In this document: positions 1 through 64,000 of the stretch, in pieces
How the letters are laid out: every line of letters starts with the position of its first letter
Position numbering within the stretch: position 1 is the first letter of the stretch
DNA from: an uncultured Actinomycetota bacterium
GTDB lineage: Bacteria > Actinomycetota > Actinomycetes > Propionibacteriales > Nocardioidaceae
Assembly: GCA_963824105.1 (NCBI GenBank)
Contig: CAWGNN010000009.1
Location: forward strand, 500,279 to 564,278
Length of the DNA stretch: 64,000 nucleotides
Reading direction: 5' to 3'
Program-made: the position numbers and the translations under genes
The notes under the pieces: generated by a model
Database searches by the model: none
The model's input: only the letters and a program-made list of their open reading frames with translations
What the model was told of the DNA's origin: nothing

Positions 1-334
1 TGGCAGTGAGGAACGCAATCGCGACCAGGAGGAATGCGCCATCGATACCTCGGCCGGTGCCGACGCGGAGCAGCATCCCGAACACGTAGGTCATCAGGAG
101 GACGATCGCGCCCTCGGGCCAGAGCCGGCCCGCCCAGCGCTTCTGAATGATCAGCCTGGCGTGCGCAGCTACGACGGCCGCCGCATAGGGCCACACGATG
201 ACCAGCACCACCCAGTTGGAGTCGCTCGCCTCGTGGGACGACTTGCCGCCGAACGCGAAGGCGAGGACACACACCAGGTCCGCGAGGAGGGGCAGGATCC
301 ATCGAGTCGCAGGACGCGAGGCGATCAGGCTCAT
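1..334 (-). CDS. small integral membrane protein, DUF3054-like (C-terminus cut by window edge)
   Basis: Not in the ORF track because it runs off the window. Reverse translation from ATG (comp. 332-334) gives MSLIASRPATRWILPLLADLVCVLAFAFGGKSSHEASDSNWVVLVIVWPYAAAVVAAHARLII..., a multi-TM hydrophobic pattern. Confidence 0.45.
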   Translation of the reverse strand, partial: MSLIASRPATRWILPLLADLVCVLAFAFGGKSSHEASDSNWVVLVIVWPYAAAVVAAHARLIIQKRWAGRLWPEGAIVLLMTYVFGMLLRVGTGRGIDGAFLLVAIAFLTA

Positions 335-379
335 GGGGCACAGCATCGCAGGCGGGCCGGAGCACGATTCCTGGGCGCC

Positions 380-1279
380 TCAGGCATGGGACAGGACGAA
401 GCGTGCGATCACGTCGGCCAACTCGGTGGGCCGGTCCTCCTGGACGAAGTGCCCAGCTCCTTCGATCGTCACATGTGGTTGTCCTGCCGCGCCGAGGATG
501 CGCGAGAGCATCCACCGGTCACCCCCACGAGTGATCGGGTCGCCGTCGCTGAAGGCGCACAGGAACGGGACCTCCAGCATCGACAGGCGCTCCCACGCGG
601 CTCGGTTGGCCTCCGAGGCGGGGTCGTCGGGGGTGTTGGGCACCAGCCCCGGGAAGGCCCGGACCCCCGCGCTGTGCGCCTCGTCGGGGAAGGGTGCGTC
701 GTAGGCCGCGAGCTCGGCCGGTGTCAGGGTGCGCAGGCATCCGGCATCCACCATGCGCCCGATGTTCAAGTGCTCGGCACCTTCGACCATCCGGCGGAAC
801 TGCTGCCACACCTCGGGCATCGGGACGTCCCCGGTCGGCAGACCCGTGTTGGACATGACCACACCGGCGAAGTGCTCCGAGTGCTCGGCCAGCAGTCGCA
901 TGCCGATCAGACCGCCCCAGTCCTGCCCGAAGTAGAAGACCTGCTCCAGACCGAGCCCGTCGAAGAGGGCAGTCCGCAGCCACTCGACGTGGTGTGCGAA
1001 CGAGTAGTCCTCTCGCCGCGCCGGCTTGTCCGACCGGCCGAACCCGATCAGGTCGGGGACGACGACGCGGAGTCCGGCCTCGGCCAAGGGTGGGATCACG
1101 CGGCGGTAGAGGTAGCCCCAGGTCGGCTCGCCGTGCGCGAGCACCACCGTCGGGCCGCCCGCCGGACCGGCCTCGACCACCGCCATGTGCAGCCCGTCGC
1201 CGACCTCGAGGCGGCGGGCGGCGTAGGGGAAGTCCTCAAGTGAGGTGAAGCGGCCGTCAGGCGTGGTCAGCAGATCCAT
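380..1279 (-). CDS. haloalkane dehalogenase-type alpha/beta hydrolase (DhlA / HLD-I like)
   Basis: HGEPTWGYLYR, GQDWGG nucleophile elbow and AYDAPFPDEAHSAGVRAFP align closely with my recollection of Xanthobacter DhlA. Start moved to the internal ATG (MDLLTTPDG). Confidence 0.8.
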   Translation of the reverse strand: MDLLTTPDGRFTSLEDFPYAARRLEVGDGLHMAVVEAGPAGGPTVVLAHGEPTWGYLYRRVIPPLAEAGLRVVVPDLIGFGRSDKPARREDYSFAHHVEWLRTALFDGLGLEQVFYFGQDWGGLIGMRLLAEHSEHFAGVVMSNTGLPTGDVPMPEVWQQFRRMVEGAEHLNIGRMVDAGCLRTLTPAELAAYDAPFPDEAHSAGVRAFPGLVPNTPDDPASEANRAAWERLSMLEVPFLCAFSDGDPITRGGDRWMLSRILGAAGQPHVTIEGAGHFVQEDRPTELADVIARFVLSHA

Positions 1280-1333
1280 GACGTCTATCCTCCACCGGGT
1301 CTCGATCGGCGGAGGACAGAGGTCCACGCTGCG

Positions 1334-2704
1334 TCAGGCGCGACGCCCGTGGCCACCGCTGCTGAAAGTGGCGGCACTGTGGCTCGACGACGTTGCGCTC
1401 GCGCGGGTCTGGCCCGGGCGGCGGCGTGAGCCACCACGAGCCCCGGACGCGTTCTGCGAGCCACTGCGGCGTGCGGGCCTGTTCCCGTTGGCGGAGCCCT
1501 GGGGCTGGGGTGCGGGCAGCCCACCGGCCACGAGGACACGCTCGCCGGGGAAGAGCCGGGCGAGCACCGCGTGGTCCGTGCCATTCACCTTCGTGGTCGT
1601 CGGGTTGATCCCGGCCGCTCGGGTGAGGGCGCGCACGTCGCGGACCTGGTCAGAGGTCATCAGCGTGATCACCATGCCGGCGGCGCCGGCCCGTGCCGTG
1701 CGTCCCGAACGGTGCAGGTAGGCCTTGTGCTCCGCGGGCGGGTCGGCGTGGATGACCAGCGCCACGTCGTCGACGTGGATGCCGCGGGCAGCGATGTCGG
1801 TCGCCACCAGCGTGGTGGCCCGGCCGGAGTGGAAGGCCTCCATGTTCCGGGTCCGTGCGTTCTGTGCCAGGTTGCCGTGGAGCTCCACCGTGGGGACGCC
1901 GTGGCTGTTCAGCTGGCGGGCCAAGGCCTTGGCGCCGTGCTTGGTCCGGGTGAAGACCACGGTGCGTCCTGGCGCACTGGCCAGGTCGACCAGGACGGGC
2001 ACCCTGTGCTGGCGCTCCAGGTGGAGGACGTGGTGCTCCATCTGCGGGGCCGGCCCAGTCGCGGAGTCGGCCTCGTGGGTGATCGGGTTCGTCATGTATC
2101 GCTTGACCAGCACGTTGACCGCGCCGTCGAGGGTCGCGGAGAAGAGCATGCGCTGACCGGACTTCGGTGTGGCGTCGAGGATCCGGCGGACGGCCGGAAG
2201 GAAGCCGAGGTCGGACATGTGGTCCGCCTCGTCGATGATGGTGATCTCGACCTGGTCGAGCGCACACACGCCCTGCTTGATGAGGTCCTCGAGCCGGCCC
2301 GGGGTGGCGACGACGATGTCGACGCCCTGGGCGAGTGCGCGGACCTGTGCGCCCTGGCTGACGCCGCCGAAGATCGTCCGGGAACGCAGCCTTGCGACGG
2401 CAGCGAGAGGGGCCAGGGCCTCCTCGATCTGGGAGGCCAGCTCACGGGTCGGCGCGAGCACGAGGGCGCGTGGCCGTTTCGGCGTCGGCCGGCGGCCCGA
2501 CTCCATCAGTCGGGACACCAGGGGAAGCAGGAAGGCGTACGTCTTGCCTGATCCGGTGCGACCGCGGCCGAGGACGTCGCGTCCCGCCAGCGAGTCGGGC
2601 AGCGTTGCCGCCTGGATCGGGGTGGGGTCGGTGATGTTGCGCTCGGCGAGGATCTTGTTGAGTGATCCGGGCACGCCGAGATCGATGAAGGTTTGTGCAG
2701 ACAT
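1334..2704 (-). CDS. DEAD-box ATP-dependent RNA helicase with basic Arg/Gly/Ser-rich tail
   Basis: Q-motif PTPIQ, Walker A GRTGSGKT, DEAD box (IIDEADHM), SAT, HRSGRTARAG. Start at MSAQTF (comp. 2702-2704). Confidence 0.9.
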   Translation of the reverse strand: MSAQTFIDLGVPGSLNKILAERNITDPTPIQAATLPDSLAGRDVLGRGRTGSGKTYAFLLPLVSRLMESGRRPTPKRPRALVLAPTRELASQIEEALAPLAAVARLRSRTIFGGVSQGAQVRALAQGVDIVVATPGRLEDLIKQGVCALDQVEITIIDEADHMSDLGFLPAVRRILDATPKSGQRMLFSATLDGAVNVLVKRYMTNPITHEADSATGPAPQMEHHVLHLERQHRVPVLVDLASAPGRTVVFTRTKHGAKALARQLNSHGVPTVELHGNLAQNARTRNMEAFHSGRATTLVATDIAARGIHVDDVALVIHADPPAEHKAYLHRSGRTARAGAAGMVITLMTSDQVRDVRALTRAAGINPTTTKVNGTDHAVLARLFPGERVLVAGGLPAPQPQGSANGNRPARRSGSQNASGARGGSRRRPGQTRASATSSSHSAATFSSGGHGRRA

Positions 2705-2901
2705 GGGGGGATATCGCAATCTCATGTGGTGTCTCACCACGGACAGGTGTGTCGGCGTGGAGCCCCGAAGGGCTGGCAACACGCATCAGGATCGAGGTAA
2801 GACTGAGCGACCCTTGTGCCTGAACCCTAGCCTGCGACGCCGCATAACGACGAATCGGCGAGAGCCCGGGCCAGTCCGCGATGTCCCGGAGTCAGCTCGA
2901 G

Positions 2902-3855
2902 TCAGAGTGACTGGAGGAAGTCGATGAGTCCGGGGAAGAAGTGCTCGGGGTCGTCGTACTGGGCCACATGGCCGCCGTCGCAGTGGAGGTAGCGGCCATT
3001 CGGCATCTGCTCCGACATCCAGCGCATATGTGCGGGGTCCATGGTGTCGTGAGTGGCCCCGATGGTCAGGGTGGGGACGGTGACCCTGCCCAGATCGCCG
3101 GAGCGGTCCCAGTCGAACAGCTTGGCCTCCGGAACCGTGCCCAGCTCGCTGGGTCCTTGCATGGGCACGTACACCGCAGGGTTGATGTGGTCCAACGTGC
3201 GGTTGAACGACTCGGGCCACTCCTCGTAGGGCAGACGGCAGACGTGCTCGACGTAGTGCCCGATCAGCAGTTCCATGTAGCGGGGGTCTTCCGTCGTTTG
3301 GGTCGCCTCGAAATGCTTGATCTCAGCCAGCACACCCTGATCCATCGCCGGCATGATCACCTCCTCCGCGTACTGCTGGTAGGCCGGGATGCTCGAGACC
3401 ATGTTCGAGATCACCAGACCCTTGAGGTGCTCCTGGTGAGCCAAGGCGTACTCGAGGGCCAGCATCCCGCCCCAGGACTGGCCGAGCAGGACGAAGTTGC
3501 TGCTGTCGAGGCCCAGCGCCTGACGCACCTGCTCCACCTCGTCGACGAAGCGGTCGATCTCCCACAGGTCCGGATCGTCCGGCTGGTCGCTGCGGAGCGA
3601 CCCGAGCTGGTCGTAGTGGTAGTACTCGATCCCCTCCCGCGGGAACCACGCCTCGAACGGCTCGAACCCCTCGGACGTGGCCCCGGGCCCGCCGTGGAGG
3701 AGGAGAACTTTCAGCGACGGGTTGTTCCCGACCCGTCGAGTCCACACCCGGAAGTCACCACTCGGCGTCGTGATCGGGATCAATCGAGATCCACCGGATC
3801 GACGCTCGGACTCGTTCCAGGTGGAAGTGTCGAAGTAGGAGGCGGAGAGGCTCAT
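2902..3855 (-). CDS. proline iminopeptidase-family alpha/beta hydrolase
   Basis: LLLHGGPGATSE, GQSWGG nucleophile motif, family-typical length. Start at MSLSAS. Confidence 0.75.
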   Translation of the reverse strand: MSLSASYFDTSTWNESERRSGGSRLIPITTPSGDFRVWTRRVGNNPSLKVLLLHGGPGATSEGFEPFEAWFPREGIEYYHYDQLGSLRSDQPDDPDLWEIDRFVDEVEQVRQALGLDSSNFVLLGQSWGGMLALEYALAHQEHLKGLVISNMVSSIPAYQQYAEEVIMPAMDQGVLAEIKHFEATQTTEDPRYMELLIGHYVEHVCRLPYEEWPESFNRTLDHINPAVYVPMQGPSELGTVPEAKLFDWDRSGDLGRVTVPTLTIGATHDTMDPAHMRWMSEQMPNGRYLHCDGGHVAQYDDPEHFFPGLIDFLQSL

Positions 3856-3948
3856 GTCTCGCGAGCCTGCCACTCGGCGAGGTACTGGGGAAGGCACTTC
3901 ATCGCTGGTTCCGTGCGCACGGGCAGAGCGGAGCCACCAGCCCCTGGG

Positions 3949-5166
3949 CTACGAGCCCGCCTTGCGACTCCGCAGCGGAGGAACGACGAGGTCGGGAATC
4001 GCCCGGAGGATGAACTTGTCGAAGTGTGGAACTGTGAACGCTGCGTAGCCGTGCACCGAGGTGTAGAGCAGGCCCATGTTGATCAGCTCAGCGCGGGTCG
4101 GTGCCAGGTTCTGGGACGTTCGCCCCATCACGTCGGCGACGTCGGAGGCTTTCTGCGGCTCGGGGCCAAGCTGAGCCATGGCGCGCAGGTATGCCCGCTG
4201 CAGTCCAGTTGCACGGTCGAGGCGCACACGGAAGAACGATTCATCCAACTTCGCTTCGTAGCTCGGCACGGCGGCCAGAATGTCGTCGCGCCCGATCACG
4301 GGGCCATCGGCAACGGTCCATACGGCGTAGCCAAGCTCCTGGAGGAAGTACGGGTAGCCGCCGGTAACAGCCACGGCTTCATCAAGGGCGTCGGCGGTAT
4401 ACCGCACAGCTTCTTCCTCGGCTGGACGAACGAGCGCCGCCTTTGCGTCGTCGGGCGAAAGGACATCGATCGCGGGGAACCTGAAGAGCCGCTCGGCATA
4501 TGACTTGGCATCGCCCGCCAACTCAGCGATCTGTGGGAGCCCGGCGCCCACCAAGATGATCGGCAGCTTCCGCTGCACCATCTTGTGCATCGCTTCGATG
4601 AGCGCTTCGAGCTGAGGCTTGCTCAGGAACTGGATCTCGTCGAACAGCAGGACCACCCCACGTCCCCGCTCCGAGGCGGCCTCGCCGATTGCGAGGAACA
4701 CGTCCGTCAGGTCCAGCGCCAAGACTGCGTGGTCGGCGAACCCTTCCGCCGCCTCCACGTCGAGCCCTGCGGTCCAAGTCCCGCTTGAGTCGACGCTGAC
4801 GGTGAAGGACTTCAACACCGAAGCGGCGTGCCTGAACCGGTCGCTCCACCGCGCTCTGGGAGAGAGCTCGAGCAGGGCCGTTCGCAGCCGGCTCGCGATG
4901 TCCCGGCGGAACTCCGACTCGTCGTTCTTGCTGACCTCGACTTCAACGACCACCCATTCGCGCGCCAGTGACTTGGTGCGGAACTGGCCGAGGAGCACGG
5001 TCTTCCCGACTCCGCGCAGCCCCGTGAGGATCATCGACTGTTCGGTGCGGCCCGCCGCGATCCGGGCGAGCAACAGATCGAAAGACGCCAGTTGGTCGTC
5101 GCGACCGACAACAGCCTGTGGCTCGGCTCCTGCATTGGGCGTGTATGGGTTGGTCAGGGCCCGCAT
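3949..5166 (-). CDS. Orc1/Cdc6-like AAA ATPase (ATP-binding protein) with C-terminal winged-helix
   Basis: Walker A GLRGVGKT, Walker B VVLLFDEIQ, C-terminal wHTH-like segment (ASDVADVMGRTSQNLAPTRAELINMGLL). Confidence 0.65.
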   Translation of the reverse strand: MRALTNPYTPNAGAEPQAVVGRDDQLASFDLLLARIAAGRTEQSMILTGLRGVGKTVLLGQFRTKSLAREWVVVEVEVSKNDESEFRRDIASRLRTALLELSPRARWSDRFRHAASVLKSFTVSVDSSGTWTAGLDVEAAEGFADHAVLALDLTDVFLAIGEAASERGRGVVLLFDEIQFLSKPQLEALIEAMHKMVQRKLPIILVGAGLPQIAELAGDAKSYAERLFRFPAIDVLSPDDAKAALVRPAEEEAVRYTADALDEAVAVTGGYPYFLQELGYAVWTVADGPVIGRDDILAAVPSYEAKLDESFFRVRLDRATGLQRAYLRAMAQLGPEPQKASDVADVMGRTSQNLAPTRAELINMGLLYTSVHGYAAFTVPHFDKFILRAIPDLVVPPLRSRKAGS

Positions 5167-5174
5167 GAACCCAT

Positions 5175-5231
5175 GTTATCCATGTTAGGTTACTTTATCT
5201 GTGTCTCATAAAGTGATCTAACATGGATAAC
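5175..5231. repeat. AT-rich extended inverted repeat / hairpin (24-nt arms, 9-nt loop) 8 bp upstream of the ATPase start
   Basis: GTTATCCATGTTAGgttACTTTAT-ctgtgtctc-ATAAAGTgatCTAACATGGATAAC. The outer 14-mers are perfectly complementary. Strikingly low GC for this genome. Confidence 0.8.
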
Positions 5232-5313
5232 GCACTCTCCCCCAGACCCGCGCGCTCTCTGCTGGCAGCGGGGGTGGTTCCGGGCCGTTCCCTGGGTTTC
5301 GCTAGGTGACCCG

Positions 5314-5375
5314 GGGGAAGGGGACTCCGGTATTGGCGTGGCAGCGGTTGCCGTGCGGGCTCTTCGAGAGGAACT
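5314..5375 (-). repeat. msrA 3'-end fragment A (displaced msrA terminus)
   Basis: Reverse strand reads QFLSKSPHGNRCHANTGVPFPRVT*, matching the resident MsrA end [22 protein letters not shown] (9361-9430). Confidence 0.8.
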
Positions 5376-5413
5376 GACAGTGTCTGCGCGGGCACGTAGT
5401 CGGTTGTGCCTGA

Positions 5414-5686
5414 TCAGGCAGGGCTGAGCCAGGCCCGGAGTGCCTCGCGGATCACTTCGCTCGCATTCGAGTGATCCGCCTCCGCCCGGGCGCGGAGCGC
5501 GTCCTCCAGCTCTGGATCGAGGCGAACAGGAATGACGCGCGCGGCCGCTGACCCGATCGGCTTGCGCCCCCCTTTGCGCTTCGATGCCTGGACGTCGTAA
5601 CCAGCTTCCGCCTCACGGGAGAGTTCCTCGACCACCGCCTCGGCGAGGGGCTTGCCCTTGGCCGTTCGTGTGCTGTTCTTGGTCAT
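5414..5686 (-). CDS. ribbon-helix-helix (CopG/BrnA-like) antitoxin
   Basis: C-terminal RHH signature VIPVRLDPELEDALRARAEADHSNASEVIREALRAWL. Lies 11 bp downstream of a small toxin-like ORF. Confidence 0.65.
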   Translation of the reverse strand: MTKNSTRTAKGKPLAEAVVEELSREAEAGYDVQASKRKGGRKPIGSAAARVIPVRLDPELEDALRARAEADHSNASEVIREALRAWLSPA

Positions 5687-5696
5687 TGGTTCCTCC

Positions 5697-5948
5697 TCAT
5701 GGCAGGAGGTCGAAGTACTGAGGTCGGCACTTCATCGCGTGGATGACCATCTCGGTGTCGTCGTCGAGGAGCAGAACAACGATCTCCAGAAGTCGTCCAG
5801 TGGTGTCGAAGCCGAGCCGGAGCTCTCGCGGGGGCTTGTCGTCCTCGATTTCGTAGGCGATCAGGTAGCCGGATGCTCCCTGCTGGATGTCTTCATCGCT
5901 GGTCCCGTGTTTCGGGCCGAGCGGTGGATCTCCACGCATGACTCGCAA
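5697..5948 (-). CDS. BrnT-like small toxin (TA module with 5414-5686)
   Basis: GRLLEIVVLLLDDDTEMVIHAMKCRPQY resembles the BrnT C-terminal GRLLvVV...IISARkA..ErkqY pattern. Toxin-first gene order as in brnTA. The track start is TTG; an ATG lies at 5939. Confidence 0.45.
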   Translation of the reverse strand: MRVMRGDPPLGPKHGTSDEDIQQGASGYLIAYEIEDDKPPRELRLGFDTTGRLLEIVVLLLDDDTEMVIHAMKCRPQYFDLLP

Positions 5949-5990
5949 TACGAAAGAGACGCTCGGTCGACCCTCGGCCTACTCGCTGGC

Positions 5991-6040
5991 GGGGAAGGGG
6001 ACTCCGGTGTTGGCGTGGCAGCGGTAGCCCGTAGGGGTTC
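5991..6040 (-). repeat. msrA 3'-end fragment B
   Basis: Reverse strand reads ...[58 protein letters not shown] matches the resident msrA end. Confidence 0.8.
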
Positions 6041-6059
6041 TTGGCCGGGTGCGCGTCCG

Positions 6060-6623
6060 TCAGGCTGACGGCGTCTCGCGCTCGGTCACGGCCAACGCGC
6101 CGAGCCAGAAGCCCATCGTCAGGTCGGCTCCCCGGTTGAGAATCCCGCCGTTCATCGGCTCTCCGAATGCGAGTGGCAGGAACAGGAGCCAGGCCACCAC
6201 GGCGAGAACGCCGAGCCAGCCCCGCCGGGTCCTCCAGGAGATCCAGGCTATGGCCGGTAAGAACGCCAGCGGGGCGCCTTGAAGGTACGGGAAGACCTGG
6301 TCGGCGAGTCCCCCCGTGTCGGTCGGGGGCAGGAGCCCGATGGCGAACGCCCCCGTGGCGAACAGTGCGAGCAGCACTGCGGCCGCACGGTACCTGGCCG
6401 TCAAGAAGGCTGCCGACCAAGCCGCGATCGCCACTCCGACGTACCCGAGCCGCATCACCAGCCCCCAAGCCCCGAGCGCGTAGGTCTCAGGGTGCGCGGT
6501 CAGCACGTCCAGGTCGGGACGCAGAAGGGGGCCGACCAACAGCGCGGCGGACCACACGGCGGCGCCGGCCAGAGACAACCGGACTGCCAGGCTCCGGGAC
6601 CCCGGGGGTCTGCGGCCTGTCAC
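6060..6623 (-). CDS. integral membrane protein, DUF998-like
   Basis: 187 aa with about 6 hydrophobic helices. The family assignment is from general resemblance only. Confidence 0.4.
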   Translation of the reverse strand: MTGRRPPGSRSLAVRLSLAGAAVWSAALLVGPLLRPDLDVLTAHPETYALGAWGLVMRLGYVGVAIAAWSAAFLTARYRAAAVLLALFATGAFAIGLLPPTDTGGLADQVFPYLQGAPLAFLPAIAWISWRTRRGWLGVLAVVAWLLFLPLAFGEPMNGGILNRGADLTMGFWLGALAVTERETPSA

Positions 6624-6757
6624 TCGCCGATCGTGTCACACCGTCGACGGGGTCGACGTCGATCGTTCCGACGAGCCCCATCACAGCATCCCGGCGAGAT
6701 GGTGCGGCGCCGTGATGCGGCGCAGGCCGGTGTCGACCACCGTCACTCTGTGGTGCT

Positions 6758-6824
6758 GGGGAAGGGGACACCGGTGTTGGCGTGGCAGCGGTAGCCGTTC
6801 GGGATCTTTGCGAGGTACTGCTGA
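6758..6824 (-). repeat. msrA 3'-end fragment C (longest, ~67 bp)
   Basis: Reverse strand reads QQYLAKIPNGYRCHANTGVPFPSTTE*. Colinear with 9361-9427 of resident msrA. Confidence 0.85.
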
Positions 6825-6860
6825 CCGCATCTGTGCGAACACGTAGGTGGATGTGCCTGA

Positions 6861-6919
6861 TCAGGCAGGGATGAGTCAGGACCGGGGCGTCTCGCAGCTC
6901 ACTTCGCCCGCATTCGAAG
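6861..6919 (-). pseudogene. remnant of the 3' end of an RHH antitoxin gene (copy of 5414-5471)
   Basis: GTGCCTGATCAGGCAGGGaTGAGtCAGGaCCGGgG..CTCGCaG.TCACTTCGCcCGCATTCGA is colinear with the 3' end of the antitoxin at 5406-5471. No start codon and no N-terminal part. Confidence 0.6.
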
Positions 6920-7019
6920 GTCTGCTTTCCCCGGCCATCGGAAGGCCGCCACCGCCAGAGCTTGATCTGATCCGCTGCCCCCGGTTACCCTCGGCAGGCC
7001 TTGTCGGGAGGGGGACGAC

Positions 7020-9248
7020 ATGCGGGTGTTGAGGGCGGCGGTCGGACTGCTGCTGGTCTCCACCTTCGTGCTGCTGGGCGTCGAGCACGGGCCCCCTGCG
7101 ATCACCTCCCCTGTTGGCATCGCGCTGACGAGCACGACGGACAGCAGTGTGTCGATCCTGGTGCTGGGCGATTCATACTCCTCGGGCAACGGAGCCGGGA
7201 GCTACGACACCTCAGGTTGCTTCCGTTCTGCACACAACTATGCCGAGAGGTTCGCCACGATCCTGGCCAATCGCTTCGGTCAGGCCGCCACCGTGACCGA
7301 CCAGGCCTGCAGTGGCGCGACCTCGAACGATTTCGCCCAGGCCCAAAACGCCCAGACCGGACCTCAACTCGACTCGGTCGATGCGACCTACGACGAGATC
7401 TTCCTGACCATCGAGGGCGACGATCTCGGGTTCCCCGACATCGTGCGGGACTGCCTCGTCACGGTAACGGCCCTCCGCTCGACCTGCCGTTCTGATCTGA
7501 ATGTGACCGATCATTACATCGCCGTCGGAAACGCGCGAACGGACATTCGCTTGGTGCTTTCGCAGATCCACGGCAGGGCGGCGCCGACAGCCCAGATCGT
7601 TCTCCTGGGATACCCCTACCTCGAGGGTGATCCCAACCTCAAGTTCGGGCGGATCCCGCTCGGAAAGCGAATCCGGGATCTCGGGGACGAGCTGGAGGCC
7701 ATCCAGACGAACACCGTCAACCGCCTGAACAAGCACTTCGGCGCCCATCAGTTCGTCTTCGTCTCGACCCAGAGACTCTTTGCCGGGAAGTCGTCCTGGC
7801 TTCCCCCGAAGCGGCAGAGGAACCACGAGCTCTTCAAGGCCCGCGAGAACGCCCACCGTTGGTTGCTGCAATCGCCGTGGGACGTGGCGCAAACGGCTGA
7901 GTACTACCATCCCAGTCCTCGGGGCTGGCACGAGGAGGCCGAGCTCCTGGCTCACTCGAAGATGGTGCTGCGCCGCAAGCTGGCCTACGGCGGCGGCGAC
8001 CGCTCCTTCTCGGCGACGGTCACCGAGCCGTTCTCGGCGTCCATCGGTCAGATCGCCGGTGGGGTCAGACCCTTCAGCGTCGCCTTCGACCAGAGCGCTC
8101 CGGTCCCGCCGTGGCTCAGCGTCTCGTGGAAGAAAGGGCGGCTCCGTCTGGGGGGTACGCCCGACCGGGCGGGGACCTGGGCGTCGGTCATCGACGTAAG
8201 CGACCAGACGGGCCGGACCGTCGCTGTCAACGCCACCATCACTTCGACGTTCCCGGTCGGAAAGACGCTCTGCACGACCCAGACGGTTGTTCCGAGGATC
8301 GAGTGCCGCGCTCTCGTAGCGATGTACAAGTCCACCAACGGACCCTCCTGGGTCGACAACACAAACTGGGACGCGAGCATCCGGATCTGCTCGTGGAAGG
8401 GCATCTGGTGCAACCACGGCCGGCACGTGCGTCAGATCCAGTTGGGGAACAACGACTTGAGTGGCCCGCTCCCCGCTCAGCTGGGGAACCTGACCGGGAT
8501 GAAGTGGCTCCGCCTAGGAGGCAACCAGCTGACAATTGTGCCCAGCCAGATCGGCAACCTCGCCAATCTGGAGTGGCTGCAGCTCGACGGCAACGACATT
8601 GCTACCCTGCCCTCGTCGCTGTGGACGCTGGCCAAGCTGAACGTCCTCTATCTCGGGTCGAATCCGCTGGGCAGCGTCGATCCGGGGGTCGGCAACCTCA
8701 AGAACCTCACCTTCCTGAGCCTCGACAGCGACCAGCTCTCCAGCCTTCCGCGACAGCTCGGGAATCTCCCGAATCTCTTTGAACTCGATGTCGAGGACAA
8801 CCAGTTGACGGGGCTGCCACGGAACCTCCGTCACCTCCCGCTGTACCAGCTCGACGCCTCCTACAACCAGTTCGCCCAGATCCCGTCCTGGGTTACGACG
8901 GAATCTCTCCTCGACGACCTGGACTTCACCCATAACCAGCTGATCAGCGTCCCCACATCCATCGGCAACCTCACCCGGCTCACGCGACTCGGCCTCGCGT
9001 GGAACCAGCTGACCGCCGTCCCGGCCGAGGTGGGAAGCCTGCCGAACCTCCAGACGCTCGACGTGAGCGGCAACCTCTTGACCGGAGACATCTCCCCTTG
9101 GGCGAAGCCGCTCTCGTCGGACGTCAACCTGCAGTCCTTGACGATTCGAGACGGGGCAGGCTTCAACAACTGCCTGACCGTGGGCGGCCACACCGCTCTC
9201 GCGGCGTGGCTGACATCGATGGATGCGCTCTGGAACGAGTGCTCGTGA
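7020..9248 (+). CDS. secreted SGNH/GDSL hydrolase - Ig-like - leucine-rich-repeat (LRR) fusion protein
   Basis: N-terminal signal-like helix. GDSYSSG block I and ACSGAT block of SGNH esterases. GTPDRAGTW Ig-like segment. C-terminal cap CSWKGIWC followed by about 10 LxxLxLxxNxLxxxP repeats. Confidence 0.8.
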   Translation: MRVLRAAVGLLLVSTFVLLGVEHGPPAITSPVGIALTSTTDSSVSILVLGDSYSSGNGAGSYDTSGCFRSAHNYAERFATILANRFGQAATVTDQACSGATSNDFAQAQNAQTGPQLDSVDATYDEIFLTIEGDDLGFPDIVRDCLVTVTALRSTCRSDLNVTDHYIAVGNARTDIRLVLSQIHGRAAPTAQIVLLGYPYLEGDPNLKFGRIPLGKRIRDLGDELEAIQTNTVNRLNKHFGAHQFVFVSTQRLFAGKSSWLPPKRQRNHELFKARENAHRWLLQSPWDVAQTAEYYHPSPRGWHEEAELLAHSKMVLRRKLAYGGGDRSFSATVTEPFSASIGQIAGGVRPFSVAFDQSAPVPPWLSVSWKKGRLRLGGTPDRAGTWASVIDVSDQTGRTVAVNATITSTFPVGKTLCTTQTVVPRIECRALVAMYKSTNGPSWVDNTNWDASIRICSWKGIWCNHGRHVRQIQLGNNDLSGPLPAQLGNLTGMKWLRLGGNQLTIVPSQIGNLANLEWLQLDGNDIATLPSSLWTLAKLNVLYLGSNPLGSVDPGVGNLKNLTFLSLDSDQLSSLPRQLGNLPNLFELDVEDNQLTGLPRNLRHLPLYQLDASYNQFAQIPSWVTTESLLDDLDFTHNQLISVPTSIGNLTRLTRLGLAWNQLTAVPAEVGSLPNLQTLDVSGNLLTGDISPWAKPLSSDVNLQSLTIRDGAGFNNCLTVGGHTALAAWLTSMDALWNECS

Positions 9249-9297
9249 GCGACGACGGTGGGTTGGTAGAGACGGACTGACGCCGGGGGCAGGCCAC

Positions 9298-9999
9298 TCA
9301 CCCGGTTGGGCGGCTCCGGTTCGTTGAACTCGCCTGGCGCAGATCCTGCAATGCCTGCGCGGGGAAGGGGACACCGGTGTTGCTGTGACAGCGGTAGCCA
9401 TTAGGACGGATTGCCAGGTACTGCTGGTGATGGTCCTCGGCGTAGTAGTAGGTCGGGGCGGGCTTGATCTCGGTGGTGATCGACTCGGTGATGCCCCGGC
9501 GCTGCAGCTCGGCCTGGTATCGCGCCCGCAGCTCGGCTGCGGTCTCCGCCTGCTCCGGGGTGGTCGTGTAGATCGCGGAGCGGTACTGGGTGCCGACGTC
9601 GTTGCCCTGCCGCATGCCCTGGGTGGGGTCGTGGATCTCGAAGAACCGTTTCACCAGGTCGGCGAAGGAGACCCGGGCCGGGTCGAAGACGACGCGGACC
9701 GCCTCGGTGTGACCAGTGCGGCCCGTGCACACCTCCTCGTACAGCGGGTTCGGCGTGACTCCGCCGGCATACCCGGCCGAGGTGGACCAGACGCCGGGGA
9801 TCTGCCAGTAGATCTCCTCGGCTCCCCAGAAGCAGCCGAGCCCGAAGATCGCGACCTCCAGGCCGTCGGGAACCTCGTCGGTGACGACGGGTGCGTCGAG
9901 GACGCGGTGACGCGCGGCGATGGAGAACGGCCGCTCCGGACGTCCGGGCAGTGCCTCGCCGGCTGCGGGGAGCGCCTGCTTGTGGCGGGTGAAGAGCAT
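9298..9999 (-). CDS. msrA: peptide-methionine (S)-S-oxide reductase
   Basis: GLGCFWGAE active-site motif plus full-length MsrA similarity. Unusual 20-aa tail after the conserved ...NTGVPFP. Confidence 0.93.
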
Positions 10000-10122
10000 G
10001 GGTCCTCCTGGTGGGCTGCTCCCAAGTCTGACAAGTCGCGGGGGCTATCCCAATCCCGGCACCTTGCTGAGTGGTTACGGAAACCAGTTCCACGTGTGGT
10101 ATCAGACTGATACCATTCCCAT

Positions 10123-10329
10123 ATGGCAATGACACTTCGAACTGACGCGGAGCTCGACGAGGCACTGCGGGTGCTTTCGGAGTTCGAGGGCGTCTCGCGC
10201 CAGGAGATCGTCCACCGGGCGGTGCTTGAGCGGCTTGAGCGCGCCGGTCACCGGGCTGCGGTCGATGAGAGCGCACAGCGGATGATTGAGCGTTGGGGCG
10301 ACGTGCTCGACCGCCTCGGCACCGTATGA
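10123..10329 (+). CDS. ribbon-helix-helix antitoxin (Phd-like partner of Doc)
   Basis: MAMTLRTDAELDEALRVLSEFEGVSRQEIVHRAVLE RHH pattern. The stop overlaps the downstream start (ATGA). Confidence 0.7.
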   Translation: MAMTLRTDAELDEALRVLSEFEGVSRQEIVHRAVLERLERAGHRAAVDESAQRMIERWGDVLDRLGTV

Positions 10330-10697
10330 GCGAGGTTCTCTATCTCGACGTTGAAGACCTGCTGGCGCTGACGCGCGCGCTTGGCGCAGGCCCGGTCCGC
10401 GATCTCGGTCTGCTCGACTCCGCTGCCAGTCGGCCACGGGTGTCGGTCTTCGGGGAGGATGCGTACCCCTCGCTGCCGCTCAAGGCGGCTGCCTTACTCC
10501 ACTCGGTGTGTGCCAACCATGCGTTGGTTGACGGGAACAAGCCGCTCGCCTGGCTCTCGGCGGCCGTCTTCCTGGACATCAACGGGAGGCGACCGGCACT
10601 CGACGACGACGCAGCCTTCGACCTCGTGATCGAGGTCGCCTCCGGGCTTGCCGACCTCGAGGTCATCGCCGCGCGGCTCAGGGTCGCCGACCGTTAG
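10326..10697 (+). CDS. doc: Fic/Doc family toxin
   Basis: AAALLHSVCANHALVDGNKPLAW corresponds to the Doc motif HxFxDGNKR, but with Pro in place of Arg. 4-bp overlap with the antitoxin. Confidence 0.7.
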   Translation: MSEVLYLDVEDLLALTRALGAGPVRDLGLLDSAASRPRVSVFGEDAYPSLPLKAAALLHSVCANHALVDGNKPLAWLSAAVFLDINGRRPALDDDAAFDLVIEVASGLADLEVIAARLRVADR

Positions 10698-10722
10698 CCT
10701 CCTCCGGCGCTAGGGTGCGGCT

Positions 10723-11907
10723 GTGAGTGGATCCAAGAGTGAGTGGCGGGGCGGGCAGAGCCAGAAGCACGGGTTCGAGACCCGCGCGATCCATGCTGGT
10801 CAGGAGCCGGATCCGGTGACTGGGGCAGTGGTCCCGCCGATCTTCGCGACCAGCACCTACAAGCAGGACGGGGTCGGGGGTCTGCGGTCGGGGTATGAGT
10901 ACTCCCGGACCGGCAACCCCACCAGGGCCGCGCTCGAAGAGGCGATGGCCGCGCTGGAGGAGGGCGACCGGGGCTTCGCCTTCGCCAGTGGCCTGGCCGC
11001 CGAGGACACCCTGCTCCGGTCGGTCTGCGTTCCCGGCGACCACGTGGTGATCCCCGACGACGCGTACGGCGGCACCTACCGCCTGTTCTCGAAGGTCGCC
11101 GAGCGATGGGGGCTCGACTACACGCCGGCCCCGGTCTCCTCGCTGGACGCGGTGCGCGCGGCGATCGAGCCGGGGCGGACCCGCTTCGTCTGGGTGGAGA
11201 CCCCGACGAACCCGATGCTGAACATCGCCGACATCGAGGCGCTCGCTGCGCTCGCCTACGAGTCCGGCGCGATGCTCGCGGTCGACAACACCTTCGCTTC
11301 GCCCTACTTGCAGCAGCCGCTCACTCTCGGTGCTGACGTTGTCATCCACTCGACCACCAAGTACTGCGGCGGTCACTCCGACGTCGTAGGAGGGGCGGTG
11401 GTCGTCCGTGACCTCGAGCTGGCCGACCGGCTCGCTTTCCACCAGAACGCGATCGGAGCGATCGCGAGCCCATTCGACTCGTGGCTGGTGCTGCGCGGGC
11501 TGAAGACCCTGGGTGTCCGGATGGATCGCCACTGCGACAACGCCGAGAAGGTCGTCGAGTTCCTGACCGGGCATCCCAAGGTCTCCCAGGTGATCTACCC
11601 GGGGCTCCCCGATCATCCCGGCCACGATCTGGCCTCCCGGCAGATGAAGCGGTTCGGCGGGATCGTGTCGTTCCGGGTCGCCGCCGGCGAGCAGGCCGCG
11701 CTCGATGCGTGCGCCCGGACCCAGGTCTTCACCCTCGGGGAGTCCCTCGGCGGCGTCGAGTCGCTCATCGAGCACCCGGCGCGGATGACCCACGCCTCGG
11801 TGGCCGGCACCGAGCTGGAGGTGCCCTCGGACCTGATCCGGCTCTCGGTGGGGATCGAGTCGGTCGACGACCTCATCACCGACCTGGACCAGGCGCTCGG
11901 TGCCTGA
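10723..11907 (+). CDS. metB: cystathionine gamma-synthase/lyase, PLP-dependent
   Basis: FETRAIHAGQ, YSRTGNPT and the STTKYCGGHSDV PLP-lysine motif. Synteny with Rv1079-greA. Confidence 0.88.
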   Translation: MSGSKSEWRGGQSQKHGFETRAIHAGQEPDPVTGAVVPPIFATSTYKQDGVGGLRSGYEYSRTGNPTRAALEEAMAALEEGDRGFAFASGLAAEDTLLRSVCVPGDHVVIPDDAYGGTYRLFSKVAERWGLDYTPAPVSSLDAVRAAIEPGRTRFVWVETPTNPMLNIADIEALAALAYESGAMLAVDNTFASPYLQQPLTLGADVVIHSTTKYCGGHSDVVGGAVVVRDLELADRLAFHQNAIGAIASPFDSWLVLRGLKTLGVRMDRHCDNAEKVVEFLTGHPKVSQVIYPGLPDHPGHDLASRQMKRFGGIVSFRVAAGEQAALDACARTQVFTLGESLGGVESLIEHPARMTHASVAGTELEVPSDLIRLSVGIESVDDLITDLDQALGA

Positions 11908-13276
11908 CTTGTCGGCTCACAGCTCAGCGATCGTCTGCGTGGACTTCGGATCCACTTTCACCAAGGCCGCGCTGGTCTCCGTCCCGGACGGGGACCTGCT
12001 TGCGAAGGCCAGCAACCCGACCACGATCGAGACCGATCTCTGGGACGGCTTCCTCGCCTGTCGGGACGAGCTCGCCGCGGCCCGCGCCGACGTCGCCGAT
12101 CTGCCTGTGCTGGCCTGCTCGTCGGCCGGAGGAGGGCTGCGCATCGCCGTGGTGGGCAACGAGGAGCTCGTCACTGCCGAGGCCGGGCGGCGGGTGGCGC
12201 TGTCCAGCGGCGGGCGGGTCGTGGCGGTGCTCCCCGGTCCCCTCGACGAGGAAGGCTTGTCCGACCTGGCCGACTCGAGGCCCGACGTGGTCCTGCTGGT
12301 CGGGGGAACCGACGGAGGGAACGCCGAGGTACTGCTCGCCTCCGCGCGACGGCTTGCCGGCTGGCCCGGGCCGGTAGTGATCGCGGGGAACGCCGAGGCA
12401 TCCGAGGAGGCCGCCTCGCTGTTGCGGTCCGGCGGGACGGCGTACGTCTTGGCCGACAACGTGGTGCCCAAGATCGGGGTGCTCTCCCCGGGCTCGGCCC
12501 GGTCGGCGATCCGGGAGATGTTCCTGGAGCACGTGATCGGCGGCAAGCACCTGTCCTCGCGACCCGAGTTCACGGCAGCGATCCGAGGCGCCACCCCCGA
12601 CATTGTGCTGACCGCGGTCGAGGAGCTTGGGAAGTTGGCCGGTGACGTGGCCGTGATCGATGTCGGCGGGGCCACGACCGATATCTACTCCGACCTTGAG
12701 ATCGACCCCAAGGAAGCCACGCTGAGCCGTGAAGTCGTCGCCATCGTCCCGGAGGCTCGCACTGTCGAGGGCGACCTCGGCATGCGCTGGAGCGCGGTCG
12801 CGACGTTCGAGGCGGGCGTGAGCGCCGGTGTCATCGCCGAGGACAGTCGGCTCGCCGACGCGGCTCGGCGTCGGCACGAGGACACCGCCTGGCTGCCCGC
12901 AGGGGATGAGGAGTGGGCCGACGACCTCTCACTGGCATCCATCGCGGCCGCGGTGGCGCTCCGACGTCACGCCGGGCGCTCCCGACTGGTCCTGGGGCCC
13001 GGCGGCCGGGTGATCGAGCGGACCGGGCGCGACCTGCGTGACGTGGGGCTGCTGGTCGGATCGGGCGGCGTCTTGCGCCATGCCGGCCCGCGGGGCCGGG
13101 ACGTGCTGACCGGCCTGCTGGTGGAGAACGGCGAGGGCTGGCAGGTGCCGCTCCATCCCCGTCTCGTCGTGGACGTCGACTACCGGCTGGCACCCGCGGG
13201 CCTGCTGGCCCGGGAGCACCCGGAGGCGGCGGCGAACCTGCTGCGGCCGCTGGTGGAGCGCGCTACCCGGGGATGA
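11900..13276 (+). CDS. glutamate mutase L (GlmL/MutL-family, actin-fold ATPase-like) protein
   Basis: VCVDFGSTFTKAALV N-terminal phosphate-1 motif, SSAGGGLR, VIDVGGATTDIYS. Confidence 0.6.
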   Translation: MPDLSAHSSAIVCVDFGSTFTKAALVSVPDGDLLAKASNPTTIETDLWDGFLACRDELAAARADVADLPVLACSSAGGGLRIAVVGNEELVTAEAGRRVALSSGGRVVAVLPGPLDEEGLSDLADSRPDVVLLVGGTDGGNAEVLLASARRLAGWPGPVVIAGNAEASEEAASLLRSGGTAYVLADNVVPKIGVLSPGSARSAIREMFLEHVIGGKHLSSRPEFTAAIRGATPDIVLTAVEELGKLAGDVAVIDVGGATTDIYSDLEIDPKEATLSREVVAIVPEARTVEGDLGMRWSAVATFEAGVSAGVIAEDSRLADAARRRHEDTAWLPAGDEEWADDLSLASIAAAVALRRHAGRSRLVLGPGGRVIERTGRDLRDVGLLVGSGGVLRHAGPRGRDVLTGLLVENGEGWQVPLHPRLVVDVDYRLAPAGLLAREHPEAAANLLRPLVERATRG

Positions 13277-13949
13277 CGATCCACTGTTCGGCGCCGGCGG
13301 CGAACTCCTCCGGTGACAAGTCGCCTGCCCCCTCGGGGAGGCGTCCGATGATCGGGACTCCGGTGACCTCGGGCAGGTCTTCGAGATTGGTGCGCTCGAC
13401 CAGGCCGGGCTCACTCGGCCAGGATCCGATCACCAGGCCGAGCACCTCCTGGTCGGCCTCGTGCAGTGCTGCGGTCGTCAGGGCACTGTGGTTCAAGGTG
13501 CCGAGACCCGAGCGGGCGACCACGATCCAGCCGGCCCTGAGTCCGCCCAGGGCGACCAACCCGATGAGGTCGAGGAGGGTCACTCCGGGGACGAGGGGGA
13601 CCAGGACGCCTCCTGCGCCCTCGACGAGGACGAGGTCGACATCCTCGGCCGCGGTCAGGATCGCGTTACGCAGGGCACGCACGTCCGGGGGGTTCATCCC
13701 CGCCAGTCGGGCGGCTGTGGCCGGGGCCAGCGGGTCGGCGTACCGGGCGAGCTCCAGCGTCCGTACGTCGGGCACCAGCTCTCGCACCACCTCGAGGTCG
13801 CCCGCCTCGTCCGGGCCGACCCCGGTCTGGAACGGCTTGATCACCATCACCGACCGACCCGCCGTCCGGTAGCGGGCCGCCACGGCCGCGGTGGTGATCG
13901 TCTTGCCGACCCCGGTGTCGGTCCCGGTCACGACCAGGAGCTCAGCCAC
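13263..13949 (-). CDS. bioD: dethiobiotin synthase
   Basis: VVTGTDTGVGKT P-loop. Last gene of the bio operon; overlaps the bioF stop. Confidence 0.9.
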   Translation of the reverse strand: MAELLVVTGTDTGVGKTITTAAVAARYRTAGRSVMVIKPFQTGVGPDEAGDLEVVRELVPDVRTLELARYADPLAPATAARLAGMNPPDVRALRNAILTAAEDVDLVLVEGAGGVLVPLVPGVTLLDLIGLVALGGLRAGWIVVARSGLGTLNHSALTTAALHEADQEVLGLVIGSWPSEPGLVERTNLEDLPEVTGVPIIGRLPEGAGDLSPEEFAAGAEQWIVIPG

Positions 13950-15081
13950 GCCCCGACACCTCGCTCACCACGCCACCGATCACCACGCACGCGTGCTCCA
14001 ACTCCGCGTCGTCGATGTCGGCGTGCGCGGTCAGTCGCAGCCGGGAGACCCCGTCAGGAGTCGAAGGCGGCCGGAAGCAGCCGATCAGCACGTCCTGCTT
14101 GGCCGCGACCGCGACCGCCTCCAGCGCCTCACGGGGACCAGGCATGGAGACAGATAGGACGGCGCCGGCCGGTACGTCGACGCCTGCCGCGTCGGCGAGC
14201 CGGAAAGCGACCTGGCCGCAGCGGGCAACGAGGTCGGGGCTCGCCTCAGTCACCGCCAGAGCGGCCAGGGCGGCTCCGGCCGAGGCAGGCGCGAGCCCGG
14301 TGTCGTAGATGAACGGGCGGGCCCGGTTGATCAGGTGCTCCCGGACGGCGGAGGAGCCGAGTACCGCCCCGCCCTGTGCTCCCAGAGCCTTTGACAGGGT
14401 CACGGTCACCACCACGTGCGGGGCCGCGGACAGGCCGGCTGCGTGGGCCAGCCCGCGCCCGCCCGGCCCGGCCACCCCGAGCGCGTGGGCCTCGTCGAGC
14501 ACGAGGGTGGCGTCGTAGGTCTCGCACAGAGCTGCCAGCTCCGACACGGGCGCGGCATCGCCCAGCACCGAGTAGATCGACTCGGCGACGACGAGAGCGC
14601 GGTGCTCGGGGCGCTGAGCCAGCGCGGACTCGACGGCGGCGAGGTCACTGTGCGGCACGACCTGGATCCTGCCCCGGGACAGTCGGCAGGCGTCCACCAT
14701 GGAGGCATGGATGTGTGCATCTGAGACCACCAGGGTGTCCTCATCGGCGAGAGCCGCGACGACGGAGAGATTCGCGTGGTAGCCGGTCGAGAGGACGAGG
14801 GCGGTGGGAGCTCCGGTGAACGCGGCGAGGGCGTCCTCCAGATCGGCATGGATCCGCTGGGTGCCGGTGACGAGCCGCGACGCGCCCGCTCCCGAGCCGA
14901 AGTCGCGCGCCGCTCGGACCGCCCCCTCGACGACGCGTGGGTCGCGGGAGAGCCCGAGGTAGTCGTTGCCGGCCAGGTCGATCGTCTGGGGATCGCGACC
15001 GGTAGCGACCAGCCTTCTGGTCAGGCCCGCCTCCTCCCGTCGACGGACCTGGTCGGCGAGCCAGTCGTCGAGCCGACTCAC
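13942..15081 (-). CDS. bioF: 8-amino-7-oxononanoate synthase
   Basis: NDYLGLS, PLP Lys region TLSKALGAQGG. GTG start overlapping the bioA stop (GTGA). Confidence 0.9.
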   Translation of the reverse strand: MSRLDDWLADQVRRREEAGLTRRLVATGRDPQTIDLAGNDYLGLSRDPRVVEGAVRAARDFGSGAGASRLVTGTQRIHADLEDALAAFTGAPTALVLSTGYHANLSVVAALADEDTLVVSDAHIHASMVDACRLSRGRIQVVPHSDLAAVESALAQRPEHRALVVAESIYSVLGDAAPVSELAALCETYDATLVLDEAHALGVAGPGGRGLAHAAGLSAAPHVVVTVTLSKALGAQGGAVLGSSAVREHLINRARPFIYDTGLAPASAGAALAALAVTEASPDLVARCGQVAFRLADAAGVDVPAGAVLSVSMPGPREALEAVAVAAKQDVLIGCFRPPSTPDGVSRLRLTAHADIDDAELEHACVVIGGVVSEVSGRG

Positions 15082-16376
15082 GGGTGCACCTCGGCGATGG
15101 CTCCGACAATGGCCTTGCCGATCCTGGCCAGCTCCTCGCCGGAGGCGATGTACGGCGGCATGGAGTAGACCAGGTTGCGGAAGGGACGGACCCACACGCC
15201 ACGCTCGAGAGCGGCTCGGCTGACGGCCGGCCCGTCGACCTCGCGGTCAAGCTCCACCACACCGACGGCTCCGATACCTCGCACGTCGACCACTGAGGGG
15301 AGCTCTCGTGCCGGCGCGAGGGCGTCCAGCAGGGCGGAGCCGACCTTGGCGATCCTGCCCTCGGGGTCGCCGCTCTCCAGGAGGTCGATGCTGGCCGAGG
15401 CCACCGCACAGGCGAGCGGGTTGGCCATGAAGGTCGGGCCGTGCATCATCGCGCCCGCCGGGCTCGCGTCCACCGCCGCGGCGACTTCAGGGGTCGTGAG
15501 CACGGCCGCGAGGGTGAGGTAGCCCCCGGTCAGCGCCTTGCCCAGGCACAGGATGTCGGGCACGACGCCGCACCGGTCCAGTGCCCACCGGGTGCCGGTG
15601 CGCCAGAAGCCGGTCGCGATCTCGTCGAAGATGAGCAGAGCTCCGCTGTGCCGGGCCAGATCGGCCAGCACTCCCACGGCGTACGGGCTGTACACGTGCA
15701 TGCCGCCCGCGCCCTGCAGCACCGGCTCGCAGATGACGGCGGCGATCTCGTCGGCATGCGCGGCGAAGATCCTTCGCGTCTCGGCCTCCCAGGCAGCCAT
15801 CGCCGGATCCTCACCCGACATGTCGAGACCGCCCGGAGGTCGTGGCGCAAAGACGTTCTCCGGCACCAGCCCCTGGTACATCGCGTGCATCCCACCGTCG
15901 GGGTCGCACACGCTCATCGCGGCAAAGGTGTCGCCGTGGTAGCCGCCGCGGATGGTGAAGATCTTGTGGCGACCGCGGTCGGCGTGGGCCTGCCAGGCCA
16001 TCTTCAGCGCCACCTCGACCGCCACCGAACCCGAGTCGGCGAAGAACACATGCTGCAGCGGCTCGGGCGTCAGGTCGATGAGGCGTGCGGCCAGCTCCAC
16101 CCCCGGTCGGTGGGTCAGGCCGCCGAACATCACGTGGCTCATCCGGGCCAGCTGTCCGACCGCTGCCGCATCGAGCTCCGGTACGGCGTAGCCGTGGATC
16201 GCACACCACCACGAGGACATCGCGTCGATGACCTCGACCGGGCCCTCCGGGGTGCTGAGCCGGAGCCGGGCTCCCTTCGCGGACTCGACCGGGTATGCCG
16301 GACCCGGTGTCGTCATCGAGGCGTACGGGTGCCACAGGTGCTCCCGGTCGAATGCCGCCACAGTCGTCAGGTCCAT
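15078..16376 (-). CDS. bioA: adenosylmethionine-8-amino-7-oxononanoate aminotransferase
   Basis: HLWHPYASM, class-III aminotransferase motifs, LCLGKALTGG. Start at MDLTTV. Confidence 0.92.
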   Translation of the reverse strand: MDLTTVAAFDREHLWHPYASMTTPGPAYPVESAKGARLRLSTPEGPVEVIDAMSSWWCAIHGYAVPELDAAAVGQLARMSHVMFGGLTHRPGVELAARLIDLTPEPLQHVFFADSGSVAVEVALKMAWQAHADRGRHKIFTIRGGYHGDTFAAMSVCDPDGGMHAMYQGLVPENVFAPRPPGGLDMSGEDPAMAAWEAETRRIFAAHADEIAAVICEPVLQGAGGMHVYSPYAVGVLADLARHSGALLIFDEIATGFWRTGTRWALDRCGVVPDILCLGKALTGGYLTLAAVLTTPEVAAAVDASPAGAMMHGPTFMANPLACAVASASIDLLESGDPEGRIAKVGSALLDALAPARELPSVVDVRGIGAVGVVELDREVDGPAVSRAALERGVWVRPFRNLVYSMPPYIASGEELARIGKAIVGAIAEVHP

Positions 16377-16380
16377 AGGG

Positions 16381-16578
16381 TCACTCCCAGGTGGAGGCCG
16401 ACACGTCGCCGTGCTCGACGCAGCGTGCCACCCACGAGTCGGGGGTGACCTGTACGACCATCCGGCGTCGGCACTGCACGCAGTATCGAGGCGGCTCCAG
16501 GCGCAGCCGGACCTTGCAGCCGGTGTGGTCACCGGCCATCGCGGGGTCTCCGCAGTGGCCGCAGAACTGCTCCATCAC
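16381..16578 (-). CDS. bsaP: small Cys-rich protein immediately downstream of bioB: biotin synthase auxiliary protein BsaP-like
   Basis: 65 aa with CGHCG...C...CVQC...C cysteine pattern. Sits between bioB and bioA, as for the actinobacterial Rv1590-type protein. Confidence 0.6.
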   Translation of the reverse strand: MMEQFCGHCGDPAMAGDHTGCKVRLRLEPPRYCVQCRRRMVVQVTPDSWVARCVEHGDVSASTWE

Positions 16579-16596
16579 GTGAGGTCGCAGTCCCGA

Positions 16597-17610
16597 TCAG
16601 AGGGTGGCGTTGAGGGTCTTGATCGGCATCGTGAGCTCGTCAAGCAGGGCGAGATCCTCCTTGGGGTCACGGCCGAGGGTGGTGAGGTAGTTGCCCACGA
16701 TCACCGCGTTGATGCCCCCGAGCAGTCCATCCCGGGTGCCGAGGTCGCCCAAGGTGAGCTCCCGGCCGCCGGCGTACCGCAGGATGGTCCGCGGCAGGGC
16801 GAGGCGGAAAGCGGCGATGGTCCGCAGCGCGTCTGCGCTCTCCATGAGCGGCAGGTCGCCGAACGGGGTGCCGGGCCGAGGGTTGAGGAAGTTCAAGGGC
16901 ACCTCGTCGGGCTCGAGGTCGCCGAGCTGCGCGGCCAGCTCCGCGCGCTGCTCGAGGGTCTCGCCCATGCCGACCAGGGCGCCACAGCACAGCTCCATGC
17001 CGGACTCACGCACCATCCGGCAGGTCTCCCAGCGCTCCTCCCACGTGTGGGTGGTCACCACCTCCGGGAAGTAGGACCGCGCGGTCTCCAGGTTGTGGTT
17101 GTACCGATGGATCCCCATCTCGACCAGGTCCTCGACCTGTTCCCGGGCGAGCATGCCGACCGAGGCGGCCACGTTGATGTCGACGGCCTCCTTGATGGCT
17201 GCGACCCCCTCGCGCAGCTGAGCCATCAGGCGCTCGTCGGGGCCGCGGACCGCGGCAACGATGCAGAACTCGCTGGCTCCGGTGGCCGCGGTCTGTCGGG
17301 CCGCCTTCACCAGCTCCGGGATGTTGAGCCAGACGGCGCGCACCGGAGAGCTGAACTGGCCGCTCTGGCTACAGAAGTGACAGTCCTCCGGGCAGCCGCC
17401 GGTCTTCAGCGAGACGATCCCCTCCACCTCGACCTCGGGACCACACCACTTCATCCGCACGTCGTGGGCGAGCTCCAGAAGCGCCGGCAGGTCGTCGTCG
17501 GGGAGTCGTAGAACCTCAAGGATCTGGGCTTCGCTGAGCCGCTCTCCTCTTGCCCACACCTGGTCGCGTGCAGTCTCAAGGATGGTGGCTGGCTGTGCTT
17601 CGACCGACAT
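16597..17610 (-). CDS. bioB: biotin synthase (radical SAM)
   Basis: [11 protein letters not shown] radical-SAM cluster motif plus full-length BioB similarity. Start at MSVEAQ. Confidence 0.93.
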
Positions 17611-17685
17611 GCAGATCCTCACTTTCGCGTTGCTGGCGCACCATTCTCCCCCCACATCGCCGCGATGGGGGACTAGCCTCGGGCC

Positions 17686-18978
17686 GTGACCGATCGACAA
17701 GACCCCGGAGCGGCCCCCGGCGAGGCTCCCGGCGAGGCCCCCGGCGAGGCTCGTCGCATGCTGCGGCGCTGGCAGGAGACCTTGCGGGCCCGAGAGCGAG
17801 TCGAGGCCGAGGCCCGAGAGCGCACCTTGCGCGAGCTCCAGGCGCTGGAGTCCCGAGACCCCGGCAGCGCCGTTCCGCTGCCCGTCCCGCGCGGGGTCGA
17901 GGTGGCGGCGGGCTGGTCCTGGCGGCTGCTGGTGATCGCAGCCGCCGTCTACGGCGGCATCTGGCTGCTGGGCTTCCTGGCGCCGCTCACGGTTCCGCTG
18001 GCTGTCGCGATGCTGGTCGCCGCACTGGCCGCTCCCGCGGTCTCAGCGGTCTCGCAGGTGATGCCCCGTGGTGTGGCGGCGTTCCTCGTGGTCCTCAGCG
18101 GTCTGGTGCTCATCTTCGCGATGTTGACGTTGGCGGGGACCCAGGTGGCGACCGGGTCCACGGATCTGGCAAACCAGGTGAACGACGGTCTGGACGAAGT
18201 CTTGAACTGGCTGCAGTCGGGTCCTCTGCACCTGAGCGACGCGCAGATCAACAACTTCGTCACGAGCCTGCAGAACCTGGTGAAGAGCAGCTCGTCGAGC
18301 ATCGCGGGCGTTGCCGGCGGGGTCGGCGCCAAGCTCGGCGAGCTGGTCGCCGGCTTCTTCGTGGTGCTCTTCGCGACCTACTTCTTCTTGTCCGACGGAG
18401 ACCGGATCTGGTCGTGGCTCGTGCGGATCTTCCCCCGCGTCTCCCGCGCCGAGGTCGACTCCTCCGGCCGCGTGGCCTGGCGGTCACTCACCAAGTTCGT
18501 CCGGGCCACCGTGATCGTCGCGCTCACCGACTCGCTGGGCATCATGATCGTTGCGATGATCCTGCGGGTGCCGTTCATTGCGGCGATCGGCCTGCTGGTC
18601 TTCCTAGGTGCCTTCATCCCGCTTGTCGGGGCCACCATCTCGGGCTCGGTCGCCGTCTTGGTCGCCCTCGTGTCGCATGGGCCCCTGGCGGCCCTGTTGA
18701 TGCTGCTCGGGGTCGTGGCCGTCCAGCAGATCGAGGCCCATCTGCTGCAGCCGTTCTTGATGGGCCGCTTCGTCAGCGTGCACCCGCTCGGCATCATCCT
18801 GGCCATCGGGGTTGGCGTGCTGAGCGCAGGCATCGCGGGCGCGCTGATCGCGGTTCCGCTCGCGGCAGCGGGCAACGCCGTCGTGAATCATCTTGCCGAG
18901 ATCCACGAGGCCCAGGCCCAGGAAGCTCTTCAACGGGCTGCCGCGGAACAGGCCGAGTCGGTCACGGCCGAGGACTAG
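17686..18978 (+). CDS. AI-2E family (PerM/UPF0118) transporter
   Basis: About 8 TM helices. [19 protein letters not shown] and [13 protein letters not shown] family motifs. GTG start. Confidence 0.8.
17713..17748 (+). repeat. 3 x 12-bp in-frame tandem repeat (APGE)3 in the transporter N-terminus
   Basis: gcccccggcgag gctcccggcgag gcccccggcgag, read directly. Confidence 0.85.
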
Positions 18979-19062
18979 CCGGCAGGAATGGCCGGTAGGA
19001 AAGACTTGAAGGAAGAATTGGCAGGACAGATTGATAGGAAGAAGAGGACCGGGAGCCACGCC

Positions 19063-20274
19063 ATGACCATCCCCACGCTCGCCGAGATCCGGGCAGCGCG
19101 CGACCTGCTCGCCGGCGTCGCGACCGTGACCCCGATACAAGGCGCTCGCTGGCTGTCCGAGGCGGTCGGAGGCCCGGTCTGGATGAAGGCCGAGAACCTC
19201 CAGCGGGCCGGCTCGTTCAAGATCCGCGGCGCCTTCACGCGAATCTCCGGCCTCAGTGAGGCTGAGCGGGCACGCGGAGTGGTTGCGGCCAGCGCGGGCA
19301 ACCACGCTCAAGGCGTGGCGCTGGCGGCGTCACTGCTCGGCATCAAGGCCACTGTGTTCATGCCGGAGGGTGCTCCCATCCCCAAGGTGAAGGCGACTCG
19401 CGGCTACGGCGCTGAAGTGATCTTCCATGGGTCCACCATCGACGAAGCCCTGGTGATGGCGCAGGAGCTGAGCGATCGGGAGGGTGCGGTCCTGGTACAC
19501 CCGTTCGATCACAAGGACATCGTCGCCGGGCAGGGCACCTGTGGCCTGGAGCTGATCGAGCAGCGGCCGGATCTGCGGACCGTAGTCGTGCCGACCGGGG
19601 GTGGCGGTCTCGTCGGGGGGATGGCGATCGCCCTCAAGGGGATCAACCCCGACATCCGGGTGATCGGCGTCCAGGCCGAGGCAGCGGCCGCCTATCCCAA
19701 GTCACTGGCCGAAGGTCACCCGGTGGCGCTGACGGAGATGTCGACGATGGCAGACGGCATCGCGGTGGGCCGACCCGGCGTCATCCCCTTCGAGGCGGTC
19801 TCTCACCTGGTGGACGACGTCCTGACCGTGAGTGAGGAGGCAATCAGCCAGGCGCTGGTGTTGCTCCTCGAGCGCAACAAGCTGGTCGTCGAGCCCGCAG
19901 GGGCCGTGGCCGTGGCCGCGATCCGTGAGCATCCTGAGCTTTTCGAGCCTCCGGTGGCTGCCGTCCTCTCCGGTGGCAACATCGACCCGCTGCTGCTGTT
20001 GCATGTGATCCGCCATGGGCTGGCGGCGGCCGGTCGGTATCTGGTCCTCGGCGTGCGGATCAATGACCGGCCCGGCGGCCTCGCCGATCTGCTCGCCGCC
20101 CTGGCGCGGACTCACGCCAACATCATCGACGTGATCCACGATCGGACCTCTCCACTGCTGCCGGTCCATGCGGTCGACGTGACCTTGCAGGTGGAGACGC
20201 GGGGCGCCGACCATGCGGAAGCCGTGGTGCGGCAGCTGCGGGGCGAGGGGTACGAGGTCAGTCAGCCGGAGTAG
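19063..20274 (+). CDS. ilvA: threonine ammonia-lyase (short form with one ACT-like domain)
   Basis: ENLQRAGSFKIRGA PLP-Lys motif, SAGNHAQG, C-terminal regulatory domain. Start at MTIPTL. Confidence 0.9.
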   Translation: MTIPTLAEIRAARDLLAGVATVTPIQGARWLSEAVGGPVWMKAENLQRAGSFKIRGAFTRISGLSEAERARGVVAASAGNHAQGVALAASLLGIKATVFMPEGAPIPKVKATRGYGAEVIFHGSTIDEALVMAQELSDREGAVLVHPFDHKDIVAGQGTCGLELIEQRPDLRTVVVPTGGGGLVGGMAIALKGINPDIRVIGVQAEAAAAYPKSLAEGHPVALTEMSTMADGIAVGRPGVIPFEAVSHLVDDVLTVSEEAISQALVLLLERNKLVVEPAGAVAVAAIREHPELFEPPVAAVLSGGNIDPLLLLHVIRHGLAAAGRYLVLGVRINDRPGGLADLLAALARTHANIIDVIHDRTSPLLPVHAVDVTLQVETRGADHAEAVVRQLRGEGYEVSQPE

Positions 20275-20756
20275 GGCACCGCGTCGAGGATCTCGACGTG
20301 GATCTCCTTGCCGTTGGGCGCCTCGTAAGTCACGACGTCGCCCTTCTTGAATCCGATGATGGCCTTCCCCAGAGCACTCTGCGGCGAGTAGACCTCGAGG
20401 TCGGAGTGGGCCCCGGCCATCTCGCGTGCGCCGAGAAGGAAGACCTCTTCCTCGTCGTCCCCGACGAAACGGGTGGTCACCACCATGCCTGGCGTGATCT
20501 CGCCGGACTCGGACGCAGTGACGCCGATCTGGGCCTTCTCGAGCATCGCTTCAAGCTGTTTGATCCTGGCCTCGGTCTTGCCCTGCTCCTCGCGGGCCGC
20601 GTGGTAGCCGCCGTTCTCCTTGAGATCCCCCTCGTCACGGGCGGCGCTGATCCGGGAGATGATCTCCGAACGCACGGGTCCGCGCAGGTGCTCCAACTCG
20701 CCCTTGAGCTTGTCGAAGCCGTCCTGGGTCAGCCAGATCACGGTGTCGTCGGTCAC
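20262..20756 (-). CDS. greA: transcription elongation factor GreA
   Basis: AREEGDLKENGGYHAAREEQ coiled-coil motif plus the C-terminal FKBP-like domain. Confidence 0.95.
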   Translation of the reverse strand: MTDDTVIWLTQDGFDKLKGELEHLRGPVRSEIISRISAARDEGDLKENGGYHAAREEQGKTEARIKQLEAMLEKAQIGVTASESGEITPGMVVTTRFVGDDEEEVFLLGAREMAGAHSDLEVYSPQSALGKAIIGFKKGDVVTYEAPNGKEIHVEILDAVPYSG

Positions 20757-20828
20757 GGTCTCTCCTGTGCTGCTGAGCTGCGGGGGGTGCGCTGGGGCAC
20801 CGGACCTCTTTCGGAATGACTGACAAGT

Positions 20829-21227
20829 CTAGCGAGGGCGGGGTTGGCCGGGGGCCGTACAACCGATGAGCTTGGCCGCGGTGGCCGGCTGCTCGGTGCG
20901 TATCGAGACGTTGAGCGTCTGGTTCGGCGGCCCGGAGGTGACCGGCACCGAGAGCTCCCCGACGATCGAGTGGTCGTAGGCCAGCGCCTGGACCAGGCAG
21001 GTCGCCTGGGTGCCTTCGGTGGATCGGTCGACCTGGATGCGCACGGTGAGCTGTGTGGGGGAGTCCACGGTGAAGCCGACCAGCTGAGACGTGGCCTGCG
21101 GGTGGATGTAGGCGATGCCTGCCCAGACGAACCAGCCCAGCGCCGCGGCGACGATCAGCGCGGCGGCGCCGACGGCCACGAGGCGGCTCCGGCGATCGTT
21201 GCCATACCGCTGGGTCAGGTCTGTCAC
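20829..21227 (-). CDS. DUF4307-like single-pass membrane protein (Rv1081c position)
   Basis: One N-terminal TM helix. Conserved position between greA and mca. Confidence 0.5.
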
Positions 21228-21250
21228 GAGCTCATCCTAGGATTGCCGCC

Positions 21251-22129
21251 ATGCTCCGGTTGATGCACGTCCACGCCCACCCCGACGACGAGTCGAGCAA
21301 GGGTGCGGCGAGCACGGCCATGTACGTGGCTCAGGGCGTCGACGTCCATGTGGTCACGTGCACCGGCGGGGAGCGAGGATCCATCCTCAACCCGAACATG
21401 GACCGGCCCGACATTCTGGCGAACATCGCCGAGGTCCGTCGACAGGAGATGGATCGTGCCCGCGAGATCCTGGGTGTCACGCAGGACTGGCTGGGGTTCG
21501 TCGACTCGGGCTTTCCCGAGGGTGACCCCCCGCCGCCCTTACCGGAGGGCTGCTTCGCGCTGCAGCCCGTGGAGGCGGCCGCGGCACCGCTGGTCCGGCT
21601 GATGAGGAAGTTCCGGCCGCACGTGGTGACGACGTACGACGAGAACGGCGGCTACCCGCACCCGGACCACATCATGACCCACAAGATTTCCCTCGCGGCC
21701 TTCCACGCCGCCGGTGACCCGGCCGCCTACCCGGAGGAGGGCGAGCCCTGGCAGCCGCTCAAGCTGTACTACCAGCACGGCTTCTACCGGGAGAAGTTCC
21801 AGGCCCTCCACGACGAGATGCTCCGTCGCGGCCTCGATTCGCCCTACGGTGAGCGGCTCGAGAACTGGACGCCGGACCCGACCCACTTCTCGCGGATCAC
21901 CACTCGCGTGCCGTGCGCGGACTACTTCGCCGCCCGGGACCGGGCGCTCCTCGCGCACGCGACGCAGGTCGACCCCGAGGGCCCCTGGTTCGCCTGCCCA
22001 CTGGAGGTGCACCAGGCCGCTTGGCCGACCGAGGACTTCGAGCTGGCCATCAGCCATGTGGACTCCGCGATCCCGGAGACCGATCTCTTCGCCGGAGTCC
22101 GAGAGCCTGCTGAGAAGATGACCTCATGA
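21251..22129 (+). CDS. mca: mycothiol S-conjugate amidase (LmbE family)
   Basis: [28 protein letters not shown]. Synteny with Rv1082. Confidence 0.9.
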
Positions 22130-22395
22130 ACTGGCTTCCCGAGATTGCGATGCCCTCGCTCGCCGACCCCACGCCGGCGGACCAGCAGGTTGGTGCCTGG
22201 GGGTTCGTGATCGTGATGGCCCTGATCGTCGGCACGTTCCTGCTCTGGCTCAACATGCGCAAGCAGCTCCGCAAGATCAATGTTCCATCCGACGGTGAGG
22301 ACGAGATCGGTGTGCCCGAGTCGGATCCTGGGTCGGCTACGGGGAAGGGAACAGAGCCCCCGGTGGAGCCGGAGGGCAACTCGACCTCACCTTGA
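22126..22395 (+). CDS. small membrane protein (Rv1083 position)
   Basis: ATGA overlap with the mca stop. One TM helix ([18 protein letters not shown]) and an acidic tail. Confidence 0.5.
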
Positions 22396-22407
22396 CGGCC
22401 AGGGGAT

Positions 22408-22731
<324 letters not shown>

Positions 22732-22788
22732 TCAGGGATACCGCGAGGATTCCGCCGACACCTTGCTGGGCATCCGCAGCATACTCCC

Positions 22789-22806
22789 CATACCGCCCCG
22801 GGTATG
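22789..22806. promoter_or_regulatory. CsoR-type operator candidate 1
   Basis: CATACC-GCCCCG-GGTATG: AT-containing arms flanking a G/C tract, 121 bp upstream of the repressor start. Confidence 0.5.
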
Positions 22807-22860
22807 GCTCATCTGGTGGGACCAGCGATTGGGACCATTGGCCCGGGCCACTTGTCCCGT

Positions 22861-22878
22861 CATACCCCCTGGGGTATG
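22861..22878. promoter_or_regulatory. CsoR-type operator candidate 2
   Basis: CATACCCC-CT-GGGGTATG with perfect 8-bp arms, 113 bp upstream of the Cys-rich mini-ORF. Confidence 0.55.
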
Positions 22879-22990
22879 CTTTCGGCTGGAGTTCGTTCCC
22901 GCGATCACCGGAACCACGCACCCACGGGGTCGCTGACCACCAGCACCTCAACCGATCCTCGACAGACCCCAATGATTGGAGAACAGCCAC

Positions 22991-23107
22991 ATGTGCTCTC
23001 CGGCACCGTGCTTTCAGTGCAACAAGACCACCTGGTCCGGCTGCGGCAGCCACGTCGCCCAGGTGATGGCGCACGTTCCCGAGGACCAGCGCTGCCAGTG
23101 CCGCTGA
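22991..23107 (+). CDS. 38-aa Cys-rich small protein (not in the ORF track)
   Basis: MCSPAPCFQCNKTTWSGCGSHVAQVMAHVPEDQRCQCR: 6 Cys and 2 His. GGAG 10 nt upstream of the ATG. Divergent from the CsoR-like gene, with the operator-like palindromes between them. Confidence 0.5.
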   Translation: MCSPAPCFQCNKTTWSGCGSHVAQVMAHVPEDQRCQCR

Positions 23108-23143
23108 GCTGAGCCCAACCCAGTTGCGCTCAGCAGCACTCAC

Positions 23144-23785
23144 CTAGTCGCGGGTGAGTCGGACAAGGGCATCCCAGGCCACCTTGTCCGGCTCGCCCGC
23201 GTCCTTGTCCCCGGGGATGACCCGCTTGACCCGCTTGGCCCGGGACACCGTGAAGCTCTCTCCCTCGAGGTCGGCGAGGACGTCCTCGGCCGTGTAGAGC
23301 ATGGCCGGGTCCTGCGGGCCCCCGGTGCCCTCGGTGAGGTTGGTGGAGTCGTGAGCGACGAGGAGAAGCACCCCGCCCCGGCGCAGGCTCTGGAATCCGG
23401 CGCGGACGGCCGCGCGACGCGGTTCCGCGGCAATCTGCAGGTAAGCCATCACGACGACATCGAACTCCTTGTTCGACGTGAACGTCGTGGCATCGGCCAC
23501 CTCCCATTGGATGTAGCCGAACGTGCTGGCCACTCCGGCCCCCGACGTACGCCGCATCCGCTCGATGCTGCGGCCCTTCTCGATCGCGACCTTCGAGAAG
23601 TCCGCGGCGGTGACGTCCCAGCCCCGCTGGGCCAGCCAGAGGGCGTTGCGTCCCTCGCCGCAGGCCAGGTCGAGCGCGCGGCCGGGGGGAAGGTAGGAGA
23701 GCTCCTCCTCGACGAAGACGTTCGGCGCAGCCGACCAGACCAGGTCCGTGCCGGAATACCGTTCGTTCCATCGCTCCGCATCCAT
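23144..23785 (-). CDS. class I SAM-dependent methyltransferase
   Basis: ALDLACGEGRNALWLA motif I and acidic motif II (VTAADFS). Start at MDAERW. Confidence 0.75.
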   Translation of the reverse strand: MDAERWNERYSGTDLVWSAAPNVFVEEELSYLPPGRALDLACGEGRNALWLAQRGWDVTAADFSKVAIEKGRSIERMRRTSGAGVASTFGYIQWEVADATTFTSNKEFDVVVMAYLQIAAEPRRAAVRAGFQSLRRGGVLLLVAHDSTNLTEGTGGPQDPAMLYTAEDVLADLEGESFTVSRAKRVKRVIPGDKDAGEPDKVAWDALVRLTRD

Positions 23786-23816
23786 GCGCATATTCTGGCG
23801 CACGAGTCCAGCTCGT

Positions 23817-25844
23817 GTGGGCGGGGTCCGCAAGAAGACCAGAGAGTCGGGAGATCCATTGCGTCTGCGTGACGACGCCGCGTCGGTTCTGAGCCCTTAC
23901 CTGCGCGACCACATCGACAACCCGGTCGACTGGTGGGCCTTCGGCCCGGACGCATTCGCGGAGGCCCGGCGGCGCGACGTCCCGATCCTGCTCTCGGTGG
24001 GCTATGCGGCCTGTCACTGGTGCCACGTGATGGCGCACGAGTCCTTCGAGGACCCGGCGACCGCGGCTTTCATGAACGAGCACTTCGTCAACATCAAGGT
24101 AGACCGTGAGGAACGGCCGGACGTGGACGCCGTCTACATGCGGGCCACCCAGGCGATGACCGGATCCGGCGGGTGGCCGATGACCGTGGTGATCACTGCC
24201 GAAGGGGAGCCGTTCTTCGCCGGCACCTATTTCCCGGACCGGCCCCGGCACGGCCAGCCGGCCTTCACCCAGGTCCTCCGCGCGCTGGCGGAGGCATGGA
24301 GGGACCGGCGCGACGAGATCATGCGGGTCGCCGGCGAGGTCTTGAGCCGTCTCGATGTCGCGATCGCGTCGGACGGATCGGCGCTGGACGGGCCCGCACT
24401 CGCCCAGGCGGTCTCGCGGCTCGAGCGGCAGTTCGACCCGGACTTCAGTGGTTTCGGCCGGGCGCCCAAGTTCCCCGCGTCGATGGTGCTGGAGTTCCTC
24501 CTGCGCCATCACGCCAGGACCGGATCGGAGTCTGCCGAGCGGATGGTCTCGGCGACGTGCGACGCGATGGCGCGCGGTGGCCTCTACGACCAGGTCGGCG
24601 GAGGCTTTGCCCGCTACAGCGTCGACGCCCAGTGGGTGGTGCCTCACTTCGAGAAGATGCTCTACGACAACGCTCTCCTTCTCGGGGTCTACGCCCGCTG
24701 GTGGCGCCAGAGTGGGGTGCCGCTCGCCGAGCGCGTGGCCCAGGAGACCGCCGACTTCCTCCTCCGCGAGCTGCGCACCGACCAGGGAGGTTTCGCGTCC
24801 GCGCTGGATGCCGACTCCGAGGGGGAGGAGGGCCGTTTCTACGTGTTCGACCCGGCCGAGCTCGCCCGAGCACTGCCCGAGCCGGACGTGTCCTGGGCTG
24901 CCGACCTGCTCAGCGTTACCGATGCGGGCACCTTCGAACATGGCTCCTCCACGCTCCAGATGCGTCGCGACCCGGACGATCCCCGTCGCTGGGCCCGGGT
25001 CCGCGCCGCCCTGTTCGACTACCGGGCCGGACGGACCCGGCCGGCGGTGGACGACAAGGTGGTCGCCGCCTGGAACGGGCTGGCGATCGCATCGCTGGCC
25101 GAAGCCGGGATGCTGCTCGGGAAGCCTGGCTACGTCGATGCCGCCCGTGGCGCTGCTGACCTGCTGCTCGGCCTCCATCTCGTGGATGGACGTTTGTTAC
25201 GAGTGTCCCGGGACGGTGTGCCCGGCGATGCCGCCGGAGTGCTCGAGGACTACGGCTGCGTCGCGGCCGGGCTGCTCGCCGTTGCCCAGGCCACCGGCGA
25301 CGCCCACTATCTGCGTGCGGCGGGCGGACTTCTCGACCAGGCTCTGGCGCACTTCTCCGATGGCGAGGGCGGCTTCTTCGACACCGCGGACGACGCCGAG
25401 GCCCTGGTGGCCCGGCCGCGCGACCCCTCGGACAACGCGTCCCCCTCAGGTCTCTCGGCCGTCGCGGACGCGCTGACCACCTATGCGGCCCTCACCGGCT
25501 CCGGCCCGCACCGAGAGGCCGCGGAGGCGGCGCTTCGGTCCGTCGCCGGGTTCGCGATCGAAGCGCCGCGGTTCGCCGGCTGGTCGCTCGCGGTGGCGGA
25601 GGCTCATCTGGTGGGACCGATCGAGGTGGCCGTCGTGTCCGAGGAGGAGACGCCGCTCAGCGCGATCGCCTGGCAGTCCTGCAGCCCGGGGCGAGTGGTC
25701 GTCTCCGGTCGCCCCGACGACGCGTCCTGGCCTCTGCTCGCGGGGCGCGGTCTGGTCGAGGGGCGGGCCGCGGCGTACGTGTGCCGGTCCATGGTCTGCG
25801 AACGACCCGTGGTGGCCGAGGACCAGCTGCGGGCGATGATCTGA
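23817..25844 (+). CDS. thioredoxin-domain (DUF255) / six-hairpin glycosidase-like protein (Rv1084 / YyaL family)
   Basis: NPVDWWAFGPDAF, GYAACHWCHVMAHESFED, NIKVDREERPDVD. The start is uncertain (GTG 23817; the track ORF begins at 23748). Confidence 0.8.
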   Translation: MGGVRKKTRESGDPLRLRDDAASVLSPYLRDHIDNPVDWWAFGPDAFAEARRRDVPILLSVGYAACHWCHVMAHESFEDPATAAFMNEHFVNIKVDREERPDVDAVYMRATQAMTGSGGWPMTVVITAEGEPFFAGTYFPDRPRHGQPAFTQVLRALAEAWRDRRDEIMRVAGEVLSRLDVAIASDGSALDGPALAQAVSRLERQFDPDFSGFGRAPKFPASMVLEFLLRHHARTGSESAERMVSATCDAMARGGLYDQVGGGFARYSVDAQWVVPHFEKMLYDNALLLGVYARWWRQSGVPLAERVAQETADFLLRELRTDQGGFASALDADSEGEEGRFYVFDPAELARALPEPDVSWAADLLSVTDAGTFEHGSSTLQMRRDPDDPRRWARVRAALFDYRAGRTRPAVDDKVVAAWNGLAIASLAEAGMLLGKPGYVDAARGAADLLLGLHLVDGRLLRVSRDGVPGDAAGVLEDYGCVAAGLLAVAQATGDAHYLRAAGGLLDQALAHFSDGEGGFFDTADDAEALVARPRDPSDNASPSGLSAVADALTTYAALTGSGPHREAAEAALRSVAGFAIEAPRFAGWSLAVAEAHLVGPIEVAVVSEEETPLSAIAWQSCSPGRVVVSGRPDDASWPLLAGRGLVEGRAAAYVCRSMVCERPVVAEDQLRAMI

Positions 25845-25851
25845 GCCGGGA

Positions 25852-26583
25852 CTACCCCAGCGCCCAGGCTGCCATCGCGATGGCCACTGCGTGGGTGATG
25901 TAGCCACCGAGGGTGAACAGGTGGAAGACCTCGTGGAAGCCGAACCAGCGCGGTGCGGGGTTGGGCCATTTCACCCCGTACACGATCCCGCCCAGCGTGT
26001 AGAGACCACCGCCGACGACCAACAGGACGAAGACGGGGGTGCTCGCACTGGCGTAGAAGTCGCCCAGGAAGAAGATCGCGGCCCAGCCCAGCGCGAGGTA
26101 GATCGGTACGTAGAGCCACCGGGGCGCTGCGGTCCAAAGCATTCGGAAGGCCATGCCCAGCAGGGCACCTCCCCACACCAGGCTCAGCAGGATCGCCTTG
26201 GGTCGGCCGTGCAGCAGGATGATCGTGAAGGGCGTGTAGCTACCCGCGATCAGCAAAAAGATGTTCGCGTGATCAAGGCGCTTCAACACCACTTGCACCT
26301 TCGGCTGCCAGCGTCCGCGGTGGTAGATGCTCGAGATCGTGAAGAGCGCGAAGCCGGTCGCCACGAAGACCGAGTTGCCGACCGTGGGCCACGGGCTGGG
26401 TGATCTCAGGGCCGGGATGGCGATGAGGAACGCGCCGGCGGCGAGGGTGGCGGGCGCGGCGAGCATGTGCAGCCACCCGCGGAGCACCGGCTTCGCTTCC
26501 GGGTTGGCGCTGGGGAACGACTCGTCCAGCCCTTCGGCGACGTGCTCGCGGGTATCGCTGACACGGTGCGATCGGTCCCTCAC
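25852..26583 (-). CDS. hemolysin III / PAQR family membrane protein
   Basis: 7 TM helices, RGWLH...HANIFLLIAGSYTP...FHLF motifs. Rv1085c position. Confidence 0.85.
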   Translation of the reverse strand: MRDRSHRVSDTREHVAEGLDESFPSANPEAKPVLRGWLHMLAAPATLAAGAFLIAIPALRSPSPWPTVGNSVFVATGFALFTISSIYHRGRWQPKVQVVLKRLDHANIFLLIAGSYTPFTIILLHGRPKAILLSLVWGGALLGMAFRMLWTAAPRWLYVPIYLALGWAAIFFLGDFYASASTPVFVLLVVGGGLYTLGGIVYGVKWPNPAPRWFGFHEVFHLFTLGGYITHAVAIAMAAWALG

Positions 26584-26670
26584 GAGGCCAACTTAGTCTC
26601 CGAGCAGACCTGCAGGACAGTCGCCAGTGAAGCCTCCTGGTCCCCCTTTGAGAAAGATCACACTTGTACG

Positions 26671-27456
26671 ATGACGCTTGTGGCGAGGCTCAAGGACTTG
26701 GTCAAGGCGGTGCTCTATCCCGCCTATGAGGCCAGACTCGCCCGTCGCCTCCCGCCGGGGCGCCTTCCGCGGCACGTGGGCGTCATGCTCGACGGCAACC
26801 GTCGGTGGGCCAAGGCCGTCGGTGAGGACGCCGCGGCGGGCCATCGGGCAGGCGCCGCGAACATCTCGCCGTTCCTGGAGTGGTGCGACGAGGTAGGCGT
26901 CGAGATCGTCACCTTGTGGCTTCTCTCCACTGACAATCTGGGCCGGCCCCGCGAGGAGCTCGAACCGCTGCTGTCGATCATTGCCGAGGTCGTGGAAGAG
27001 CTCGCCGCCGAGCAGCGCTGGCGGATCAATCCCGTAGGCGCTCTCGACCTTCTGCCCGCGGACATCCACCGTCGGCTCAAGGTGGCCGCGGAGACGACTC
27101 GCGACGTGTCCGGGCTGCTGGTGAATGTCGCCGTGGGATACGGCGGCCGGCGGGAGATCGCCGACGCCGTTCGAGGGCTGATGCAGGAGCACGCCGAGCA
27201 GGGCACCACCTTGGCGGAGCTGGCCGACGCGATCGATGTCGACGCGATCGCCGAGCACCTCTACACCAAGGGGCAACCCGACCCTGACCTGGTGATCCGG
27301 ACCTCGGGGGAGCAGCGACTGAGCGGCTTCCTGCTGTGGCAGAGCGTGCACAGCGAGTTCTACTTCTGCGAGGCCTACTGGCCCGATTTCCGGCGGGTGG
27401 ACTTCCTGCGGGCTCTGCGTGACTACGCCCGGCGCCAGCGGCGTTTCGGCGCCTGA
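26671..27456 (+). CDS. cis-(Z)-prenyl diphosphate synthase (UppS family, Rv1086-like short-chain type by synteny)
   Basis: HVGVMLDGNRRWA, LLSTDN, RTSGEQRLSGFLLWQ. Start at MTLVARL. Confidence 0.85.
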   Translation: MTLVARLKDLVKAVLYPAYEARLARRLPPGRLPRHVGVMLDGNRRWAKAVGEDAAAGHRAGAANISPFLEWCDEVGVEIVTLWLLSTDNLGRPREELEPLLSIIAEVVEELAAEQRWRINPVGALDLLPADIHRRLKVAAETTRDVSGLLVNVAVGYGGRREIADAVRGLMQEHAEQGTTLAELADAIDVDAIAEHLYTKGQPDPDLVIRTSGEQRLSGFLLWQSVHSEFYFCEAYWPDFRRVDFLRALRDYARRQRRFGA

Positions 27457-27655
27457 CCCAGCGTTCATCCCGGCTTCGGGCGTGTCGCCCCTGTGCTGTC
27501 TGGGGAGAGGCTTACCGTGCTCGTGACGGCGAGTGGGGAAGCTCGTCGCCTCGGGAGGCCCGATTCGTGAAATATCGCGACTCAGCAGGAGCCGGGGATC
27601 CGCACTCGGATCTTCGGGCCCGGTCCCGGTCCGACCACCAGGACCGGGGCGCTGA

Positions 27656-29002
27656 GTGCGCGTGCCGTTCCACGAGGAGTGCACCGTGCCGCAGCCCCAG
27701 ATCGACTCCGATGCACACCGGACCTACGTCCTCGACACGAGCGTCCTGCTGGCAGATCCGTCGGCGATCTTCCGCTTCGACGAGCATGAGGTCGTGCTGC
27801 CGGTCGTAGTCATCACCGAGCTTGAGGGCAAACGGCACCATCCGGAGCTTGGCTACTTCGCGCGATCCGCGCTGCGCCACCTGGACGAGCTGCGCATCCG
27901 GACCGGTCGGTTGGACAACCCGGTCCCCATCAACGACATCGGCGGGACTGTTCGGGTCGAGCTCAACCACACCGACCCGGAGTCGCTTCCTTCCGGCTTC
28001 CGGCTCGGGGACAACGACTCGCGCATCCTGGCCGTCGCCCGGAACCTGGCCAACGAGGGCCACCGCGTCACGCTGATCTCCAAGGACCTGCCGATGCGGA
28101 TCAAGGCATCCGCGGTGGGACTGGACGCCGAGGAGTATCGAGCCGAGCTCGCCGTGGAGTCCGGTTGGACCGGGATGGTCGAGGTCGAGGTGGCCGCCGC
28201 AGAGATCGATGAGCTGTACGACGACCTCACGATCGACCTGGAAGAGGCCCGGGATCTGCCCTGCCACACCGGACTTGTCCTGCTTTCGGATCGGGGCAGC
28301 GCCCTCGGCCGGGTCGGCAACGACAAGCGGGTGCACCTGGTCCGAGGTGACCGGGAGGCCTTCGGCATCCACGGCCGCTCCGCCGAGCAGCGGATCGCCC
28401 TGGATCTGCTCCTCGACCCGGAGATCGGGATCGTCTCTCTGGGTGGCCGGGCCGGCACCGGCAAGTCCGCGATGGCGCTGTGCGCCGGTCTCGAGGCGGT
28501 GCTGGAGCGCCGCCAGCACCGCAAGGTGGTGGTCTTCAGGCCGCTCTACGCCGTCGGTGGCCAGGAGCTGGGCTACCTCCCGGGTAGCGAGTCGGAGAAG
28601 ATGTCGCCCTGGGCGCAGGCGGTCTTCGACACCCTCGGTGCGATCACCTCCACCGACGTGATCGAGGAGGTGCTCGACCGAGGCATGCTCGAGGTGATGC
28701 CGCTGACCCACATCCGCGGACGCTCCCTGCACGACGCGTTCGTGATCGTCGACGAGGCTCAGTCCCTGGAGCGCAACGTGTTGCTGACCGTGCTGTCCCG
28801 GGTCGGCACCAACTCCAAGGTGGTGCTCACCCACGACGTCGCGCAGCGTGACAACCTCCGGGTCGGCCGTCACGACGGCGTGGTCGCCGTGGTCGAGCGG
28901 TTGAAGGGCCATCCGCTCTTCGCCCACGTGACGCTCACCCGATCCGAGCGGTCGCCGATCGCCGCGTTGGTCACCGACATGCTGGAACACCTCGGCGTCT
29001 GA
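27656..29002 (+). CDS. phoH2: PhoH2: PIN-domain RNase fused to PhoH-like ATPase
   Basis: N-terminal PIN (YVLDTSVLL), Walker [13 protein letters not shown] box (VIVDEAQS). Confidence 0.88.
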
Positions 29003-29076
29003 GCCGCTCGGATGAGGCGCCGATTTGCCGAATCGGGCAAACACCGGGATCGTGGTGCGGGTGCGCCCCGGCCGGG

Positions 29077-29742
29077 GTGACGCGCTGCCGACCCGATGGT
29101 GCCATGAACACGTTGAGGACCGACCGCCCCAAGCCGGGCCGCCACCGCGCCGAGCGGCCGTCAACGGTGCCCGGTCGCAGGGTGACCATCGCGGTGTCGC
29201 TGATGGTGACCGCCGCGCTCGCCGTGTCGGTCGGCGTGGTCGGTGCACAGCCCAGCGGAGAGACCGCTTACGCGGCCGCAGCCGACATCTCTCTCGTGCC
29301 GCCCGACACCAGCCCCGCGTTCCCCGTGAATCGACCGTTGCCGGTCTCGCGGTCCTTCGCGCGCAGCGTCGTGCCCTTCAAGAAGAGCCAGCTGGCCCTG
29401 GAGAACGGCGGGCAGGCCACCAAGTCGGTCGACCTGACCGGCCAGGACCCCCGCACCATCGCCAAGGCGATGCTGCTGAAGTTCGGCTTCGGCTCCGATC
29501 AGTTCACCTGTCTCAACACGCTGTGGGACCGGGAGAGCCACTGGCGGGTCAACGCCCACAACGCGTCCTCGGGGGCCTACGGCATCCCGCAGGCCTTGCC
29601 GGGGTCGAAGATGGCTTCGGCGGGCGCGGACTGGCAGACCAATGCCGCCACGCAGATCAAGTGGGGCCTGGGCTACATCAAGGCGCGCTACGGGTCGCCG
29701 TGCGGAGCGCTCGCCCACAGCAACTCGGTCGGCTGGTACTGA
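29077..29742 (+). CDS. secreted lysozyme-like / transglycosylase-like cell-wall protein
   Basis: Signal/TM segment. C-terminal WDRESHWRVNAHNASSGAYGIPQALPGSKM...QIKWGLGYIKARYGSPCGA domain typical of actinobacterial SLT-like secreted proteins. The start may be ATG 29104. Confidence 0.6.
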   Translation: MTRCRPDGAMNTLRTDRPKPGRHRAERPSTVPGRRVTIAVSLMVTAALAVSVGVVGAQPSGETAYAAAADISLVPPDTSPAFPVNRPLPVSRSFARSVVPFKKSQLALENGGQATKSVDLTGQDPRTIAKAMLLKFGFGSDQFTCLNTLWDRESHWRVNAHNASSGAYGIPQALPGSKMASAGADWQTNAATQIKWGLGYIKARYGSPCGALAHSNSVGWY

Positions 29743-29754
29743 GCAGTCCGAAGC

Positions 29755-31134
<1,380 letters not shown>

Positions 31135-31168
31135 ATCGCCGAGGCTACTCGGCGGATCGGGTCCCGCG

Positions 31169-31780
31169 TCAGGCTCGGCCGATGTAGAGGAAGTAGCGCT
31201 CGTCGCGGCCCTGCAGGTCGACGGTGCGCGCTAGGCCCTCGGCGCCGGTGAAGACCTCGGCCATGGATCGCTGCAGAGCGGGGCTCGGCGCCGCCGACCA
31301 GATCACAGCCACTCCCTGGGGGTTGAGCCGACTCCGGAGACGTCGCAGGAACGTGTCGGTGTACGCCCGCTCGTTGGCCTCGTGCACCAGGTAGCCGGGC
31401 CCGTTGTCGATGTCGAGGAGAGCCACGTCATAGGTCGCATCGGTCCCGCGCACGTGGTCGACCAGGTCGGCCACGACGATCTCCAGGCGAGGGTCGGCCG
31501 ACAGGTGGGGGTTCTGCGGCACCAGTCCGGACGTCACCCAGTCGACCACCGGCTGCTCGATCTCCACGACGGTGAGCCGCTCGACTCTCCGATCCTCGAG
31601 GCAGGTCGCCGCCGTGAACCCCAGTCCCAGCCCACCGACCAGTACTGCCGCCGGCGACGGGCTCTGTCCCAGCCCCACCCGGGCGAGCTCCCGCTCGGTC
31701 GTGGTGTGGTCGGAGTCCATCACGAAGACTCCGTTCACCCGGAGCTCCACCGACCCGTCCTCGCGCGCCAGGAGCACCAC
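31169..31780 (-). CDS. spermidine synthase-like methyltransferase-fold protein
   Basis: [11 protein letters not shown] glycine-rich motif, [13 protein letters not shown]. Only the C-terminal third of the 653-aa track ORF looks real. GTG start is tentative. Confidence 0.5.
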
Positions 31781-31818
31781 CTCGCCACGCGGGGTGACCG
31801 CCCGGCCCAGCTCCTCGG

Positions 31819-33515
<1,697 letters not shown>

Positions 33516-33519
<4 letters not shown>

Positions 33520-34430
33520 TGGTGGCGCTCCTGGGATGCCGAACGCGAGGCAACCCTCGCGAGTGCTCTGGCGTAGAGAGGGAAGAGGGCCGGGGGTAGG
33601 TCATGGCCCATGCCGGGGATCAGAATCATCTCGGCTCGGGGGATCGCCCGTGCGGTCTCGCGGCCGCCGGAGGCGTGGATCAACCGGTCATCGAGACCAT
33701 GGATGACCAGCGTCGGCATGGCCAGCCCGGCGAGCTTCTCGGTCCGGTTGTCCTGGCGTGCGATAGCGATGGACTGGTGCATCACGCCCGCCTCGTTGAC
33801 GCCCCGCATCCAGGTGGCGCGGGCCCGGTCGGTCGCCTCCACCCAGTCGTAGGGATAGCCCGGGGAGGCGACCTTTCGCCAGAAGTCCAGGCTCGACTCG
33901 ACGTACTCGTCCTCGGTGCGGGCGCTGCGCCGGACCAGATCGGGGAGCAGCCGCAGATCCCAGCCGATGTAGAGCCGGCGAGGAGCCGATGAGATCGACG
34001 TCAGGCTGAGCATGCGTTCGGGTGCCGCGAGCGCCATCGACTGGGCGATCATCCCGCCCATCGACACCCCGGCCACGTGGGCCTTGCCGACCCCGAGGTG
34101 GTCGAGTAGGGCAACGATGTCGCCGGCCATGTCGTAGAGGGTGTAGGCGATGGGGACGGGAAGCCCCGCCATGGCCCGGGCGAGGTCGAGACGAGTCGGC
34201 TCCGGGGCTCCGACGCCGGACGATCGGCCCGAGTCTCGGTTGTCGAAGCGGATGACGTAGAACCCCTTCTCGACGAGCATCTCGATGAGGTGGGGATCCC
34301 ACCAGGTCATCGGGCCGCCGAGGCCCATGACCAGCACGAGGGGTTCGGCCGAGCGCTCACCGAAGGTCTGGTAGCACAGCTCCACGCCGGTCTGGAGCGA
34401 GGCGAACTCTTCCTCTGGTTGCGCGGTCAT
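33516..34430 (-). CDS. alpha/beta hydrolase
   Basis: GVSMGG nucleophile elbow, HG..D and GMGHD C-terminal His motif. Confidence 0.75.
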
Positions 34431-34445
34431 GCTTCCCCCGTGGGC

Positions 34446-35474
34446 TCAGTGCTCGAAGTCGATGGCGGCGTAGGCGCGCAGCTTCTGCAGCTTGTGGTCC
34501 GAGACGATCGAGCGGATGGTGCCGCTGCGCGACCTCATGACCAGGGAGTGGGTGCTGGCACCCCCGGCGAAATAGCGAACGCCCTGCATCAGCTCTCCGT
34601 CCGTGATGCCCGTCGCGACGAAGAAGACGTCGTTGCTGGTGACCAGCTCGTCGGTGCTGAGCACGTGGTCGACATCGAGGTTGTGGCCCGCGTCGATCGC
34701 GCGCTGGCGCTCCTCATCGCTGGTCGGATGGAGCCGTCCTTGGATGATCCCGTCCAGGCACTTCATCGCGCAGGCGGCGATGATCCCCTCGGGTGTCCCG
34801 CCGATGCCCATCAACAGGTCGACTCCGGTCCCCGCACGGGCCGCCATGATGGCGCCGGCGACGTCACCGTCGCTGATGAACTTGATCCGCGCGCCGGTGG
34901 CGCGGATCTCCTCCACCATCGTCTGGTGACGCGGCCGATCCAAGATGACCACGGTGACGTCCTCGGGGTGGGCTCTCTTAGCCTTGGCGACCTGGTGGAT
35001 GTTCTCCGCCACCGGGTAGCGGATGTCGACGACGTCCGCCGCCTCGGGGCCGGTCACCAGCTTCTCCATGTAGAAGACCGCAGACGGGTCGTACATCGAC
35101 CCTCGTGGTGCCACCGCCATCACCGAGATGGCGTTGGCCATCCCCTTCGCAGCCAACGTCGTGCCGTCGATCGGGTCCACCGCCACGTCGCAGTCGGGTC
35201 CGTCGCCTGAGCCGACCTGCTCGCCGTTGAACAGCATGGGGGCGTCGTCCTTCTCGCCCTCGCCGATGACCACGACGCCGTTCATCCCGACCGAGGAGAT
35301 CAGCACCCGCATTGCGTTGACGGCGACCTCGTCGGCGCCGTTCTTGTCGCCTCGGCCGACCCAACGTCCAGCGGCCATCGCGGCCGCTTCGGTGACCCGA
35401 ACGAGCTCGAGAGCAAGGTTTCGGTCAGGGGCGTCCTCGGCGGCGGCCAGCGGTGCGGGGATCTGGTCAACCAT
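34446..35474 (-). CDS. glpX: class II fructose-1,6-bisphosphatase
   Basis: Full-length GlpX similarity ([15 protein letters not shown]). The N-terminal 298 aa of the track ORF are a high-GC artefact. Start at MVDQIP. Confidence 0.93.
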
Positions 35475-35479
35475 GTCGC

Positions 35480-36565
35480 TCAGTTTAGCGAAGGGGTTTG
35501 GCCCGCCTTGGCCGGAAGGACGGTCAGCTCGGTCGCCTTGGCGGTGGCCCACACCTCGGCCCCGGGCTCCAGCCCGAGCTCCACGACCGACTCGGGGAGT
35601 ACGTCGGCAAGCAGGGGGAATCCCACATCCAGCTCCACCCGCACCGTGTCGCCGAGTCGGGCCAGCGCCACCACTCGGCCGTGCCACTTGTTGCGAGCGC
35701 TCCCGGTGGGAGCGGTGGTGGCAAGGGTGACCGCGCTCGGCCGGAGGGTCACCTGTTGGGGCCCGTCGCAGCGGGTGCCGGTCTCCACCCGGATGCCCCC
35801 AGGCAGGGCGACGGCCGTGCCGGTGCCGGTGCCCACCAGCACGTTCAGCCCGGCGAGCCGAGCGGCGTGGGCCGAGGTCGGTTGGGTGGCGACCTGCCAG
35901 GGCGGCGCGTCCTGCACCACACGGCCCGCCTCCATCACGCAGACCCGGTCCGCAAGGGTCAGGGCGTCGATCGGGTCGTGGGTCACCAGCAGGGCCACCC
36001 CGGAGAACTCGGCGAGTCGGTCCCGAAGCGCAGTGCGCATCTCCGCTGCGGCTCCGACATCGAGCGCCGAGAAGGGCTCGTCGAGTAGGAGCAGGTCCGG
36101 CTCGGTCGCGAGCGAGCGGGCCAGTGCGACCCGTTGGCGTTGACCCCCGGAGAGCTGCTGTGGCCGGCGGCTGCCGTACTCGGCCAGCCCCATCCGGCTC
36201 AGCCAGCCGTCGGCGGTCGCCAGCGCCTGTCGCCGGCCGGTGCCCCGCATGCGCAGGCCGAAAGCGATGTTGGAACGTACGTCGAGGTGTGGGAAGAGGA
36301 GCGGGTCCTGGCTCATCAGGCCGATGCGCCGACGGTGGGTCGGAACCAGGGGGGTATCTCCGTCCTGCCACTCGATCCCGCCCGCCTTGATGTGCGAACC
36401 CTGGGCGCTGACCAGGCCGGCGAGGGTGCGCAACAGGGTCGACTTCCCGGCGCCGTTCGGCCCGACGAGCACGATCACCTCTCCCGGGAGTGCCGAGAGC
36501 TCGACCTCGAGGTCGAATTCGGCTCGGGTCACGTGCAGCCGGGTGCTCAGAAGTGGCTCTGTCAT
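35480..36565 (-). CDS. modC: molybdate ABC transporter ATP-binding protein with C-terminal TOBE domain
   Basis: [37 protein letters not shown] overlap with modB. Confidence 0.88.
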
Positions 36566-37353
36566 CGGGTCAGGCCTCCGACCCATCGGCCGCGGAGGAG
36601 GAAGAGGACCGCCACCGAGACGACCAGGAGCACCACACTGAGCGCGATCGCGGTATCGGTGCTGATCTGCAGAGCGCCGTAGATCGCCAGCGGGAATGTC
36701 TGGGTGACTCCCGGGTAGTTGCCGGCGAAGGTGATGGTGGCGCCGAACTCACCGATCGACCGCGCCCAGGCCAGCGCGGCCCCGGCAGTGACCCCGGGCA
36801 GTGCCATGGGCAAGGTCACCCGGGTGAAGGTCGTCCATCGGTCGGCGCCCAGCACCGCTGCCGCGACGTCGTACTCCTCATCGACGGTGGTGAGCGATCC
36901 CTCGACGGCAAGGATGTAGAAGGGGAGGGCCACGAACGTGTGGGCCATGATCACTGCCACCGTCGTGAACGGCACGGTCACCCCGAGTGTGGCGTGCAGC
37001 CATCCTCCGATCACGCTGGTGCGTCCGAACGCAGCCAGCAGCGCCACCCCGGCCACCACCGGGGGCAGGACGAGGGGGATCATCAGGCCTGCTCGCAGCA
37101 GGCTCACACCGCGGCGATGCGACCGGGCGAGCACGTAGGCCAACGGGGTGCCCAGCACTGCGACGAGGACCACGGTCACGACCGAGGTCATCAAGGTCAG
37201 CCAGAGCGCAGTCAGCGTTCCGGGCTCGACGAGCAGAGAGGCCACGCTCGGCCACGGGGCGGCAAGCAGGAGGCCGATCAGGGGGAGCACCACGAAGGCC
37301 GCCCCGAGTGTCGCCGGGACGACCAGCCGGATCGGGACGCGACGTTCAGCCAC
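36562..37353 (-). CDS. modB: molybdate ABC transporter permease
   Basis: 6 TM helices. EAA-loop-like region [14 protein letters not shown] typical of ModB/CysTW. Confidence 0.85.
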
Positions 37354-38110
37354 CGGGGGTGAACCCCGCGTCGGCCAGCACCTTCTGGCCGGCCGGCGAC
37401 TCGACGAAGTCCACGAACGCCGCGGCGAGCTGCTGTTGGCTCGAGTCGTTGATCGTGGCGATGTAGTAGTCGGTCATGATCGGCGATGGCAGTGGGAGTG
37501 CCACGAGCTTGCCGCCGCTCGCGGCCACGTCGGTCGCGTAGACCAGGCCGGCGTCGGCGTTGCCGCTCTCGATCTTGGTGACGACCGCTTGGACATCGGT
37601 CTCGAGGCTGGCCGGCTGATGCTGGATCCCGGCATCGGCCAAGGCGGTATGGGCCAGGGCTCCACACGGGGCCTCGGGCACGCAGACGACGTAGGTGACC
37701 GACCCGTTGTCGAGGTCGGACATGGCGGTGATCCCGGCGGGGTTGTCGGAGGGAACGGCGAGCACCAGCCTGTTGCTGGCGAATATCGTGGGGGTCCCCA
37801 CCGACCCGGCTGCACTGGCCATGGTGCGCTGGTCGGCGGTCGCGAAGACATCCCCGGGCGCTCCTTGCACGACCTGCTGGGCGAGGACCGCGCTGGAGCC
37901 GAGGACCACCTCGACGTGCACCCCGCGACGGCTCCCCTCGAACTGCTTGGCAAGCGTCTGGAACGAGGTGGCCAGGGAGCTCGCCGCGAGCACTCTCACG
38001 GTGGTGGTCTGCGCTCCGCACGCGGTGAGCGGAAGCATCGACAGGACTGCGGCCGCCACCACGGCCGGCGTGCGATGCAGCCACCGACTAGGCACGTTCC
38101 ACCACCACAT
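37346..38110 (-). CDS. modA: molybdate-binding periplasmic lipoprotein
   Basis: Lipobox LPLTAC, ModA-like fold motifs (ASGSS.L..Q pattern). Operon context. Confidence 0.8.
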   Translation of the reverse strand: MWWWNVPSRWLHRTPAVVAAAVLSMLPLTACGAQTTTVRVLAASSLATSFQTLAKQFEGSRRGVHVEVVLGSSAVLAQQVVQGAPGDVFATADQRTMASAAGSVGTPTIFASNRLVLAVPSDNPAGITAMSDLDNGSVTYVVCVPEAPCGALAHTALADAGIQHQPASLETDVQAVVTKIESGNADAGLVYATDVAASGGKLVALPLPSPIMTDYYIATINDSSQQQLAAAFVDFVESPAGQKVLADAGFTPGG

Positions 38111-38474
38111 TGGTGGACTTGATCGACGCGACCGCGCGCACGCCGGGCTCCAGCCCGAGCTCCTTCACCGCTTCAGAGCTCATCAGGCTGACCACTCGGA
38201 AGGGTCCGCAGGCCAGCTCGACCTGGGCCATCACGGTGTCGGTGATGACCGAGGTGACCACCCCACGGAACCGGTTGCGAGCGCTCACGCGGGCGGTGGA
38301 GTCGTCGGGGTCCTCGCGCAGCTCTAGAGCGACGCGGGCGACATCGCGACCGTCGACACGAATCGGTCCGGGGCCCTCCAGCGCCGGCAGGCGACCCGTC
38401 TCGACCCAACGCCGTACGGTGTCGTCGCTCACCCCGAGAACTTCGGCCGCTTCCGCGATCCGGTAGGTATTCAC
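38088..38474 (-). CDS. MerR/excisionase-type HTH + TOBE (Mop) molybdate-responsive regulator
   Basis: YRIAEAAEVLGVSDDTVRRWVETGRL HTH plus SARNRFRGVVTSV...ASIKSTNVVV TOBE domain. GTG start. Confidence 0.75.
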   Translation of the reverse strand: MNTYRIAEAAEVLGVSDDTVRRWVETGRLPALEGPGPIRVDGRDVARVALELREDPDDSTARVSARNRFRGVVTSVITDTVMAQVELACGPFRVVSLMSSEAVKELGLEPGVRAVASIKSTNVVVERA

Positions 38475-38605
38475 GCTCAGATGATTCCGTGGATGCGGGA
38501 GATTCTCAAGCCTTTCTCCGCGAGCGCGGAACCCGGCGTGTCCACTCGGAGTCGCAGTGGAGACCCGCGCGAGGGCTTCTAGGGGCGCCTTGGCAGGATG
38601 TCCGG

Positions 38606-39148
38606 GTGACCGAGCAGCCCTCCCGCTACCAGCGCAGCTTCGGCGGCCTCGTCGGGGCGCTGATCGTGGCGATCGCCGTGATCGCGGGCTATGTGGTGTT
38701 CCGGGCCATCCTCCGGGTCGATCCACCCGACCCCGTGCAAGCGGTCGACTACGTGGCGGCAGCGAGCTACGCCCAGCAGCAGATCAGCTTTCCGATCGCC
38801 GCTCCCACCGAGCTGCCTCCCGGCTGGATTGCCACCAGCGCGTCATCGCGAATCGCACCCGAGCCCCGCTGGCACCTGGGGATGCTGACTCAGAACCGCA
38901 AGTACGTCGGAGTCGAGGAGTCGACGCTGACCCCCGAGGAGATGGCCAAGGCGGCGATCGACCCTGCCGCGACCCAGGGGGCCGACGTCTCCGCGGGAGG
39001 CGTGACCTGGCAACGGTGGACCGGACCGGGGGACAACATCGCCTATGTCCGCCGGGCCCAGGGCTACACCCTCCTGCTGGTGACGACCGCTGGCGACGAC
39101 ACGCTCCAGATCCTCATCTCGACGCTGCCGCCCTCAGCTCTCGGCTGA
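38606..39148 (+). CDS. DUF4245-like membrane-anchored protein (Rv1100 position)
   Basis: N-terminal TM helix (LVGALIVAIAVIAGYVVF). Conserved location next to glpX/mod. Confidence 0.5.
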   Translation: MTEQPSRYQRSFGGLVGALIVAIAVIAGYVVFRAILRVDPPDPVQAVDYVAAASYAQQQISFPIAAPTELPPGWIATSASSRIAPEPRWHLGMLTQNRKYVGVEESTLTPEEMAKAAIDPAATQGADVSAGGVTWQRWTGPGDNIAYVRRAQGYTLLLVTTAGDDTLQILISTLPPSALG

Positions 39149-39355
39149 CCCATCGGGGGTCCCGGTGGCCGCCTCGAGCCGTTTGCGGGCCCCATCGAGC
39201 CAGCCTTGGCACTCCGTGGCGAGGTGCTCACCGCGTTCCCAGAGCGCCAGGGTCTCCTCGAGCGTGATGCCGCCGGCTTCGAGTCGCTGCACCACGGAGG
39301 CGAGCTCCTCGCGCGCCTCCTCGTAGCTCGGACCGGTGGCGCCGGGGTCAGTCAT
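39134..39355 (-). CDS. xseB: exodeoxyribonuclease VII small subunit
   Basis: [36 protein letters not shown] is canonical XseB. Overlaps xseA. Confidence 0.92.
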
Positions 39356-40583
39356 GGGGGTCCTCCTCGGGTTGAACGTCTGTCACGGTGGCGCCGAACT
39401 GACCGTCCCGCACCCGGACGGTCACCACCGATGACGGGGCCACGTCGGCGGTGCGCCGGACGACCTGGCCGGTGTCGTCGAGCACGACCGCGTAGCCGCG
39501 CTCCAACGTGGCCAGCGGTGACAGCGACCTGATGCGGGCCAGGTGCTGGGTGAGCTCGTCGGTGTGGCGGGCCAGGGTGTGACGGAGCACGACGCGGGAG
39601 CGGTCGCGCAGGGCGCCGACCTCCACCGCCCGTTGTCTGATCGCCTCCGTCGGAGCGGCGATGGCCGGGCGGCTCCGGGTCTGGTCCAACCACCGCTGCT
39701 CGGCATCGATGCGGCTGCGCAGCAGGCTGACCGCCCGGCCGCGCAGGCTGTTGACCCGGTCCAGCTCCTCCCCGACGTCGGGCACGACCCGCTTGGCCGC
39801 GTCCGTGGGTGTCGAGGCACGTAGATCGGCAACTAGGTCCAACAGCGGCTGGTCGGGCTCATGACCGATGGCGGAGACCACCGGGGTGCCGGCAGCGGCG
39901 ACGGCGCGGAGCAGACCCTCGTCGGAGAACGGCAGCAGGTCCTCCACCGAGCCGCCCCCTCGCGCGATGACGATGACCTCGACACCGGGGTCGGCGTCGA
40001 GCTCAGCGAGCGCCTCGATGATCTCGCGCGCTGCGGACGGGCCCTGGACGGCGGTGTTGACCACCCGGAAACCGACTGCCGGCCACCGGAGCCGGGCATT
40101 CTCCAGGACGTCGCGCTCAGCGGCGGACTGCCTGCCGGTGATCAGTCCGATCGTGCCGGGCAGGAACGGGAGTCGCTTCTTGCGGGCGGGGTCGAAGAGG
40201 CCCTCGGCTGCGAGGAGCTGACGGCGACGCTCGATCTGAGCGAGCAGCTCACCCAGCCCGATGGTGCGGATGTCGTCGACAGCAAGGCTCAGCGTGCCGC
40301 GCCCGGCGTAGAAGTCGGGGCGACCGTGCATGACGACCTGTGCGCCCTCGACCACGGGCGGGTTGATCGAGTCGAAGACCGACCGAGGGCAGGTCACGCT
40401 GAGGGAGACGTCGGCGCTGCTGTCCCGCAGAGTCATGAAGACCAGGCCCATCCCCTGGCGACGGCTTAGCTGGGCGATCTGTCCCTCGACCCATACCGCC
40501 CCGAGGCGGCCCACCCAGCCGGAGATGAGGTTGGAGATCTGCCGGACCGGCGCCGGATGCTCGGGGCTGGTCTCCAGGGGCAT
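39348..40583 (-). CDS. xseA: exodeoxyribonuclease VII large subunit
   Basis: OB-fold N-terminus (VWVEGQI), [20 protein letters not shown]. Start at MPLETS. Confidence 0.92.
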
Positions 40584-40637
40584 GAGTCGCACCCTACGAC
40601 GGGGCTCCCCCGGTGGCATCTATGAGTGGCACCTACC

Positions 40638-41654
40638 ATGGGCGCCATGAGCAGTGCCGATCTGGGAATGCCGCCGGTGGTCGATCCTGCCGACGCCGAT
40701 CGGCTCGAGGTTCGGCTTGCGGCACCACGTGGCTACTGCGCGGGGGTCGACCGGGCCGTCATCACCGTGGAGAAGGCGCTCGACCTCTACGGCAGTCCCG
40801 TCTACGTCCGCAAGCAGATCGTTCACAACAAGCACGTCGTCGCGGACCTGGAGTCCCGGGGCGCGGTCTTCGTCGACGAGCTCGACGAGGTGCCGTCGGG
40901 GGCGACCGTGGTCTTCTCCGCGCACGGGGTCTCACCCGCCGTGCACGCCGACGCCACCGAGCGCGGCCTCAAGACGATCGATGCCACCTGCCCGTTGGTG
41001 ACCAAGGTGCACCACGAGGCTCGCCGGTTCGCGAACGAGGACTACGACATCCTGCTCATCGGACACCAGGGTCACGAGGAGGTCGAGGGGACTGCAGGTG
41101 AGGCCCCGGGCCACATCCGGCTCGTGGAGAGCCCCGAGGACGTCGACCGCATCGAGGTGCGTGACCCGGACAAGGTGGCGTGGCTCTCCCAGACCACGCT
41201 CTCGGTGGACGAGACGATGGCGGTGGTCCAGCGGATCCGTGAGCGGTTCCCGAATCTCGTCGACCCTCCGTCGGACGACATCTGCTACGCGACCCAGAAC
41301 CGTCAGTCGGCGATCAAGGAGATCTCGCAGGGCGCCGACCTGGTGATCGTGGTCGGCTCCGGCAACTCCTCGAACTCGGTCCGCCTGGTCGAGGTCGCCC
41401 TCGAGGCGGGTGCCTCCGCGGCCCATCGGGTCGACGATGCCTCGGAGATCCGCGAGGAGTGGCTGGACGGGGTTGGCACCGTCAGCGTGACTTCGGGAGC
41501 CTCGGTCCCCGAGGAGCTGGTTCAGGGAGTCGTCGACTTCCTGCACGAGCGAGGCTTCCCGACCGCGACCTCGGTGCCGACCGCCGAGGAGTCCTTGACC
41601 TTCGCGCTGCCGCCAGAGCTTCGGCGCGACATGCGCGCAGCACAGTCGGGTTGA
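40638..41654 (+). CDS. ispH: 4-hydroxy-3-methylbut-2-enyl diphosphate reductase
   Basis: [37 protein letters not shown]. Start ambiguous (40626 GTG, 40638 or 40647 ATG). Confidence 0.93.
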
Positions 41655-41666
41655 CCGCCGAGCGTC

Positions 41667-42116
41667 TCAGTTGAGACCTGGTACGCCGTCGTCCCCGGCG
41701 AGCAGCGCCTTGAGCAGGTCACGCCAGGTGATGATCCCTATCGGCTCCCGATCGGCGTTGATGATCGGGACACTCTCCACCTGGTGCTCGGTGAAGATCG
41801 CCGCGATCTCGGCCAGCTCGGTATCCGGACCGGCGCTGAGCGGATGGAGCTCCATGACCTGGTGCACCCGCTTGTTCAGGGTCGCGGTGTCGCGCTTGGC
41901 CTCGGACACCGTGCCGATGTAGGGCGAGAGCGCTCGCAGCATGTCGCGGTCCGAGAGGATGCCGACCAGCCGGCGCTCCTCGACGACCATGAGGTGCCGG
42001 ATCTTGCGGTGCTCGAAGAGCTCCTTGACCAGGACCAGACGGTCGTCGAGCTCCACCGAGACCACGGTGCGGCTCATGATGTCCCTGGCTCGCTGGCCCA
42101 GCGCCGGAAGGCTCAT
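41667..42116 (-). CDS. CBS-domain pair protein
   Basis: Two CBS repeats (IMSRTVVSV..., HQVESVPIINADREPIGIITWRDLL). Start at MSLPAL. Confidence 0.8.
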   Translation of the reverse strand: MSLPALGQRARDIMSRTVVSVELDDRLVLVKELFEHRKIRHLMVVEERRLVGILSDRDMLRALSPYIGTVSEAKRDTATLNKRVHQVMELHPLSAGPDTELAEIAAIFTEHQVESVPIINADREPIGIITWRDLLKALLAGDDGVPGLN

Positions 42117-42156
42117 GCCCACATGGTCGGCAGGATCGGGCGAATCCTGATAGGGA

Positions 42157-43218
42157 TCAGCCCGTCTGGTCGAACTCGGGCGCGGACAGGGCGCGTGGGC
42201 TGAGCTCGATGGGCTCGGCCGCCGGGAGCTCGTCATCGGTGACTCCGAGCTCCTGCAGCTTGCGAGCGGTGACCATGACCCGTGACTCCAAGGACCCGAT
42301 CGCCTCGTTGTAGCTGCCCACGGCTGCCTTGAGCGAGCGCCCGAGTTTGTCCAGGTGAGCCCCCATGGTTGCCAGGCGACTGTGCAACAGCCTTGCGTGC
42401 TCGTGGATCTCCTTGGCCTGCTCGGCAAGAGTCTCCTGGGTCCACGCGTAGGCCACGGTCCGCAGCAGCGCGATCAGGGTGGTTGGCGTTGCCAGGATGA
42501 CGCGTTTGGCGGCGGCGTCGTCGAGAAGATCGGGCTCGACTTCGAGGGCGGCGGACAAGAAGGCCTCGCCTGGGACGAAGAGCACGACGAACTCCGGACT
42601 CGGGGTGAAGCTCTCCCAGTACCTCTTCTTGGCCAGCGCCTCGACATGGGTGCGCAGCTGCCGGGCGTGCCTGGTCAGGTGGTGATCGCGCTCGGAGTCC
42701 GACTGCGCGCTGGTTGCGTCGAGGAAGGCGTCGAGCGGCACCTTGGAGTCGACGACGACGTGCTTGTCGCCGGCAAGGTGGACCACCAGGTCGGGACGGA
42801 GGATCCCGTCGTCGTCGCGCGCCGAGACCTGCTCGTCGAAGTCGCACCGCTCGGTCAGGCCGGCGAGCTCGACCGCTCGGCGTAGGTGGAGCTCGCCCCA
42901 CCGGCCGCGTGTGTGCGGCTTGCGGAGCGCGGTCGCGAGGTTGGAGGTCTCCCGGCGCAGCAGCTCAGTGGAGACTCGCACGTCCTCGACCTGCTGGCGC
43001 AGCTGGCTCTGCCAGGAGATCCGGTGCTCGTCGAGCTCACGCAGGCTGGAGTGCAGCCGGTCGAGGCTGTCCTTTACCACTGCGGCGTTCGGGTCACCGG
43101 GTGGGCGTGCCGAGAGCGTGTCGGAACGGCTCCTGGCGAGCGCGGCGTACCAGCCGACGGCCCAGCCCAGTCCCAAGCCGAGGATCAGGCCACCGATCAG
43201 GACGAAGAAGATCTCCAT
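42157..43218 (-). CDS. rmuC: DNA recombination protein RmuC
   Basis: N-terminal TM helix, long coiled coil, RPDLVVHLAGDKHVVVDSKVPL nuclease-fold motif. Confidence 0.88.
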   Translation of the reverse strand: MEIFFVLIGGLILGLGLGWAVGWYAALARSRSDTLSARPPGDPNAAVVKDSLDRLHSSLRELDEHRISWQSQLRQQVEDVRVSTELLRRETSNLATALRKPHTRGRWGELHLRRAVELAGLTERCDFDEQVSARDDDGILRPDLVVHLAGDKHVVVDSKVPLDAFLDATSAQSDSERDHHLTRHARQLRTHVEALAKKRYWESFTPSPEFVVLFVPGEAFLSAALEVEPDLLDDAAAKRVILATPTTLIALLRTVAYAWTQETLAEQAKEIHEHARLLHSRLATMGAHLDKLGRSLKAAVGSYNEAIGSLESRVMVTARKLQELGVTDDELPAAEPIELSPRALSAPEFDQTG

Positions 43219-43282
43219 ACCCGGCATGGTCCATGACGCCGGGGACAATTCGGGGGAGGAGTCCCGGCCGGCTGGCTCACGG

Positions 43283-44158
43283 TCAGGGCAGGACCTTGAA
43301 GCTGGCGGCGACCTTGAGGTCTACCGACTTGTTCTTGGCCGTGAAGATGTGTTCCACCTGGCCGAAGTCGAACACGACGAAGAGGCCCTGGGCCTGGTAC
43401 CAGCGGATCTCGGTGACCCCTCCTGGGAAGGCAGGGTTGTTCGGGCAGGCGACGGCGACATCGCGCCAACTCCCGCTCGTGCTGGGGTTCAGGCTCAGCA
43501 GCTTGATCTGCGGACAGTTCGTGAAATACGCCAGGAGCTCGTCTTGCACCTCGGTGCGGTTGTGAGCCGGCGCGACCGTGATCGGCAGATAGTTCAGGAA
43601 GTACACGAAGCCCGGAGCCTCGGCCGCCCGCATCATGGCCACCGTCGTGGTCCGCTTCGTGCAGGACCTGTAGAGGGTCGCCCCGTTCGCCAGATCCTTG
43701 GCTTTGCCGAGCTGATAGCTGATCTTCTGCACCACCCAGAGCGTGCTTCCGTCCTGGGTGACCGTCGCCGGCACCACTCCGGGCACGGCTCGGTAGGTCC
43801 AGTCGCCGCTCTCCTGCCTCTTCGCGCACGGTGCTCCGTTGTAGGCGTAGACGTGTGTTGGGAAGCGAAGGGTGAACCCGACCTCGGCGTTGGTATAGGT
43901 GCTCCACCCGTCGCCGTTCTTCACGATCCCCGTCGTCGGACTCCGGGTCGCGGAGGGCGTCGAAGTCGGTTTGGGCTTCGATGTGGGCGTCGGGCTCTGG
44001 GCCGGTGAGGCGGTCTCGCTTGGCGACGACGTCACGACGCTCAGGTTGGGTGTCGGCTGTGTCGAGACGCTCTGGGTCGCCGGGGAACAGGCGGTCGTCA
44101 CCGTCAGCGCAAGAAGGACGGGGACCATGCCCACACGCAGGCCCCCCGGGCTGCTCAT
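43283..44158 (-). CDS. lipoprotein of unknown function, paralog 1
   Basis: Signal peptide with ...TTAC lipobox, Pro/Thr/Ser linker, ~200-aa domain with 4 conserved Cys. About 50% identical by eye to 44231-45073. Confidence 0.6.
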   Translation of the reverse strand: MSSPGGLRVGMVPVLLALTVTTACSPATQSVSTQPTPNLSVVTSSPSETASPAQSPTPTSKPKPTSTPSATRSPTTGIVKNGDGWSTYTNAEVGFTLRFPTHVYAYNGAPCAKRQESGDWTYRAVPGVVPATVTQDGSTLWVVQKISYQLGKAKDLANGATLYRSCTKRTTTVAMMRAAEAPGFVYFLNYLPITVAPAHNRTEVQDELLAYFTNCPQIKLLSLNPSTSGSWRDVAVACPNNPAFPGGVTEIRWYQAQGLFVVFDFGQVEHIFTAKNKSVDLKVAASFKVLP

Positions 44159-44230
44159 GGGACCATCATGGACCTTTCGGCCATGTCGTCAACCGCCAGC
44201 GGACAGATAGTTCGGGCCGGGGCGGACTCC

Positions 44231-45073
44231 TCAGGCCAGGGGAGCGAAGCTGGCAGCGATCTTGTTGTCGGCCGGTCGCTGTCGCGCGTCGTAGATCTGG
44301 ATCGCCTGGCCGAACCAGAACATCACGAAGAGGCTGTGGGCCTGGTACAGGCGGGCGTCGTAGGCGTAGTTGAAGAACATCTGGTCCTCGGGACAGCTGA
44401 AGAGGACCTTGCGCCACGGCCCTGAAGGGCTGTGGACCATGCTCGCCACCGTCACCGAGGCGCAGTGGTCGAAGGTCGTGACGGCGAAGCTCTTGACGTC
44501 GGCCCTGGTGCTTGCCTGGACGACGGAGATCGGGAGCACCGCGAGAAGGTAGTCCGACGTCCCGGATACGTAGGCCCGGATCATCTTCACGGTCGTCACC
44601 GTCTTCGTGCAGGCCTTGTACTTCGTGGTGCCGTCGGCCATCTGCTGGGCATCGCCCAGCTGGTAGCTGATCTTCTGCGTCACATAGAAGCTGTCCCGGT
44701 CCTGGATCACGGTGGCCGGGACAACGCCGGACGAGGGCCGATAGCTCCAGCCTCCCGACTCTTGGTTCTTGGTGCAGGGAGCGCCGAGTCCGGCGTAGAT
44801 CCGGGTCGGGAAGCGGAAACTGAACCCGAGCTCGGCGTTGGTGTAGGTGCTCCAGCCGTCTGAGTCCTTCACGATCCCGGTGGTCGGTGGCGCCTCGGTC
44901 GGGGTGCCAGTGGGCGTGACAGCGGGTGAGGTGGTCCCCGTGGTCGGTGCGGTGGTGCTGGCGCTCGGTTGGTTCGAAGCGCTCGGCGTGCCCGTTGAGC
45001 AGGCTGCAGTGGCCGCCGTGACGACGGCGAGGAGTGCGACGCTCCACCGGCGCAGTGGCTTGCTGCCGGTCAT
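44231..45073 (-). CDS. lipoprotein of unknown function, paralog 2
   Basis: Signal peptide ...ATAAC, PT-rich linker, shared blocks TTGIVK(D/N)(S/G)DGWSTYTNAE(L/V)GF, GAPC(T/A)K, QKISYQLG. Start at MTGSKP. Confidence 0.6.
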   Translation of the reverse strand: MTGSKPLRRWSVALLAVVTAATAACSTGTPSASNQPSASTTAPTTGTTSPAVTPTGTPTEAPPTTGIVKDSDGWSTYTNAELGFSFRFPTRIYAGLGAPCTKNQESGGWSYRPSSGVVPATVIQDRDSFYVTQKISYQLGDAQQMADGTTKYKACTKTVTTVKMIRAYVSGTSDYLLAVLPISVVQASTRADVKSFAVTTFDHCASVTVASMVHSPSGPWRKVLFSCPEDQMFFNYAYDARLYQAHSLFVMFWFGQAIQIYDARQRPADNKIAASFAPLA

Positions 45074-45149
45074 GCCCCCATCGTCACCCCACCGGCCGTC
45101 GGCGGGAGCGGTCCTCCGGCCCCTCACGACGGGACTGTTGGCTGCCAGA

Positions 45150-47813
45150 TCAGCCTGGAGCGGTCCCCTGGTCCACGACCACGCAGAGGGGAGTGCGCTC
45201 GCTGCCCTGGCCGAGCGGGTTGTCCTTGAAGGCGCCGACGAGCGCGCTGCCGTCCAGCCCCGGGCTGACCCCCAGGACGGTCTGGCCGAGGTCGTTGGCG
45301 TCGATCACCACCACCCCCTGGAAGTTCGTCGCCGTCCCCGCCGGAAGGGTCTGCCGAATCCGGGCGGTGAGCTCCTCGGCCACCTTGTCGGGCTCCGCGG
45401 GAGGCAGCTTCGCCGACACGTTCGACGGATACACCGAGTACTCCGTTGGGCCGTCGATGGCGTTCACGTCGGAGCCGACCAGCCGGTAGAAGAGCCCGCG
45501 CTTGCCGACCAGCTTGCCGACCACCGATCCGGCTGAGGCGAACAGGACCCGGGGAAGACCCACGTGCCTGATGGCGAGCTCCATGGTCCACGGGCTGCCC
45601 AGGCCGATCCCGTGCGGAGTGCGCACGACGAACCGACTCAGCAACTTGGCCCAGGTCGACGGTTTGATGTCCCAGACGAAATAGGCGCGGCCCTGGGTGA
45701 TGGCGACGATCTTCTCGCTGATGAACACGTACCAGGGGGAGTCGAGGGTTCCGGGAGGTGCGGCGGCGACGAACCGCGACGTCCGGTCGGTGACGAATCT
45801 GGTGAGATCGACATCGTCGCGGACCGCGTCGGTCTGGAGTGGGTACCGGAGGTAGGTCCGGCCCTCGGTCTCGATCGCGATCTGCTTGCCCGGGTTCGGC
45901 TCGGTGTCCGGCTTCGGGGGCCGCTCCTCGTCGGCCTCGGCGTGGGCTCCGACAGGTTGGTCGATGAACTCGCGCAGCCACAGCTCGACGTTGAGCAGTC
46001 GCCAGAACGTCATGGTCCCGGTGGCGCTGCGTCCGTGCATGAAGTCCTGGAAGGCACCGACCACCGCGCCGGCGTTGAAGTACGGCCGGCCCGCGAAACT
46101 GGGCGAGGTGAAGACCTCGTAGAAGGAGTCCTTGGTCTGGTTGAACCATTCGGTCTCGGGAGTCGTGAAGCCGATCTTGTTGCGCCGCTTGCGGACGTCG
46201 TCGGGCACGAGACCGGCGGTCGCCTCGCGCAGGATGCGCTTGTTCCAACTGCCGTGGATGATCGCGGTGTCGTCGAGGCCGAAGACGTAGCTGACCACGT
46301 CCTTGTCGAGGAACGGCACCCTGCCCTCGATGCTGAACCGCATGCTGTTCTTGTCCTCGTAGCGCAGCAGCGCCGGAAGGCTGTTGTGGAAGATGTCCTC
46401 GACGAACCGCTTCTTCAAGTCGTCCTGGACGACGGGGAAGCGCTCGTCGACGTACGCCTGCTTGAAATCGGCTCGCAGCAGGTCGGCCGCTGGGATCTCA
46501 CGACGGAACTTCAGCTTGTCGACGATCCGGAAGCGCAGCAGCCGGAAGATCACGTCGCTGGACCGAAGCGCCTCCACGGCGAGCCGAAGCCACCGCCCCT
46601 CGCGCCTGAGCTGTCGCCAGTAGACCAGGTAGTACGGCGGGTAGCCGGCCAGCATCTCGTCGGCGCCCTGGCCGTCGAGCACCACGGTGACGTGTTTGGC
46701 AGCCTCCTCCATCACCTTGTACTGGGCGTAGGGGCCGGTGCTGATCGTCGGCTCCTCCTGGGTCCGCACGAAGTCGGTCAGGTCGTCGAGGAACGACGCG
46801 GGGGTGGGGTGGATCTTGTGGACGTCCACGTGGCCGGCGCAGGTGGCCAGCACCTCGTCGACGTACTTCTCCTCGTCGTTGATCGACCCGGGGAAGACCG
46901 CGGAGAAGGTGTTCTGCAGGGTGCCGACGGACGAAGCCTCACTGTCCTCGGCGTTGATCAGGTTGTTGATGGTGAGCGCGATGGTCGAGGAGTCCATGCC
47001 GCCGGAGACACAGCTGCCGACGGGCACCTCACTGACCAGTCGGGCCCGGATCGACTGGGTCAGCATCTCCGCATAGGTCCGGGTCGCCGAGTCGCTGTAG
47101 GCGCGGTGTTCGCGGGCCCGCTGGAGCAGGTCGTCGGGCAGGTTGGAGAAGCGCTCCACGCGCATCCCGGCAGGGCCGACCGTCATCAGCTCACCTGGCA
47201 TCAGCTTGAAGACGTCCTTGAAGAACGTCTCCGGGGAGTCCTCGTGGGCCCGGAACCGCAGATAGCGGTAGATCTGGCGGTCGTTCGGCTCGGGGGTGAA
47301 TGCGCCCGTCGCCAGCAGCGCCTTGATCTCGGACGCGAACAGCAGCTTCGGCCGGTCCGGTGTTCCGAGGTTGATGTAATAGAGCGGCTTGATGCCGAAA
47401 TGGTCCCGGGCCAGGGTCAGTTCAGCGCTGCCCTCCTCGTACACCGCGAGCCCGAACATGCCGTTGATCCGGTCGAGCCCGTGGGCACCCCACGCCCGGA
47501 ACGTCTGGAGCACCACTTCGGTGTCTGTGTCGTTGGTGAACCCGTAGCCGAGAGCGCGTAGCTCCTCGCGCAGCTCCCGGTAGTTGTAGGCCTCGCCGTT
47601 GTAGGCGATGACGTGGGTGCGCTCGGCGTTCGACATCGGCTGCGCGCCGTGGTCCCGGTCGATGATCGCCAGGCTGCGGTGAGCGAGCCCGACATCGTCC
47701 TGCGCGTAGACGCCTTCACCGTCCGGGCCCCGGTGCTCCTGGGCGTTGTTCATGATCTCCAGGAGGCGTCGGGTGTCGGGGCCGAAGCCCACGCAGCCTG
47801 CTATTCCGCACAT
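45150..47813 (-). CDS. glutamine-hydrolysing asparagine synthetase (AsnB family) fused to a C-terminal CofE / F420-0:gamma-glutamyl-ligase-like domain
   Basis: MCGIAG Ntn nucleophile, SGGMDSS PP-loop. The last ~246 aa (45153-45890) show ISEKIVAITQGR, LPPAEPDKVAEELTARIRQ, GVVVIDANDLG, NPLGQGSERTPLCVV, resembling the CofE blocks ISKAEGR, LPPxDPDxSA..LR, GVIITDTNGR, LMGEG..GiPvVVV. Confidence 0.75.
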   Translation of the reverse strand: MCGIAGCVGFGPDTRRLLEIMNNAQEHRGPDGEGVYAQDDVGLAHRSLAIIDRDHGAQPMSNAERTHVIAYNGEAYNYRELREELRALGYGFTNDTDTEVVLQTFRAWGAHGLDRINGMFGLAVYEEGSAELTLARDHFGIKPLYYINLGTPDRPKLLFASEIKALLATGAFTPEPNDRQIYRYLRFRAHEDSPETFFKDVFKLMPGELMTVGPAGMRVERFSNLPDDLLQRAREHRAYSDSATRTYAEMLTQSIRARLVSEVPVGSCVSGGMDSSTIALTINNLINAEDSEASSVGTLQNTFSAVFPGSINDEEKYVDEVLATCAGHVDVHKIHPTPASFLDDLTDFVRTQEEPTISTGPYAQYKVMEEAAKHVTVVLDGQGADEMLAGYPPYYLVYWRQLRREGRWLRLAVEALRSSDVIFRLLRFRIVDKLKFRREIPAADLLRADFKQAYVDERFPVVQDDLKKRFVEDIFHNSLPALLRYEDKNSMRFSIEGRVPFLDKDVVSYVFGLDDTAIIHGSWNKRILREATAGLVPDDVRKRRNKIGFTTPETEWFNQTKDSFYEVFTSPSFAGRPYFNAGAVVGAFQDFMHGRSATGTMTFWRLLNVELWLREFIDQPVGAHAEADEERPPKPDTEPNPGKQIAIETEGRTYLRYPLQTDAVRDDVDLTRFVTDRTSRFVAAAPPGTLDSPWYVFISEKIVAITQGRAYFVWDIKPSTWAKLLSRFVVRTPHGIGLGSPWTMELAIRHVGLPRVLFASAGSVVGKLVGKRGLFYRLVGSDVNAIDGPTEYSVYPSNVSAKLPPAEPDKVAEELTARIRQTLPAGTATNFQGVVVIDANDLGQTVLGVSPGLDGSALVGAFKDNPLGQGSERTPLCVVVDQGTAPG

Positions 47814-47903
47814 GCGGCACGTCCCCTTGCTTGATTCTGAACCGTCGTCCGTGCCCGTTTCCGGCGGGCCCGTATCAGGCTCATGCTAGGAGGAGGGCCG
47901 CAT

Positions 47904-48635
47904 TCAGCGCTGGTCGGCACCCTTGGGCGGCTTGAGGACCGCGAACGGGTCGGTCACCTCGAGGGTCCGGTCGCGGAACCGATAGAGCGCGGCGGGCCGC
48001 CCCCCGCCCGGGCCGGGGGCACTGCGCACGCCGGTGGGCTCGATCATTCCGCGCCGGGTCATCACGCGGTGCAGGTTGGTCGGGTCCACGTCGTACCCGA
48101 GCGCGGCACTGACCACCTCGCGCAGGCGCTGCATGGTGAACTCGCTGGGCGCGAGGGCGAAGCCGATGTTGGTGTAGCTGAGCTTGGCGCGGAGCCGCTC
48201 GGCGGCCGCGTCGACGAAGTAGTGGTGGTCGAACGCCAACGAGGGAAGCTCGGCTACGGGGAACCAGGCGGTGTCCTCGGGCAGCTCGGGCTCGGAGTCG
48301 GGGGGCACCAGGGCCAGGTAGCCGGTGGCGAGCACCCGCCCGCGCGGATCGCGCTCCACCCGGCTGTGGGTGGCCACCTGCTCCAGCCAGCTGATCTCCC
48401 GGACGTCGACCTTGGTGGCGAGGTGGTCGTGGACCGCGTCTCGGAGCCGTTGATCGGCCCGAACGCCACCTCCGGGGAGCGCCCAGTGACCGGCGTAGGG
48501 CTCCCGCTCGCGTTGCCAGAGCAGGACGCAGAGGGTGTCTTCACGGACGGAGAGGACCACGGCGAGCACCTCGTGCGGATAGGCCGGGAAAGGGGGCTTG
48601 GCGTGATCCACGATCTTGATGCTAGCCTGTCTCAT
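47904..48635 (-). CDS. nrtR: Nudix-related transcriptional regulator NrtR (Nudix + wHTH)
   Basis: Nudix-like box [24 protein letters not shown] plus a C-terminal winged helix. Divergent from nadABC. Start at MRQASI. Confidence 0.75.
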
Positions 48636-48642
48636 GAGGTTA

Positions 48643-48677
48643 TCGACTCCTAGTCGAAAACGAGCAGAGTCGAAAAC
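48643..48677. promoter_or_regulatory. candidate NrtR operator region in the nrtR-nadA intergenic space
   Basis: Palindrome TCGACT-cct-AGTCGA (48643-48657) and direct repeat AGTCGAAAAC at 48652-48661 and 48668-48677. Confidence 0.4.
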
Positions 48678-48702
48678 CGACGGAAGAGAACAGGCGGTAC
48701 TC

Positions 48703-49716
48703 ATGACTTCCTCGACCATGGTCGCCGGCGCGCTGCCCACCGTTCCCGAGCCGCTGCCGGAGGACTGGCCCGACGAGGTGCGACGGCTGGCCCGCGAGCG
48801 CAACGCCGTGGTGCTCGCCCACAACTACATGCCGGCCGAGATCCAGGACGTCGCCGATGTCGTCGGCGACTCGCTCGCGCTGGCGCGCTATGCCGCGGCG
48901 ACCGACGCGGAGACGATCGTGCTGTGCGGCGTCTCCTTCATGGCCGAGACCGCCAAGATCCTCAACCCTGACAAGACTGTGCTCGTCCCAGCAGTCGAGG
49001 CGGGTTGCTCGCTCTCCGACACCATCGACGCGCCGGCTCTGCGCGCCTGGAAGGCGGACAACCCCGGGGCGGTCGTGGTCGCCTACGTCAACACCAGCGC
49101 CGAGGTGAAGGCCGAGTCCGACGTCTGCTGCACCTCCTCGAACGCGGTGGAGATCGTCGAGTCGATCCCGGCCGACACACCGGTGCTCTTCCTCCCCGAC
49201 CAGTTCCTCGGCGCCCATGTGCGGCGGGAGACCGGCCGGGAGAACATCAAGGTCTGGTCGGGGGAGTGCCACGTACACGCCGCGATCACCGCCGCCGATG
49301 TCCGGCGGCAGGTGGCCGAGCACCCGGACGCCGAGCTGCTGGTCCACCCCGAGTGCGGCTGCGCGACCTCGGCGTTGTGGCTGGCCGGCGAGGGGGTCAT
49401 GCCCGCGGAGCGCACCAAGATCCTGTCGACCAGCGGGATGGTCGGCGCCGCCCAGCAGACCACGGCGTCGACGGTGCTGGTGGCCACCGAGATCGGGATG
49501 CTGCACCAGCTCCGCAAGGTCAACAAGGACACGACCTTCCTGCCGATGAACGCCGAGGCCTCCTGCCCGTACATGAAGATGACCACCCCCGAGCGGCTGC
49601 TGAGCTGCCTGCGCGAAGGGAGCGGCGAGGTGACCGTCGAGCCGGAGATCGCGGCCCGGGCCCGACACGCCGTGGAAGCGATGGTCGCCGTGGGCCAGCC
49701 CGGGGGCGGGGAATGA
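48703..49716 (+). CDS. nadA: quinolinate synthase
   Basis: [23 protein letters not shown] and CPYMK cluster ligands. Confidence 0.93.
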
Positions 49717-51305
49717 GTGCCCCGCGTCCGAAGGCGAGCGGCGACCCGGTCGACCGCTACGACGTCGATGTGGTGGTCGTCGGCAGCGGCGTCGCCGGCC
49801 TGGCCACGGCCATCGGGCTGGCCGGGACGCGCGACGTGCTCGTGGTCTCGGACGGGGACGGATCGACCCGCTGGGCGCAGGGAGGCATCGCCGCCGCGTT
49901 CGGTGACGACGACCCCGAGGAGCACGCACAGGACTCCCAGGCCGCGGGCAGTGGCCTGTGCGACGTACGCGCCCTGCGGCGGCTCGTCGAGGAGGGGCCG
50001 CTCCGTCTCGCCGAGCTGATCGCGGCAGGTGCCGAGCTGGACCGGGCCGAGGACGGCTCGTTGGCCCGGACCCGCGAGGGCGGCCACCGCTACCGCCGGG
50101 TCGTGCACTCCGGTGGTGACGCGACCGGCGCCGAGGTGCGACGCGCGCTTCTCGCCCGTGCCGACGAGCTCGACATCGCTCGACTGGAGCCGGCCCGGGT
50201 CACCGCGCTCACCCGGGTGATGACCGACAGCGGTCCCCGGGTGACGGGGTTGCGAGCCGACGGCCCACACGGCCCGGTCCGCGTGCGCGCCCGCGCCGTG
50301 GTACTCGCCACCGGGGGCATCGGGCACGTCTACGGAGCGACCACCAACCCCGAGGGCGTTCGCGGCGAGGGACTGGCCCTGGCGCTGAAGGCCGGCGCGA
50401 CTCTCACCGATCTGGAGTTCGTGCAGTTCCACCCGACCGCCCTCGCGGTGCCCGCTGCGGGCGGCCAGCTCCCGCTGGTCACCGAGGCGCTCCGCGGCGA
50501 GGGGGCGATCCTCCGCGACGACCGGGGCGAGCCCCTGATGCGGGGCGTCCACCCACTGCTCGACCTGGCGCCGCGTGACGTGGTGGCCGCTGCCGTGCAC
50601 CGGACGATGGTCGACCGAGGGCTGGACAACGTGTGGCTGGACGCCCGTCGGGTGCCCGACGTACGGCGACGCTTCCCGACCGTGGCGGCGGCGTGCGCGA
50701 CGGCAGGCATCGACCCGGTCCGGGATCTGATCCCGGTCCGCCCCGCGGCGCACTTCCTCTGCGGTGGTGTGGAGGCCGACGGCTGGGGCGCCTCCGACGT
50801 CGCCGGGCTCTACGCCGTCGGCGAGGTCGCCGATACCGGCGTCCACGGCGCCAACCGGCTGGCCTCCAACAGCTTGCTGGAGGGACTCGTCTACGGCGCG
50901 CGCGTCGCGGCCGGGCTCATCCTCGACCTGCCGCCGGCCCGGACAGCCCACCAGCGTTCGCTGCCCGATGCGATGCTCTGCGACGACCCGGCGCTCGCGG
51001 CCCGAGCCCGGACGCTGATGGACCGCCACGCCGGCATCGTCCGCGACGCCGAGGGGCTGGACAAGGCGTTCGAGCAGCTGCGCCAAGGAGCGGGGCGGGA
51101 CACGACCTGTCTGGTCGCAGCGGCGGTCGTCGCCGCGGCAGCAACCCGAACGACCAGCGTCGGCTGCCACCTGCGGGCGGACTCGCCCGAGCACACCTTC
51201 GCCCGGCCGGGCCGGGTCGAGGTGCGGCTGGACGACGACGGGGTTCCCAATGCCCTGATGCGGGGCGATGCGGAGCTGCCGCTGGCGATGGGTGTCGTCC
51301 GGTGA
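49713..51305 (+). CDS. nadB: L-aspartate oxidase
   Basis: [14 protein letters not shown] motif, [27 protein letters not shown] overlap with nadA. Confidence 0.93.
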
Positions 51306-52234
51306 CCGCGACGTTCACACGCCACGGCCTCTCCGAGGTCACCGGCGCCGCGCTGGCCTCGGCCGGACTCGAGCCGGAGGAGATCCTCGGGCTGCTCCGC
51401 GCTGCCCTGGCGGAGGACCTCGGGGACCGAGGCGATCTCACGTCCCAGGCGACCGTCCCCGCCGACGCCCGCGTAGCGGTCTGCTTCACCGCCCGGCAGC
51501 CCGGCGTGGTCTGCGGGCTGTGGGTGGTCGCCGCGCTGGTCGACGACCTCCTCGGCACCGACGCGATCTACACGCCGCTGGTGGCCGATGGCGATCGGGT
51601 AGCCGCAGGGGAGCGGCTCACCACGCTGGAGGCACCCGCCCGCGCCGTCCTCGCGCTGGAGCGCACCGCACTCAACCTGCTCTGCCACCTGTCGGGCGTC
51701 GCCACCGCCACGCGTGCCTGGGCCGACGCGCTCGAGGGGACGGGTGCCGTGGTGCGGGACACCCGCAAGACGCTCCCGCTCCTGCGGTCCCTGGAGAAGT
51801 ACGCCGTGCGCTGCGGCGGCGGGACCAACCACCGCGCCGGCCTCTATGACGCGGTCCTGATCAAGGACAACCACGTGGCCGTCGCCGGGGGAGTCGGCAA
51901 GGCGCTGGACGCCGTCCGAGCCGCGCACCCCGAGGGGGACCTTGTCGTGCAGGTCGAGGTCGACTCCCTCGACCAGCTCGACGAGGCGCTCGACCACGGT
52001 GCCGGGCAGATCCTTCTCGACAACTTCTCGGTTGCACAGCTGCGCGAAGCCGTCAGGCACATGGGCGACAGGGGGGCGAAGGCGCTCCTGGAGGCCAGCG
52101 GCGGCCTGCGTCTGGAGAACGCCAGAGAGGTCGGCCTGACCGGCGTCGACTTCCTCGCCGTCGGGGCGCTGACCCACTCGGTGGTCGCCCTCGACATCGG
52201 CCTGGACGCCGAGGATCATTCCCCTCCGCACTAG
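51302..52234 (+). CDS. nadC: nicotinate-nucleotide diphosphorylase (carboxylating)
   Basis: RKTLPLLRSLEKYAVRCGGGTNHRAGLYDAVLIKDNH. GTGA overlap with nadB. Confidence 0.93.
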   Translation: MTATFTRHGLSEVTGAALASAGLEPEEILGLLRAALAEDLGDRGDLTSQATVPADARVAVCFTARQPGVVCGLWVVAALVDDLLGTDAIYTPLVADGDRVAAGERLTTLEAPARAVLALERTALNLLCHLSGVATATRAWADALEGTGAVVRDTRKTLPLLRSLEKYAVRCGGGTNHRAGLYDAVLIKDNHVAVAGGVGKALDAVRAAHPEGDLVVQVEVDSLDQLDEALDHGAGQILLDNFSVAQLREAVRHMGDRGAKALLEASGGLRLENAREVGLTGVDFLAVGALTHSVVALDIGLDAEDHSPPH

Positions 52235-52237
52235 GGA

Positions 52238-52531
52238 TTAGGGATGACGGGTCGGGGCCGGGTCGACTCGGTCTATCCAGAGGAGTCGGTCGCGGTCCCC
52301 GGTCTGCTCAGGGACGCTCGTGAACGCCTCCGCCAGGAACCGCACCTTCGCCTGCCCGTTGCCCGCTGTCGAAGTCACGGATCGTCGGGGTGAGCGGCAC
52401 GACCTGCGCGGCTGCTGGACCGTGTTGAGCACCTTGTCGGCGGTCATGACCACCGCAGGTCTCGGGAAGTCAGCCTCGTGACCCTGGGGAAGGCCGAAAT
52501 CGAGGACGACGACGTCACCCGAGCTCGGCAT
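52238..52531 (-). pseudogene. PemK/MazF-like toxin, probably frame-disrupted
   Basis: The N-terminus GDVVVLDFGLPQGHEADFPRPAVVMTAD is MazF-like. The expected VVPLTPTIR strand is only readable in another frame (about 52385-52411). The remainder of the annotated frame is Arg/Ser-rich. Confidence 0.4.
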
Positions 52532-52709
52532 CCAGCCGCGCGCTCTCTCCAGCGGTGAGCTGTGTCGCCAACTGAACGCCGACGTGTTCCTGGGCCAGTG
52601 ACTTCACAGCCAGTGTCACGTTGTGCCCGACAGTGGTGCCAATCGACTCGGCGAGCCTCTTGATCTCGTCGTGGGTGGCGATGTCGATCCGCACACTGGT
52701 GGATTGCAT
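52515..52709 (-). CDS. RHH/MazE-like antitoxin
   Basis: MQSTSVRIDIATHDEIKRLAESIG RHH N-terminus. Overlaps the toxin start by 17 nt. Confidence 0.55.
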   Translation of the reverse strand: MQSTSVRIDIATHDEIKRLAESIGTTVGHNVTLAVKSLAQEHVGVQLATQLTAGESARLDAELG

Positions 52710-52733
52710 GCAGGTCAGCATGCATCTGCTCAG

Positions 52734-53525
52734 CTAGTCGGACAGATCCACGATCACCGGGGCGTGGTCGCTGGCGCCCTCCCCGGCTCGCTCCTCGGTG
52801 TCGATGAAGGCATTGGTGACCCGTTCCGCCAAGGGAGCCGAGCCGAGGACGAAGTCGATGCGTAGTCCGCGGTTTCGCTCGAACCGCTTCCTGAAGTAGT
52901 CCCAGTAGGTGTAGACGTCGGGGCCGGGTGTGAACGGCCGGGTGACGTCGCTGAGCCCGAGTCCTTCGAAAGCGAAGAACGCCGCCCTCTCCTGCGGGGT
53001 GACGTGGGTGCCGTTCTTGAAGTCCTTCATGTCGTAGACGTCGTCGTCGTAGGGTGCGACGTTCCAGTCCCCCACCAGGGCGAGTGGCAGGTCGGGTGAC
53101 TCCTGGAGCCATGCCTCGGTGGAAGCCCGGAGCGCTTCTAGCCACCGAAGCTTGTAGTGGAAATGGGGGTCGTCGGGCTTGCGTCCGTTGGGGACGTAGA
53201 GCGACCAGACTCTGACTCCGCCGCAGGTGGCGCCGATCGCCCGGGCCTCGGGCGCCTCGGGATCGCCGAACCCGGGCATGCCGGGGAACCCGATCTGGAC
53301 GTCTTCGAGCCCGACGCGGGAGAGGATCGCGACACCGTTCCACTGGTTGTAGCCGACCATCGCCACCTCGTACCCGAGGGCCTGCAGACCCATGGTGGGG
53401 AACTGCTCGTCCTTGGCCTTGGTCTCCTGAACGGCCAGCACGTCGATGTCGTGCCGGCGCAACAGCGCCTCGACCCGGTCGATGCGCGAGCGGACCGAGT
53501 TCACGTTCCAGGTGGCGATGCGCAT
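52734..53525 (-). CDS. xthA: exodeoxyribonuclease III
   Basis: MRIATWNVNSV, LAVQETK, GDWNVAP, SDHAPV. Confidence 0.93.
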   Translation of the reverse strand: MRIATWNVNSVRSRIDRVEALLRRHDIDVLAVQETKAKDEQFPTMGLQALGYEVAMVGYNQWNGVAILSRVGLEDVQIGFPGMPGFGDPEAPEARAIGATCGGVRVWSLYVPNGRKPDDPHFHYKLRWLEALRASTEAWLQESPDLPLALVGDWNVAPYDDDVYDMKDFKNGTHVTPQERAAFFAFEGLGLSDVTRPFTPGPDVYTYWDYFRKRFERNRGLRIDFVLGSAPLAERVTNAFIDTEERAGEGASDHAPVIVDLSD

Positions 53526-53567
53526 GGGGCGAACATACTCACCGGGGGTGCGAGCGACGGCGCTGGC

Positions 53568-54968
53568 TCAACGATCCCGCGATGTCTCGACGTAGATCTC
53601 TTCGTCGGCGGCCGAGCCGGCCGCGAGGGGAGTGGGAACGGGGAGAGCATCGGGGGGACGTACCCGGCTCAGGTGCGCTGCGGTCTTCCCGACCAGGACC
53701 CCGGCCGAGATGGCCGCCGCGGTCCCCAGGGCCGCGATGAGGGTCAAGATTCCGTCGACGTTCTGGGCGTCGGTCAGCCGGTACATGCCGTTGTAGATCC
53801 CGAGTCCCGGGAGCAGGGGCAGCGTGCCTGCTGCCACGGTGATCGCGGCCGGCACCCGCCAGAACCGGGACAGGAAACGGGCTGAGAAGCCGATGACGCC
53901 TGCGGCGATGGCGGTCGCCCAGGCGCCGGTCACCAGGAGGTCCCCGGTGAGCCAGAAGACGCCCTGGCTCAGTGCCCCGGCCGCGGCTGCGGCCAAGAGG
54001 TACCGCTTGGGAGCTCTCCCGGCGTAGGCAGCCGACGCGGCAGCGATCGCGGCGAAGATCATCGAGGGGCCGAGACCGACCTGACTGGAGACGTGGGCTC
54101 CACCAGGGAACGTCACTCCCATTCGTACCGAGACCTCAAGGCCGGCCGACACCCCGGCGATCAGGCCACCGGTGAGCACGAAAGCCTCCAGCAAGCGCGC
54201 CCCGGCGGTGATGTAGTACTCGCTGAATGCATCCTCGAGGCCCCCGGTCAGCGTGGTTCCGGCCAGCAGGATCACGATCGTCGCGGCGAGCACGAGGCCG
54301 GGCCTGTGGGCCACTCCGCTCAACGCTGCCAACGCCGCAACCATCGCCGCGCTGAAGCCGCCGGTGACCTGCGTGAAGAAGGCAGGCAGACCTGCTCGGC
54401 GCACCCCCCGTCCCACAGTGAGCAACGTGAGCGCTCCGACCGCGGAGACGAGAGCGATCGCAACGTCCCCGCCGAAGAGCGCGGCGATGTTGCCCGCCGC
54501 GATCGCCCAAGCGAGCACGGAGAGACGGTCGCGCCACGGGCGGCGGAGGGAGTCGATCGAGTCGAGTTCGCGCGCCGCCTCCCCGACGGTGACCTGTCTG
54601 GAGGACAGCCGCTCGGCGAGCGACTCGGTGCGAGCGATCCGGGAGTAGTCGCGTCCGGACGACTTGACCACGCGCATGAGGGTGAGGGGCTCGCGCAGGG
54701 AGCTCTGTCGGGTCGAGACTGTGATCGAGTTGAACGTCACGTCGACGTCGACGCCCCCCACGTGACAGCCCGACAGGACGCGCCGGACGGCCTGGGTGGT
54801 CTCGGCCGCGGAGTCGCCGGACGAGAGCAGAGCTTCTCCGATCCTGAGCGCGACTTCGAGGGTCCGCCGCAGCTCGAGATCGACGCCGGCAGCGCCGCCC
54901 GCGGACGAGTGCGCAGCGGCGTCGGTGGTGGGGTCGACGCCTCTGGGGTCGCTCGTGGGTCCGAGCAC
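53568..54968 (-). CDS. threonine/serine exporter family protein (ThrE: DUF1212 + DUF3815)
   Basis: LRIGEALLSSGDSAAETTQAV N-terminal domain followed by about 10 TM helices. Confidence 0.75.
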   Translation of the reverse strand: MLGPTSDPRGVDPTTDAAAHSSAGGAAGVDLELRRTLEVALRIGEALLSSGDSAAETTQAVRRVLSGCHVGGVDVDVTFNSITVSTRQSSLREPLTLMRVVKSSGRDYSRIARTESLAERLSSRQVTVGEAARELDSIDSLRRPWRDRLSVLAWAIAAGNIAALFGGDVAIALVSAVGALTLLTVGRGVRRAGLPAFFTQVTGGFSAAMVAALAALSGVAHRPGLVLAATIVILLAGTTLTGGLEDAFSEYYITAGARLLEAFVLTGGLIAGVSAGLEVSVRMGVTFPGGAHVSSQVGLGPSMIFAAIAAASAAYAGRAPKRYLLAAAAAGALSQGVFWLTGDLLVTGAWATAIAAGVIGFSARFLSRFWRVPAAITVAAGTLPLLPGLGIYNGMYRLTDAQNVDGILTLIAALGTAAAISAGVLVGKTAAHLSRVRPPDALPVPTPLAAGSAADEEIYVETSRDR

Positions 54969-55120
54969 GACGTCACTCCAGGGGTGAGGGGGTCCTCTGC
55001 CTTTGACTGTACGGGAGGAATCAATGGCTCGACCCCACCAGCCGGTGCGGAACTCTCAGCGCCTGGCGGCGCCCAGGTCGGATTCGGGAACGCCCGGGCT
55101 GCACCGTAGAGTTGCCGCCC

Positions 55121-56197
55121 GTGGCACTCACGATCGGCATCGTCGGACTCCCCAATGCGGGCAAGTCGACCCTCTTCAACGCGCTGACGAAGAACAACGT
55201 CCTCGCGGCCAACTACCCCTTCGCGACCATCGAGCCCAACGTGGGGGTCGTGGCGCTGCCCGACCCCCGACTGGACAAGCTCGCCGGGATCTTCGGATCC
55301 GAGCGGATCATCCCTGCCACCGTGCAGTTCGTCGACATCGCCGGCATCGTCAAGGGGGCGTCGGAGGGCGAGGGGTTGGGCAACAAGTTCCTCTCCCACA
55401 TCCGCGAGTCGGACGCGATCTGTCAGGTCACCCGGGTCTTCCGCGACGAGGACGTCTCTCACGTCGAGGGCGAGGTGAACCCGGCCAGCGACATCACCAC
55501 CATCCAGACCGAGCTGATCCTCGCCGACCTGCAGACGCTGGAGAAGGCGATCCCTCGGCTGGAGAAGGAAGCCAAGGGTAGGAAGGAGATGGTCCCGGCG
55601 CTCGAGTCCGCCCAGGCAGCCAAGGACGCGCTGGAGGCGGGCACGCCGATCATCTCCACGACCATCGACCGCGCGCAGATCCGCGAACTGATGCTGCTGA
55701 CCGCAAAGCCCTACCTCTACGTCTTCAACTGCGACGCCGACGAGCTGGGCGACGATGAGCTCAAGTCGAGGATGCGCGAGCTGGTCGCTCCTGCCGAGGC
55801 GATCTTCCTCGACGCGAAGTTCGAGGCGGAGCTCGTCGAGCTCGACGACGAGAACGAGGCGCGGGAGATGCTCCACGAGCTCGGTGTCGAGGAGCCCGGC
55901 CTCGACGTGCTCGCCAGGGTCGGCTTCGACACCCTCGGCCTACAGACCTATCTCACCGCCGGCCCCAAAGAGTCCCGAGCGTGGCAGATCCACAAGGGCG
56001 ACACCGCACCCGAGGCAGCCGGCGTCATTCACACCGACTTCCAGAAGGGTTTCATCAAGGCCGAGATCGTCTCCTACAACGACCTGGTCTCAGCGGGTTC
56101 GATGGCGGCGGCGCGGGCGGCGGGCAAGGTGCGCATGGAGGGCAAGGACTACGTGATGGCCGACGGAGACATCGTAGAGTTCAGGTTCAACGTGTAG
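55121..56197 (+). CDS. ychF: redox-regulated ATPase YchF
   Basis: [31 protein letters not shown] domain, C-terminal [13 protein letters not shown] start preferred over the track TTG at 55112. Confidence 0.95.
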
Positions 56198-56629
56198 CGG
56201 TCAGTCCCGACCTGCTCCTCATCCACGAGGGGATCGGACTGCACGGTCACCTCGTCGGCGAGGGTGAGTTCGACCGACCCACCGAGGTATTCCTGCCAGA
56301 CATCGTTTACGACGTCTCGGCTCTGGGGGGACAGACTCTCCTCGGGTGCGACGCGGTCGCGGCTGCAATGCGGGCGCTCCGTGACCGAAATCCTGTCGCT
56401 CACCACGTGTCCAACATCGTCGTTGAGCAGTTCGATGGAGGCCGGGCGAGAGTACGGTCGAGGGGATTGGCCGCCATGGCCGACGGCTCGGCGGGTTCCG
56501 TCGTCTATCTCACGAGCTCGTTCGGTCAGGCGGTGACGGTTGGCGAATTTCTCGGCGCACAGTGCTGCCTCGTAGACAGCCGCTGACTCCGTCTGCCTGA
56601 CCGTGGACTCATCTTCGTAACCTGATGGG

Positions 56630-56683
56630 GTCGAGTTTCGTCACCGAGCAACGACTTCTGGGAAGAAGTAGCTGTTCTTCAGA
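56630..56683 (+). repeat. ychF-end-derived cassette boundary repeat R1
   Basis: GTCGAGTTTCGTCACCGAGCAACGACTTCTGGGAAGAAGTAGCTGTTCTTCAGA. In frame it reads VEFRHRATTSGKK*. Confidence 0.85.
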
Positions 56684-56689
56684 CATCCG

Positions 56690-57574
56690 ATGGAGGAAGT
56701 CATGGACGAGAGCCGGTTCGCGGTCGAAGGGGTCCAGGTCGGTCACTGGACGGACGACACCGGCCTGACCGGATGCACCGTGGTCGAGCTCCCCGTAGGG
56801 ACGACTGCTTCGTATGAGGCGCGCGGGGGAGCCCCTGCATCGCGAGAGCTGCTGCTCTTGGAGCCCGACAAGACGGTGCAGTCGGTCGACGCGGTCCTGC
56901 TCACTGGCGGGTCTGCTTTCGGTCTCGCCGCGGCCGACGGGGTGATGGAGCACTACCGGCTCCAGGGACGCGGCGTCCCCACCCCAGGCGGCCCCGTCCC
57001 GATCGTTCCCACCCTCGCGCTCTTCGATCTCGCGGTGGGTAACCCGTTGGCCCACCCAGACGCCGATGCCGGACGAGCGGCAGCCCAGTCCGTGCGAGCG
57101 CGGCAGGTCTTGCGGGGTCGAGTGGGAGCCGGGACGGGTGCGCAGGTGAGCCATTGGCGCGGCCCCGAGGGCCGACGGCCCGGAGGTCTGGCGTATGCCG
57201 AGCACCGCCTCGGCGACCTCGCGGTCGCCGTCTTGTGTGTCGTCAACGCCTTTGGTGACGTCGACGACGGCTCGTCTTCTGTGGTCTTCGATGCAGTTGC
57301 CGCCCTGGAGTCACCATTCGCCTTCGACCAGGGTCGAAGCCACACCACGATCGGGGTGGTCGTCACCAATGCGCGCCTGGACAAGGTGGGGTGCCGGATC
57401 GTCGCCCAAGGGGCTCACGACGGCCTCGCGCGCGCGTTGACGCCGCCTCACACCCGCTTCGACGGCGACGCCTTCGTGGCTGCCGCCACCGGCCAGGTCG
57501 ACGCCCCGGTCGACGCGGTGCGCCTGCTCGCTCTGGCCTGCGTCACCGACGCAGTGCGGTCGGTCGCCTCCTGA
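56690..57574 (+). CDS. P1/S58 family peptidase (DmpA-like L-aminopeptidase/D-esterase)
   Basis: TDDTGLTGCTVV, LLTGGSAFGL, VGAGTGA. Alternative start ATG 56702 behind GGAGGA. Confidence 0.8.
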   Translation: MEEVMDESRFAVEGVQVGHWTDDTGLTGCTVVELPVGTTASYEARGGAPASRELLLLEPDKTVQSVDAVLLTGGSAFGLAAADGVMEHYRLQGRGVPTPGGPVPIVPTLALFDLAVGNPLAHPDADAGRAAAQSVRARQVLRGRVGAGTGAQVSHWRGPEGRRPGGLAYAEHRLGDLAVAVLCVVNAFGDVDDGSSSVVFDAVAALESPFAFDQGRSHTTIGVVVTNARLDKVGCRIVAQGAHDGLARALTPPHTRFDGDAFVAAATGQVDAPVDAVRLLALACVTDAVRSVAS

Positions 57575-57713
57575 CATCCGGGTCCCCGCACGTCTGGACG
57601 CCGATCATCGCCGCACGCCCGGTCCTGTTGACCGCCTCGTTCGAGCAGTGGACGTGGATGGTGAGGAGCGCCAGCCACGTCGACGCATCCCACTGAGCGG
57701 GCGGAGGGGTCTC

Positions 57714-57768
57714 GTCGAGTTCGGTCACGGTGTGGCAACTTCCGGGGAAGAAGTAGCTCGGCTCTGAA
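57714..57768 (+). repeat. cassette boundary repeat R2
   Basis: GTCGAGTTCGGTCACGGTGTGGCAACTTCCGGGGAAGAAGTAGCTCGGCTCTGAA. Confidence 0.8.
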
Positions 57769-57793
57769 CGGGAACCGGAGTTTCAGTGGCGAT

Positions 57794-58528
57794 TCAGCTG
57801 CCGTGCAGCGCTACCGCGTCGAGCATCGCCCCGGCCGCGTCATCGTGCCGGCCCAGCGCGACGTTCAGGACGGTCGTGGCCGTCCAGGCGGGGTCGTCCC
57901 ACCGCTCGGGCGGGTTCTCCCGCCAGACCGACATCGAGTCGGTGAGCTCGGTCCGCACGAGCCCCGGCAGTACGTCGAGCGCCACCACGCCCGTGCCGGC
58001 CAGCGAGCCCGCCAGTGTTTGGGTGAGCAGGGTCGCTGCCCGCTTGCCTACCGCATAGCCGGTGTATGTGCCCGACAGTGCTGCTGCCCGCGCCTCGCTC
58101 GCGATGGTGACCACCCGACCGCGGCCGCGCGCCACCATGTCGCCGAGCACGATCGCGTCCAACAGCAGGGGCCCGCGCAGGCACGTCTCGACCACCGACC
58201 AGGTGACCGCGGGGTCTACTTCCCACAGCGGCACTGCCTCGGGCTCGATCGCCGCAGCCGAGTGCACCAGGAGGTCGGTTGGCCCGTACTCCGAGCGCAC
58301 CCTTGACAGTGCCGCGGCGGTCTCCTCCAGGCTGGTGATGTCGCAGGGAACGGCGAATGCCAGCGGGCCGAGCGCGCTCGCGGCTTCGTCCAGCACGTCG
58401 GCCCTTCGGCCGAGGAGTGCGACGCGCATTCCGGCCTCAACCAAGGAGCGGGCCACTGCCAGGCCGATGCCGGTGCCGCCGCCGGTGACCAGACCGACCT
58501 GGTCGGCCAGGGGAGTGCTGTCGTCCAT
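57794..58528 (-). CDS. SDR family oxidoreductase
   Basis: VTGGGTGIGLA cofactor motif, YAVGKRA (YxxxK). Start at MDDSTP. Confidence 0.85.
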   Translation of the reverse strand: MDDSTPLADQVGLVTGGGTGIGLAVARSLVEAGMRVALLGRRADVLDEAASALGPLAFAVPCDITSLEETAAALSRVRSEYGPTDLLVHSAAAIEPEAVPLWEVDPAVTWSVVETCLRGPLLLDAIVLGDMVARGRGRVVTIASEARAAALSGTYTGYAVGKRAATLLTQTLAGSLAGTGVVALDVLPGLVRTELTDSMSVWRENPPERWDDPAWTATTVLNVALGRHDDAAGAMLDAVALHGS

Positions 58529-58635
58529 GGTCCCGAGCCTAGGGCGCGTCCTTGGAGCCACGCTCACGAGCACATGGTGATTGCAGCTGACCGCTGGATG
58601 GATGAGCTCGCGTCGCTGAGCGGAGACCAGGCGTG

Positions 58636-58691
58636 GTCGAGTTCCGGCACGGAGCAACATCGTCTGGGAAGAAGTAGCTGTGCCTCCTGCA
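58636..58691 (+). repeat. cassette boundary repeat R3
   Basis: GTCGAGTTCCGGCACGGAGCAACATCGTCTGGGAAGAAGTAGCTGTGCCTCCTGCA. In frame it reads VEFRHGATSSGKK*. Confidence 0.85.
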
Positions 58692-58753
58692 TCGGCTCAC
58701 TTCGCGAAGCGTGCGCGTCCGAAGCGCGAGCACGCTGTCCGGGGCCCCGCAGG

Positions 58754-59647
58754 TCACGGCGCACAGGCCCCGGAACCGAGTTTGGCGAGCCCGGTGAGGT
58801 CGCCGGCACCGTAGTTGGTCTGTCCGCGCGACTCCGGGAACATGATCTGGGAAGGATCCTGAACATGACCGAGACCAAGGACATGCCCTAGTTCGTGCAT
58901 GACCACCGCTTGCTCGGCCTGCGTGTGATGTTGCGCGCTTTCCTGGTCGAACCAACTGCTCAGAAGAGCGATCTGTCCGGTGACATAGTGCGGTTGGTTG
59001 GCGCCGTTCACCACGAGAAGCTCGCTGCCGCCGAGCCCGACCGTATCGGCGTTGGCACTTGCGCTGTCCAGGGTCGTGGGGAAGCTGATGAGCACCGGCT
59101 TTGGGACAACCGCATTCTTGCGTTCGGCCCAGGTGTCTGCTGTGAGTCCGTCGTAGACGAATTCAAGGCCGCTCGCGGCTTGGGTCTTCTTCACCGCGGG
59201 CTGGATGAAGGAGAGAAAGTCTGGTGGGGCTCCGCCGGGGTTGATGACGTAGTGAATGGGCTTGCACGGGTCGTAGGTCACCGGGTCGCCTGCTGAGTCC
59301 GTGTTCTCAATCGAGTAGTTCAACGACGACACCGTCGGCGTGACGACGGGAAGAAGACGATTCGGCCGTCCGATGATGCCGATCGCCTCGGCAAGAGGCT
59401 TGATCGGACCGGGGTTCACAAGTACCAAGGCAACAACAACGCCCCCGAGTCCGACCGCAGTGGCCGTGGCGATGCCCAGTCGGCGAAGACGGCCCCGCCG
59501 GTTCCGATACCGGAGGGCGGCTCGCTCTGCCGTGGCCGCGCGAGCAGCGGACTCAGCTGTCTGGCGCGTGACCCCGGTCCAGCGGGTGCCGTCGTGCCAC
59601 CGCTCCCCATCCCCCTGAGGGTCGGGATGCCAACCCCGCTCAGTCAC
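58754..59647 (-). CDS. membrane-anchored metzincin (matrixin-like Zn protease) with N-terminal DUF2510 motif
   Basis: GWHPDPQGDGERWHDGTRWT (DUF2510), one TM helix, HELGHVLGLGH zinc motif. GTG start at 59647. Confidence 0.75.
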   Translation of the reverse strand: MTERGWHPDPQGDGERWHDGTRWTGVTRQTAESAARAATAERAALRYRNRRGRLRRLGIATATAVGLGGVVVALVLVNPGPIKPLAEAIGIIGRPNRLLPVVTPTVSSLNYSIENTDSAGDPVTYDPCKPIHYVINPGGAPPDFLSFIQPAVKKTQAASGLEFVYDGLTADTWAERKNAVVPKPVLISFPTTLDSASANADTVGLGGSELLVVNGANQPHYVTGQIALLSSWFDQESAQHHTQAEQAVVMHELGHVLGLGHVQDPSQIMFPESRGQTNYGAGDLTGLAKLGSGACAP

Positions 59648-59742
59648 ACGTAGCCCTCCTGTCCACCCGTGTCCACGTGATCCGGTCGCAAGGGTAGACC
59701 TCCGCCTGAGCCCGGACCTCTGAGTGGACGCGAGGGAAGCCG

Positions 59743-59798
59743 ATCGAGTTCCGTCACGGAGCAACAACGTCTGGGAAGAAGTAACTGGGCTCTGAGCA
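59743..59798 (+). repeat. cassette boundary repeat R4
   Basis: ATCGAGTTCCGTCACGGAGCAACAACGTCTGGGAAGAAGTAACTGGGCTCTGAGCA. In frame it reads IEFRHGATTSGKK*. Confidence 0.85.
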
Positions 59799-59838
59799 TC
59801 CGCTCGAGCCGATGTGAATGAAGTCGTAGGCTCACCGG

Positions 59839-60261
59839 GTGAGCGATGTTCTGGACACGGGGCCGTTCTTCCACGGGACCAAAGCGGACCTGAGGGTGGG
59901 CGAACTTCTGGCGGCGGGCTTCCGATCGAACTATCGACCCGAAGTGTCGATGAACCACATCTACTTCACAGCTTTGCTGGACGGTGCTGGGCTTGCTGCG
60001 GAGCTCGCCGTGGAGCTCGCCGGCGGCGACGGGATCCCACGCGTCTACCTCGTTGAGCCGACCGGAGCGTTCGAGAACGACCCCAACGTGACCGACAAGA
60101 AGTTCCCCGGGAACCCAACCCGGTCCTACCGCAGCCGAGAACCGCTCAGGATCATCGACGAGGTGACTGACTGGAAGCGCCTCACCCCTGACGAGCTCCA
60201 AGCATGGCGTGAGCGACTGGCGGTTCTCCTGGGGGAAGAAGGCGGAGAGATCATCAACTGA
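59839..60261 (+). CDS. arr: rifampin ADP-ribosyltransferase
   Basis: GPFFHGTKADL, GFRSNY, HIYFTALLD, VYLVEPTGAFENDPNVTDKKFPGNPTRSYRSREPLRII is near-colinear with Arr-2/Arr-ms as I remember them. Confidence 0.88.
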   Translation: MSDVLDTGPFFHGTKADLRVGELLAAGFRSNYRPEVSMNHIYFTALLDGAGLAAELAVELAGGDGIPRVYLVEPTGAFENDPNVTDKKFPGNPTRSYRSREPLRIIDEVTDWKRLTPDELQAWRERLAVLLGEEGGEIIN

Positions 60262-60298
60262 CCCACCGTCCAGTCATGCCTGCGGGCACGTGAACGTG

Positions 60299-60340
60299 GT
60301 CGAGTTCCGCTTCGACGTCTCGACCTGGGGAGGGCGCAGA
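60299..60340 (+). repeat. cassette boundary repeat R5 (ychF-terminus type)
   Basis: GTCGAGTTCCGCTTCGACGTCTCGACCTGGGGAGGGCGCAGA begins with VEFRFDV and is followed by CATCGG as in R1/R3/R4. Confidence 0.75.
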
Positions 60341-60384
60341 CATCGGAGTGTGACGCGTGATGCGCATCGCGCTACACTCGGCTA

Positions 60385-60663
60385 GTGATCAGGTCGTTCA
60401 AACACAAGGGCTTGCGGGACTTGTTCACGAAGGGCAAGGCGACGGGTGTTCAACCGGCACATGCGCGGCGCCTCAGGATGCAGTTGGCGGCGCTTCACAC
60501 GGCCAGCAGTATCGATGACATGGACATTCCCGGATACCGCTTACATCCGCTCAAGGGTGCGGGCCGGGGGCGTTGGTCGATCACGGTCAATGGCAACTGG
60601 AGGGTGACCTTCGAGTTCCGCGACGGGGACGCCTACGTTCTAGATTACGAGGACTATCACTGA
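60385..60663 (+). CDS. higB: HigB-type (RelE/ParE superfamily) toxin
   Basis: IRSFKHKGLRDLF...HPLKG...WSITVNGNWRVTFEF...V.LDYEDYH is canonical for the HigB killer protein. Confidence 0.88.
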   Translation: MIRSFKHKGLRDLFTKGKATGVQPAHARRLRMQLAALHTASSIDDMDIPGYRLHPLKGAGRGRWSITVNGNWRVTFEFRDGDAYVLDYEDYH

Positions 60664-60968
60664 TGACGACCACGATGCAGATGTACGACCCGCCGCATCC
60701 GGGCGAGTTCATCACGGAGACGTATCTGACTCCCTTTGGTATCAGCGGGCGGTTGTTGGCTACCCACCTCGGGGTCTCGGCGTCGACGCTGGCGCGTGTG
60801 CTCAACGGGTCCAGTCGTGTCACCCCAGAGATGGCCCTCCGATTGGGCCGGGTGATTGGACGCTCGCCCGAGAGCTGGCTAGCCATGCAGGACGCCTATG
60901 ACCTCTGGGAGGCGCGTCCGAAGGTCGACGTCTCGACGCTCGCTCCGGTCAAGTTCGCCGTCTCCTAG
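60663..60968 (+). CDS. higA: HigA antitoxin (XRE-family HTH)
   Basis: PPHPGEFITETYL...LATHLGVSASTLARVLNG...TPEMALRL. 1-nt overlap with the higB stop. Confidence 0.88.
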   Translation: MTTTMQMYDPPHPGEFITETYLTPFGISGRLLATHLGVSASTLARVLNGSSRVTPEMALRLGRVIGRSPESWLAMQDAYDLWEARPKVDVSTLAPVKFAVS

Positions 60969-61016
60969 GTGTCCCGACGGCGTGGCGAAGGAGAGACAGT
61001 TACGGCGCTGAAGCGG

Positions 61017-61060
61017 GTGGAGTTCCGCTTCAACGCGTGGGTCTTCTGCTGGGACGTCCG
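61017..61060 (+). repeat. cassette boundary repeat R6 (ychF-terminus type)
   Basis: GTGGAGTTCCGCTTCAACGCGTGGGTCTTCTGCTGGGACGTCCG begins with VEFRFNA, versus resident VEFRFNV*. Confidence 0.75.
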
Positions 61061-61104
61061 GTCGCCTAGCCTCACTGGGTCAGATCCACAGAAAGGCCGG
61101 TCCG

Positions 61105-61446
61105 ATGAGCGATGAACAGGTGCCGGAGACCAGAGGTGTCGAGGCAGAGTTGTTGGCCGCGATTGACCTCGGCCCCGAGATCGAGGGTATGGACGGCTTC
61201 CAGCTTCGGATGCGGAGGTTCACGTTCGCGCCGGGCGCGGTATTCGGCCCTCTCCACGACCACGCCGGCAGACCGGGAACGGTCTTTGTGCTGCAGGGGA
61301 CGATCACCGACCATCGGGACGGGATCGCCACGGACTACGGTCCGGGCCTGGGCTGGCCCGAGGACCGGAACACCGTCCATTGGCTCGAGAACCGTGGGTC
61401 GGTTTCTGCGGTGGAGATCTCGGTCGACGTCCTCGGGCAGCAGTAA
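61105..61446 (+). CDS. cupin domain protein
   Basis: 113 aa, GPLHDH...G...H.LEN cupin motifs. Confidence 0.7.
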   Translation: MSDEQVPETRGVEAELLAAIDLGPEIEGMDGFQLRMRRFTFAPGAVFGPLHDHAGRPGTVFVLQGTITDHRDGIATDYGPGLGWPEDRNTVHWLENRGSVSAVEISVDVLGQQ

Positions 61447-61505
61447 GCGCTGCCCGAGAACCTCCCGTTTCCTGGTGTGACGCTCCTTCACAACACCATT
61501 CGGCG

Positions 61506-61552
61506 GAGGTCCGCCTCAACGCTTTGTGTCGGCGCCCAAGAAGTAGGTCAGG
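61506..61552 (+). repeat. degenerate cassette boundary repeat R6b
   Basis: GAGGTCCGCCTCAACGCTTTGTGTCGGCGCCCAAGAAGTAGGTCAGG keeps the (T)CCGC(T)TCAACGC and AAGAAGTAG blocks. Confidence 0.5.
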
Positions 61553-61561
61553 GCCGGCGGC

Positions 61562-61876
61562 TTAGCCGGCCACGCGCTGCTTGAGGGCATGGAGCAGGTC
61601 CTGAAGCGCTGGGACGTTCCGCAGACCATCTGGGGTCTGATACACCCGGCATGCCAGCGAGCCCTGGGTCCCAGTGGTTTGGAAGAGATCGGCTCCGTCG
61701 ACGACGAACGCCGGCGATCCCCCGAACCCCCGGGCCCGTGCCGCGTCCTCGGTTTCGATGACCCCCACGGTGAAGGTCGCGTCCGTGAGCCCGACGTCGT
61801 CCAGCGCGACGCGGAGCAGCTCCGAGGCATCCTCGGCGCCGGGGCACCCCGGGATCACCAGTAGTTGAATGTCCAC
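61562..61876 (-). CDS. thioredoxin/glutaredoxin-fold small protein (monothiol CPGA motif)
   Basis: IQLLVIPGCPGAE...FGGSPAFVVDG pattern of the thioredoxin-like family. GTG start. Confidence 0.6.
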   Translation of the reverse strand: MDIQLLVIPGCPGAEDASELLRVALDDVGLTDATFTVGVIETEDAARARGFGGSPAFVVDGADLFQTTGTQGSLACRVYQTPDGLRNVPALQDLLHALKQRVAG

Positions 61877-61942
61877 GCTGCCATCGTGACCCGCGAGTCA
61901 ATGTCTTGAGGTCGGGCGGGTATAGGGAACCGGTGGCGACGA

Positions 61943-61995
61943 ATTCGAGTTCGGTCCGGGCACCGACTTCGGGGAAGACGTAGCCTCTCGCCTGA
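61943..61995 (+). repeat. cassette boundary repeat R7
   Basis: ATTCGAGTTCGGTCCGGGCACCGACTTCGGGGAAGACGTAGCCTCTCGCCTGA. Confidence 0.7.
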
Positions 61996-62040
61996 CAGCA
62001 CCACGCTCGATTGAGAGCGTGGACCGTCCAAGGGGAGTGC

Positions 62041-62553
62041 GTGAGTCAGCAGCAGATCGTCGTCATGGGCGTCTCGGGCAGTGGCAAGTCGACGACTGGC
62101 GAGAGGCTTGCGCGGGCTCTGGGATGGTCGTTCGCCGAGGGGGACGACTTCCACCCCGAGGAGAACGTGCGCAAGATGGCAGAGGGCCGTGCCTTGACCG
62201 ACGAGGATCGATGGCCCTGGTTGTTGGCAATCCGTGCCTGGATGACGAGGGAAGATCTTGCTGGCCGCGACAGCGTTGTCTCCTGCTCGGCGTTGAGACG
62301 TGCCTACCGAGACGTGTTGCGGCAGGGGCCGAGTCGTGTGACGTTCGCCTATCTCGAAGTTTCCGAGGAGGCTCTCAGAGCTCGTCTCGCTGGGCGCACC
62401 GGGCACTTCATGCCGGAATCGTTGCTCGACTCTCAGCTGAACACTCTCGAAGTCCCCGGGGAGGACGAGGGTGCCGTGGTCGTGAACGGAAACCAGACAC
62501 CAGCGGAGATCGTCGCGGACATCCTGTCCGCGTTGCACCAGCAAGAAGCCTGA
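62041..62553 (+). CDS. gntK: gluconokinase (GntK/IdnK family)
   Basis: VVMGVSGSGKST P-loop, FAEGDDFHPEENVRKM, LTDEDRWPWL, SCSALRRAYRD. Confidence 0.88.
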   Translation: MSQQQIVVMGVSGSGKSTTGERLARALGWSFAEGDDFHPEENVRKMAEGRALTDEDRWPWLLAIRAWMTREDLAGRDSVVSCSALRRAYRDVLRQGPSRVTFAYLEVSEEALRARLAGRTGHFMPESLLDSQLNTLEVPGEDEGAVVVNGNQTPAEIVADILSALHQQEA

Positions 62554-62784
62554 CTCCGGAAGCGACTCACGCCGGGCTGACCCCCCGCCCATGGCGAGTT
62601 CGACTCGGGCGTGGATCGCGCCGCCACCCGGGCACGAAAGCAGCCAGCTCTCCCTACGTGCTCAAGCATCGCGGCGTGGGGCACCTTGCCCGAGTCGAGA
62701 GTTGTATGCGTTTGTGTACGCCCGTCGCGGTTTCGGCTCCTCACTGAGCGTGGGCGCACGCTACCGTTCCGACATACTGACGTG

Positions 62785-63117
62785 ATGGCGCTTCCCGAGA
62801 CCGATCTCCACCGCATCCACGTCTGGGCTCGTGAGCGCGTCCCCGAGCACCTGTGGGATCAAGTCAAGGTCGAGGCTGATGTCTCCGACCGCTACGTCGA
62901 CATCGTCGAGGTGCGCCCCCCGTGGGACGGCGTCGGCCAGCACACTCGGTTCCCGATCGCACGGCTGCGCTACACGAAGTCGACCGGACTGTGGGCGATC
63001 TACTGGCGCGATCGCCACCTCAAGTTCCACGAGTACAAGCGCAAGCGCCCGACCAAGAACGTCCAGGCTCTCCTGGACCACATCGAGACCAGCGGCGATC
63101 CGATCTTCTGGGGGTAG
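62785..63117 (+). CDS. DUF3024 domain protein
   Basis: VDIVEVRPPWDG...FPIARLRYTKSTGLWAIYWRDRHLKFHEY is typical of DUF3024. Confidence 0.65.
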   Translation: MALPETDLHRIHVWARERVPEHLWDQVKVEADVSDRYVDIVEVRPPWDGVGQHTRFPIARLRYTKSTGLWAIYWRDRHLKFHEYKRKRPTKNVQALLDHIETSGDPIFWG

Positions 63118-63129
63118 TGAGCGGATTCC

Positions 63130-63140
63130 TTGACGGTCAA
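63130..63140. promoter_or_regulatory. 11-bp palindrome TTGACGGTCAA in an AT-rich stretch upstream of the wHTH-NTase gene
   Basis: Read directly. Followed by TATAAT and GGAGGA. Candidate autoregulatory operator. Confidence 0.35.
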
Positions 63141-63165
63141 TATAATGGAGGATAATCTCAGTTAT

Positions 63166-63750
63166 ATGAGAACCGAGGCACCGCTTCTCGCTCCGATCTT
63201 CCGGTCGGACGGTCAGGCGCGCCTGCTCTCCACTTTGTTGCTGACCGGCGACGAACTGAGCGTCACCGATCTGGCCAAACGGGCCGACCTGGCTTATCCG
63301 ACCGCGCACCGCGAGGTGGCGCGCCTGGTGGACGCCGGCATCCTCAGCGAGCGACAGGTGGGCCGCACAAGGTTGATCCGCGCCAACCGCGAGAGCCCGC
63401 TCGTGGACCCCTTGCGCGAGATCCTCACGGTCGCGACCGGCCCGGTCGTGCTCCTGGCCGAGGAGCTTGCCAGCCTCGACGGGATCGAGTCGGCGTTCCT
63501 CTACGGCTCCTTCGCCGCGCGGATGCTCGGGGATGCCGGTCCGGCGCCGCACGACATCGACGTCATGGTGCTCGGTGAGCCCGACGTGGACGCGATCTAC
63601 GAGGCGTGCGCCCGGATCGAGGCGGCCGTGCACCGTCCAGTGAACCCGACGATCCTCACTCCTGAGGAGTTCGCCGCGCCCTCCGCCTTCCTGGACAACG
63701 TGCGCAGCGGCCCGGCGGTCGCTGTGATCGGGGAGCTGCCGTGGCTCTGA
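63166..63750 (+). CDS. winged-helix (ArsR/MarR-like) + minimal nucleotidyltransferase (MNT-type antitoxin-like) protein
   Basis: LSVTDLAKRADLAYPTAHREVARLVDAGIL wHTH. LYGSFAAR...HDIDVMVLG matches the GS..D.D NTase motif. Confidence 0.65.
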   Translation: MRTEAPLLAPIFRSDGQARLLSTLLLTGDELSVTDLAKRADLAYPTAHREVARLVDAGILSERQVGRTRLIRANRESPLVDPLREILTVATGPVVLLAEELASLDGIESAFLYGSFAARMLGDAGPAPHDIDVMVLGEPDVDAIYEACARIEAAVHRPVNPTILTPEEFAAPSAFLDNVRSGPAVAVIGELPWL

Positions 63751-64000
63751 CTCCGCTCACCCGCGTCCAGCAGGCGACGGTCCTCGCGTTGGTAGAGGCG
63801 CGACGTCTCGATGTCGCGCCCGCGGACATCTCGCGTGCGACCTCGTTCCTGCGCCAGGCCGAGGAACGCCTGAACCAGTTGCCGCTGCTCACCAGTGTCG
63901 CCATCAGGTACGGCATTGCCTACGACGCCTGTCACGACACGGGGGAGGCGCTGCTGGCGGCGTACGGCTTCCGGACGACCAACGGGCCCGGCCAGCACGA
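63741..64000 (+). CDS. HEPN-like partner protein (N-terminal part; runs off the window)
   Basis: Not in the ORF track. GTG 63741 overlaps the upstream stop by 10 nt. Open frame VALTPLTRVQQATVLALVEARRLD...IAYDACHDTGEALLAAYGFRTTNGPGQH. The helical pattern resembles HEPN toxins paired with MNTs. Confidence 0.45.
   Translation, partial: MALTPLTRVQQATVLALVEARRLDVAPADISRATSFLRQAEERLNQLPLLTSVAIRYGIAYDACHDTGEALLAAYGFRTTNGPGQH

Follow-up and report, generated by a model that had tools for sequence, protein, structure and literature searches.

Introduction

The accretion of genetic elements at the end of a conserved gene is a known principle, with islands at fda, icd, tRNA and ssrA genes as its examples. 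The att sites of lambdoid phage 21 and of e14 at Escherichia coli icd hold an alternative 3' gene end, and integration swaps the end of the gene, the old end surviving downstream as a pseudo-fragment. The ssrA islands of Dehalococcoides carry their own serine recombinase, and the repeats at Streptococcus thermophilus fda are short (~27 bp).

At the fda 3' end of S. thermophilus, accretion has been described for CIMEs and ICEs of the ICESt1/ICESt3 family (Pavlovic 2004, Bellanger 2011; PMC5704250). These CIMEs are devoid of integration genes and have kept attL and attR, and newcomers use the att site at the gene end, giving tandem arrays (PMC5704250). The tycheposons of Prochlorococcus target seven RNA genes, namely six tRNA genes and the tmRNA gene (bioRxiv 10.1101/2020.12.28.424599). 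For the ssrA-linked tandem islands of Dehalococcoides, the accessible part of the published account describes site-specific integration by a mechanism common to the genus (PMC3146451). Complete integrons have not been found in Actinobacteria (PMC4889954).

Here we analysed a stretch of 64,000 nucleotides (hereafter the window) in which copies of the msrA 3' end alternate with small gene cassettes. We propose, with a probability of roughly 0.55, that it records tandem site-specific accretion, in which a recombinase encoded outside the window adds integrase-less cassettes in a CIME-like manner and with a layout like that of integrons. What is unusual here is the choice of targets, the compactness of the units and the lack of a linked integrase.

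Results and discussion

Displaced copies of the msrA 3' end

A 35-nt pattern for the 3' end of msrA, run over the 64 kb, picked out exactly four direct copies (at 5314, 5991, 6758 and 9361; Table 1), which all point the same way. The pattern gave no match in 100 dinucleotide shuffles, and no copies are expected by chance. A sequence-only reading of this DNA had described three displaced msrA ends, each with its own stop codon, and a resident end, with separate cassettes between them. This arrangement is real and the similarity is solid under formal statistics; within the window the copies lie next to msrA only, and a more sensitive DNA and peptide search found no fifth one. The displaced copies were also said to resemble each other more than the resident copy, which agrees with the 39-nt core: A, B and C share 36-38 of 39 positions mutually, against 33-36 of 39 with the resident copy.

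Judged by the translations, decay rises outward. On the minus strand, fragment C reads QQYLAKIPNGYRCHANTGVPFPSTTE followed by a stop and is intact, fragment B is frameshifted, and fragment A, which reads QFLSKSPHGNRCHANTGVPFPRVT followed by a stop, has lost a codon and carries a Y to N change. Fragment B is a displaced msrA end with a stop codon as had been claimed, but it is in frame for 17 residues only; the earlier translation 'NPYGYRCH' merges two frames, as a 1-nt insertion puts 'NPY' out of frame with the rest.

Table 1. Positions of the features at msrA and ychF within the window.
Feature	Position	Strand	Description
AAA_16/ATPase_2 gene	3949-5166	-	just past fragment A; whole entry 3949..5231
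AT-rich inverted repeat	5175-5231	-	24-nt arms; upstream of the AAA_16/ATPase_2 gene
Fragment A	5302..5375	-	outermost displaced msrA end with stop codon; codon deletion, Y to N; presumed oldest
Cassette 1	5376..5978	-	small ORF 5697-5948 and RHH antitoxin-like gene 5414-5686
Fragment B	5979..6045	-	displaced msrA end with stop codon; 1-nt insertion, degenerate/shortened upstream homology
Cassette 2	6046..6742	-	172/187-aa membrane protein gene (6060-6578/6623), weakly DUF998-like
Fragment C	6743..6823	-	intact displaced msrA end with stop codon; 11-mer at 6813-6823
Cassette-3 arm adjoining fragment C	6821..6917	-	81% identical to 5374-5470
Cassette 3	6824..9415	.	2603 bp counting one 11-mer copy; SGNH/GDSL-Ig-LRR gene 7020-9248 (+)
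msrA	9298..9999	-	target gene, 233 aa; PMSR domain, E 2.7e-60
Resident msrA end	9361..9426	-	attL-like junction; 66-nt repeat unit
11-bp segment CAGCAGTACCT (msrA sense)	9416..9426	-	holds the recombination point on the msrA side (three-way alignment)
ychF and larger array	55121..64000	+	~10 cassettes; runs ~1.2 kb beyond the window end

Of 80 related Nocardioidaceae species, at least 8 also have displaced msrA ends downstream of msrA (L006, L007, L018, L029, L043, L049, L054 and L063). A YCII-like neighbour follows msrA after 24-110 bp in 11 species, which represents the empty site, and after 0.5-7.3 kb in 17 others, and the cargo behind msrA varies between sister species. The comparison of related genomes thus revealed variation and empty sites, not an invariant 4-kb block. 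The homology to msrA starts at the same place, within 3 nt, in fragments A and C of the window, in fragment 1 of L007 and in L018, L054, L006 and L043, while the sequence upstream of it is unrelated among these junctions. Other boundaries deviate by +12 (fragment B, L049, L063), -9 (fragment 2 of L007), -15 (L089) or +45 nt (a short L006 fragment), which implies either several types of site or decay.

Direct repeats close to the parent gene would also be expected if the copies had arisen by local duplication or gene conversion of msrA's own end, with no gene flow, or if they were an assembly artefact. However, the copies differ at synonymous and non-synonymous sites, as different alleles do, the cassettes have a G+C content of mostly ~64% against 68% for the window, and local duplication does not account for cargo that differs between sister species. 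The same structure is moreover repeated in independent assemblies from ENA, NCBI, JGI and Logan, which speaks against an artefact. We consider this explanation very improbable.

An empty allele and the exchange point

Contig CAYVUN010000005.1 (L082, a MAG) is 99.6-99.75% identical to the window strain, minus exactly 2603 bp. In its comparison with L081 (99.6% over 5.8 kb, 99.75% over 12.9 kb), the gap is bounded by the 66-bp repeat. The window, L081 and L094 have cassette 3, and it is precisely absent from L082, L083, L088, L097 and L098; the breakpoints coincide exactly with the repeats (L081 versus L082, and a bubble unitig). Both alleles coexist in a single metagenome, sample ERR11523667; L094 is an exact bubble unitig (k-1 = 30) with ends 30 nt around the 11-mer, and L083 starts there.

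In a three-way alignment, the empty site matches attL as far as CAGCAGTACCT and is the same as attR (fragment C) thereafter. This 11-mer lies at the 5' edge of the repeat, and the divergence goes from no differences in the 123 nt before it to 11 in the 55 positions after it (resident 66-nt unit versus copy C). The edge of the mosaic, an exchange point fixed by one polymorphic event only, is sharp and lies at the edge of homology and outside the longest identical block (21 bp).

The exchange replaces the end of the gene. Strains that do not have cassette 3 use fragment C as their functional msrA end, and the copy in the window matches that end of the empty allele with 100% identity. MsrA is 217 aa long with a different end in the empty allele (L082) versus 233 aa in the occupied one, where the newest cassette contributes the last 22 conserved codons and a 20-aa tail. 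Both alleles keep the conserved GYRCH.NTGVPFP motif, so the target gene is intact. The view taken from the sequence, that with each event a new gene end arrives and the old one moves outward, is supported both by the L082 allele and by the outward decay. Whether the event seen here was an insertion or an excision is something that we infer.

Such a replacement might also take place with no dedicated recombinase at all, through RecA-dependent homologous recombination or slippage between the 40-66-bp msrA-end repeats; circles excised by repeat-repeat recombination would re-enter by Campbell-type integration and be exchanged between strains. This would explain the absence of a linked recombinase and agrees with a 39-nt core that is 85-97% identical among repeats sharing the 21-bp block, as well as with homology boundaries that differ among junctions. 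However, the one resolved event falls within 11 bp at the extreme edge of homology instead of the 21-bp block, and divergence switches abruptly at the exchange point. Homologous recombination does not predict that unrelated cassettes of different species start their msrA homology at the same nucleotide, and it cannot create the first cassette copy with a foreign msrA end. We regard it as quite unlikely to be the source of the array. It weighs against our own proposal that ordinary homologous exchange of the whole region could have spread the polymorphism within the species; an integrase may then have been lost from the cassette beforehand.

The ychF array and the search for a recombinase

The same logic had been suggested for ychF, and about ten cassettes are indeed found there, with a ychF-end fragment at the junctions examined. 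The fragment (GTCGAGTTCCG plus ~45 conserved nt) is clear at eight junctions, most units measure ~0.4-1.1 kb, and the cargo includes an Arr-type rifampin ADP-ribosyltransferase. Like those at msrA, the ychF cassettes lie between direct repeats that contain the target gene's 3' end. Taken together with the msrA-end arrays of related species, this array lends substance to the proposal of a general mechanism in the lineage.

According to Pfam scans and gene tables, the 64-kb window, cassettes included, encodes no recombinase (neither intI nor any tyrosine recombinase), and no cassette ORF has a recombinase, relaxase or transfer domain in Pfam and NCBIfam scans. In a search that covered the window and msrA-adjacent DNA, none was found next to msrA in 80 relatives; integrase is also absent from the Pfam families matched by at least two of the 128 ORFs just downstream of msrA in ~70 species. 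A free circular junction was not seen, nor was any phage or plasmid found to carry the msrA-end site.

These results bear on a further explanation, in which the cassettes are trimmed relics of autonomous elements (prophage, AICE or IME) whose own integrase, specific for the msrA 3' end, was later deleted. The within-species polymorphism would then reflect later excision, deletion or allele exchange. Such trimming is the published route to CIME arrays (PMC5704250), and remnants pushed outward are seen in Prochlorococcus islands (bioRxiv 10.1101/2020.12.28.424599). An island in L049 holds a fused relic of two tyrosine recombinase genes ~0.56 kb from msrA, homologues of the RHH gene adjoin phage-type integrases (L104, L105), a homologous small-ORF/RHH pair sits in a tRNA-linked island (L101, L102), and the RHH remnant in cassette 3 is a scar of past remodelling. 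On the other hand, the relatives of the L049 relic, which belong to multi-recombinase transposon-like units, never adjoin msrA or ychF ends in 80 metagenome loci. The three msrA and ~10 ychF cassettes are nearly all coding and free of integrase debris, and integrases do not recur among the ORFs downstream of msrA. Because fragment C does not differ from the end that is functional in the empty allele, there was little time for trimming. We find this origin unlikely.

Under the preferred reading, site-specific accretion, the last 66 bp of msrA would be a chromosomal attachment site that small circular cassettes enter by conservative site-specific recombination. Each cassette would bring its own attachment site, flanked on one side by an msrA-like 3' end. 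Recombination would occur in or at the 11-bp CAGCAGTACCT, ~22 codons short of where the conserved part of the protein ends, and the cassette copy would therefore become the new functional gene end, the former one being pushed outward as a dead fragment. Three such events would have brought in, oldest first, the small-ORF/RHH pair, the membrane protein gene and the SGNH-LRR gene. The cassettes would be cis-mobilizable units that use an enzyme from elsewhere in the genome or from a helper element, and the same process would act at ychF. As no recombinase was identified, the conservative site-specific chemistry is what we infer, and so are the circular intermediate and the trans-acting enzyme.

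A broader interpretation, which we put forward tentatively and hold to be rather doubtful, is that Nocardioidaceae have an undescribed cassette capture system, analogous to integrons in function and distinct in mechanism, with an unlinked site-specific recombinase and, as targets, conserved stretches within the last codons of housekeeping genes. If true, the recombination site of each cassette would double as a spare gene end; msrA, ychF and probably other housekeeping genes would serve as targets where self-contained cassettes of one or two genes are inserted and excised; and integrase-less arrays of up to ~10 cassettes would exist in a phylum in which complete integrons have not been found.

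Comparison with described systems

As at fda, a housekeeping protein gene is targeted at its 3' end and kept intact, and the att repeats include the gene end. Gene-end direct repeats, an intact target, breakpoint polymorphism and units with neither integration nor transfer genes, all features of CIMEs, were found here. In contrast, a related ICE and its integrase are present or known for fda, whereas we know of no cognate integrase here; the fda units are several kb of decayed ICE, whereas the present ones are cassettes of one or two genes, about ten in a row at ychF; and the repeat, unlike those at fda, consists of 50-66 bp of coding sequence that has diverged. The icd case is similar to msrA in the replacement of the gene end, but involves a single large element with its own integrase and no array. 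The G+C-rich repeat core looks, by eye, unlike the dif sites of Xer-dependent IMEX/pdif modules (28-bp dif-like XerC/XerD sites).

Tycheposon islands also have partial target-gene copies scattered through them and niche genes as cargo. Tycheposons bring a tyrosine or serine recombinase of their own and, in many cases, genes for replication, whereas here there are none and the targets are protein genes. Identity with tycheposons was rejected because the window has no tRNA or tmRNA gene as a target and the cassettes have no recombinase or replication genes. Insofar as the accessible part of the account goes, the Dehalococcoides islands likewise use the end of a conserved gene present in single copy, in their case the tmRNA gene, as their integration site (PMC3146451).

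With integrons and CALIN, the arrays share a tandem layout of compact cassettes, mostly of one gene, with a recombination-site repeat between neighbours, and a cargo of toxin-antitoxin and resistance type; CALIN also have no neighbouring integrase (PMC4889954). Unlike in integrons, the genes point in both directions, the repeated element is a piece of the neighbouring housekeeping gene, and insertion takes place inside a coding sequence. Single-stranded DNA folds of 8 junctions gave z-scores of -0.82 to +0.85, with no attC-like folding, and the junctions had no Rfam match. Identity with integrons was rejected on the lack of intI in the window and of attC-like folds at the junctions.

Cassette cargo and neighbouring genes

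The host is a soil actinobacterium, with three small foreign cassettes stacked within the last 66 bases of msrA. The units, spaced at 677, 767 and 2603 bp, are compact, contain one or two genes and are almost fully coding. Pfam/NCBIfam matches confirmed the RHH gene of cassette 1 as RHH_1 antitoxin-like and the large gene of cassette 3 as SGNH/GDSL, He_PIG and LRR. Other domain names given in the sequence-only reading fared less well. The small ORF, a putative toxin, has no family match above threshold in Pfam or NCBIfam, and the label 'BrnT-like' is not supported, the sole match being a sub-threshold one to DUF4258 (E 0.04). The 'DUF998-like' match of the membrane protein spans its full length but is below the cutoff (E 0.008).

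Cassettes 1 and 3 have a common 97-nt arm at the junction and different cargo. In cassette 3, which also holds the new msrA end with its tail, the arm contains a decayed 3' end of an RHH gene and a perfect palindrome, TGCCTGATCAGGCA (6854-6867); in cassette 1 the palindrome (5407-5420) overlaps the RHH gene stop codon. Because the arm is shared though the cargo differs, it suggests a cis-acting site kept through cargo replacement.

Just beyond the array, the ATPase gene is not a conserved msrA neighbour among 80 relatives. Described earlier as 'Orc1-like', it encodes an AAA_16/ATPase_2 protein whose match to Orc1/Cdc6 is at the P-loop level only. The AT-rich hairpin noted beyond fragment A was confirmed as an inverted repeat.

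Displaced copies of the msrA 3' end

The sequence-only reading of this DNA had claimed three copies of the msrA 3' end besides the resident one, and a degenerate 35-nt pattern of that end did match the window at exactly four places, all in msrA orientation, against no match in 100 shuffles (Table). The copies are spaced 677, 767, and 2603 bp start to start, and a more sensitive search at the DNA and peptide levels revealed no further copy in the 64 kb. The G+C content of the window is 68%; the relatives of its msrA all belong to Nocardioidaceae, with the closest MsrA proteins (79-80% identical) coming from Marmoricola and Nocardioides MAGs.

Table. Features of the msrA and ychF zones and of compared loci (positions in the window unless a locus is named)
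Feature	Position	Strand	Description
AT-rich inverted repeat	5175-5231		directly upstream of the ATPase gene
ATPase gene			beyond fragment A; AAA_16/ATPase_2
Fragment A	5314	minus	displaced msrA end
Fragment B	5991	minus	displaced msrA end
Fragment C	6758	minus	displaced msrA end
Cassette 1 cargo			small ORF and RHH_1 antitoxin-like gene (Pfam/NCBIfam)
Cassette 2 cargo			membrane protein, weakly DUF998-like
Cassette 3 cargo	7020-9248		SGNH/GDSL-Ig-LRR protein
msrA	9298-9999	minus	PMSR domain, E 2.7e-60 (Pfam)
Resident msrA end	9361	minus	fourth pattern match
Toxin-antitoxin pair	10123-10697		RHH (Rv0623-like) and Fic/Doc
Similar adjacent stretches	43345-44873		about 948 bp apart
ychF	55121-56197
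ychF array	56198-64000		runs about 1.2 kb further past the window end; compared contig L099, 11077-19270
ychF units 1-5, in order			84-aa ORF; S58 peptidase; SDR; M10 peptidase; Arr-type rifampin ADP-ribosyltransferase
ychF units 6-10, in order			HigB/HigA; cupin; 104-aa ORF; kinase; DUF3024 with nucleotidyltransferase and partner
Cargo behind msrA in relatives			membrane protein, 4HBT thioesterase, GH16 enzyme, SDR, LuxR-type regulator, SnoaL-like protein, DUF1254/1214 protein, decarboxylase
DUF222 gene	L081, 16973-18268		about 11 kb past msrA
Recombinase relic	L049, 11206-11556		in msrA-flanked island
Extended msrA junction	L089, 1-140		ERZ23500199 scaffold_4277
Small-ORF/RHH pair	L101, 8476-8834; L102		ERZ25039541 / ERZ25039469

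Fragment A translates as ...QFLSKSPHGNRCHANTGVPFPRVT* and fragment C as ...QQYLAKIPNGYRCHANTGVPFPSTTE*, and the resident end gives 22 residues followed by a tail of 20. Most of the translations proposed earlier are correct; fragment B is in frame only from TGYRCH on, and since a 1-nt insertion places the upstream 'AKNPY' in another frame, the proposed 'NPYGYRCH' merges two frames. The earlier claim that the displaced copies are the more alike also holds: of 39 core positions, A, B, and C have 36-38 in common with one another and 33-36 with the resident copy. The pattern of decay agrees with the inferred order of insertion, fragment C being undamaged, B carrying a frameshift, and A having lost one codon and the conserved Tyr. 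In annotation practice, the 20-residue MsrA tail and the short pseudo-ORFs resembling msrA and ychF should be read as what they are, integration footprints and not sequencing errors.

Presence and absence of cassette 3 between strains

By exact-protein matching, the same species was found in several public assemblies. ENA contig_20005 (L081) has the arrangement of the window, with a 233-aa msrA called there. The NCBI MAG contig CAYVUN010000005.1 (L082) lacks exactly 2603 bp of this arrangement, while its identity is 99.6% in the 5.8 kb flanking on the msrA side and 99.75% in the 12.9 kb flanking opposite. Its msrA encodes 217 residues ending in ...QQYLAKIPNGYRCHANTGVPFPSTTE*, the fragment C sequence of the window. 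The comparison of L081 with L082 is direct evidence for the earlier proposal that a cassette brings a new msrA end while the old one moves outward, and it catches one cassette segregating in a natural population. An origin of the copies by local duplication, or as an assembly artefact, retains hardly any probability, being excluded by the independent assemblies and by the allele-like divergence of the copies.

In a three-way alignment, the empty site matches the msrA-side junction up to the 11-mer CAGCAGTACCT and fragment C from the 11-mer onward, so the exchange took place within those 11 bp. This point is located at the 5' edge of the 66-bp repeat and outside the longest identical block (21 bp). 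The 123 nt that precede the 11-mer are free of differences, against 11 differences in the 55 nt that follow. At the far side of the cassette the first SNP is 1.6 kb away, and the SNP positions reveal no co-converted tract. RecA-dependent exchange between the repeats is improbable, given that the resolved exchange point sits at the edge of homology and that the same boundary recurs among junctions.

The empty allele, or a stop at its branch point, was also present in short contigs of four other samples (L083, L088, L097, and L098). In sample ERR11523667, the cassette forms a 2652-bp unitig whose overlap with the common sequence is exactly 30 nt (k-1) to either side of the 11-mer; hence both alleles coexist in that sample.

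We favor, with a probability of about 0.55, site-specific accretion at the msrA end of integrase-less, cis-mobilizable cassettes whose recombinase would be encoded elsewhere. An attachment site would lie inside the last 66 bp of msrA and be used by conservative site-specific recombination, with the exchange at or in CAGCAGTACCT and the incoming DNA supplying the remaining 22 conserved codons. Successive insertions would accrete in tandem, each former msrA end becoming the next fragment outward, and a circular cassette would be expected to carry the junction GATGCGGT-CAGCAGTACCT-GGCAATCC. The one resolved event involved an integrase-less unit gained or lost exactly at the repeats, and the units thus behave as cis-mobilizable cassettes. 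The finding made from sequence alone is real, and its logic is supported.

The msrA hotspot across Nocardioidaceae

A metB-like gene (cystathionine gamma-synthase) precedes msrA in 75 of 80 species-level loci, and the downstream genes of the window were found in none of the 80. Displaced msrA ends occur among these loci in L007 (two), L018, L043 (two), L049, L054, L006, L063, and L029, always co-oriented with msrA and always downstream of it, and the cargo behind msrA is different in every relative (Table). A YCII-like gene, which appears to be the ancestral downstream neighbour, follows msrA by 24-110 bp in 11 species (empty sites) and by 0.5-7.3 kb in 17. The region downstream of msrA thus shows, as the accretion proposal had implied, both varied cargo and empty sites, and the same hotspot is in use across one bacterial family. 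The first two ORFs past msrA in about 70 species represent 94 different Pfam families, with no integrase among the families matched by at least two of these ORFs.

The msrA homology starts at or within 3 nt of CAGCAGTACCT in fragments A and C of the window, in fragment 1 of L007, and in L018, L054, L006, and L043. The sequences upstream of these boundaries are unrelated among junctions, and the boundary holds in most of the well-preserved ones. The homology starts 12 nt later in fragment B, L049, and L063, 9-15 nt earlier in fragment 2 of L007 and in L089, and near the very end of msrA in one short L006 fragment. In the short contig L089, exact msrA sequence extends 15 nt further ahead of fragment C, and before it comes part of an RND/MMPL-type transporter gene in the opposite orientation; the contig either is chimeric or contains another cassette whose boundary differs.

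A toxin-antitoxin pair lies between the metB-like gene and msrA in the window (Table). Of 80 related species, only 7 have a Fic homologue in this place, so variation extends to the 5' side of msrA. Proteins of the DUF222 family usually come with an HNH nuclease domain; besides the gene in L081, one of the first two ORFs past msrA encodes DUF222 in 3 of the related loci scanned.

Cargo and junction-proximal arms of the msrA array

Pfam bore out the SGNH-Ig-LRR assignment of the gene reported between the copies. The membrane protein reported as DUF998-like matches this family over its full length, with a score below threshold, and for the small ORF taken for BrnT-like no family scored above it. 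Both the ATPase and the AT-rich hairpin described beyond fragment A are present, with AAA_16/ATPase_2 replacing the Orc1-like label. The inverted repeat has arms of 24 nt that are 92% complementary and a local G+C content of 55%, against 68% for the genome; it may serve as an operator or mark the end of an element.

Among 5.8 billion clustered proteins, the homologues of the SGNH-Ig-LRR protein reach at most 46% identity and span at most about half of its length, and the donor of cassette 3 could not be traced through it. Its LRR part resembles, at the repeat level only, the repeats of Xanthomonas type III effectors (XopAC, XopAE, and XopL).

Cassettes 1 and 3 have in common a 97-nt junction-proximal arm (81% identity) that contains the RHH gene 3' end and a perfect 14-nt palindrome; the RHH part in cassette 3 is a dead remnant. 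On one reading of these sequences, the arm may have been kept while the cargo was replaced, as expected of a cis-acting site.

The ychF array

The same logic had been claimed for ychF, and that array is real as well. The gene is followed by about ten units of one or two genes, and the ychF-end fragment GTCGAGTTCCG is found at the junctions examined, clear at eight and more degenerate at two. At four junctions, about 45 conserved nt come after GTCGAGTTCCG; they read ...VEFRHGATTSGKK*, a non-canonical YchF end. No cassette-level polymorphism was observed in this array, the order being the same in every contig found. A core motif common to CAGCAGTACCT and GTCGAGTTCCG is no more than a lead, as they have only AGT.CC in common, too short to weigh.

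The msrA and ychF zones are the sole two of this kind in the window; two housekeeping protein genes within 64 kb each have an integrase-less array of very compact cassettes. The adjacent stretches at 43-45 kb, with 71-77% identity over 300 nt and 62 nt, have the appearance of tandem paralogues unrelated to the cassette arrays.

Search for a recombinase and comparison with known systems

No recombinase was detected in the window by Pfam for the msrA zone and 20-40 kb and by precomputed gene tables for other stretches, which together cover all but roughly 40.6-45 kb. A tRNA-linked island was rejected, as the window has no tRNA or tmRNA gene, and an Rfam scan of it gave no match. Single-stranded DNA folds of eight junctions had z-scores from -0.82 to +0.85; with no significant single-strand structure the junctions are not attC-like, and these values together with the empty Rfam scan rule out an integron attC reading. 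A phage or plasmid attP was likewise rejected after pattern scans of viral_contigs, run with the msrA end, with the ychF junction, and with the cassette arm, all came back empty. BLAST against phages and plasmids gave no match to the sites; they are absent from the phages, proviruses, and plasmids of the collections.

The msrA-flanked island of N. szechwanensis (L049) contains a relic fused from two adjacent tyrosine recombinase genes, in which an internal deletion joined the N-terminus of one recombinase to the Cys-rich C-terminal tail of its neighbour; its homologues are tyrosine recombinases with PF00589. None of 80 metagenome loci with that recombinase, which are multi-recombinase units, holds an msrA or ychF end, and a role of the relic as the msrA integrase is therefore unsupported. 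In its intact relatives (loci L138 and L157), two or three recombinase genes follow one another, as in Tn554 or recombinase-in-trio units. That the cassettes are relics of autonomous elements, each once with its own integrase, we regard as doubtful.

Site-specific accretion at gene ends is textbook knowledge for tRNA genes and a few protein genes, where it normally involves large elements bringing their own integrase; the icd end, for example, is replaced by phage 21 and e14. Further cases are CIME/ICE accretion at fda (PMC5704250), the tycheposon islands, where newcomers push older elements outward (bioRxiv 10.1101/2020.12.28.424599), and the ssrA islands of Dehalococcoides (PMC3146451). The principle of the msrA and ychF accretion is established in these several systems. 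What sets the present case apart from them is its targets (msrA and ychF, in Actinobacteria), the extreme compactness of the cassettes, which form arrays of up to about ten, and the lack of any linked or even neighbouring integrase in the relatives examined. In the literature library searched, no paper connects msrA or ychF with attB or an integrase in Actinobacteria.

The layout is like that of an integron/CALIN array, but the defining intI and attC hairpins, tested here, were not found; in Actinobacteria, no complete integron was detected (PMC4889954). That a trans-acting recombinase drives a distinct system of cassette capture is a tentative possibility. If such a dedicated enzyme exists, it would provide an integron-like gene-capture route in Actinobacteria, and would explain part of the fine-scale turnover of accessory genes (toxin-antitoxin pairs, an Arr-type rifampin-modifying enzyme, peptidases, and surface proteins) in soil Nocardioidaceae.

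Relatives of the cassette 1 cargo

Homologues of the RHH protein are widespread, beside phage-type integrases or in a tRNA-linked island, and the msrA-type arm is absent at them. In that island (L101 and L102), the homologous small-ORF/RHH pair adjoins a tRNA gene, with two partial-tRNA repeats (GACCTACGCA...), and the two contigs part from each other just inside the tRNA gene. The island is a classical zone of tRNA-site accretion, located in another genome of the same sample series.

Follow-up and report, generated by a model that had tools for sequence, protein, structure and literature searches.

In the window, by which we mean the whole 64-kb stretch of DNA analysed, about ten small foreign gene units lie behind the housekeeping gene ychF, and the question that this locus raises is how they came to stand there one after another. 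Serial site-specific capture at the ychF terminus, which an earlier note on this DNA had proposed, is the best reading of the evidence.

Copies of the ychF 3′ end along the array

The docking gene ychF, encoding a YchF/OLA1 ATPase (55121-56197, + strand; Pfam MMR_HSR1 and YchF-GTPase_C, with a gene call on the near-identical contig L202), is still intact as judged by Pfam and ends in GTAGAGTTCAGGTTCAACGTGTAG (VEFRFNV*, with the asterisk for stop; 56174-56197, + strand), as read from the sequence and by comparison with relatives. The repeats described in the earlier note are where it had placed them, from R1 at 56630 to R7 at 61945, all on the + strand. They are copies of the ychF 3′ end, and terminal ychF codons lie inside direct repeats at every junction of the tandem array. 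R1 (56630-56689) is made up of a core, GTCGAGTTTCG, a type-A tail, VEFRHRATTSGKK*, and a distal motif; R2 (57714-57768) has a 1-nt indel in its type-A tail; R3 (58636-58695) and R4 (59743-59802) carry the tails VEFRHGATSSGKK* and IEFRHGATTSGKK*, respectively. In frame, R1, R3 and R4 read V/IEFRH[GR]AT[TS]SGKK*, while R5 (60299-60345; VEFRFDV..., without a stop) and R6 (61017-61060; VEFRFNA...) are of a native-like type and read VEFRFD/N, which bears out the earlier statement that each repeat opens with a copy of the ychF end. R5 shares a distal CAGACATCGG motif with R1. Identity among R1, R3 and R4, put at 85-90% when judged by eye, was measured as 71-78% over 68 nt. R6b (61503-61552, + strand; GCGGAGGTCCGCCTCAACG ... 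CCAAGAAGTAGG) is a weak, degenerate copy with 3-4 mismatches, and R7 (61945-61995) is a degenerate type-A copy (E 0.003; weak in the metagenome-only profile). An R7-like sequence at 62586-62640 (+ strand; CGAGTTCGACTCGGGC...), aligned by eye only, without statistical support, and at which a profile of the type-D arm gave nothing significant, may be a further degenerate copy and, if real, possibly the boundary of the last unit. Decay of the att copies increases roughly in the distal direction: the tails of R1, R3 and R4 are intact, and R6b, R7 and the possible copy near 62.6 kb are degenerate.

A 23-nt consensus allowing up to three mismatches matches R1, R3 and R4 only in the 64 kb (0 expected in shuffles), and the TCTGGGAAGAAGTAGCT motif matches only R1, R2, R3, R4 and R7 in the window (0.03 expected); a ychF-end pattern finds the resident end, R5, R6, R6b and one chance site. 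When the window was searched with an independent profile, built from metagenome att sites only and with no window sequence included, the top six matches overall were R3 (E 1e-6), R4, R1, R5, the resident ychF end and R2, with R6 and R7 as weak matches. A generic intergenic repeat of the REP/MITE kind, or local duplication by homologous recombination without a site-specific recombinase, would account for the presence of repeats and for nothing more, and we give it next to no credence: no copies were found in the remainder of the window or in the 6 kb that L202 adds, unrelated cargo lies between the copies, and those in 200 other loci are placed only downstream of ychF, on its strand. The core motif was found 17 times downstream of ychF on the + strand and 0 times upstream among 80 related ychF loci, and in metagenome loci 100 times on the + strand vs 21 on the - strand; these counts run against the genome-wide scatter that the earlier note had allowed for.

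ychF is the target of integration, and the repeats are att sites, each with a translated replacement C-terminus for YchF. Entropy in the tail is 0.51 bits at the first codon position, 0.33 at the second and 1.27 at the third; because of this codon periodicity, we take the tail to be translated and constrained.

Cassettes, distal unit and stability of the array

Each repeat bounds one gene or one toxin-antitoxin pair, as had been described, in units of 0.45-1.1 kb whose gene or pair is intact and whose spacer is only 30-140 nt. Unit 0 (56198-56629) is without a convincing gene, its only ORF, of 85 aa on the - strand, overlapping the ychF end and having no Pfam match. There follow an S58 (DmpA-like) peptidase (56690-57574, +; PF03576), a short-chain dehydrogenase (SDR; 57794-58528, -; adh_short, L202 gene call), a DUF2510 plus matrixin-type metallopeptidase (58754-59647, -; Pfam, L202 gene call), an Arr rifampin ADP-ribosyltransferase (59839-60261, +; PF12120, E 1e-46), a HigB toxin with a HigA HTH antitoxin (60385-60663 and 60663-60968, +; Pfam, gene calls), a cupin (61105-61446, +; Cupin_2), a 104-aa ORF not assigned to a family (61562-61876, -; gene call in L202-L206) and an AAA_33/SKI-family, gluconokinase-like kinase (62041-62553, +; Pfam, gene call). 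Pfam bears out the earlier labels for all of these except the 104-aa ORF, which had been called thioredoxin-like and has no Pfam match. Six of the cassette genes are co-oriented with ychF and three opposed.

One gene per unit, a toxin-antitoxin module beside a resistance gene and anchorage at a fixed site are what a classical integron or CALIN would offer, with attC cassettes captured by IntI at attI, and the earlier note had drawn that resemblance while holding that the repeats are not attC-like. The latter point stands, with no excess hairpin potential in DNA folds against shuffles (z +0.12 to -1.76; R1, R3 and R4 on both strands, R5 and R6 on the top strand). The repeats are instead direct copies of a coding 3′ end, translated when proximal, the genes face both ways, and no IntI or other tyrosine recombinase was found in the window by tblastn or among the array ORFs by Pfam, so that the resemblance gives way to att sites with a replacement C-terminus and we judge an integron very improbable.

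The most distal unit (62785-64000, + strand; Pfam, L202 gene calls) comprises a DUF3024 gene (62785-63117), an MNT-type nucleotidyltransferase (63145-63750) and a 152-aa partner that starts at 63741 and runs past the window. On L202, which is 99.94% identical to the window, the island stops about 360 nt beyond it, where the unit is followed by a 150-nt class II arm (nhmmer E 1.4e-32) and then by the displaced original ychF end, GTTGCGCGTCAACGTGTGA (window-equivalent 64205-64359). The MNT pair has 85% amino-acid identity to its counterpart in a 4.2-kb insert of L049, and the arm also terminates inserts in L003, L005, L014, L019 (twice), L029, L049 and L050. It carries GCGTTT[GC]CGCAGGTCAG and GTCCGCA, motifs that are found after the ychF stop in L015, whose island encodes a tyrosine integrase (PF00589) and a TrwC relaxase; homologues of this integrase adjoin ychF in L008, L020, L038, L050 and L055, and tyrosine-integrase elements target ychF in Nocardioidaceae too. 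On this sequence comparison, the distal unit appears to be a member of a family associated with tyrosine integrases, the link between arm and integrase being one of shared motifs and not of one intact element, and this element type would account for the distal end of the island.

Since seven independent assemblies (L202 included) carry the array at 99.7-100% identity, it is not an assembly artefact. All seven share the same cassette order, and hence no movement was observed in this organism, in which the cassettes may still be movable or be fixed by now. Of the cassette-level polymorphism that the earlier note had proposed to look for, the near-identical strains show a single order; modularity does appear, in other organisms only.

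ychF loci and recombinases in other genomes

The same integration process is at work in many other genomes. In about 20 of the 80 related loci, ychF is followed at a distance of 365-9900 nt by displaced ends reading VEFRFNV*; in L039, L046, L054, L071 and L072, for example, they lie behind small, toxin-antitoxin-sized inserts. A metagenome scan yielded at least 120 contigs, in most of which ychF ends in VEFR[ST]GLTSGGKK* with a displaced native end downstream; replacement ends at ychF, again with the native VEFRFNV* end displaced downstream, are found in L054, L078 and more than 100 metagenome contigs. The resident end in the window uses the codons GTA and AGG, where the 80 relatives mostly have GTG/GTC and CGC, and its TTCAGGTTYAAYGT variant occurs as a resident or displaced end in L037, L047, L072, L079, L146 and L153; the newest insertion is probably the source of this resident end. 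Unit families F0, F2, F5, F8 and F10 recur from att to att in differing array positions, and 14 of 21 small metagenome units are co-oriented with ychF.

Of 44 long metagenome loci, 9 have a large serine recombinase (PF00239 and PF07508) encoded in a unit that adjoins such an end; relatives with such a gene include L078 (a pseudogene), L097, L100, L133, L152, L153 and L160. The recombinase-bearing units of relatives also carry a D5-type primase(-helicase) or restriction-modification systems, and a primase-plus-recombinase element has clean attL/attR junctions. In L160 and L097 the recombinase gene starts 25-42 nt downstream of an internal att copy, which in L097 is of the window's own RHG[AP]T subtype. 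The best annotated relatives of these enzymes are actinophage serine integrases, at no more than 44% identity, and a test for the half-site dyad symmetry that serine-integrase sites should show was weak, with 10-11 of 26 positions. R1-R4 and R7 would be placed, on sequence grounds, in an att family with the tail VEFRxGxTSGGKK* that is associated with large serine recombinases.

Neither a recombinase gene nor a remnant of one was detected in the window, the array included, or in the next 6 kb on L202: the window and L202 have no large serine recombinase, tblastn with the L015 integrase gave no similarity to a tyrosine recombinase across the window (best E 0.04), and no array ORF has an integrase domain in Pfam. 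The enzyme that made the array may have been a large serine recombinase, to which association in other organisms points. Boundary position does not tell which enzyme acted, because tyrosine-integrase elements can share the same left boundary, as one at ychF in L038 does. Both recombinase classes are associated with such sites elsewhere, and where the earlier note had spoken of an unidentified recombinase there are now candidates, with large serine recombinases adjoining the att type in relatives and the tyrosine-integrase type for the distal end. This also bears on XerCD/dif-type (pdif-like) modules moved by host Xer recombinases, to which the earlier note had likened the array: small modules with toxin-antitoxin and resistance genes in either orientation, and no dedicated recombinase nearby, would suit them, yet the same att types in relatives are adjoined by dedicated serine or tyrosine recombinases, and the sites are ~45-60 nt long, all direct and derived from ychF, not 28-bp XerC-spacer-XerD sites in alternating orientation. 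Judged by this anatomy of the sites, such modules, too, are highly unlikely.

A weightier alternative, though in our estimation still an unlikely one, is that the units are fossil remnants of full-size integrative elements (phage-like, IME or pipolin-like), each once with its own recombinase, in which internal deletions left one gene. The cassettes would then never have been mobile as small units, and their integron-like look would reflect decay and selection for useful genes. Decay of this kind is seen in relatives, in the 120-nt integrase remnant kept in a 2-kb insert of L055, in the truncated and frameshifted large serine recombinase pseudogene of Propioniferax L078 and in L014, where a second DUF3024 copy is reduced to its 3′ end; the uniform cassette order in the seven assemblies fits as well. 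The window units are, however, intact and tightly spaced, and recombinase remnants are absent from them even at E up to 5. Families F0, F8 and F10 are small recombinase-less units that keep an identical extent beside varied neighbours in metagenomes, and 8 of the 21 small metagenome units are made of a single ORF with its start overlapping the stop codon of the tail, a design not expected of random deletion.

Proposed assembly of the island and its likeness to known systems

We therefore favour, as the likely explanation, an accretion (composite) island, formed by serial site-specific integration of small circular units into the last codons of ychF. Integration would take place at the core shared by these sites, GTNGAGTTCCG, and the right arm of the incoming att would supply a replacement ychF 3′ end; ychF would therefore stay intact and gain a new C-terminus while older units are pushed distally, and the array would thus run from the youngest unit, beside ychF, to the oldest. 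The oldest element would be the DUF3024/MNT unit, which closes with the long conserved arm followed by the original ychF end. Units without a recombinase may depend on mobilisation in trans, as psi-SCC elements or CIMEs do, or may now be fixed. Canonical serine integrases are not known to target attL, and repeated proximal insertion, the order suggested here, would therefore need a Ccr-like relaxed specificity, which we assume.

Several observations count against this explanation. Besides the lack of a recombinase gene or remnant here, the single cassette order of the seven assemblies, the ambiguity of the boundary position and the weak dyad symmetry, three of the nine cassette genes are oriented away from ychF, and a large serine recombinase is present in just 9 of the 44 long loci.

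The principle is known from staphylococcal SCCmec, and we know of no published description of its single-gene, integron-like form in Actinobacteria. SCC elements integrate at the 3′ end of a housekeeping gene, rlmH (orfX), with the frame restored, have short direct repeats with terminal codons and a stop at every junction, and accrete in tandem, including recombinase-less members (psi-SCC, and an ars module bounded by direct repeats), all as here; their enzymes are large serine recombinases, the class associated with ychF sites in relatives (in part PMC7029136). The target and phylum differ (ychF in Actinomycetota vs rlmH), as does the unit size (one gene, 0.45-1.1 kb, vs 3-60 kb), and the enzymes may differ too (the Ccr family vs PF00239 plus PF07508 proteins known by their domains and a distant similarity to actinophage integrases). 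The att arm is longer here, ~60 bp encoding a 10-residue alternative C-terminus under purifying selection; unlike in SCC, a second, tyrosine-integrase class of element uses the same target; and a large serine recombinase within the island, as expected of SCC, is encoded in relatives but not in the window or L202.

Integrase-less units bounded by att sites are also known as CIMEs, cis-mobilisable elements described in Streptococcus thermophilus. ICE/CIME accretion likewise sets such units in tandem with integrase-bearing relatives at a gene 3′ end, a likeness that suits both the distal DUF3024/MNT unit and the class II inserts; hosts and target differ, and the arrays here are longer and mix two recombinase classes. 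Pipolins share target gene, phylum, recombinase class and defence-type cargo with the island; in that phylum, Actinomycetota, ychF is reported to be targeted by the large serine recombinases of pipolins (Mateo-Caceres et al., NAR 2024, PMC11551731). There ychF is named simply as a new site, the section consulted makes no mention of direct repeats, of replacement C-termini or of recombinase-less single-gene arrays (PMC11551731), and, unlike pipolins with their piPolB, no array ORF has a polymerase domain. In the tycheposons of Prochlorococcus, repeated integration at one site lets incoming elements push older ones inward, partial target copies and degenerate remnants lie between units as here, and both tyrosine and large serine recombinases are used, the two classes also found at ychF (Hackl et al., bioRxiv 10.1101/2020.12.28.424599). 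Their target is a tRNA or tmRNA gene, of which there is none in the window, whereas here it is the coding end of ychF, and they normally carry their own integrase and replication genes, without a replacement coding tail.

The island shares with chromosomal integrons one-gene cassettes arrayed in series from a fixed docking site, toxin-antitoxin cassettes among them, and presumably the proximal place of the newest cassette, and in many relatives the first cassette ORF, its start overlapping the tail stop, is predicted to be expressed from the upstream gene; it differs in having no IntI, no attC hairpins, coding-derived sites and mixed gene orientation. Tentatively, the ychF 3′ end could be an unrecognised cassette platform of Actinomycetota that works like an integron with different parts: recombinase-less, often promoter-less single-gene cassettes, with a ~60 bp att encoding a functional YchF C-terminus, might be captured and shuffled by large serine recombinases acting in trans, and expression of the proximal cassette might run through ychF, often by way of a start/stop overlap (RTGA). 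The island itself is integron-like in layout only, and is closest to the composite islands of SCC.

Copies of the ychF 3' end and the island they divide

In the window, the docking gene ychF (55121-56197, + strand) is followed by repeats that start at 56630 (R1), 57714 (R2), 58636 (R3), 59743 (R4), 60299 (R5), 61017 (R6), 61503 (R6b) and 61945 (R7), all on the same strand as ychF. When the 64-kb window was scanned with a 23-nt consensus at up to three mismatches, only R1, R3 and R4 were matched, against 0 expected; pattern scans confined the GGGAAGAAGTAGCT block to R1-R4 and R7, and matched the native-type pattern at the resident ychF end, R5, R6 and R6b. With a profile built from unrelated metagenome att sites alone, the six top matches in the whole window were R3, R4, R1, R5, the resident ychF end and R2. 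The repeat family is therefore real and not circularly defined, and the same-strand direct repeats described in the earlier note are confirmed by the window scans and by this independent profile. Its estimate by eye that R1, R3 and R4 are roughly 85-90% identical was too high, the measured mutual identity being 71-78% over 68 nt. R6b and R7 are degenerate copies, and a possible extra att copy near 62586 comes from eye alignment only.

Read in the ychF frame, R1, R3 and R4 encode V/IEFRH[GR]AT[TS]SGKK followed by a stop, and R5 and R6 encode VEFRFD/N, the canonical YchF end without a stop; these are YchF C-terminal residues, which bears out the claim that the repeats start as copies of the ychF 3' end. 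The resident end, GTAGAGTTCAGGTTCAACGTGTAG, uses GTA and AGG codons, as against GTG/GTC and CGC in relatives, and the same variant is also the resident or displaced end in several other loci; it probably arrived with the newest insertion.

The Pfam-supported cargo comprises an S58 peptidase, an SDR, a DUF2510-matrixin, Arr, HigB/HigA, a cupin and an AAA_33/SKI kinase, followed by DUF3024 and by a pair of MNT type. Pfam thus agrees with the families first named by eye from S58 to the kinase, except that the "thioredoxin-like" ORF has no Pfam match. The HigBA cassettes of the window and of the related locus L072 share only 33-49% amino acid identity, so there is no evidence of recent shared transfer. 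For the first interval (56198-56629), the ORF list holds no convincing gene. An 84/85-aa ORF at 56149-56403 (- strand), called as a gene in the near-identical contig L202, runs antisense to the final 49 nt of ychF; it matches no family and is probably spurious. In another assembly of the organism, L203 (NCBI MAG contig CAYVUN010000111.1), nucleotides 1-439 are unrelated sequence encoding Sel1-like repeats, which lies left of window position 56960, within the S58 gene; this is either an assembly chimera, as it looks, or a real rearrangement breaking the first cassette.

Sequence past the window was reached through an exact match to the Arr protein, which led to a 185-kb contig (another exact-protein match gave a 2.7-kb contig only, and for the ychF product no identical protein was recorded). 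L202, an ENA contig 99.94% identical to the window, runs past position 64000, and there the MNT partner gene is followed directly by a 150-nt noncoding arm (E 1.4e-32; L202 14367-14502, window-equivalent 64205-64340), then by a degenerate displaced ychF end, GTTGCGCGTCAACGTGTGA, at window-equivalent 64341-64359, with ordinary genes beyond. The island is therefore about 8.2 kb long. A PhdYeFM/ParE toxin-antitoxin pair lies at L202 18172-18893, about 4 kb past the island, among ordinary metabolic genes.

The distal unit reads as one of tyrosine-integrase type, next to the original ychF end, with about nine smaller units inserted between it and ychF. The MNT pair has 85% protein identity to a pair within the 4.2-kb insert of L049, and DUF3024 directly follows ychF in L044, which with its 84% YchF identity is one of the two nearest relatives by that measure. 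A "type D" arm profile, for the left edge of the distal unit, was not significant. The att copies are best kept near ychF (R1, R3, R4) and most decayed distally (R6b, R7 and that at about 62.6 kb), a gradient that agrees with insertion at the live ychF end.

Displaced ends and candidate recombinases at other ychF loci

We fetched ychF loci from 80 related species, mostly Nocardioidaceae. The ychF end reads VEFRFNV* in 73 of these 80 loci, FGSTSTSKK* in L054 and RTGLTSGSKK* in Propioniferax innocua (L078). Across the 80 loci, + strand matches to the core motif [AG]TNGARTTY[CA]G number 17 downstream of ychF and 0 upstream. Displaced native ends lie 365-1081 nt past ychF in L039, L046, L054, L071 and L072, and farther off in others; inserts at these related loci include Phd/YefM-type and HigBA-type toxin-antitoxin modules.

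L078 carries its new ychF end ahead of a type I restriction-modification system; a large serine recombinase, truncated and frameshifted, comes next, then another copy of the tail, a zinc-ribbon cassette of 0.7 kb and, last, the displaced native end. In metagenome contigs L097, L100, L152, L153, L133/L192/L088/L146 and L160/L117/L105/L126, units past element-supplied, "type-A" ychF ends encode intact large serine recombinases (PF00239 and PF07508); among the matches listed, 9 of the 44 metagenome loci whose downstream sequence spans 6 kb or more carry a large serine recombinase. A primase-plus-recombinase element has clean junctions, with attL reading ychF...GTGGAGTTCCG then the type-A tail and attR reading ...CGCCGTAACCCG-GTGGAGTTCCG-CTTCAACGTCTGA. 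L160 and L097 also have an internal att copy, 25-42 nt before the start codon of the recombinase, and the L097 sites are of the RHG[AP]T subtype, as in the window. Published work on pipolins already gives ychF as an integration site of recombinase-encoding pipolins in Actinomycetota (PMC11551731). The closest annotated serine integrases are those of Microbacterium phages (44% identity), beside whose genes no ychF-like site was found; plasmid matches are distant. A dyad-symmetry and half-site test for the architecture of serine-integrase sites, applied to the reconstructed attP and attB, matched 10-11 of 26 positions, which is not convincing; we therefore make no claim for an apparent shift of an ACGTC motif, 5 bp outward in attP, that was noted by eye.

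Nocardioidaceae loci show displaced ends of a second class as well, with GTTCCGCTTCAACGT as the boundary and, ahead of it, the conserved noncoding arm of about 150 nt, which is sharply delimited and carries GTCCGCA and CGCAGGTCAG motifs. Each copy of the arm (GGTCCGCAAATAGTCCGCAAGAAGTCC...GCGTTTCCGCAGGTCAGACC...) stands just before a displaced ychF end, the cargo on its left being unrelated, and besides L202 the arm occurs in L003 (13237-13381), L005 (15792-15933), L014 (20236-20380), twice in L019 (15449-15584 and 17128-17272), and in L029 (20535-20679), L049 (15165-15309) and L050 (18295-18438). Motifs like those of the arm also follow the ychF stop in many loci. In L015 the island opens with arm-type motifs, and among its genes are those for a tyrosine integrase (PF00589) and for a TrwC relaxase; homologues of this integrase adjoin ychF in L008, L020, L038 and L050, with a remnant in L055. 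The arm is probably the attP arm of a tyrosine-integrase element. A structured RNA was considered in its place and set aside in favour of a candidate protein-binding DNA arm, the consensus fold reaching only -9.7 kcal/mol with one compensatory pair; the arm has no Rfam match, and scans of the array, of the entire window and of seven related loci showed no known RNA family.

The ychF island of L050 holds two tyrosine-integrase copies (15922-16551 and 18518-19385), the second directly after a displaced ychF end and an IS5-like transposase between them; tyrosine-integrase elements therefore also stack in tandem at ychF. In L014 the DUF3024 3' end is repeated perfectly over 26 nt (GCGGCGACCCGATCTTCTGGGGGTAG): one copy closes the DUF3024 gene within the island (18999-19024) and the other lies just outside the displaced ychF end (20440-20465), as if two units of the same element type had stood in tandem and the outer had been largely deleted.

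The earlier note had left the recombinase unidentified. No serine or tyrosine recombinase gene lies in the window or in the 6 kb beyond it on the near-identical contig, and searches for recombinase remnants within the array returned noise only; weak recombinase matches antisense to the S58 gene were rejected, the queries being homologous and non-independent. The window thus remains without an enzyme gene, but the serine and tyrosine recombinases of other loci can now be named, by association, as candidates for the ychF arrays.

A translated YchF tail and recombinase-less units

A metagenome scan with an IUPAC pattern made from the six tails then known, which preselects type-A tails, gave at least 120 contigs, all without taxonomy; a scan of viral contigs for the type-A site gave 0 matches. 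Among the matches listed, VEFR[ST]GLTSGGKK* is ychF's own end in most contigs, and the 603 kb past these ends contain 100 core motifs on the + strand and 21 on the - strand. Nearly all the + strand matches are VEFRFNV* or another type-A tail, so the native end had been displaced. At positions left free by the pattern, tail entropy among the matches listed is 0.51 bits at the first, 0.33 at the second and 1.27 at the third codon position, and a serine codon alternates between TCT and AGC; R[ST]GLTSGGKK* is therefore a translated, constrained alternative C-terminus of YchF. We read this codon pattern as a signature of selection on the peptide, beyond a DNA-binding site alone.

Of the 21 distinct small units among the matches listed, 8 consist of one + strand ORF with a start codon that overlaps the tail stop (RTGA), which suggests that translation of the cargo may be coupled to that of ychF; R1, R3 and R4 of the window stop with TAG or TAA, without this overlap. 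The overlap was seen in the first unit of L087, L095, L098, L112, L126, L130 and L187, in the second of L107, and in L078 at 11089.

A large share of the type-A sites in the metagenome loci (L082-L201, among the matches listed) lie about 30-150 nt, many about 50 nt, from a contig end, the usual effect of repeated or hypervariable sequence on assemblies. Short-read assemblies systematically break at the ychF 3' end, and such islands are therefore likely under-represented in MAGs.

The small units might be fossils, decayed remnants of larger elements, in line with the integrase remnant in L055, the recombinase pseudogene in L078 and the truncated DUF3024 copy in L014. The window organism also shows no variation: seven independent assemblies carry the same array (99.7-100% identity), and the cassette polymorphism expected across close strains was absent among them. 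Decay is nonetheless the less likely account, since each unit of the window consists of a single intact gene or toxin-antitoxin pair plus a spacer of 30-140 nt, since so many small units are single ORFs with the RTGA overlap, and since unit families in metagenome contigs keep an identical att-to-att extent at different array positions. Among the matches listed, family F0 (about 965 nt) is the first unit in six contigs (L087, L101, L110, L163, L170, L182) and the second in L107; F8 (1185 nt) is the sole unit in two contigs and opens an array of four units or more in L191; F10 (653 nt) is followed by another unit in L103 and by the native end in L143; and F2 precedes two different recombinase-bearing elements. 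Mobilisation in trans of at least some units is, in our judgement, more likely than pure decay; for the window's own units it is an inference. The F0 cassette encodes a DUF6414 protein, and other recurrent small cassettes a zinc-ribbon membrane protein or proteins without a family. Restriction-modification systems (types I and III) often adjoin ychF as cargo, which suggests a defence-island role.

Relation to integrons and other integrative islands

The reading of the array as integron-like holds for serial site-specific capture at ychF and fails for an integron proper: IntI and attC hairpins are the features of an integron, whereas the ychF array has neither, the repeats giving no hairpins or other signal of attC-like folding, and its sites derive from coding sequence. 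To our knowledge, chromosomal integrons are essentially unknown in Actinomycetota. A pdif reading was also rejected, because all sites are direct.

Of most interest is whether cassettes of one gene each, with no recombinase but with a translated att tail, make up a working capture system; the assemblies of this organism compared so far, all with the same order, show no mobility. If the small units move as units, they would represent a second, independently evolved route to integron-like gene capture, through serine (and tyrosine) recombinases and the last codons of a housekeeping gene instead of IntI and attC. Accessory, defence and resistance genes (arr among the last) in Actinobacteria could then be found by scanning past ychF and splitting at ychF-end copies, and assembly breaks at ychF would be accounted for. 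With a YchF tail encoded by the elements and under constraint, one may ask whether a conserved ATPase associated with the ribosome is tuned by mobile elements, and the att/recombinase pairs could serve as new serine-integrase landing-pad systems.

In literature searches on ychF with attB, serine recombinases or integration sites, only the pipolin paper (PMC11551731) came back as relevant, and we found no description of cassette arrays at ychF. With SCC composite islands at rlmH the array shares insertion at a housekeeping 3' end, direct repeats with terminal codons, tandem accretion and recombinase-less members (PMC7029136); it differs in having no recombinase within the window, and its placement beside SCC rests on structure, not on Ccr membership. 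In tycheposon islands, incoming elements push older ones inward and leave partial target copies between them (Hackl et al., bioRxiv 10.1101/2020.12.28.424599), both features common to the ychF array, but the tycheposon target is a tRNA, whereas here it is the end of a protein-coding gene.

Follow-up and report, generated by a model that had tools for sequence, protein, structure and literature searches.

The closest analogues of the locus described here are the SCC islands at rlmH, the ssrA islands of Dehalococcoides and Xer-dependent arrays. Staphylococcal cassette chromosome (SCC and SCCmec) composite islands are located at the 3′ end of rlmH, and many of these cassettes carry no recombinase and are moved by the Ccr large serine recombinases of another cassette (PMC11470126). 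The ssrA-specific islands are reported to be a major source of strain-level variation, 16 of the 31 carrying an integration-associated gene module beside the predicted integration site (PMC3146451). As at our locus, they follow one another in tandem behind the 3′ terminus of a single-copy gene, with the gene end repeated at each junction (PMC3146451); the target is a tmRNA gene and not a protein ORF. The ychF gene is a published target of serine recombinases: pipolins that encode such an enzyme are reported to integrate there in Actinomycetota (PMC11551731). For arrays of recombinase-less cassettes at ychF, we found no description in the literature. Cis-mobilizable elements (CIMEs), which accrete with tyrosine-integrase ICEs and IMEs, are tandemly stacked segments that lack an integrase and have at their borders the att sites of a relative that possesses one. 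Xer-dependent integrative elements (IMEX) at dif are recombinase-less units that use a host enzyme encoded elsewhere, restore the target site and accumulate in tandem.

The window, i.e., the whole 64,000-nucleotide stretch of DNA that was analyzed, comes from a soil actinobacterium and contains the essential-type GTPase gene ychF at 55121-56197 (forward strand), encoding a protein of 358 residues with Pfam MMR_HSR1 and YchF-GTPase_C modules. Behind it lies an array of about 8.1 kb with at least 10 one-gene cassettes, separated by direct repeats (R1 to R8) that are copies of the 3′ terminus of ychF. As in SCC, insertion has left intact the conserved housekeeping gene whose 3′ end is its target, tandem cassettes (some without a recombinase) are divided by short att repeats, and a large serine recombinase family is linked to the site, being adjacent to ychF in other Actinobacteria. 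The two systems differ in their anchor (rlmH versus ychF), in phylum, and in cassette size (17-68 kb versus 0.4-1.1 kb with one gene here). They differ further in that no recombinase is encoded in or near the array of the window, that two alternative protein endings are swapped at ychF, and that ychF is also used by a tyrosine integrase family. In contrast to IMEX, the target lies inside a coding sequence, and no dif-like site was apparent, as judged from the nature of the repeats (copies of a coding terminus). Taken together, the observations presented below make it likely that, in Actinobacteria, the ychF 3′ end serves as an attB for site-specific recombination and that the window is the product of its repeated use.

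The resident terminus of ychF (last 24 nt, 56174-56197; GTAGAGTTCAGGTTCAACGTGTAG) belongs to a complete gene, since its YchF-GTPase_C module is aligned to profile position 84 of 84. Two downstream copies of the terminus are of the canonical type. R5 (60299-60319, forward strand; GTCGAGTTCCGCTTCGACGTC) differs by a single base from GAGTTCCGCTTCAACG, the clade-typical end, and is followed by a degenerate promoter-bearing arm and then by higB; its stop codon is mutated from TAG to TCG. R6 (61017-61037, forward strand; GTGGAGTTCCGCTTCAACGCG) contains GAGTTCCGCTTCAACG, the first 19 nt being identical to the clade consensus, with a Val to Ala replacement and loss of the stop. The initial annotation viewed both as displaced ychF termini that had evolved as coding ends of another allele. 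The displacement was borne out, and the codon usage indeed has counterparts in relatives: CGC occupies the corresponding arginine codon in 65 of 77 related ychF genes, and in 55 of the 77 the terminus has exactly the 16-mer GAGTTCCGCTTCAACG. The notion of a foreign allele was refined, in that R5 and R6 represent the clade-typical end and the resident end is the unusual one, its AGG codon occurring in only 3 of the 77 relatives; the AGG-type end was itself probably imported. The AGG-type end was also considered as a marker of a shared imported arm and was rejected, because the post-stop sequences are unrelated in the four AGG-type genomes.

A closing of the ychF ORF by R5 or R6 did not hold, as reading in frame continues for 24 (R5) and 26 (R6) codons owing to their mutated stops. 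Two further copies are more decayed: Rx (61503-61548, forward strand; canonical head GCGGAGGTCCGCCTCAACG and tail AAGAAGTAGG), which was absent from the earlier list of repeats, and R8 (62593-62620, forward strand; beginning GGCGAGTTCGACTCGG), a strongly decayed copy with a weak assignment. The pattern GTSGAGTTCCGCTTCRACG, with up to three mismatches, was matched four times in the window (ychF, R5, R6 and the copy at 61503), versus 0.09 expected from shuffled sequences. Identity to a live terminus decreases in a gradient, with 26 of 30 positions in R5, 24 of 30 in R6, 20 of 30 in Rx and 14 of 30 in R8.

The remaining repeats are of an extended type. R1 (56630-56673), R3 (58636-58679) and R4 (59743-59786), all on the forward strand, read VEFRHRATTSGKK, VEFRHGATSSGKK and IEFRHGATTSGKK in the ychF frame, each followed by a stop codon (TAA in R4); R1 is intact. 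This confirms the earlier reading of VEFRH(G/R)AT(T/S)SGKK plus stop, and the underlying sequences are as quoted there. R2 (57714-57758, forward strand), which carries a +1 frameshift and reads VEFGHGVATSGEEVARL before its stop, and the decayed R7 (61944-61985, forward strand; TTCGAGTTCGGTCCGGGCACCGACTTCGGGGAAGACGTAGCC, with a ychF-like GGCGACG just before it) are frame-shifted copies of the same type as R1. A 39-nt pattern for R1, R3 and R4 gave three matches in the window versus 0.00 expected. Among the nine variable sites of these three copies, six fall at the third codon position (with the TAG/TAA stop counted) and none at the second, an excess of third positions with a binomial p of about 0.04, the count having been made from the sequence. 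The head of R3 is identical at 28 of 29 positions to an internal copy in an unrelated array (L085). A link of R3 to the phage collection was discarded as a chance 20-mer match. Rfam and tRNA/tmRNA scans of the window and at least four loci gave no match; the repeats and the terminal element of the array (see below) are therefore not known RNAs.

Extended endings serve as genuine ychF ends elsewhere, as the initial annotation had anticipated. They account for about half of the best 120 YchF protein matches, and live ends of this kind include EFRHGSTSSGKK, EFRHGATTKSAK, EFRHGPTAGSKK, EFRFGSTSTSKK and EFRTGLTSGSKK. Resident EFRHGAT... ends were observed on about 40 metagenome contigs. The metagenome search with GAGTTYNGNCACNGNGN{8,12}GGGAAGAAGTA returned no matches because this tail is specific to the present genome, and a looser head pattern recovered 55 loci. 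Matches in the plasmid collection were mostly real ychF genes on mislabelled chromosomes.

In six genomes (L088, L087, L092, L054, L085 and Nocardia farcinica), ychF carries an extended end and a canonical ...FRFNV terminus with its stop has been pushed downstream. In these genomes the supposition that each insertion brings its own ORF-restoring end can be seen directly: with the insert, ychF has acquired another ending, and its former one has been moved away. Two of the six insertions contain an intact large serine recombinase. In L088 (Calidifontibacter), ychF ends in VEFRTGLTSKK plus stop, the serine recombinase gene starts 10 nt past that stop, and a canonical VEFRFNV copy with its stop lies 10.7 kb downstream of ychF on the far side of the element. 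In L087 (Jonesiaceae), ychF ends in VEFRSGLTSGNKK plus stop, and the canonical end is found 16 kb downstream, beyond an element that encodes a serine recombinase and a relaxase. L092 has a single one-gene cassette of 615 bp, in which an H-type ychF end is followed by one 122-aa gene and then by the canonical end. In L078, two extended ends enclose a 9.1-kb element whose serine recombinase is degraded (frame-shifted). Arrays without a recombinase were detected in L085 (five termini), L054 (three termini) and N. farcinica (four termini; the cargo includes higBA and an AadA-like gene), as well as in L141/L150, L123/L145 and L104, and arrays like that of the window occur in several soil contigs. 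The ychF end is thus duplicated as a direct repeat in L054, L078, L085, L087, L088, L092 and N. farcinica as in the window, and the target gene is kept intact by an element-supplied end in L088, L087, L092 and L054, just as the resident ychF is complete. L083, L084 and L086 carry an extended end with no displaced copy within 10 kb, so that such an end need not mark a recent insertion.

The segments between the repeats of the window measure 0.4-1.1 kb, and each contains one intact ORF or one toxin-antitoxin pair, with the genes only about 20-130 nt away from the repeats and distributed over both strands. Cassette 0 (56198-56629, reverse strand) bears a single ORF (at least 56149-56406) of unknown function; its frame stays open for 49 nt into ychF antisense. 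It is followed by an S58 (DmpA-like) peptidase (cassette 1, 56690-57574, forward; Pfam), a short-chain dehydrogenase (cassette 2, 57794-58530, reverse; Pfam and gene call), an M10-like metalloprotease with DUF2510 (cassette 3, 58754-59647, reverse; Pfam and gene call) and an Arr rifampin ADP-ribosyltransferase (cassette 4, 59839-60261, forward; Pfam Arr-ms, E=1.3e-46). Cassette 5 (60385-60968, forward; Pfam) is a toxin-antitoxin pair, with higB at 60385-60663 and higA at 60663-60968, and R5 and R6 bound exactly this one cassette. Farther along are a cupin (cassette 6, 61105-61446, forward; Pfam), a 104-aa ORF with no Pfam match (cassette 7, 61562-61876, reverse) and a P-loop kinase resembling gluconokinase and shikimate kinase (cassette 8, 62043-62553, forward; AAA_33, SKI). 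The distal cassettes (62785-64000), all on the forward strand, encode a DUF3024 protein (62785-63117) and an HTH-nucleotidyltransferase (63145-63750) with a 152-aa partner that is cut by the window end at 64000. Slightly beyond the window end, the array is closed by a conserved element of about 170 nt together with a displaced, degenerate copy of the ychF end (19085-19250 of L081, equivalent to about 64205-64370 of the window). This terminal element is kept in nine other loci besides L081; in L008 it forms the end of an element with an integrase, and in L050 it stands before such an element. Taken as one unit, the array resembles a CIME, being an integrase-less segment bounded by the att core and arm of an integrase-bearing relative, whereas the internal junctions R1 to R8 lack the arm element and the cassettes are single genes.

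Cassettes common to different genomes are more similar than ychF itself, with an inter-genome identity of 87-89% versus 82% for ychF and 73-76% for the neighboring gene. The module formed by a ychF terminus, a promoter and higBA recurs, according to alignment, in N. farcinica, Calidifontibacter and Propionicimonas. With its terminus on the left side in four genomes, it is the only module to show which repeat travels with the cargo. In the other modules no link between repeat and cargo was evident: the cupin cassettes of L054 and L042 are too divergent (70%) for boundaries to be seen, the flanks of DUF3024 share no sequence outside the gene, and the left boundary of the MNT-HEPN module has no repeat.

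Recombinase-bearing elements use the same site. Recombinases encoded by the inserted element are present in L088, L087, L020 and L038 and in the Streptomyces phage satellite Mulchroom, in which 75 nt separate the integrase from a 44-nt copy of the ychF end. In L020 and L038 the stop codon of ychF is directly followed by a tyrosine integrase, and in L055 by a remnant of one. A tyrosine integrase and four serine recombinases served as tblastn queries against the window, the downstream extension and all of the arrays. The window array and the 10 kb up- and downstream of it yielded no recombinase gene or fragment, and there were no matches in the other recombinase-less arrays; a large serine recombinase is absent from the 74 kb covered of this contig, and none of the 80 Nocardioidaceae-type loci carries the ychF-linked serine recombinase. 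The left arms of R1 to R4 (CTGAGCGG motif) are unlike those of the three serine-recombinase elements. In an alternative reading, the segments would be the eroded remains of full-size integrative elements that once had their own recombinase, with neither autonomous cassettes nor action in trans. Erosion of this sort does occur in other loci, as shown by the frame-shifted gene of L078 and by L055, where canonical ends enclose a 2-kb segment that retains a 49-aa integrase remnant. We nevertheless consider this explanation improbable: tblastn revealed no recombinase fragments, the window segments are all small and tightly packed with one intact ORF or toxin-antitoxin pair, the same one-gene packing is seen in L092, L141/L150, L054 and N. 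farcinica, and independent deletions would not repeatedly spare exactly one gene and both sites.

The crossover can be placed, from the sequences at the junctions, at or beside the TT of GAGTTCCG. The junction of L092 is confined to TTCCG and that of L088 to GGTGGAGTT, and the two overlap in TT; the limits in L078 and L087 are 11-12 nt. The crossover mapped from L092 and L088 falls inside GAGTTC, which the initial annotation had nominated as the crossover core. The hexamer is, however, not invariant in all copies as stated there (R1 has GAGTTT and the copy at 61503 has GAGGTC); only GAGTT, strictly its second T, is near-constant. The duplicated block often reaches 8-16 nt upstream of GAGTTC, and many internal copies have 12-25 nt of ychF-like sequence upstream of GAGTTCCG. 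Together with the lack of a recombinase in cis, this upstream similarity would also suit homologous recombination, whereby the terminus copies serve as 40-70 nt of portable homology for RecA-type entry and shuffling with no dedicated enzyme. Such a process is distinctly improbable, given that independent events switch within one block of at most 5-9 nt (11-12 nt in L078 and L087), that swaps of a canonical for an extended end have no homology to the right of the switch point, and that elements with a dedicated recombinase show identical junction architecture. A classical integron, with an IntI integrase, attI and folded attC sites, is effectively refuted despite the array of one-gene cassettes, its presumed anchor-proximal growth and the integron-typical cargo (arr and toxin-antitoxin genes here, an aadA-like gene in N. 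farcinica), for no tyrosine recombinase adjoins the array, the repeats are coding-terminus copies and not imperfect palindromes and fold no better than shuffled sequence on both strands (z -0.9 to +0.8), and the genes lie on both strands with no common orientation or promoter logic.

Site-specific recombination at the ychF end, the reading that we favor, may be envisaged as follows. An incoming unit would carry a look-alike of the ychF end of about 50-70 nt, with strand exchange at or beside the TT named above. The ychF sequence 3′ of the exchange point would be replaced by the unit's own ending, canonical (...FRFNV plus stop) or extended (...FR[H/F/T/S]G.T..KK plus stop), and ychF would stay intact because that ending is supplied. 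The previous ending would be carried beyond the insert and would decay there because selection on the displaced copy has ceased. Repetition would have stacked the cassettes, insertion always taking place at the ychF-proximal position so that the youngest lies beside ychF; R5 and R6 would be retired canonical endings around the higBA cassette, and R1, R3 and R4 retired extended endings that are still intact. The window cassettes were presumably moved in trans by a recombinase encoded elsewhere, an arrangement that would resemble ccr-less SCC cassettes. The enzyme could be a large serine recombinase like those of the ychF-linked family and/or a tyrosine integrase from the family whose arm-type element is found at the end of the array. 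Several observations weigh against this reading: the lack of a recombinase in and around the array and in the other recombinase-less arrays, the lack of the ychF-linked serine recombinase in Nocardioidaceae-type loci, the dissimilar left arms, the uniform cassette order within the species, and extended ends that have no displaced partner. A further difficulty concerns the enzyme. Canonical serine integrases recombine attP with attB only, and stacking at an attL-like site would therefore need relaxed specificity. The interpretation offered by the initial annotation was largely right; the two findings that it had named as contrary to itself, a lack of matching alleles in relatives and junctions outside the GAGTTC region, were not encountered.

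Actinobacteria are, to our knowledge, essentially devoid of integrons. The resulting functional gap would be filled by a site at which small accessory-gene cassettes are stacked, and we tentatively propose, while leaning somewhat against the proposal in its entirety, an integron-like but differently built chromosomal gene-capture platform. In this proposal, one-gene cassettes without a recombinase would have the mimic of the ychF stop region as their sole recombination site, serial insertion at the TT of GAGTTCCG would be performed by a recombinase that another part of the genome or a visiting element supplies, and every insertion would rewrite the YchF C-terminus. The platform would span Propionibacteriales, Mycobacteriales (including N. 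farcinica) and Micrococcales, with resistance genes (arr, aadA-like), toxin-antitoxin pairs and defence genes as cargo. That cargo includes the rifampicin ADP-ribosyltransferase of the window and an aminoglycoside nucleotidyltransferase-like gene in a clinical species, N. farcinica. Searches for strain-specific and resistance genes could then be directed at a defined site, the ychF end. Replacement of the ending explains the otherwise puzzling polymorphism of the YchF C-terminus, and offers a natural case of protein engineering, in which the tail of a conserved GTPase is repeatedly replaced by mobile DNA (FNV plus stop exchanged for HGATTSGKK plus stop, and similar). It also raises the question of which enzyme moves cassettes that bear only a 50-70-nt mimic of a gene end. 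The attB is conserved in most Actinobacteria and may serve as a landing site.

Within the species itself, neither variation in array order nor an empty site was observed: in its three other contigs (L082, L090 and L091) the cassette order is identical. The exact YchF protein of the window is also encoded on contig_20005 of ENA ERZ25039500.

Downstream of ychF (55121-56197, plus strand), the window (68% G+C) carries an ~8.1-kb series of short segments, separated by repeats of 40-60 nt, each with a single gene or toxin-antitoxin pair in either orientation. These cassettes carry an ORF of unknown function, an S58 peptidase, a short-chain dehydrogenase, an M10-like protease, an Arr rifampin ADP-ribosyltransferase (59839-60261), higBA, a cupin, a 104-aa ORF, a P-loop sugar kinase, DUF3024 and an HTH-nucleotidyltransferase pair. 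The Pfam YchF-GTPase_C match of the ychF product extends to the final profile position. The protein is present unaltered on contig_20005 of ENA assembly ERZ25039500, and its nearest relatives, from Nocardioides, Marmoricola and Kribbella, show at most 84% amino-acid identity.

The repeats (R1-R8, of which R8 is a weak assignment, and a decayed copy, Rx, at 61503-61548) are copies of the ychF terminus. The pattern GTSGAGTTCCGCTTCRACG was matched exactly by R5 (60299) and R6 (61017), which bound the higBA cassette, and with three mismatches by ychF itself and the copy at 61503 (four matches versus 0.09 predicted from shuffles). A 39-nt pattern was matched by R1, R3 and R4 (3 matches versus 0.00 expected). 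In the ychF frame these three encode, as the initial annotation had proposed, an alternative terminus with its stop codon (VEFRHRATTSGKK, VEFRHGATSSGKK and IEFRHGATTSGKK, respectively, each followed by a stop), while R2 and R7 are frame-shifted copies of the R1 type, and in R5 and R6 the stop codon is gone. Six of the nine variable sites among R1, R3 and R4 fall at third codon positions and none at second positions, a weak but real sign of a coding history. The identity of the canonical-type copies (ending in FRFNV) to a live terminus falls with distance from ychF, from 26/30 in R5 and 24/30 in R6 to 20/30 in Rx and 14/30 in R8, and this gradient of decay fits cassette insertion at the ychF-proximal end.

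R5 and R6 had been interpreted as displaced ychF termini that diverged synonymously from the resident one. Among 77 related loci at which the end of ychF is complete, CGC occupies the Arg codon in 65, the exact R6 sequence GAGTTCCGCTTCAACG occurs in 55 (R5 is one base off), and an AGG-type end, as resident in the window, is found in 3. Displacement therefore stands, in that both repeats copy the common terminus; the apparent divergence stems from the resident allele. That end (56174-56197) combines the rare Arg codon AGG with a TAG stop; AGG-type ends are also present in comparison loci L037, L047 and L079 and, internally, in Nocardia farcinica (21102), and their post-stop sequences are mutually unrelated. 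The stop codons of the 77 genes are TGA (50), TAG (17) and TAA (10). GAGTTCCGCTTCAACG, the 16 nt before the final codons, is thus conserved despite only ~82% DNA identity of the whole ychF; a bias in codon use, selection acting on the site as DNA, or its being reset repeatedly as elements arrive could each be the cause.

The extended termini likewise exist in relatives. With a query that joined the C-terminal region of YchF to EFRHGATTSGKK, the best 120 matches included 57 with the FRFNV end and about 55 with extended ends of the query's family (e.g., EFRHGSTSSGKK, EFRHGATTKSAK, EFRHGPTAGSKK, EFRFGSTSTSKK, EFRTGLTSGSKK and EFRFQTTSGGKAAGR). In metagenomes, the head GAGTTCCGNCACGGNGCAACA was found on 55 contigs, as the resident ychF end in ~40 and as an internal copy without preceding ychF in ~12. 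The ychF end of L084 (GCAACAACTTCCCCAAAGAAGTAGCT) resembles R4 (GCAACAACGTCTGGGAAGAAGTAACT) in DNA, and the likeness continues beyond the stop. No displaced partner copy lies near the extended ends of L083, L084 and L086, so the end may be long fixed there. In L093 (~505-560), three tandem 17-nt units (GTCGTCGAAGTAGCGGG) directly follow the stop of an H-type ychF end (VEFRHGATTKSSK).

In other genomes, insertions that supply a new ychF end and displace the old one were observed directly, as the initial annotation had envisaged. The ychF of Calidifontibacter terrae (L088) ends in VEFRTGLTSKK; a gene for a 519-aa large serine recombinase begins 10 nt on, relaxase and ArdA genes are further parts of the element, and a canonical VEFRFNV copy with its stop, its Arg codon being AGA, lies 10.7 kb downstream. 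Jonesiaceae BS-20 (L087) shows the same arrangement across 16 kb, and Propioniferax (L078) has two extended ends flanking a 9.1-kb element whose recombinase, also of this family, is degraded. In JGI contig L092, ychF ends in VEFRHGSTSSGKK and a stop, followed by one 122-aa gene and, 615 bp on, the canonical end; this insertion contains no recombinase. Arrays were also found: L054 has two one-gene cassettes and three termini, and L085 has five termini, one 28/29 identical to the R3 head and the most distal being an intact canonical end. N. farcinica NCTC11134, whose ychF ends in VEFRHS and a stop, has four termini; a higBA cassette of 730 bp lies between termini, and so does an AadA-like cassette. 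Further arrays (L141/L150, L123/L145 and L104) include single genes such as aquaporin and SRPBCC.

The unit of ychF terminus, promoter and higB start (GTGATCAG(G/A)TCGTTC) recurs in N. farcinica and Calidifontibacter, after a displaced terminus, and in Propionicimonas, after the resident ychF. This recurrence indicates that the left terminus (R5 in the window) belongs with higBA, an arrangement that fits a unit supplying the terminus and then the cargo. Cassettes common to other genomes (DUF3024; an MNT-HEPN pair with the terminal element described below) are 87-89% identical, versus 82% for ychF and 73-76% for the neighbouring phosphatase gene, which indicates horizontal exchange. Across 80 relatives, the DNA downstream of ychF is almost wholly genome-specific. 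Antibiotic-modifying genes occur as single cassettes flanked by terminus copies, namely Arr in the window and an AadA_C-domain nucleotidyltransferase in N. farcinica (L095, 21224-22045).

GAGTTC, proposed earlier as an invariant crossover core, is GAGTTT in R1 and GAGGTC in the 61503 copy; comparison of junctions places the likely point of exchange within it. In L092, the host sequence can be told from the incoming one as far as GAA/CAG on the left side and again from CCAC/CTTC onwards on the right, leaving TTCCG. The common attL/attR block of L088 is GGTGGAGTT, and L078 and L087 have blocks of 12 and 11 nt containing both of these. All overlap at the TT of GAGTTCCG. Internal copies often have 8-16 nt more of ychF-like sequence upstream, so that the cassette site is a gene-end mimic of 50-70 nt, more than a hexamer.

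Two enzyme families demonstrably use the ychF-end site, large serine recombinases and a tyrosine integrase family. The L078 enzyme has homologues that make up a large family in actinobacteria, and both members examined adjoin ychF. A tyrosine integrase lies directly against the ychF stop in L020 and L038, survives as a remnant in L055, and is located just past a displaced core in L050. Between genes, the Streptomyces phage satellite Mulchroom (L094, OQ784832.1) carries a 44-nt stretch that duplicates the final 13 ychF codons and stop (7336-7379) in AT-rich surroundings, 75 nt from its tyrosine integrase gene; this is presumed to be attP, and the satellite would thus integrate at ychF. No recombinase gene or fragment was detected in the window's array, or within 10 kb upstream of or beyond it; the cassettes would then have been moved in trans. 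Insertion into attL-like sites is not usual for canonical serine integrases.

An integron was rejected: no IntI accompanies the array, its repeats show no folding, and genes lie on both strands. The array resembles accretions of integrase-less elements and Xer-dependent arrays. Its logic is that of SCC islands at rlmH, in which tandem cassettes lie between att sites and ccr-less ones are moved by Ccr serine recombinases (PMC11470126), and of Dehalococcoides ssrA islands (PMC3146451). A literature search for ychF with integrase, attB, genomic island, cassette or serine recombinase returned only pneumococcal prophages and a 2024 statement that, in Actinomycetota, serine-recombinase pipolins have ychF as an integration site (PMC11551731). 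Integration at ychF in this phylum is thus already published, and no account of cassette arrays lacking a recombinase at this gene was found.

The array ends just past base 64000, in a ~170-nt non-coding element (window-equivalent ~64205-64370; 19085-19250 of L081, which continues past the window) that runs into a degenerate canonical ychF end with a 2-nt deletion. The element has no Rfam match and is conserved in nine other loci: L003 (13220-13420), L005, L008, L014, L019 (two copies), L028, L029, L049 and L050. Its consensus is GGTCCGCAAACAGTCCGCAAGAAGTCC...GCGTTTCCGCAGGTCAGACC...TCGTTCCGCTTCAACGTCTGA, and two of its motifs, GCGTTTxCGCAGGTCAGA and AGTCCGCA, also occur in the post-stop ychF sequence of many relatives. 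In L008 it closes an integrase-bearing element, and it looks like an arm of a tyrosine-integrase attachment site.

The first-cassette ORF (56149-56406, minus strand) reaches its first stop only 49 nt into ychF, which it enters in antisense, and the integrase ORF in L020 has the same -48 offset; the overlap probably reflects a conserved ychF end without antisense stops. A weak PemK/MazF-like toxin match and a small upstream partner ORF (52238-52531 and 52515-52721, both minus strand) lie ~3.5 kb upstream of ychF and are not part of the array. Neither an empty site nor a strain variant was found for this species; the cassette order of its contigs L082, L090 and L091 is that of the window. In a short-read MAG of the same species (GCA_964455115.1; L082 and L090), the array is a separate 7.8-kb contig, and breaks inside cassette 1 and right at the terminal element suggest assembly trouble or heterogeneity at its borders.
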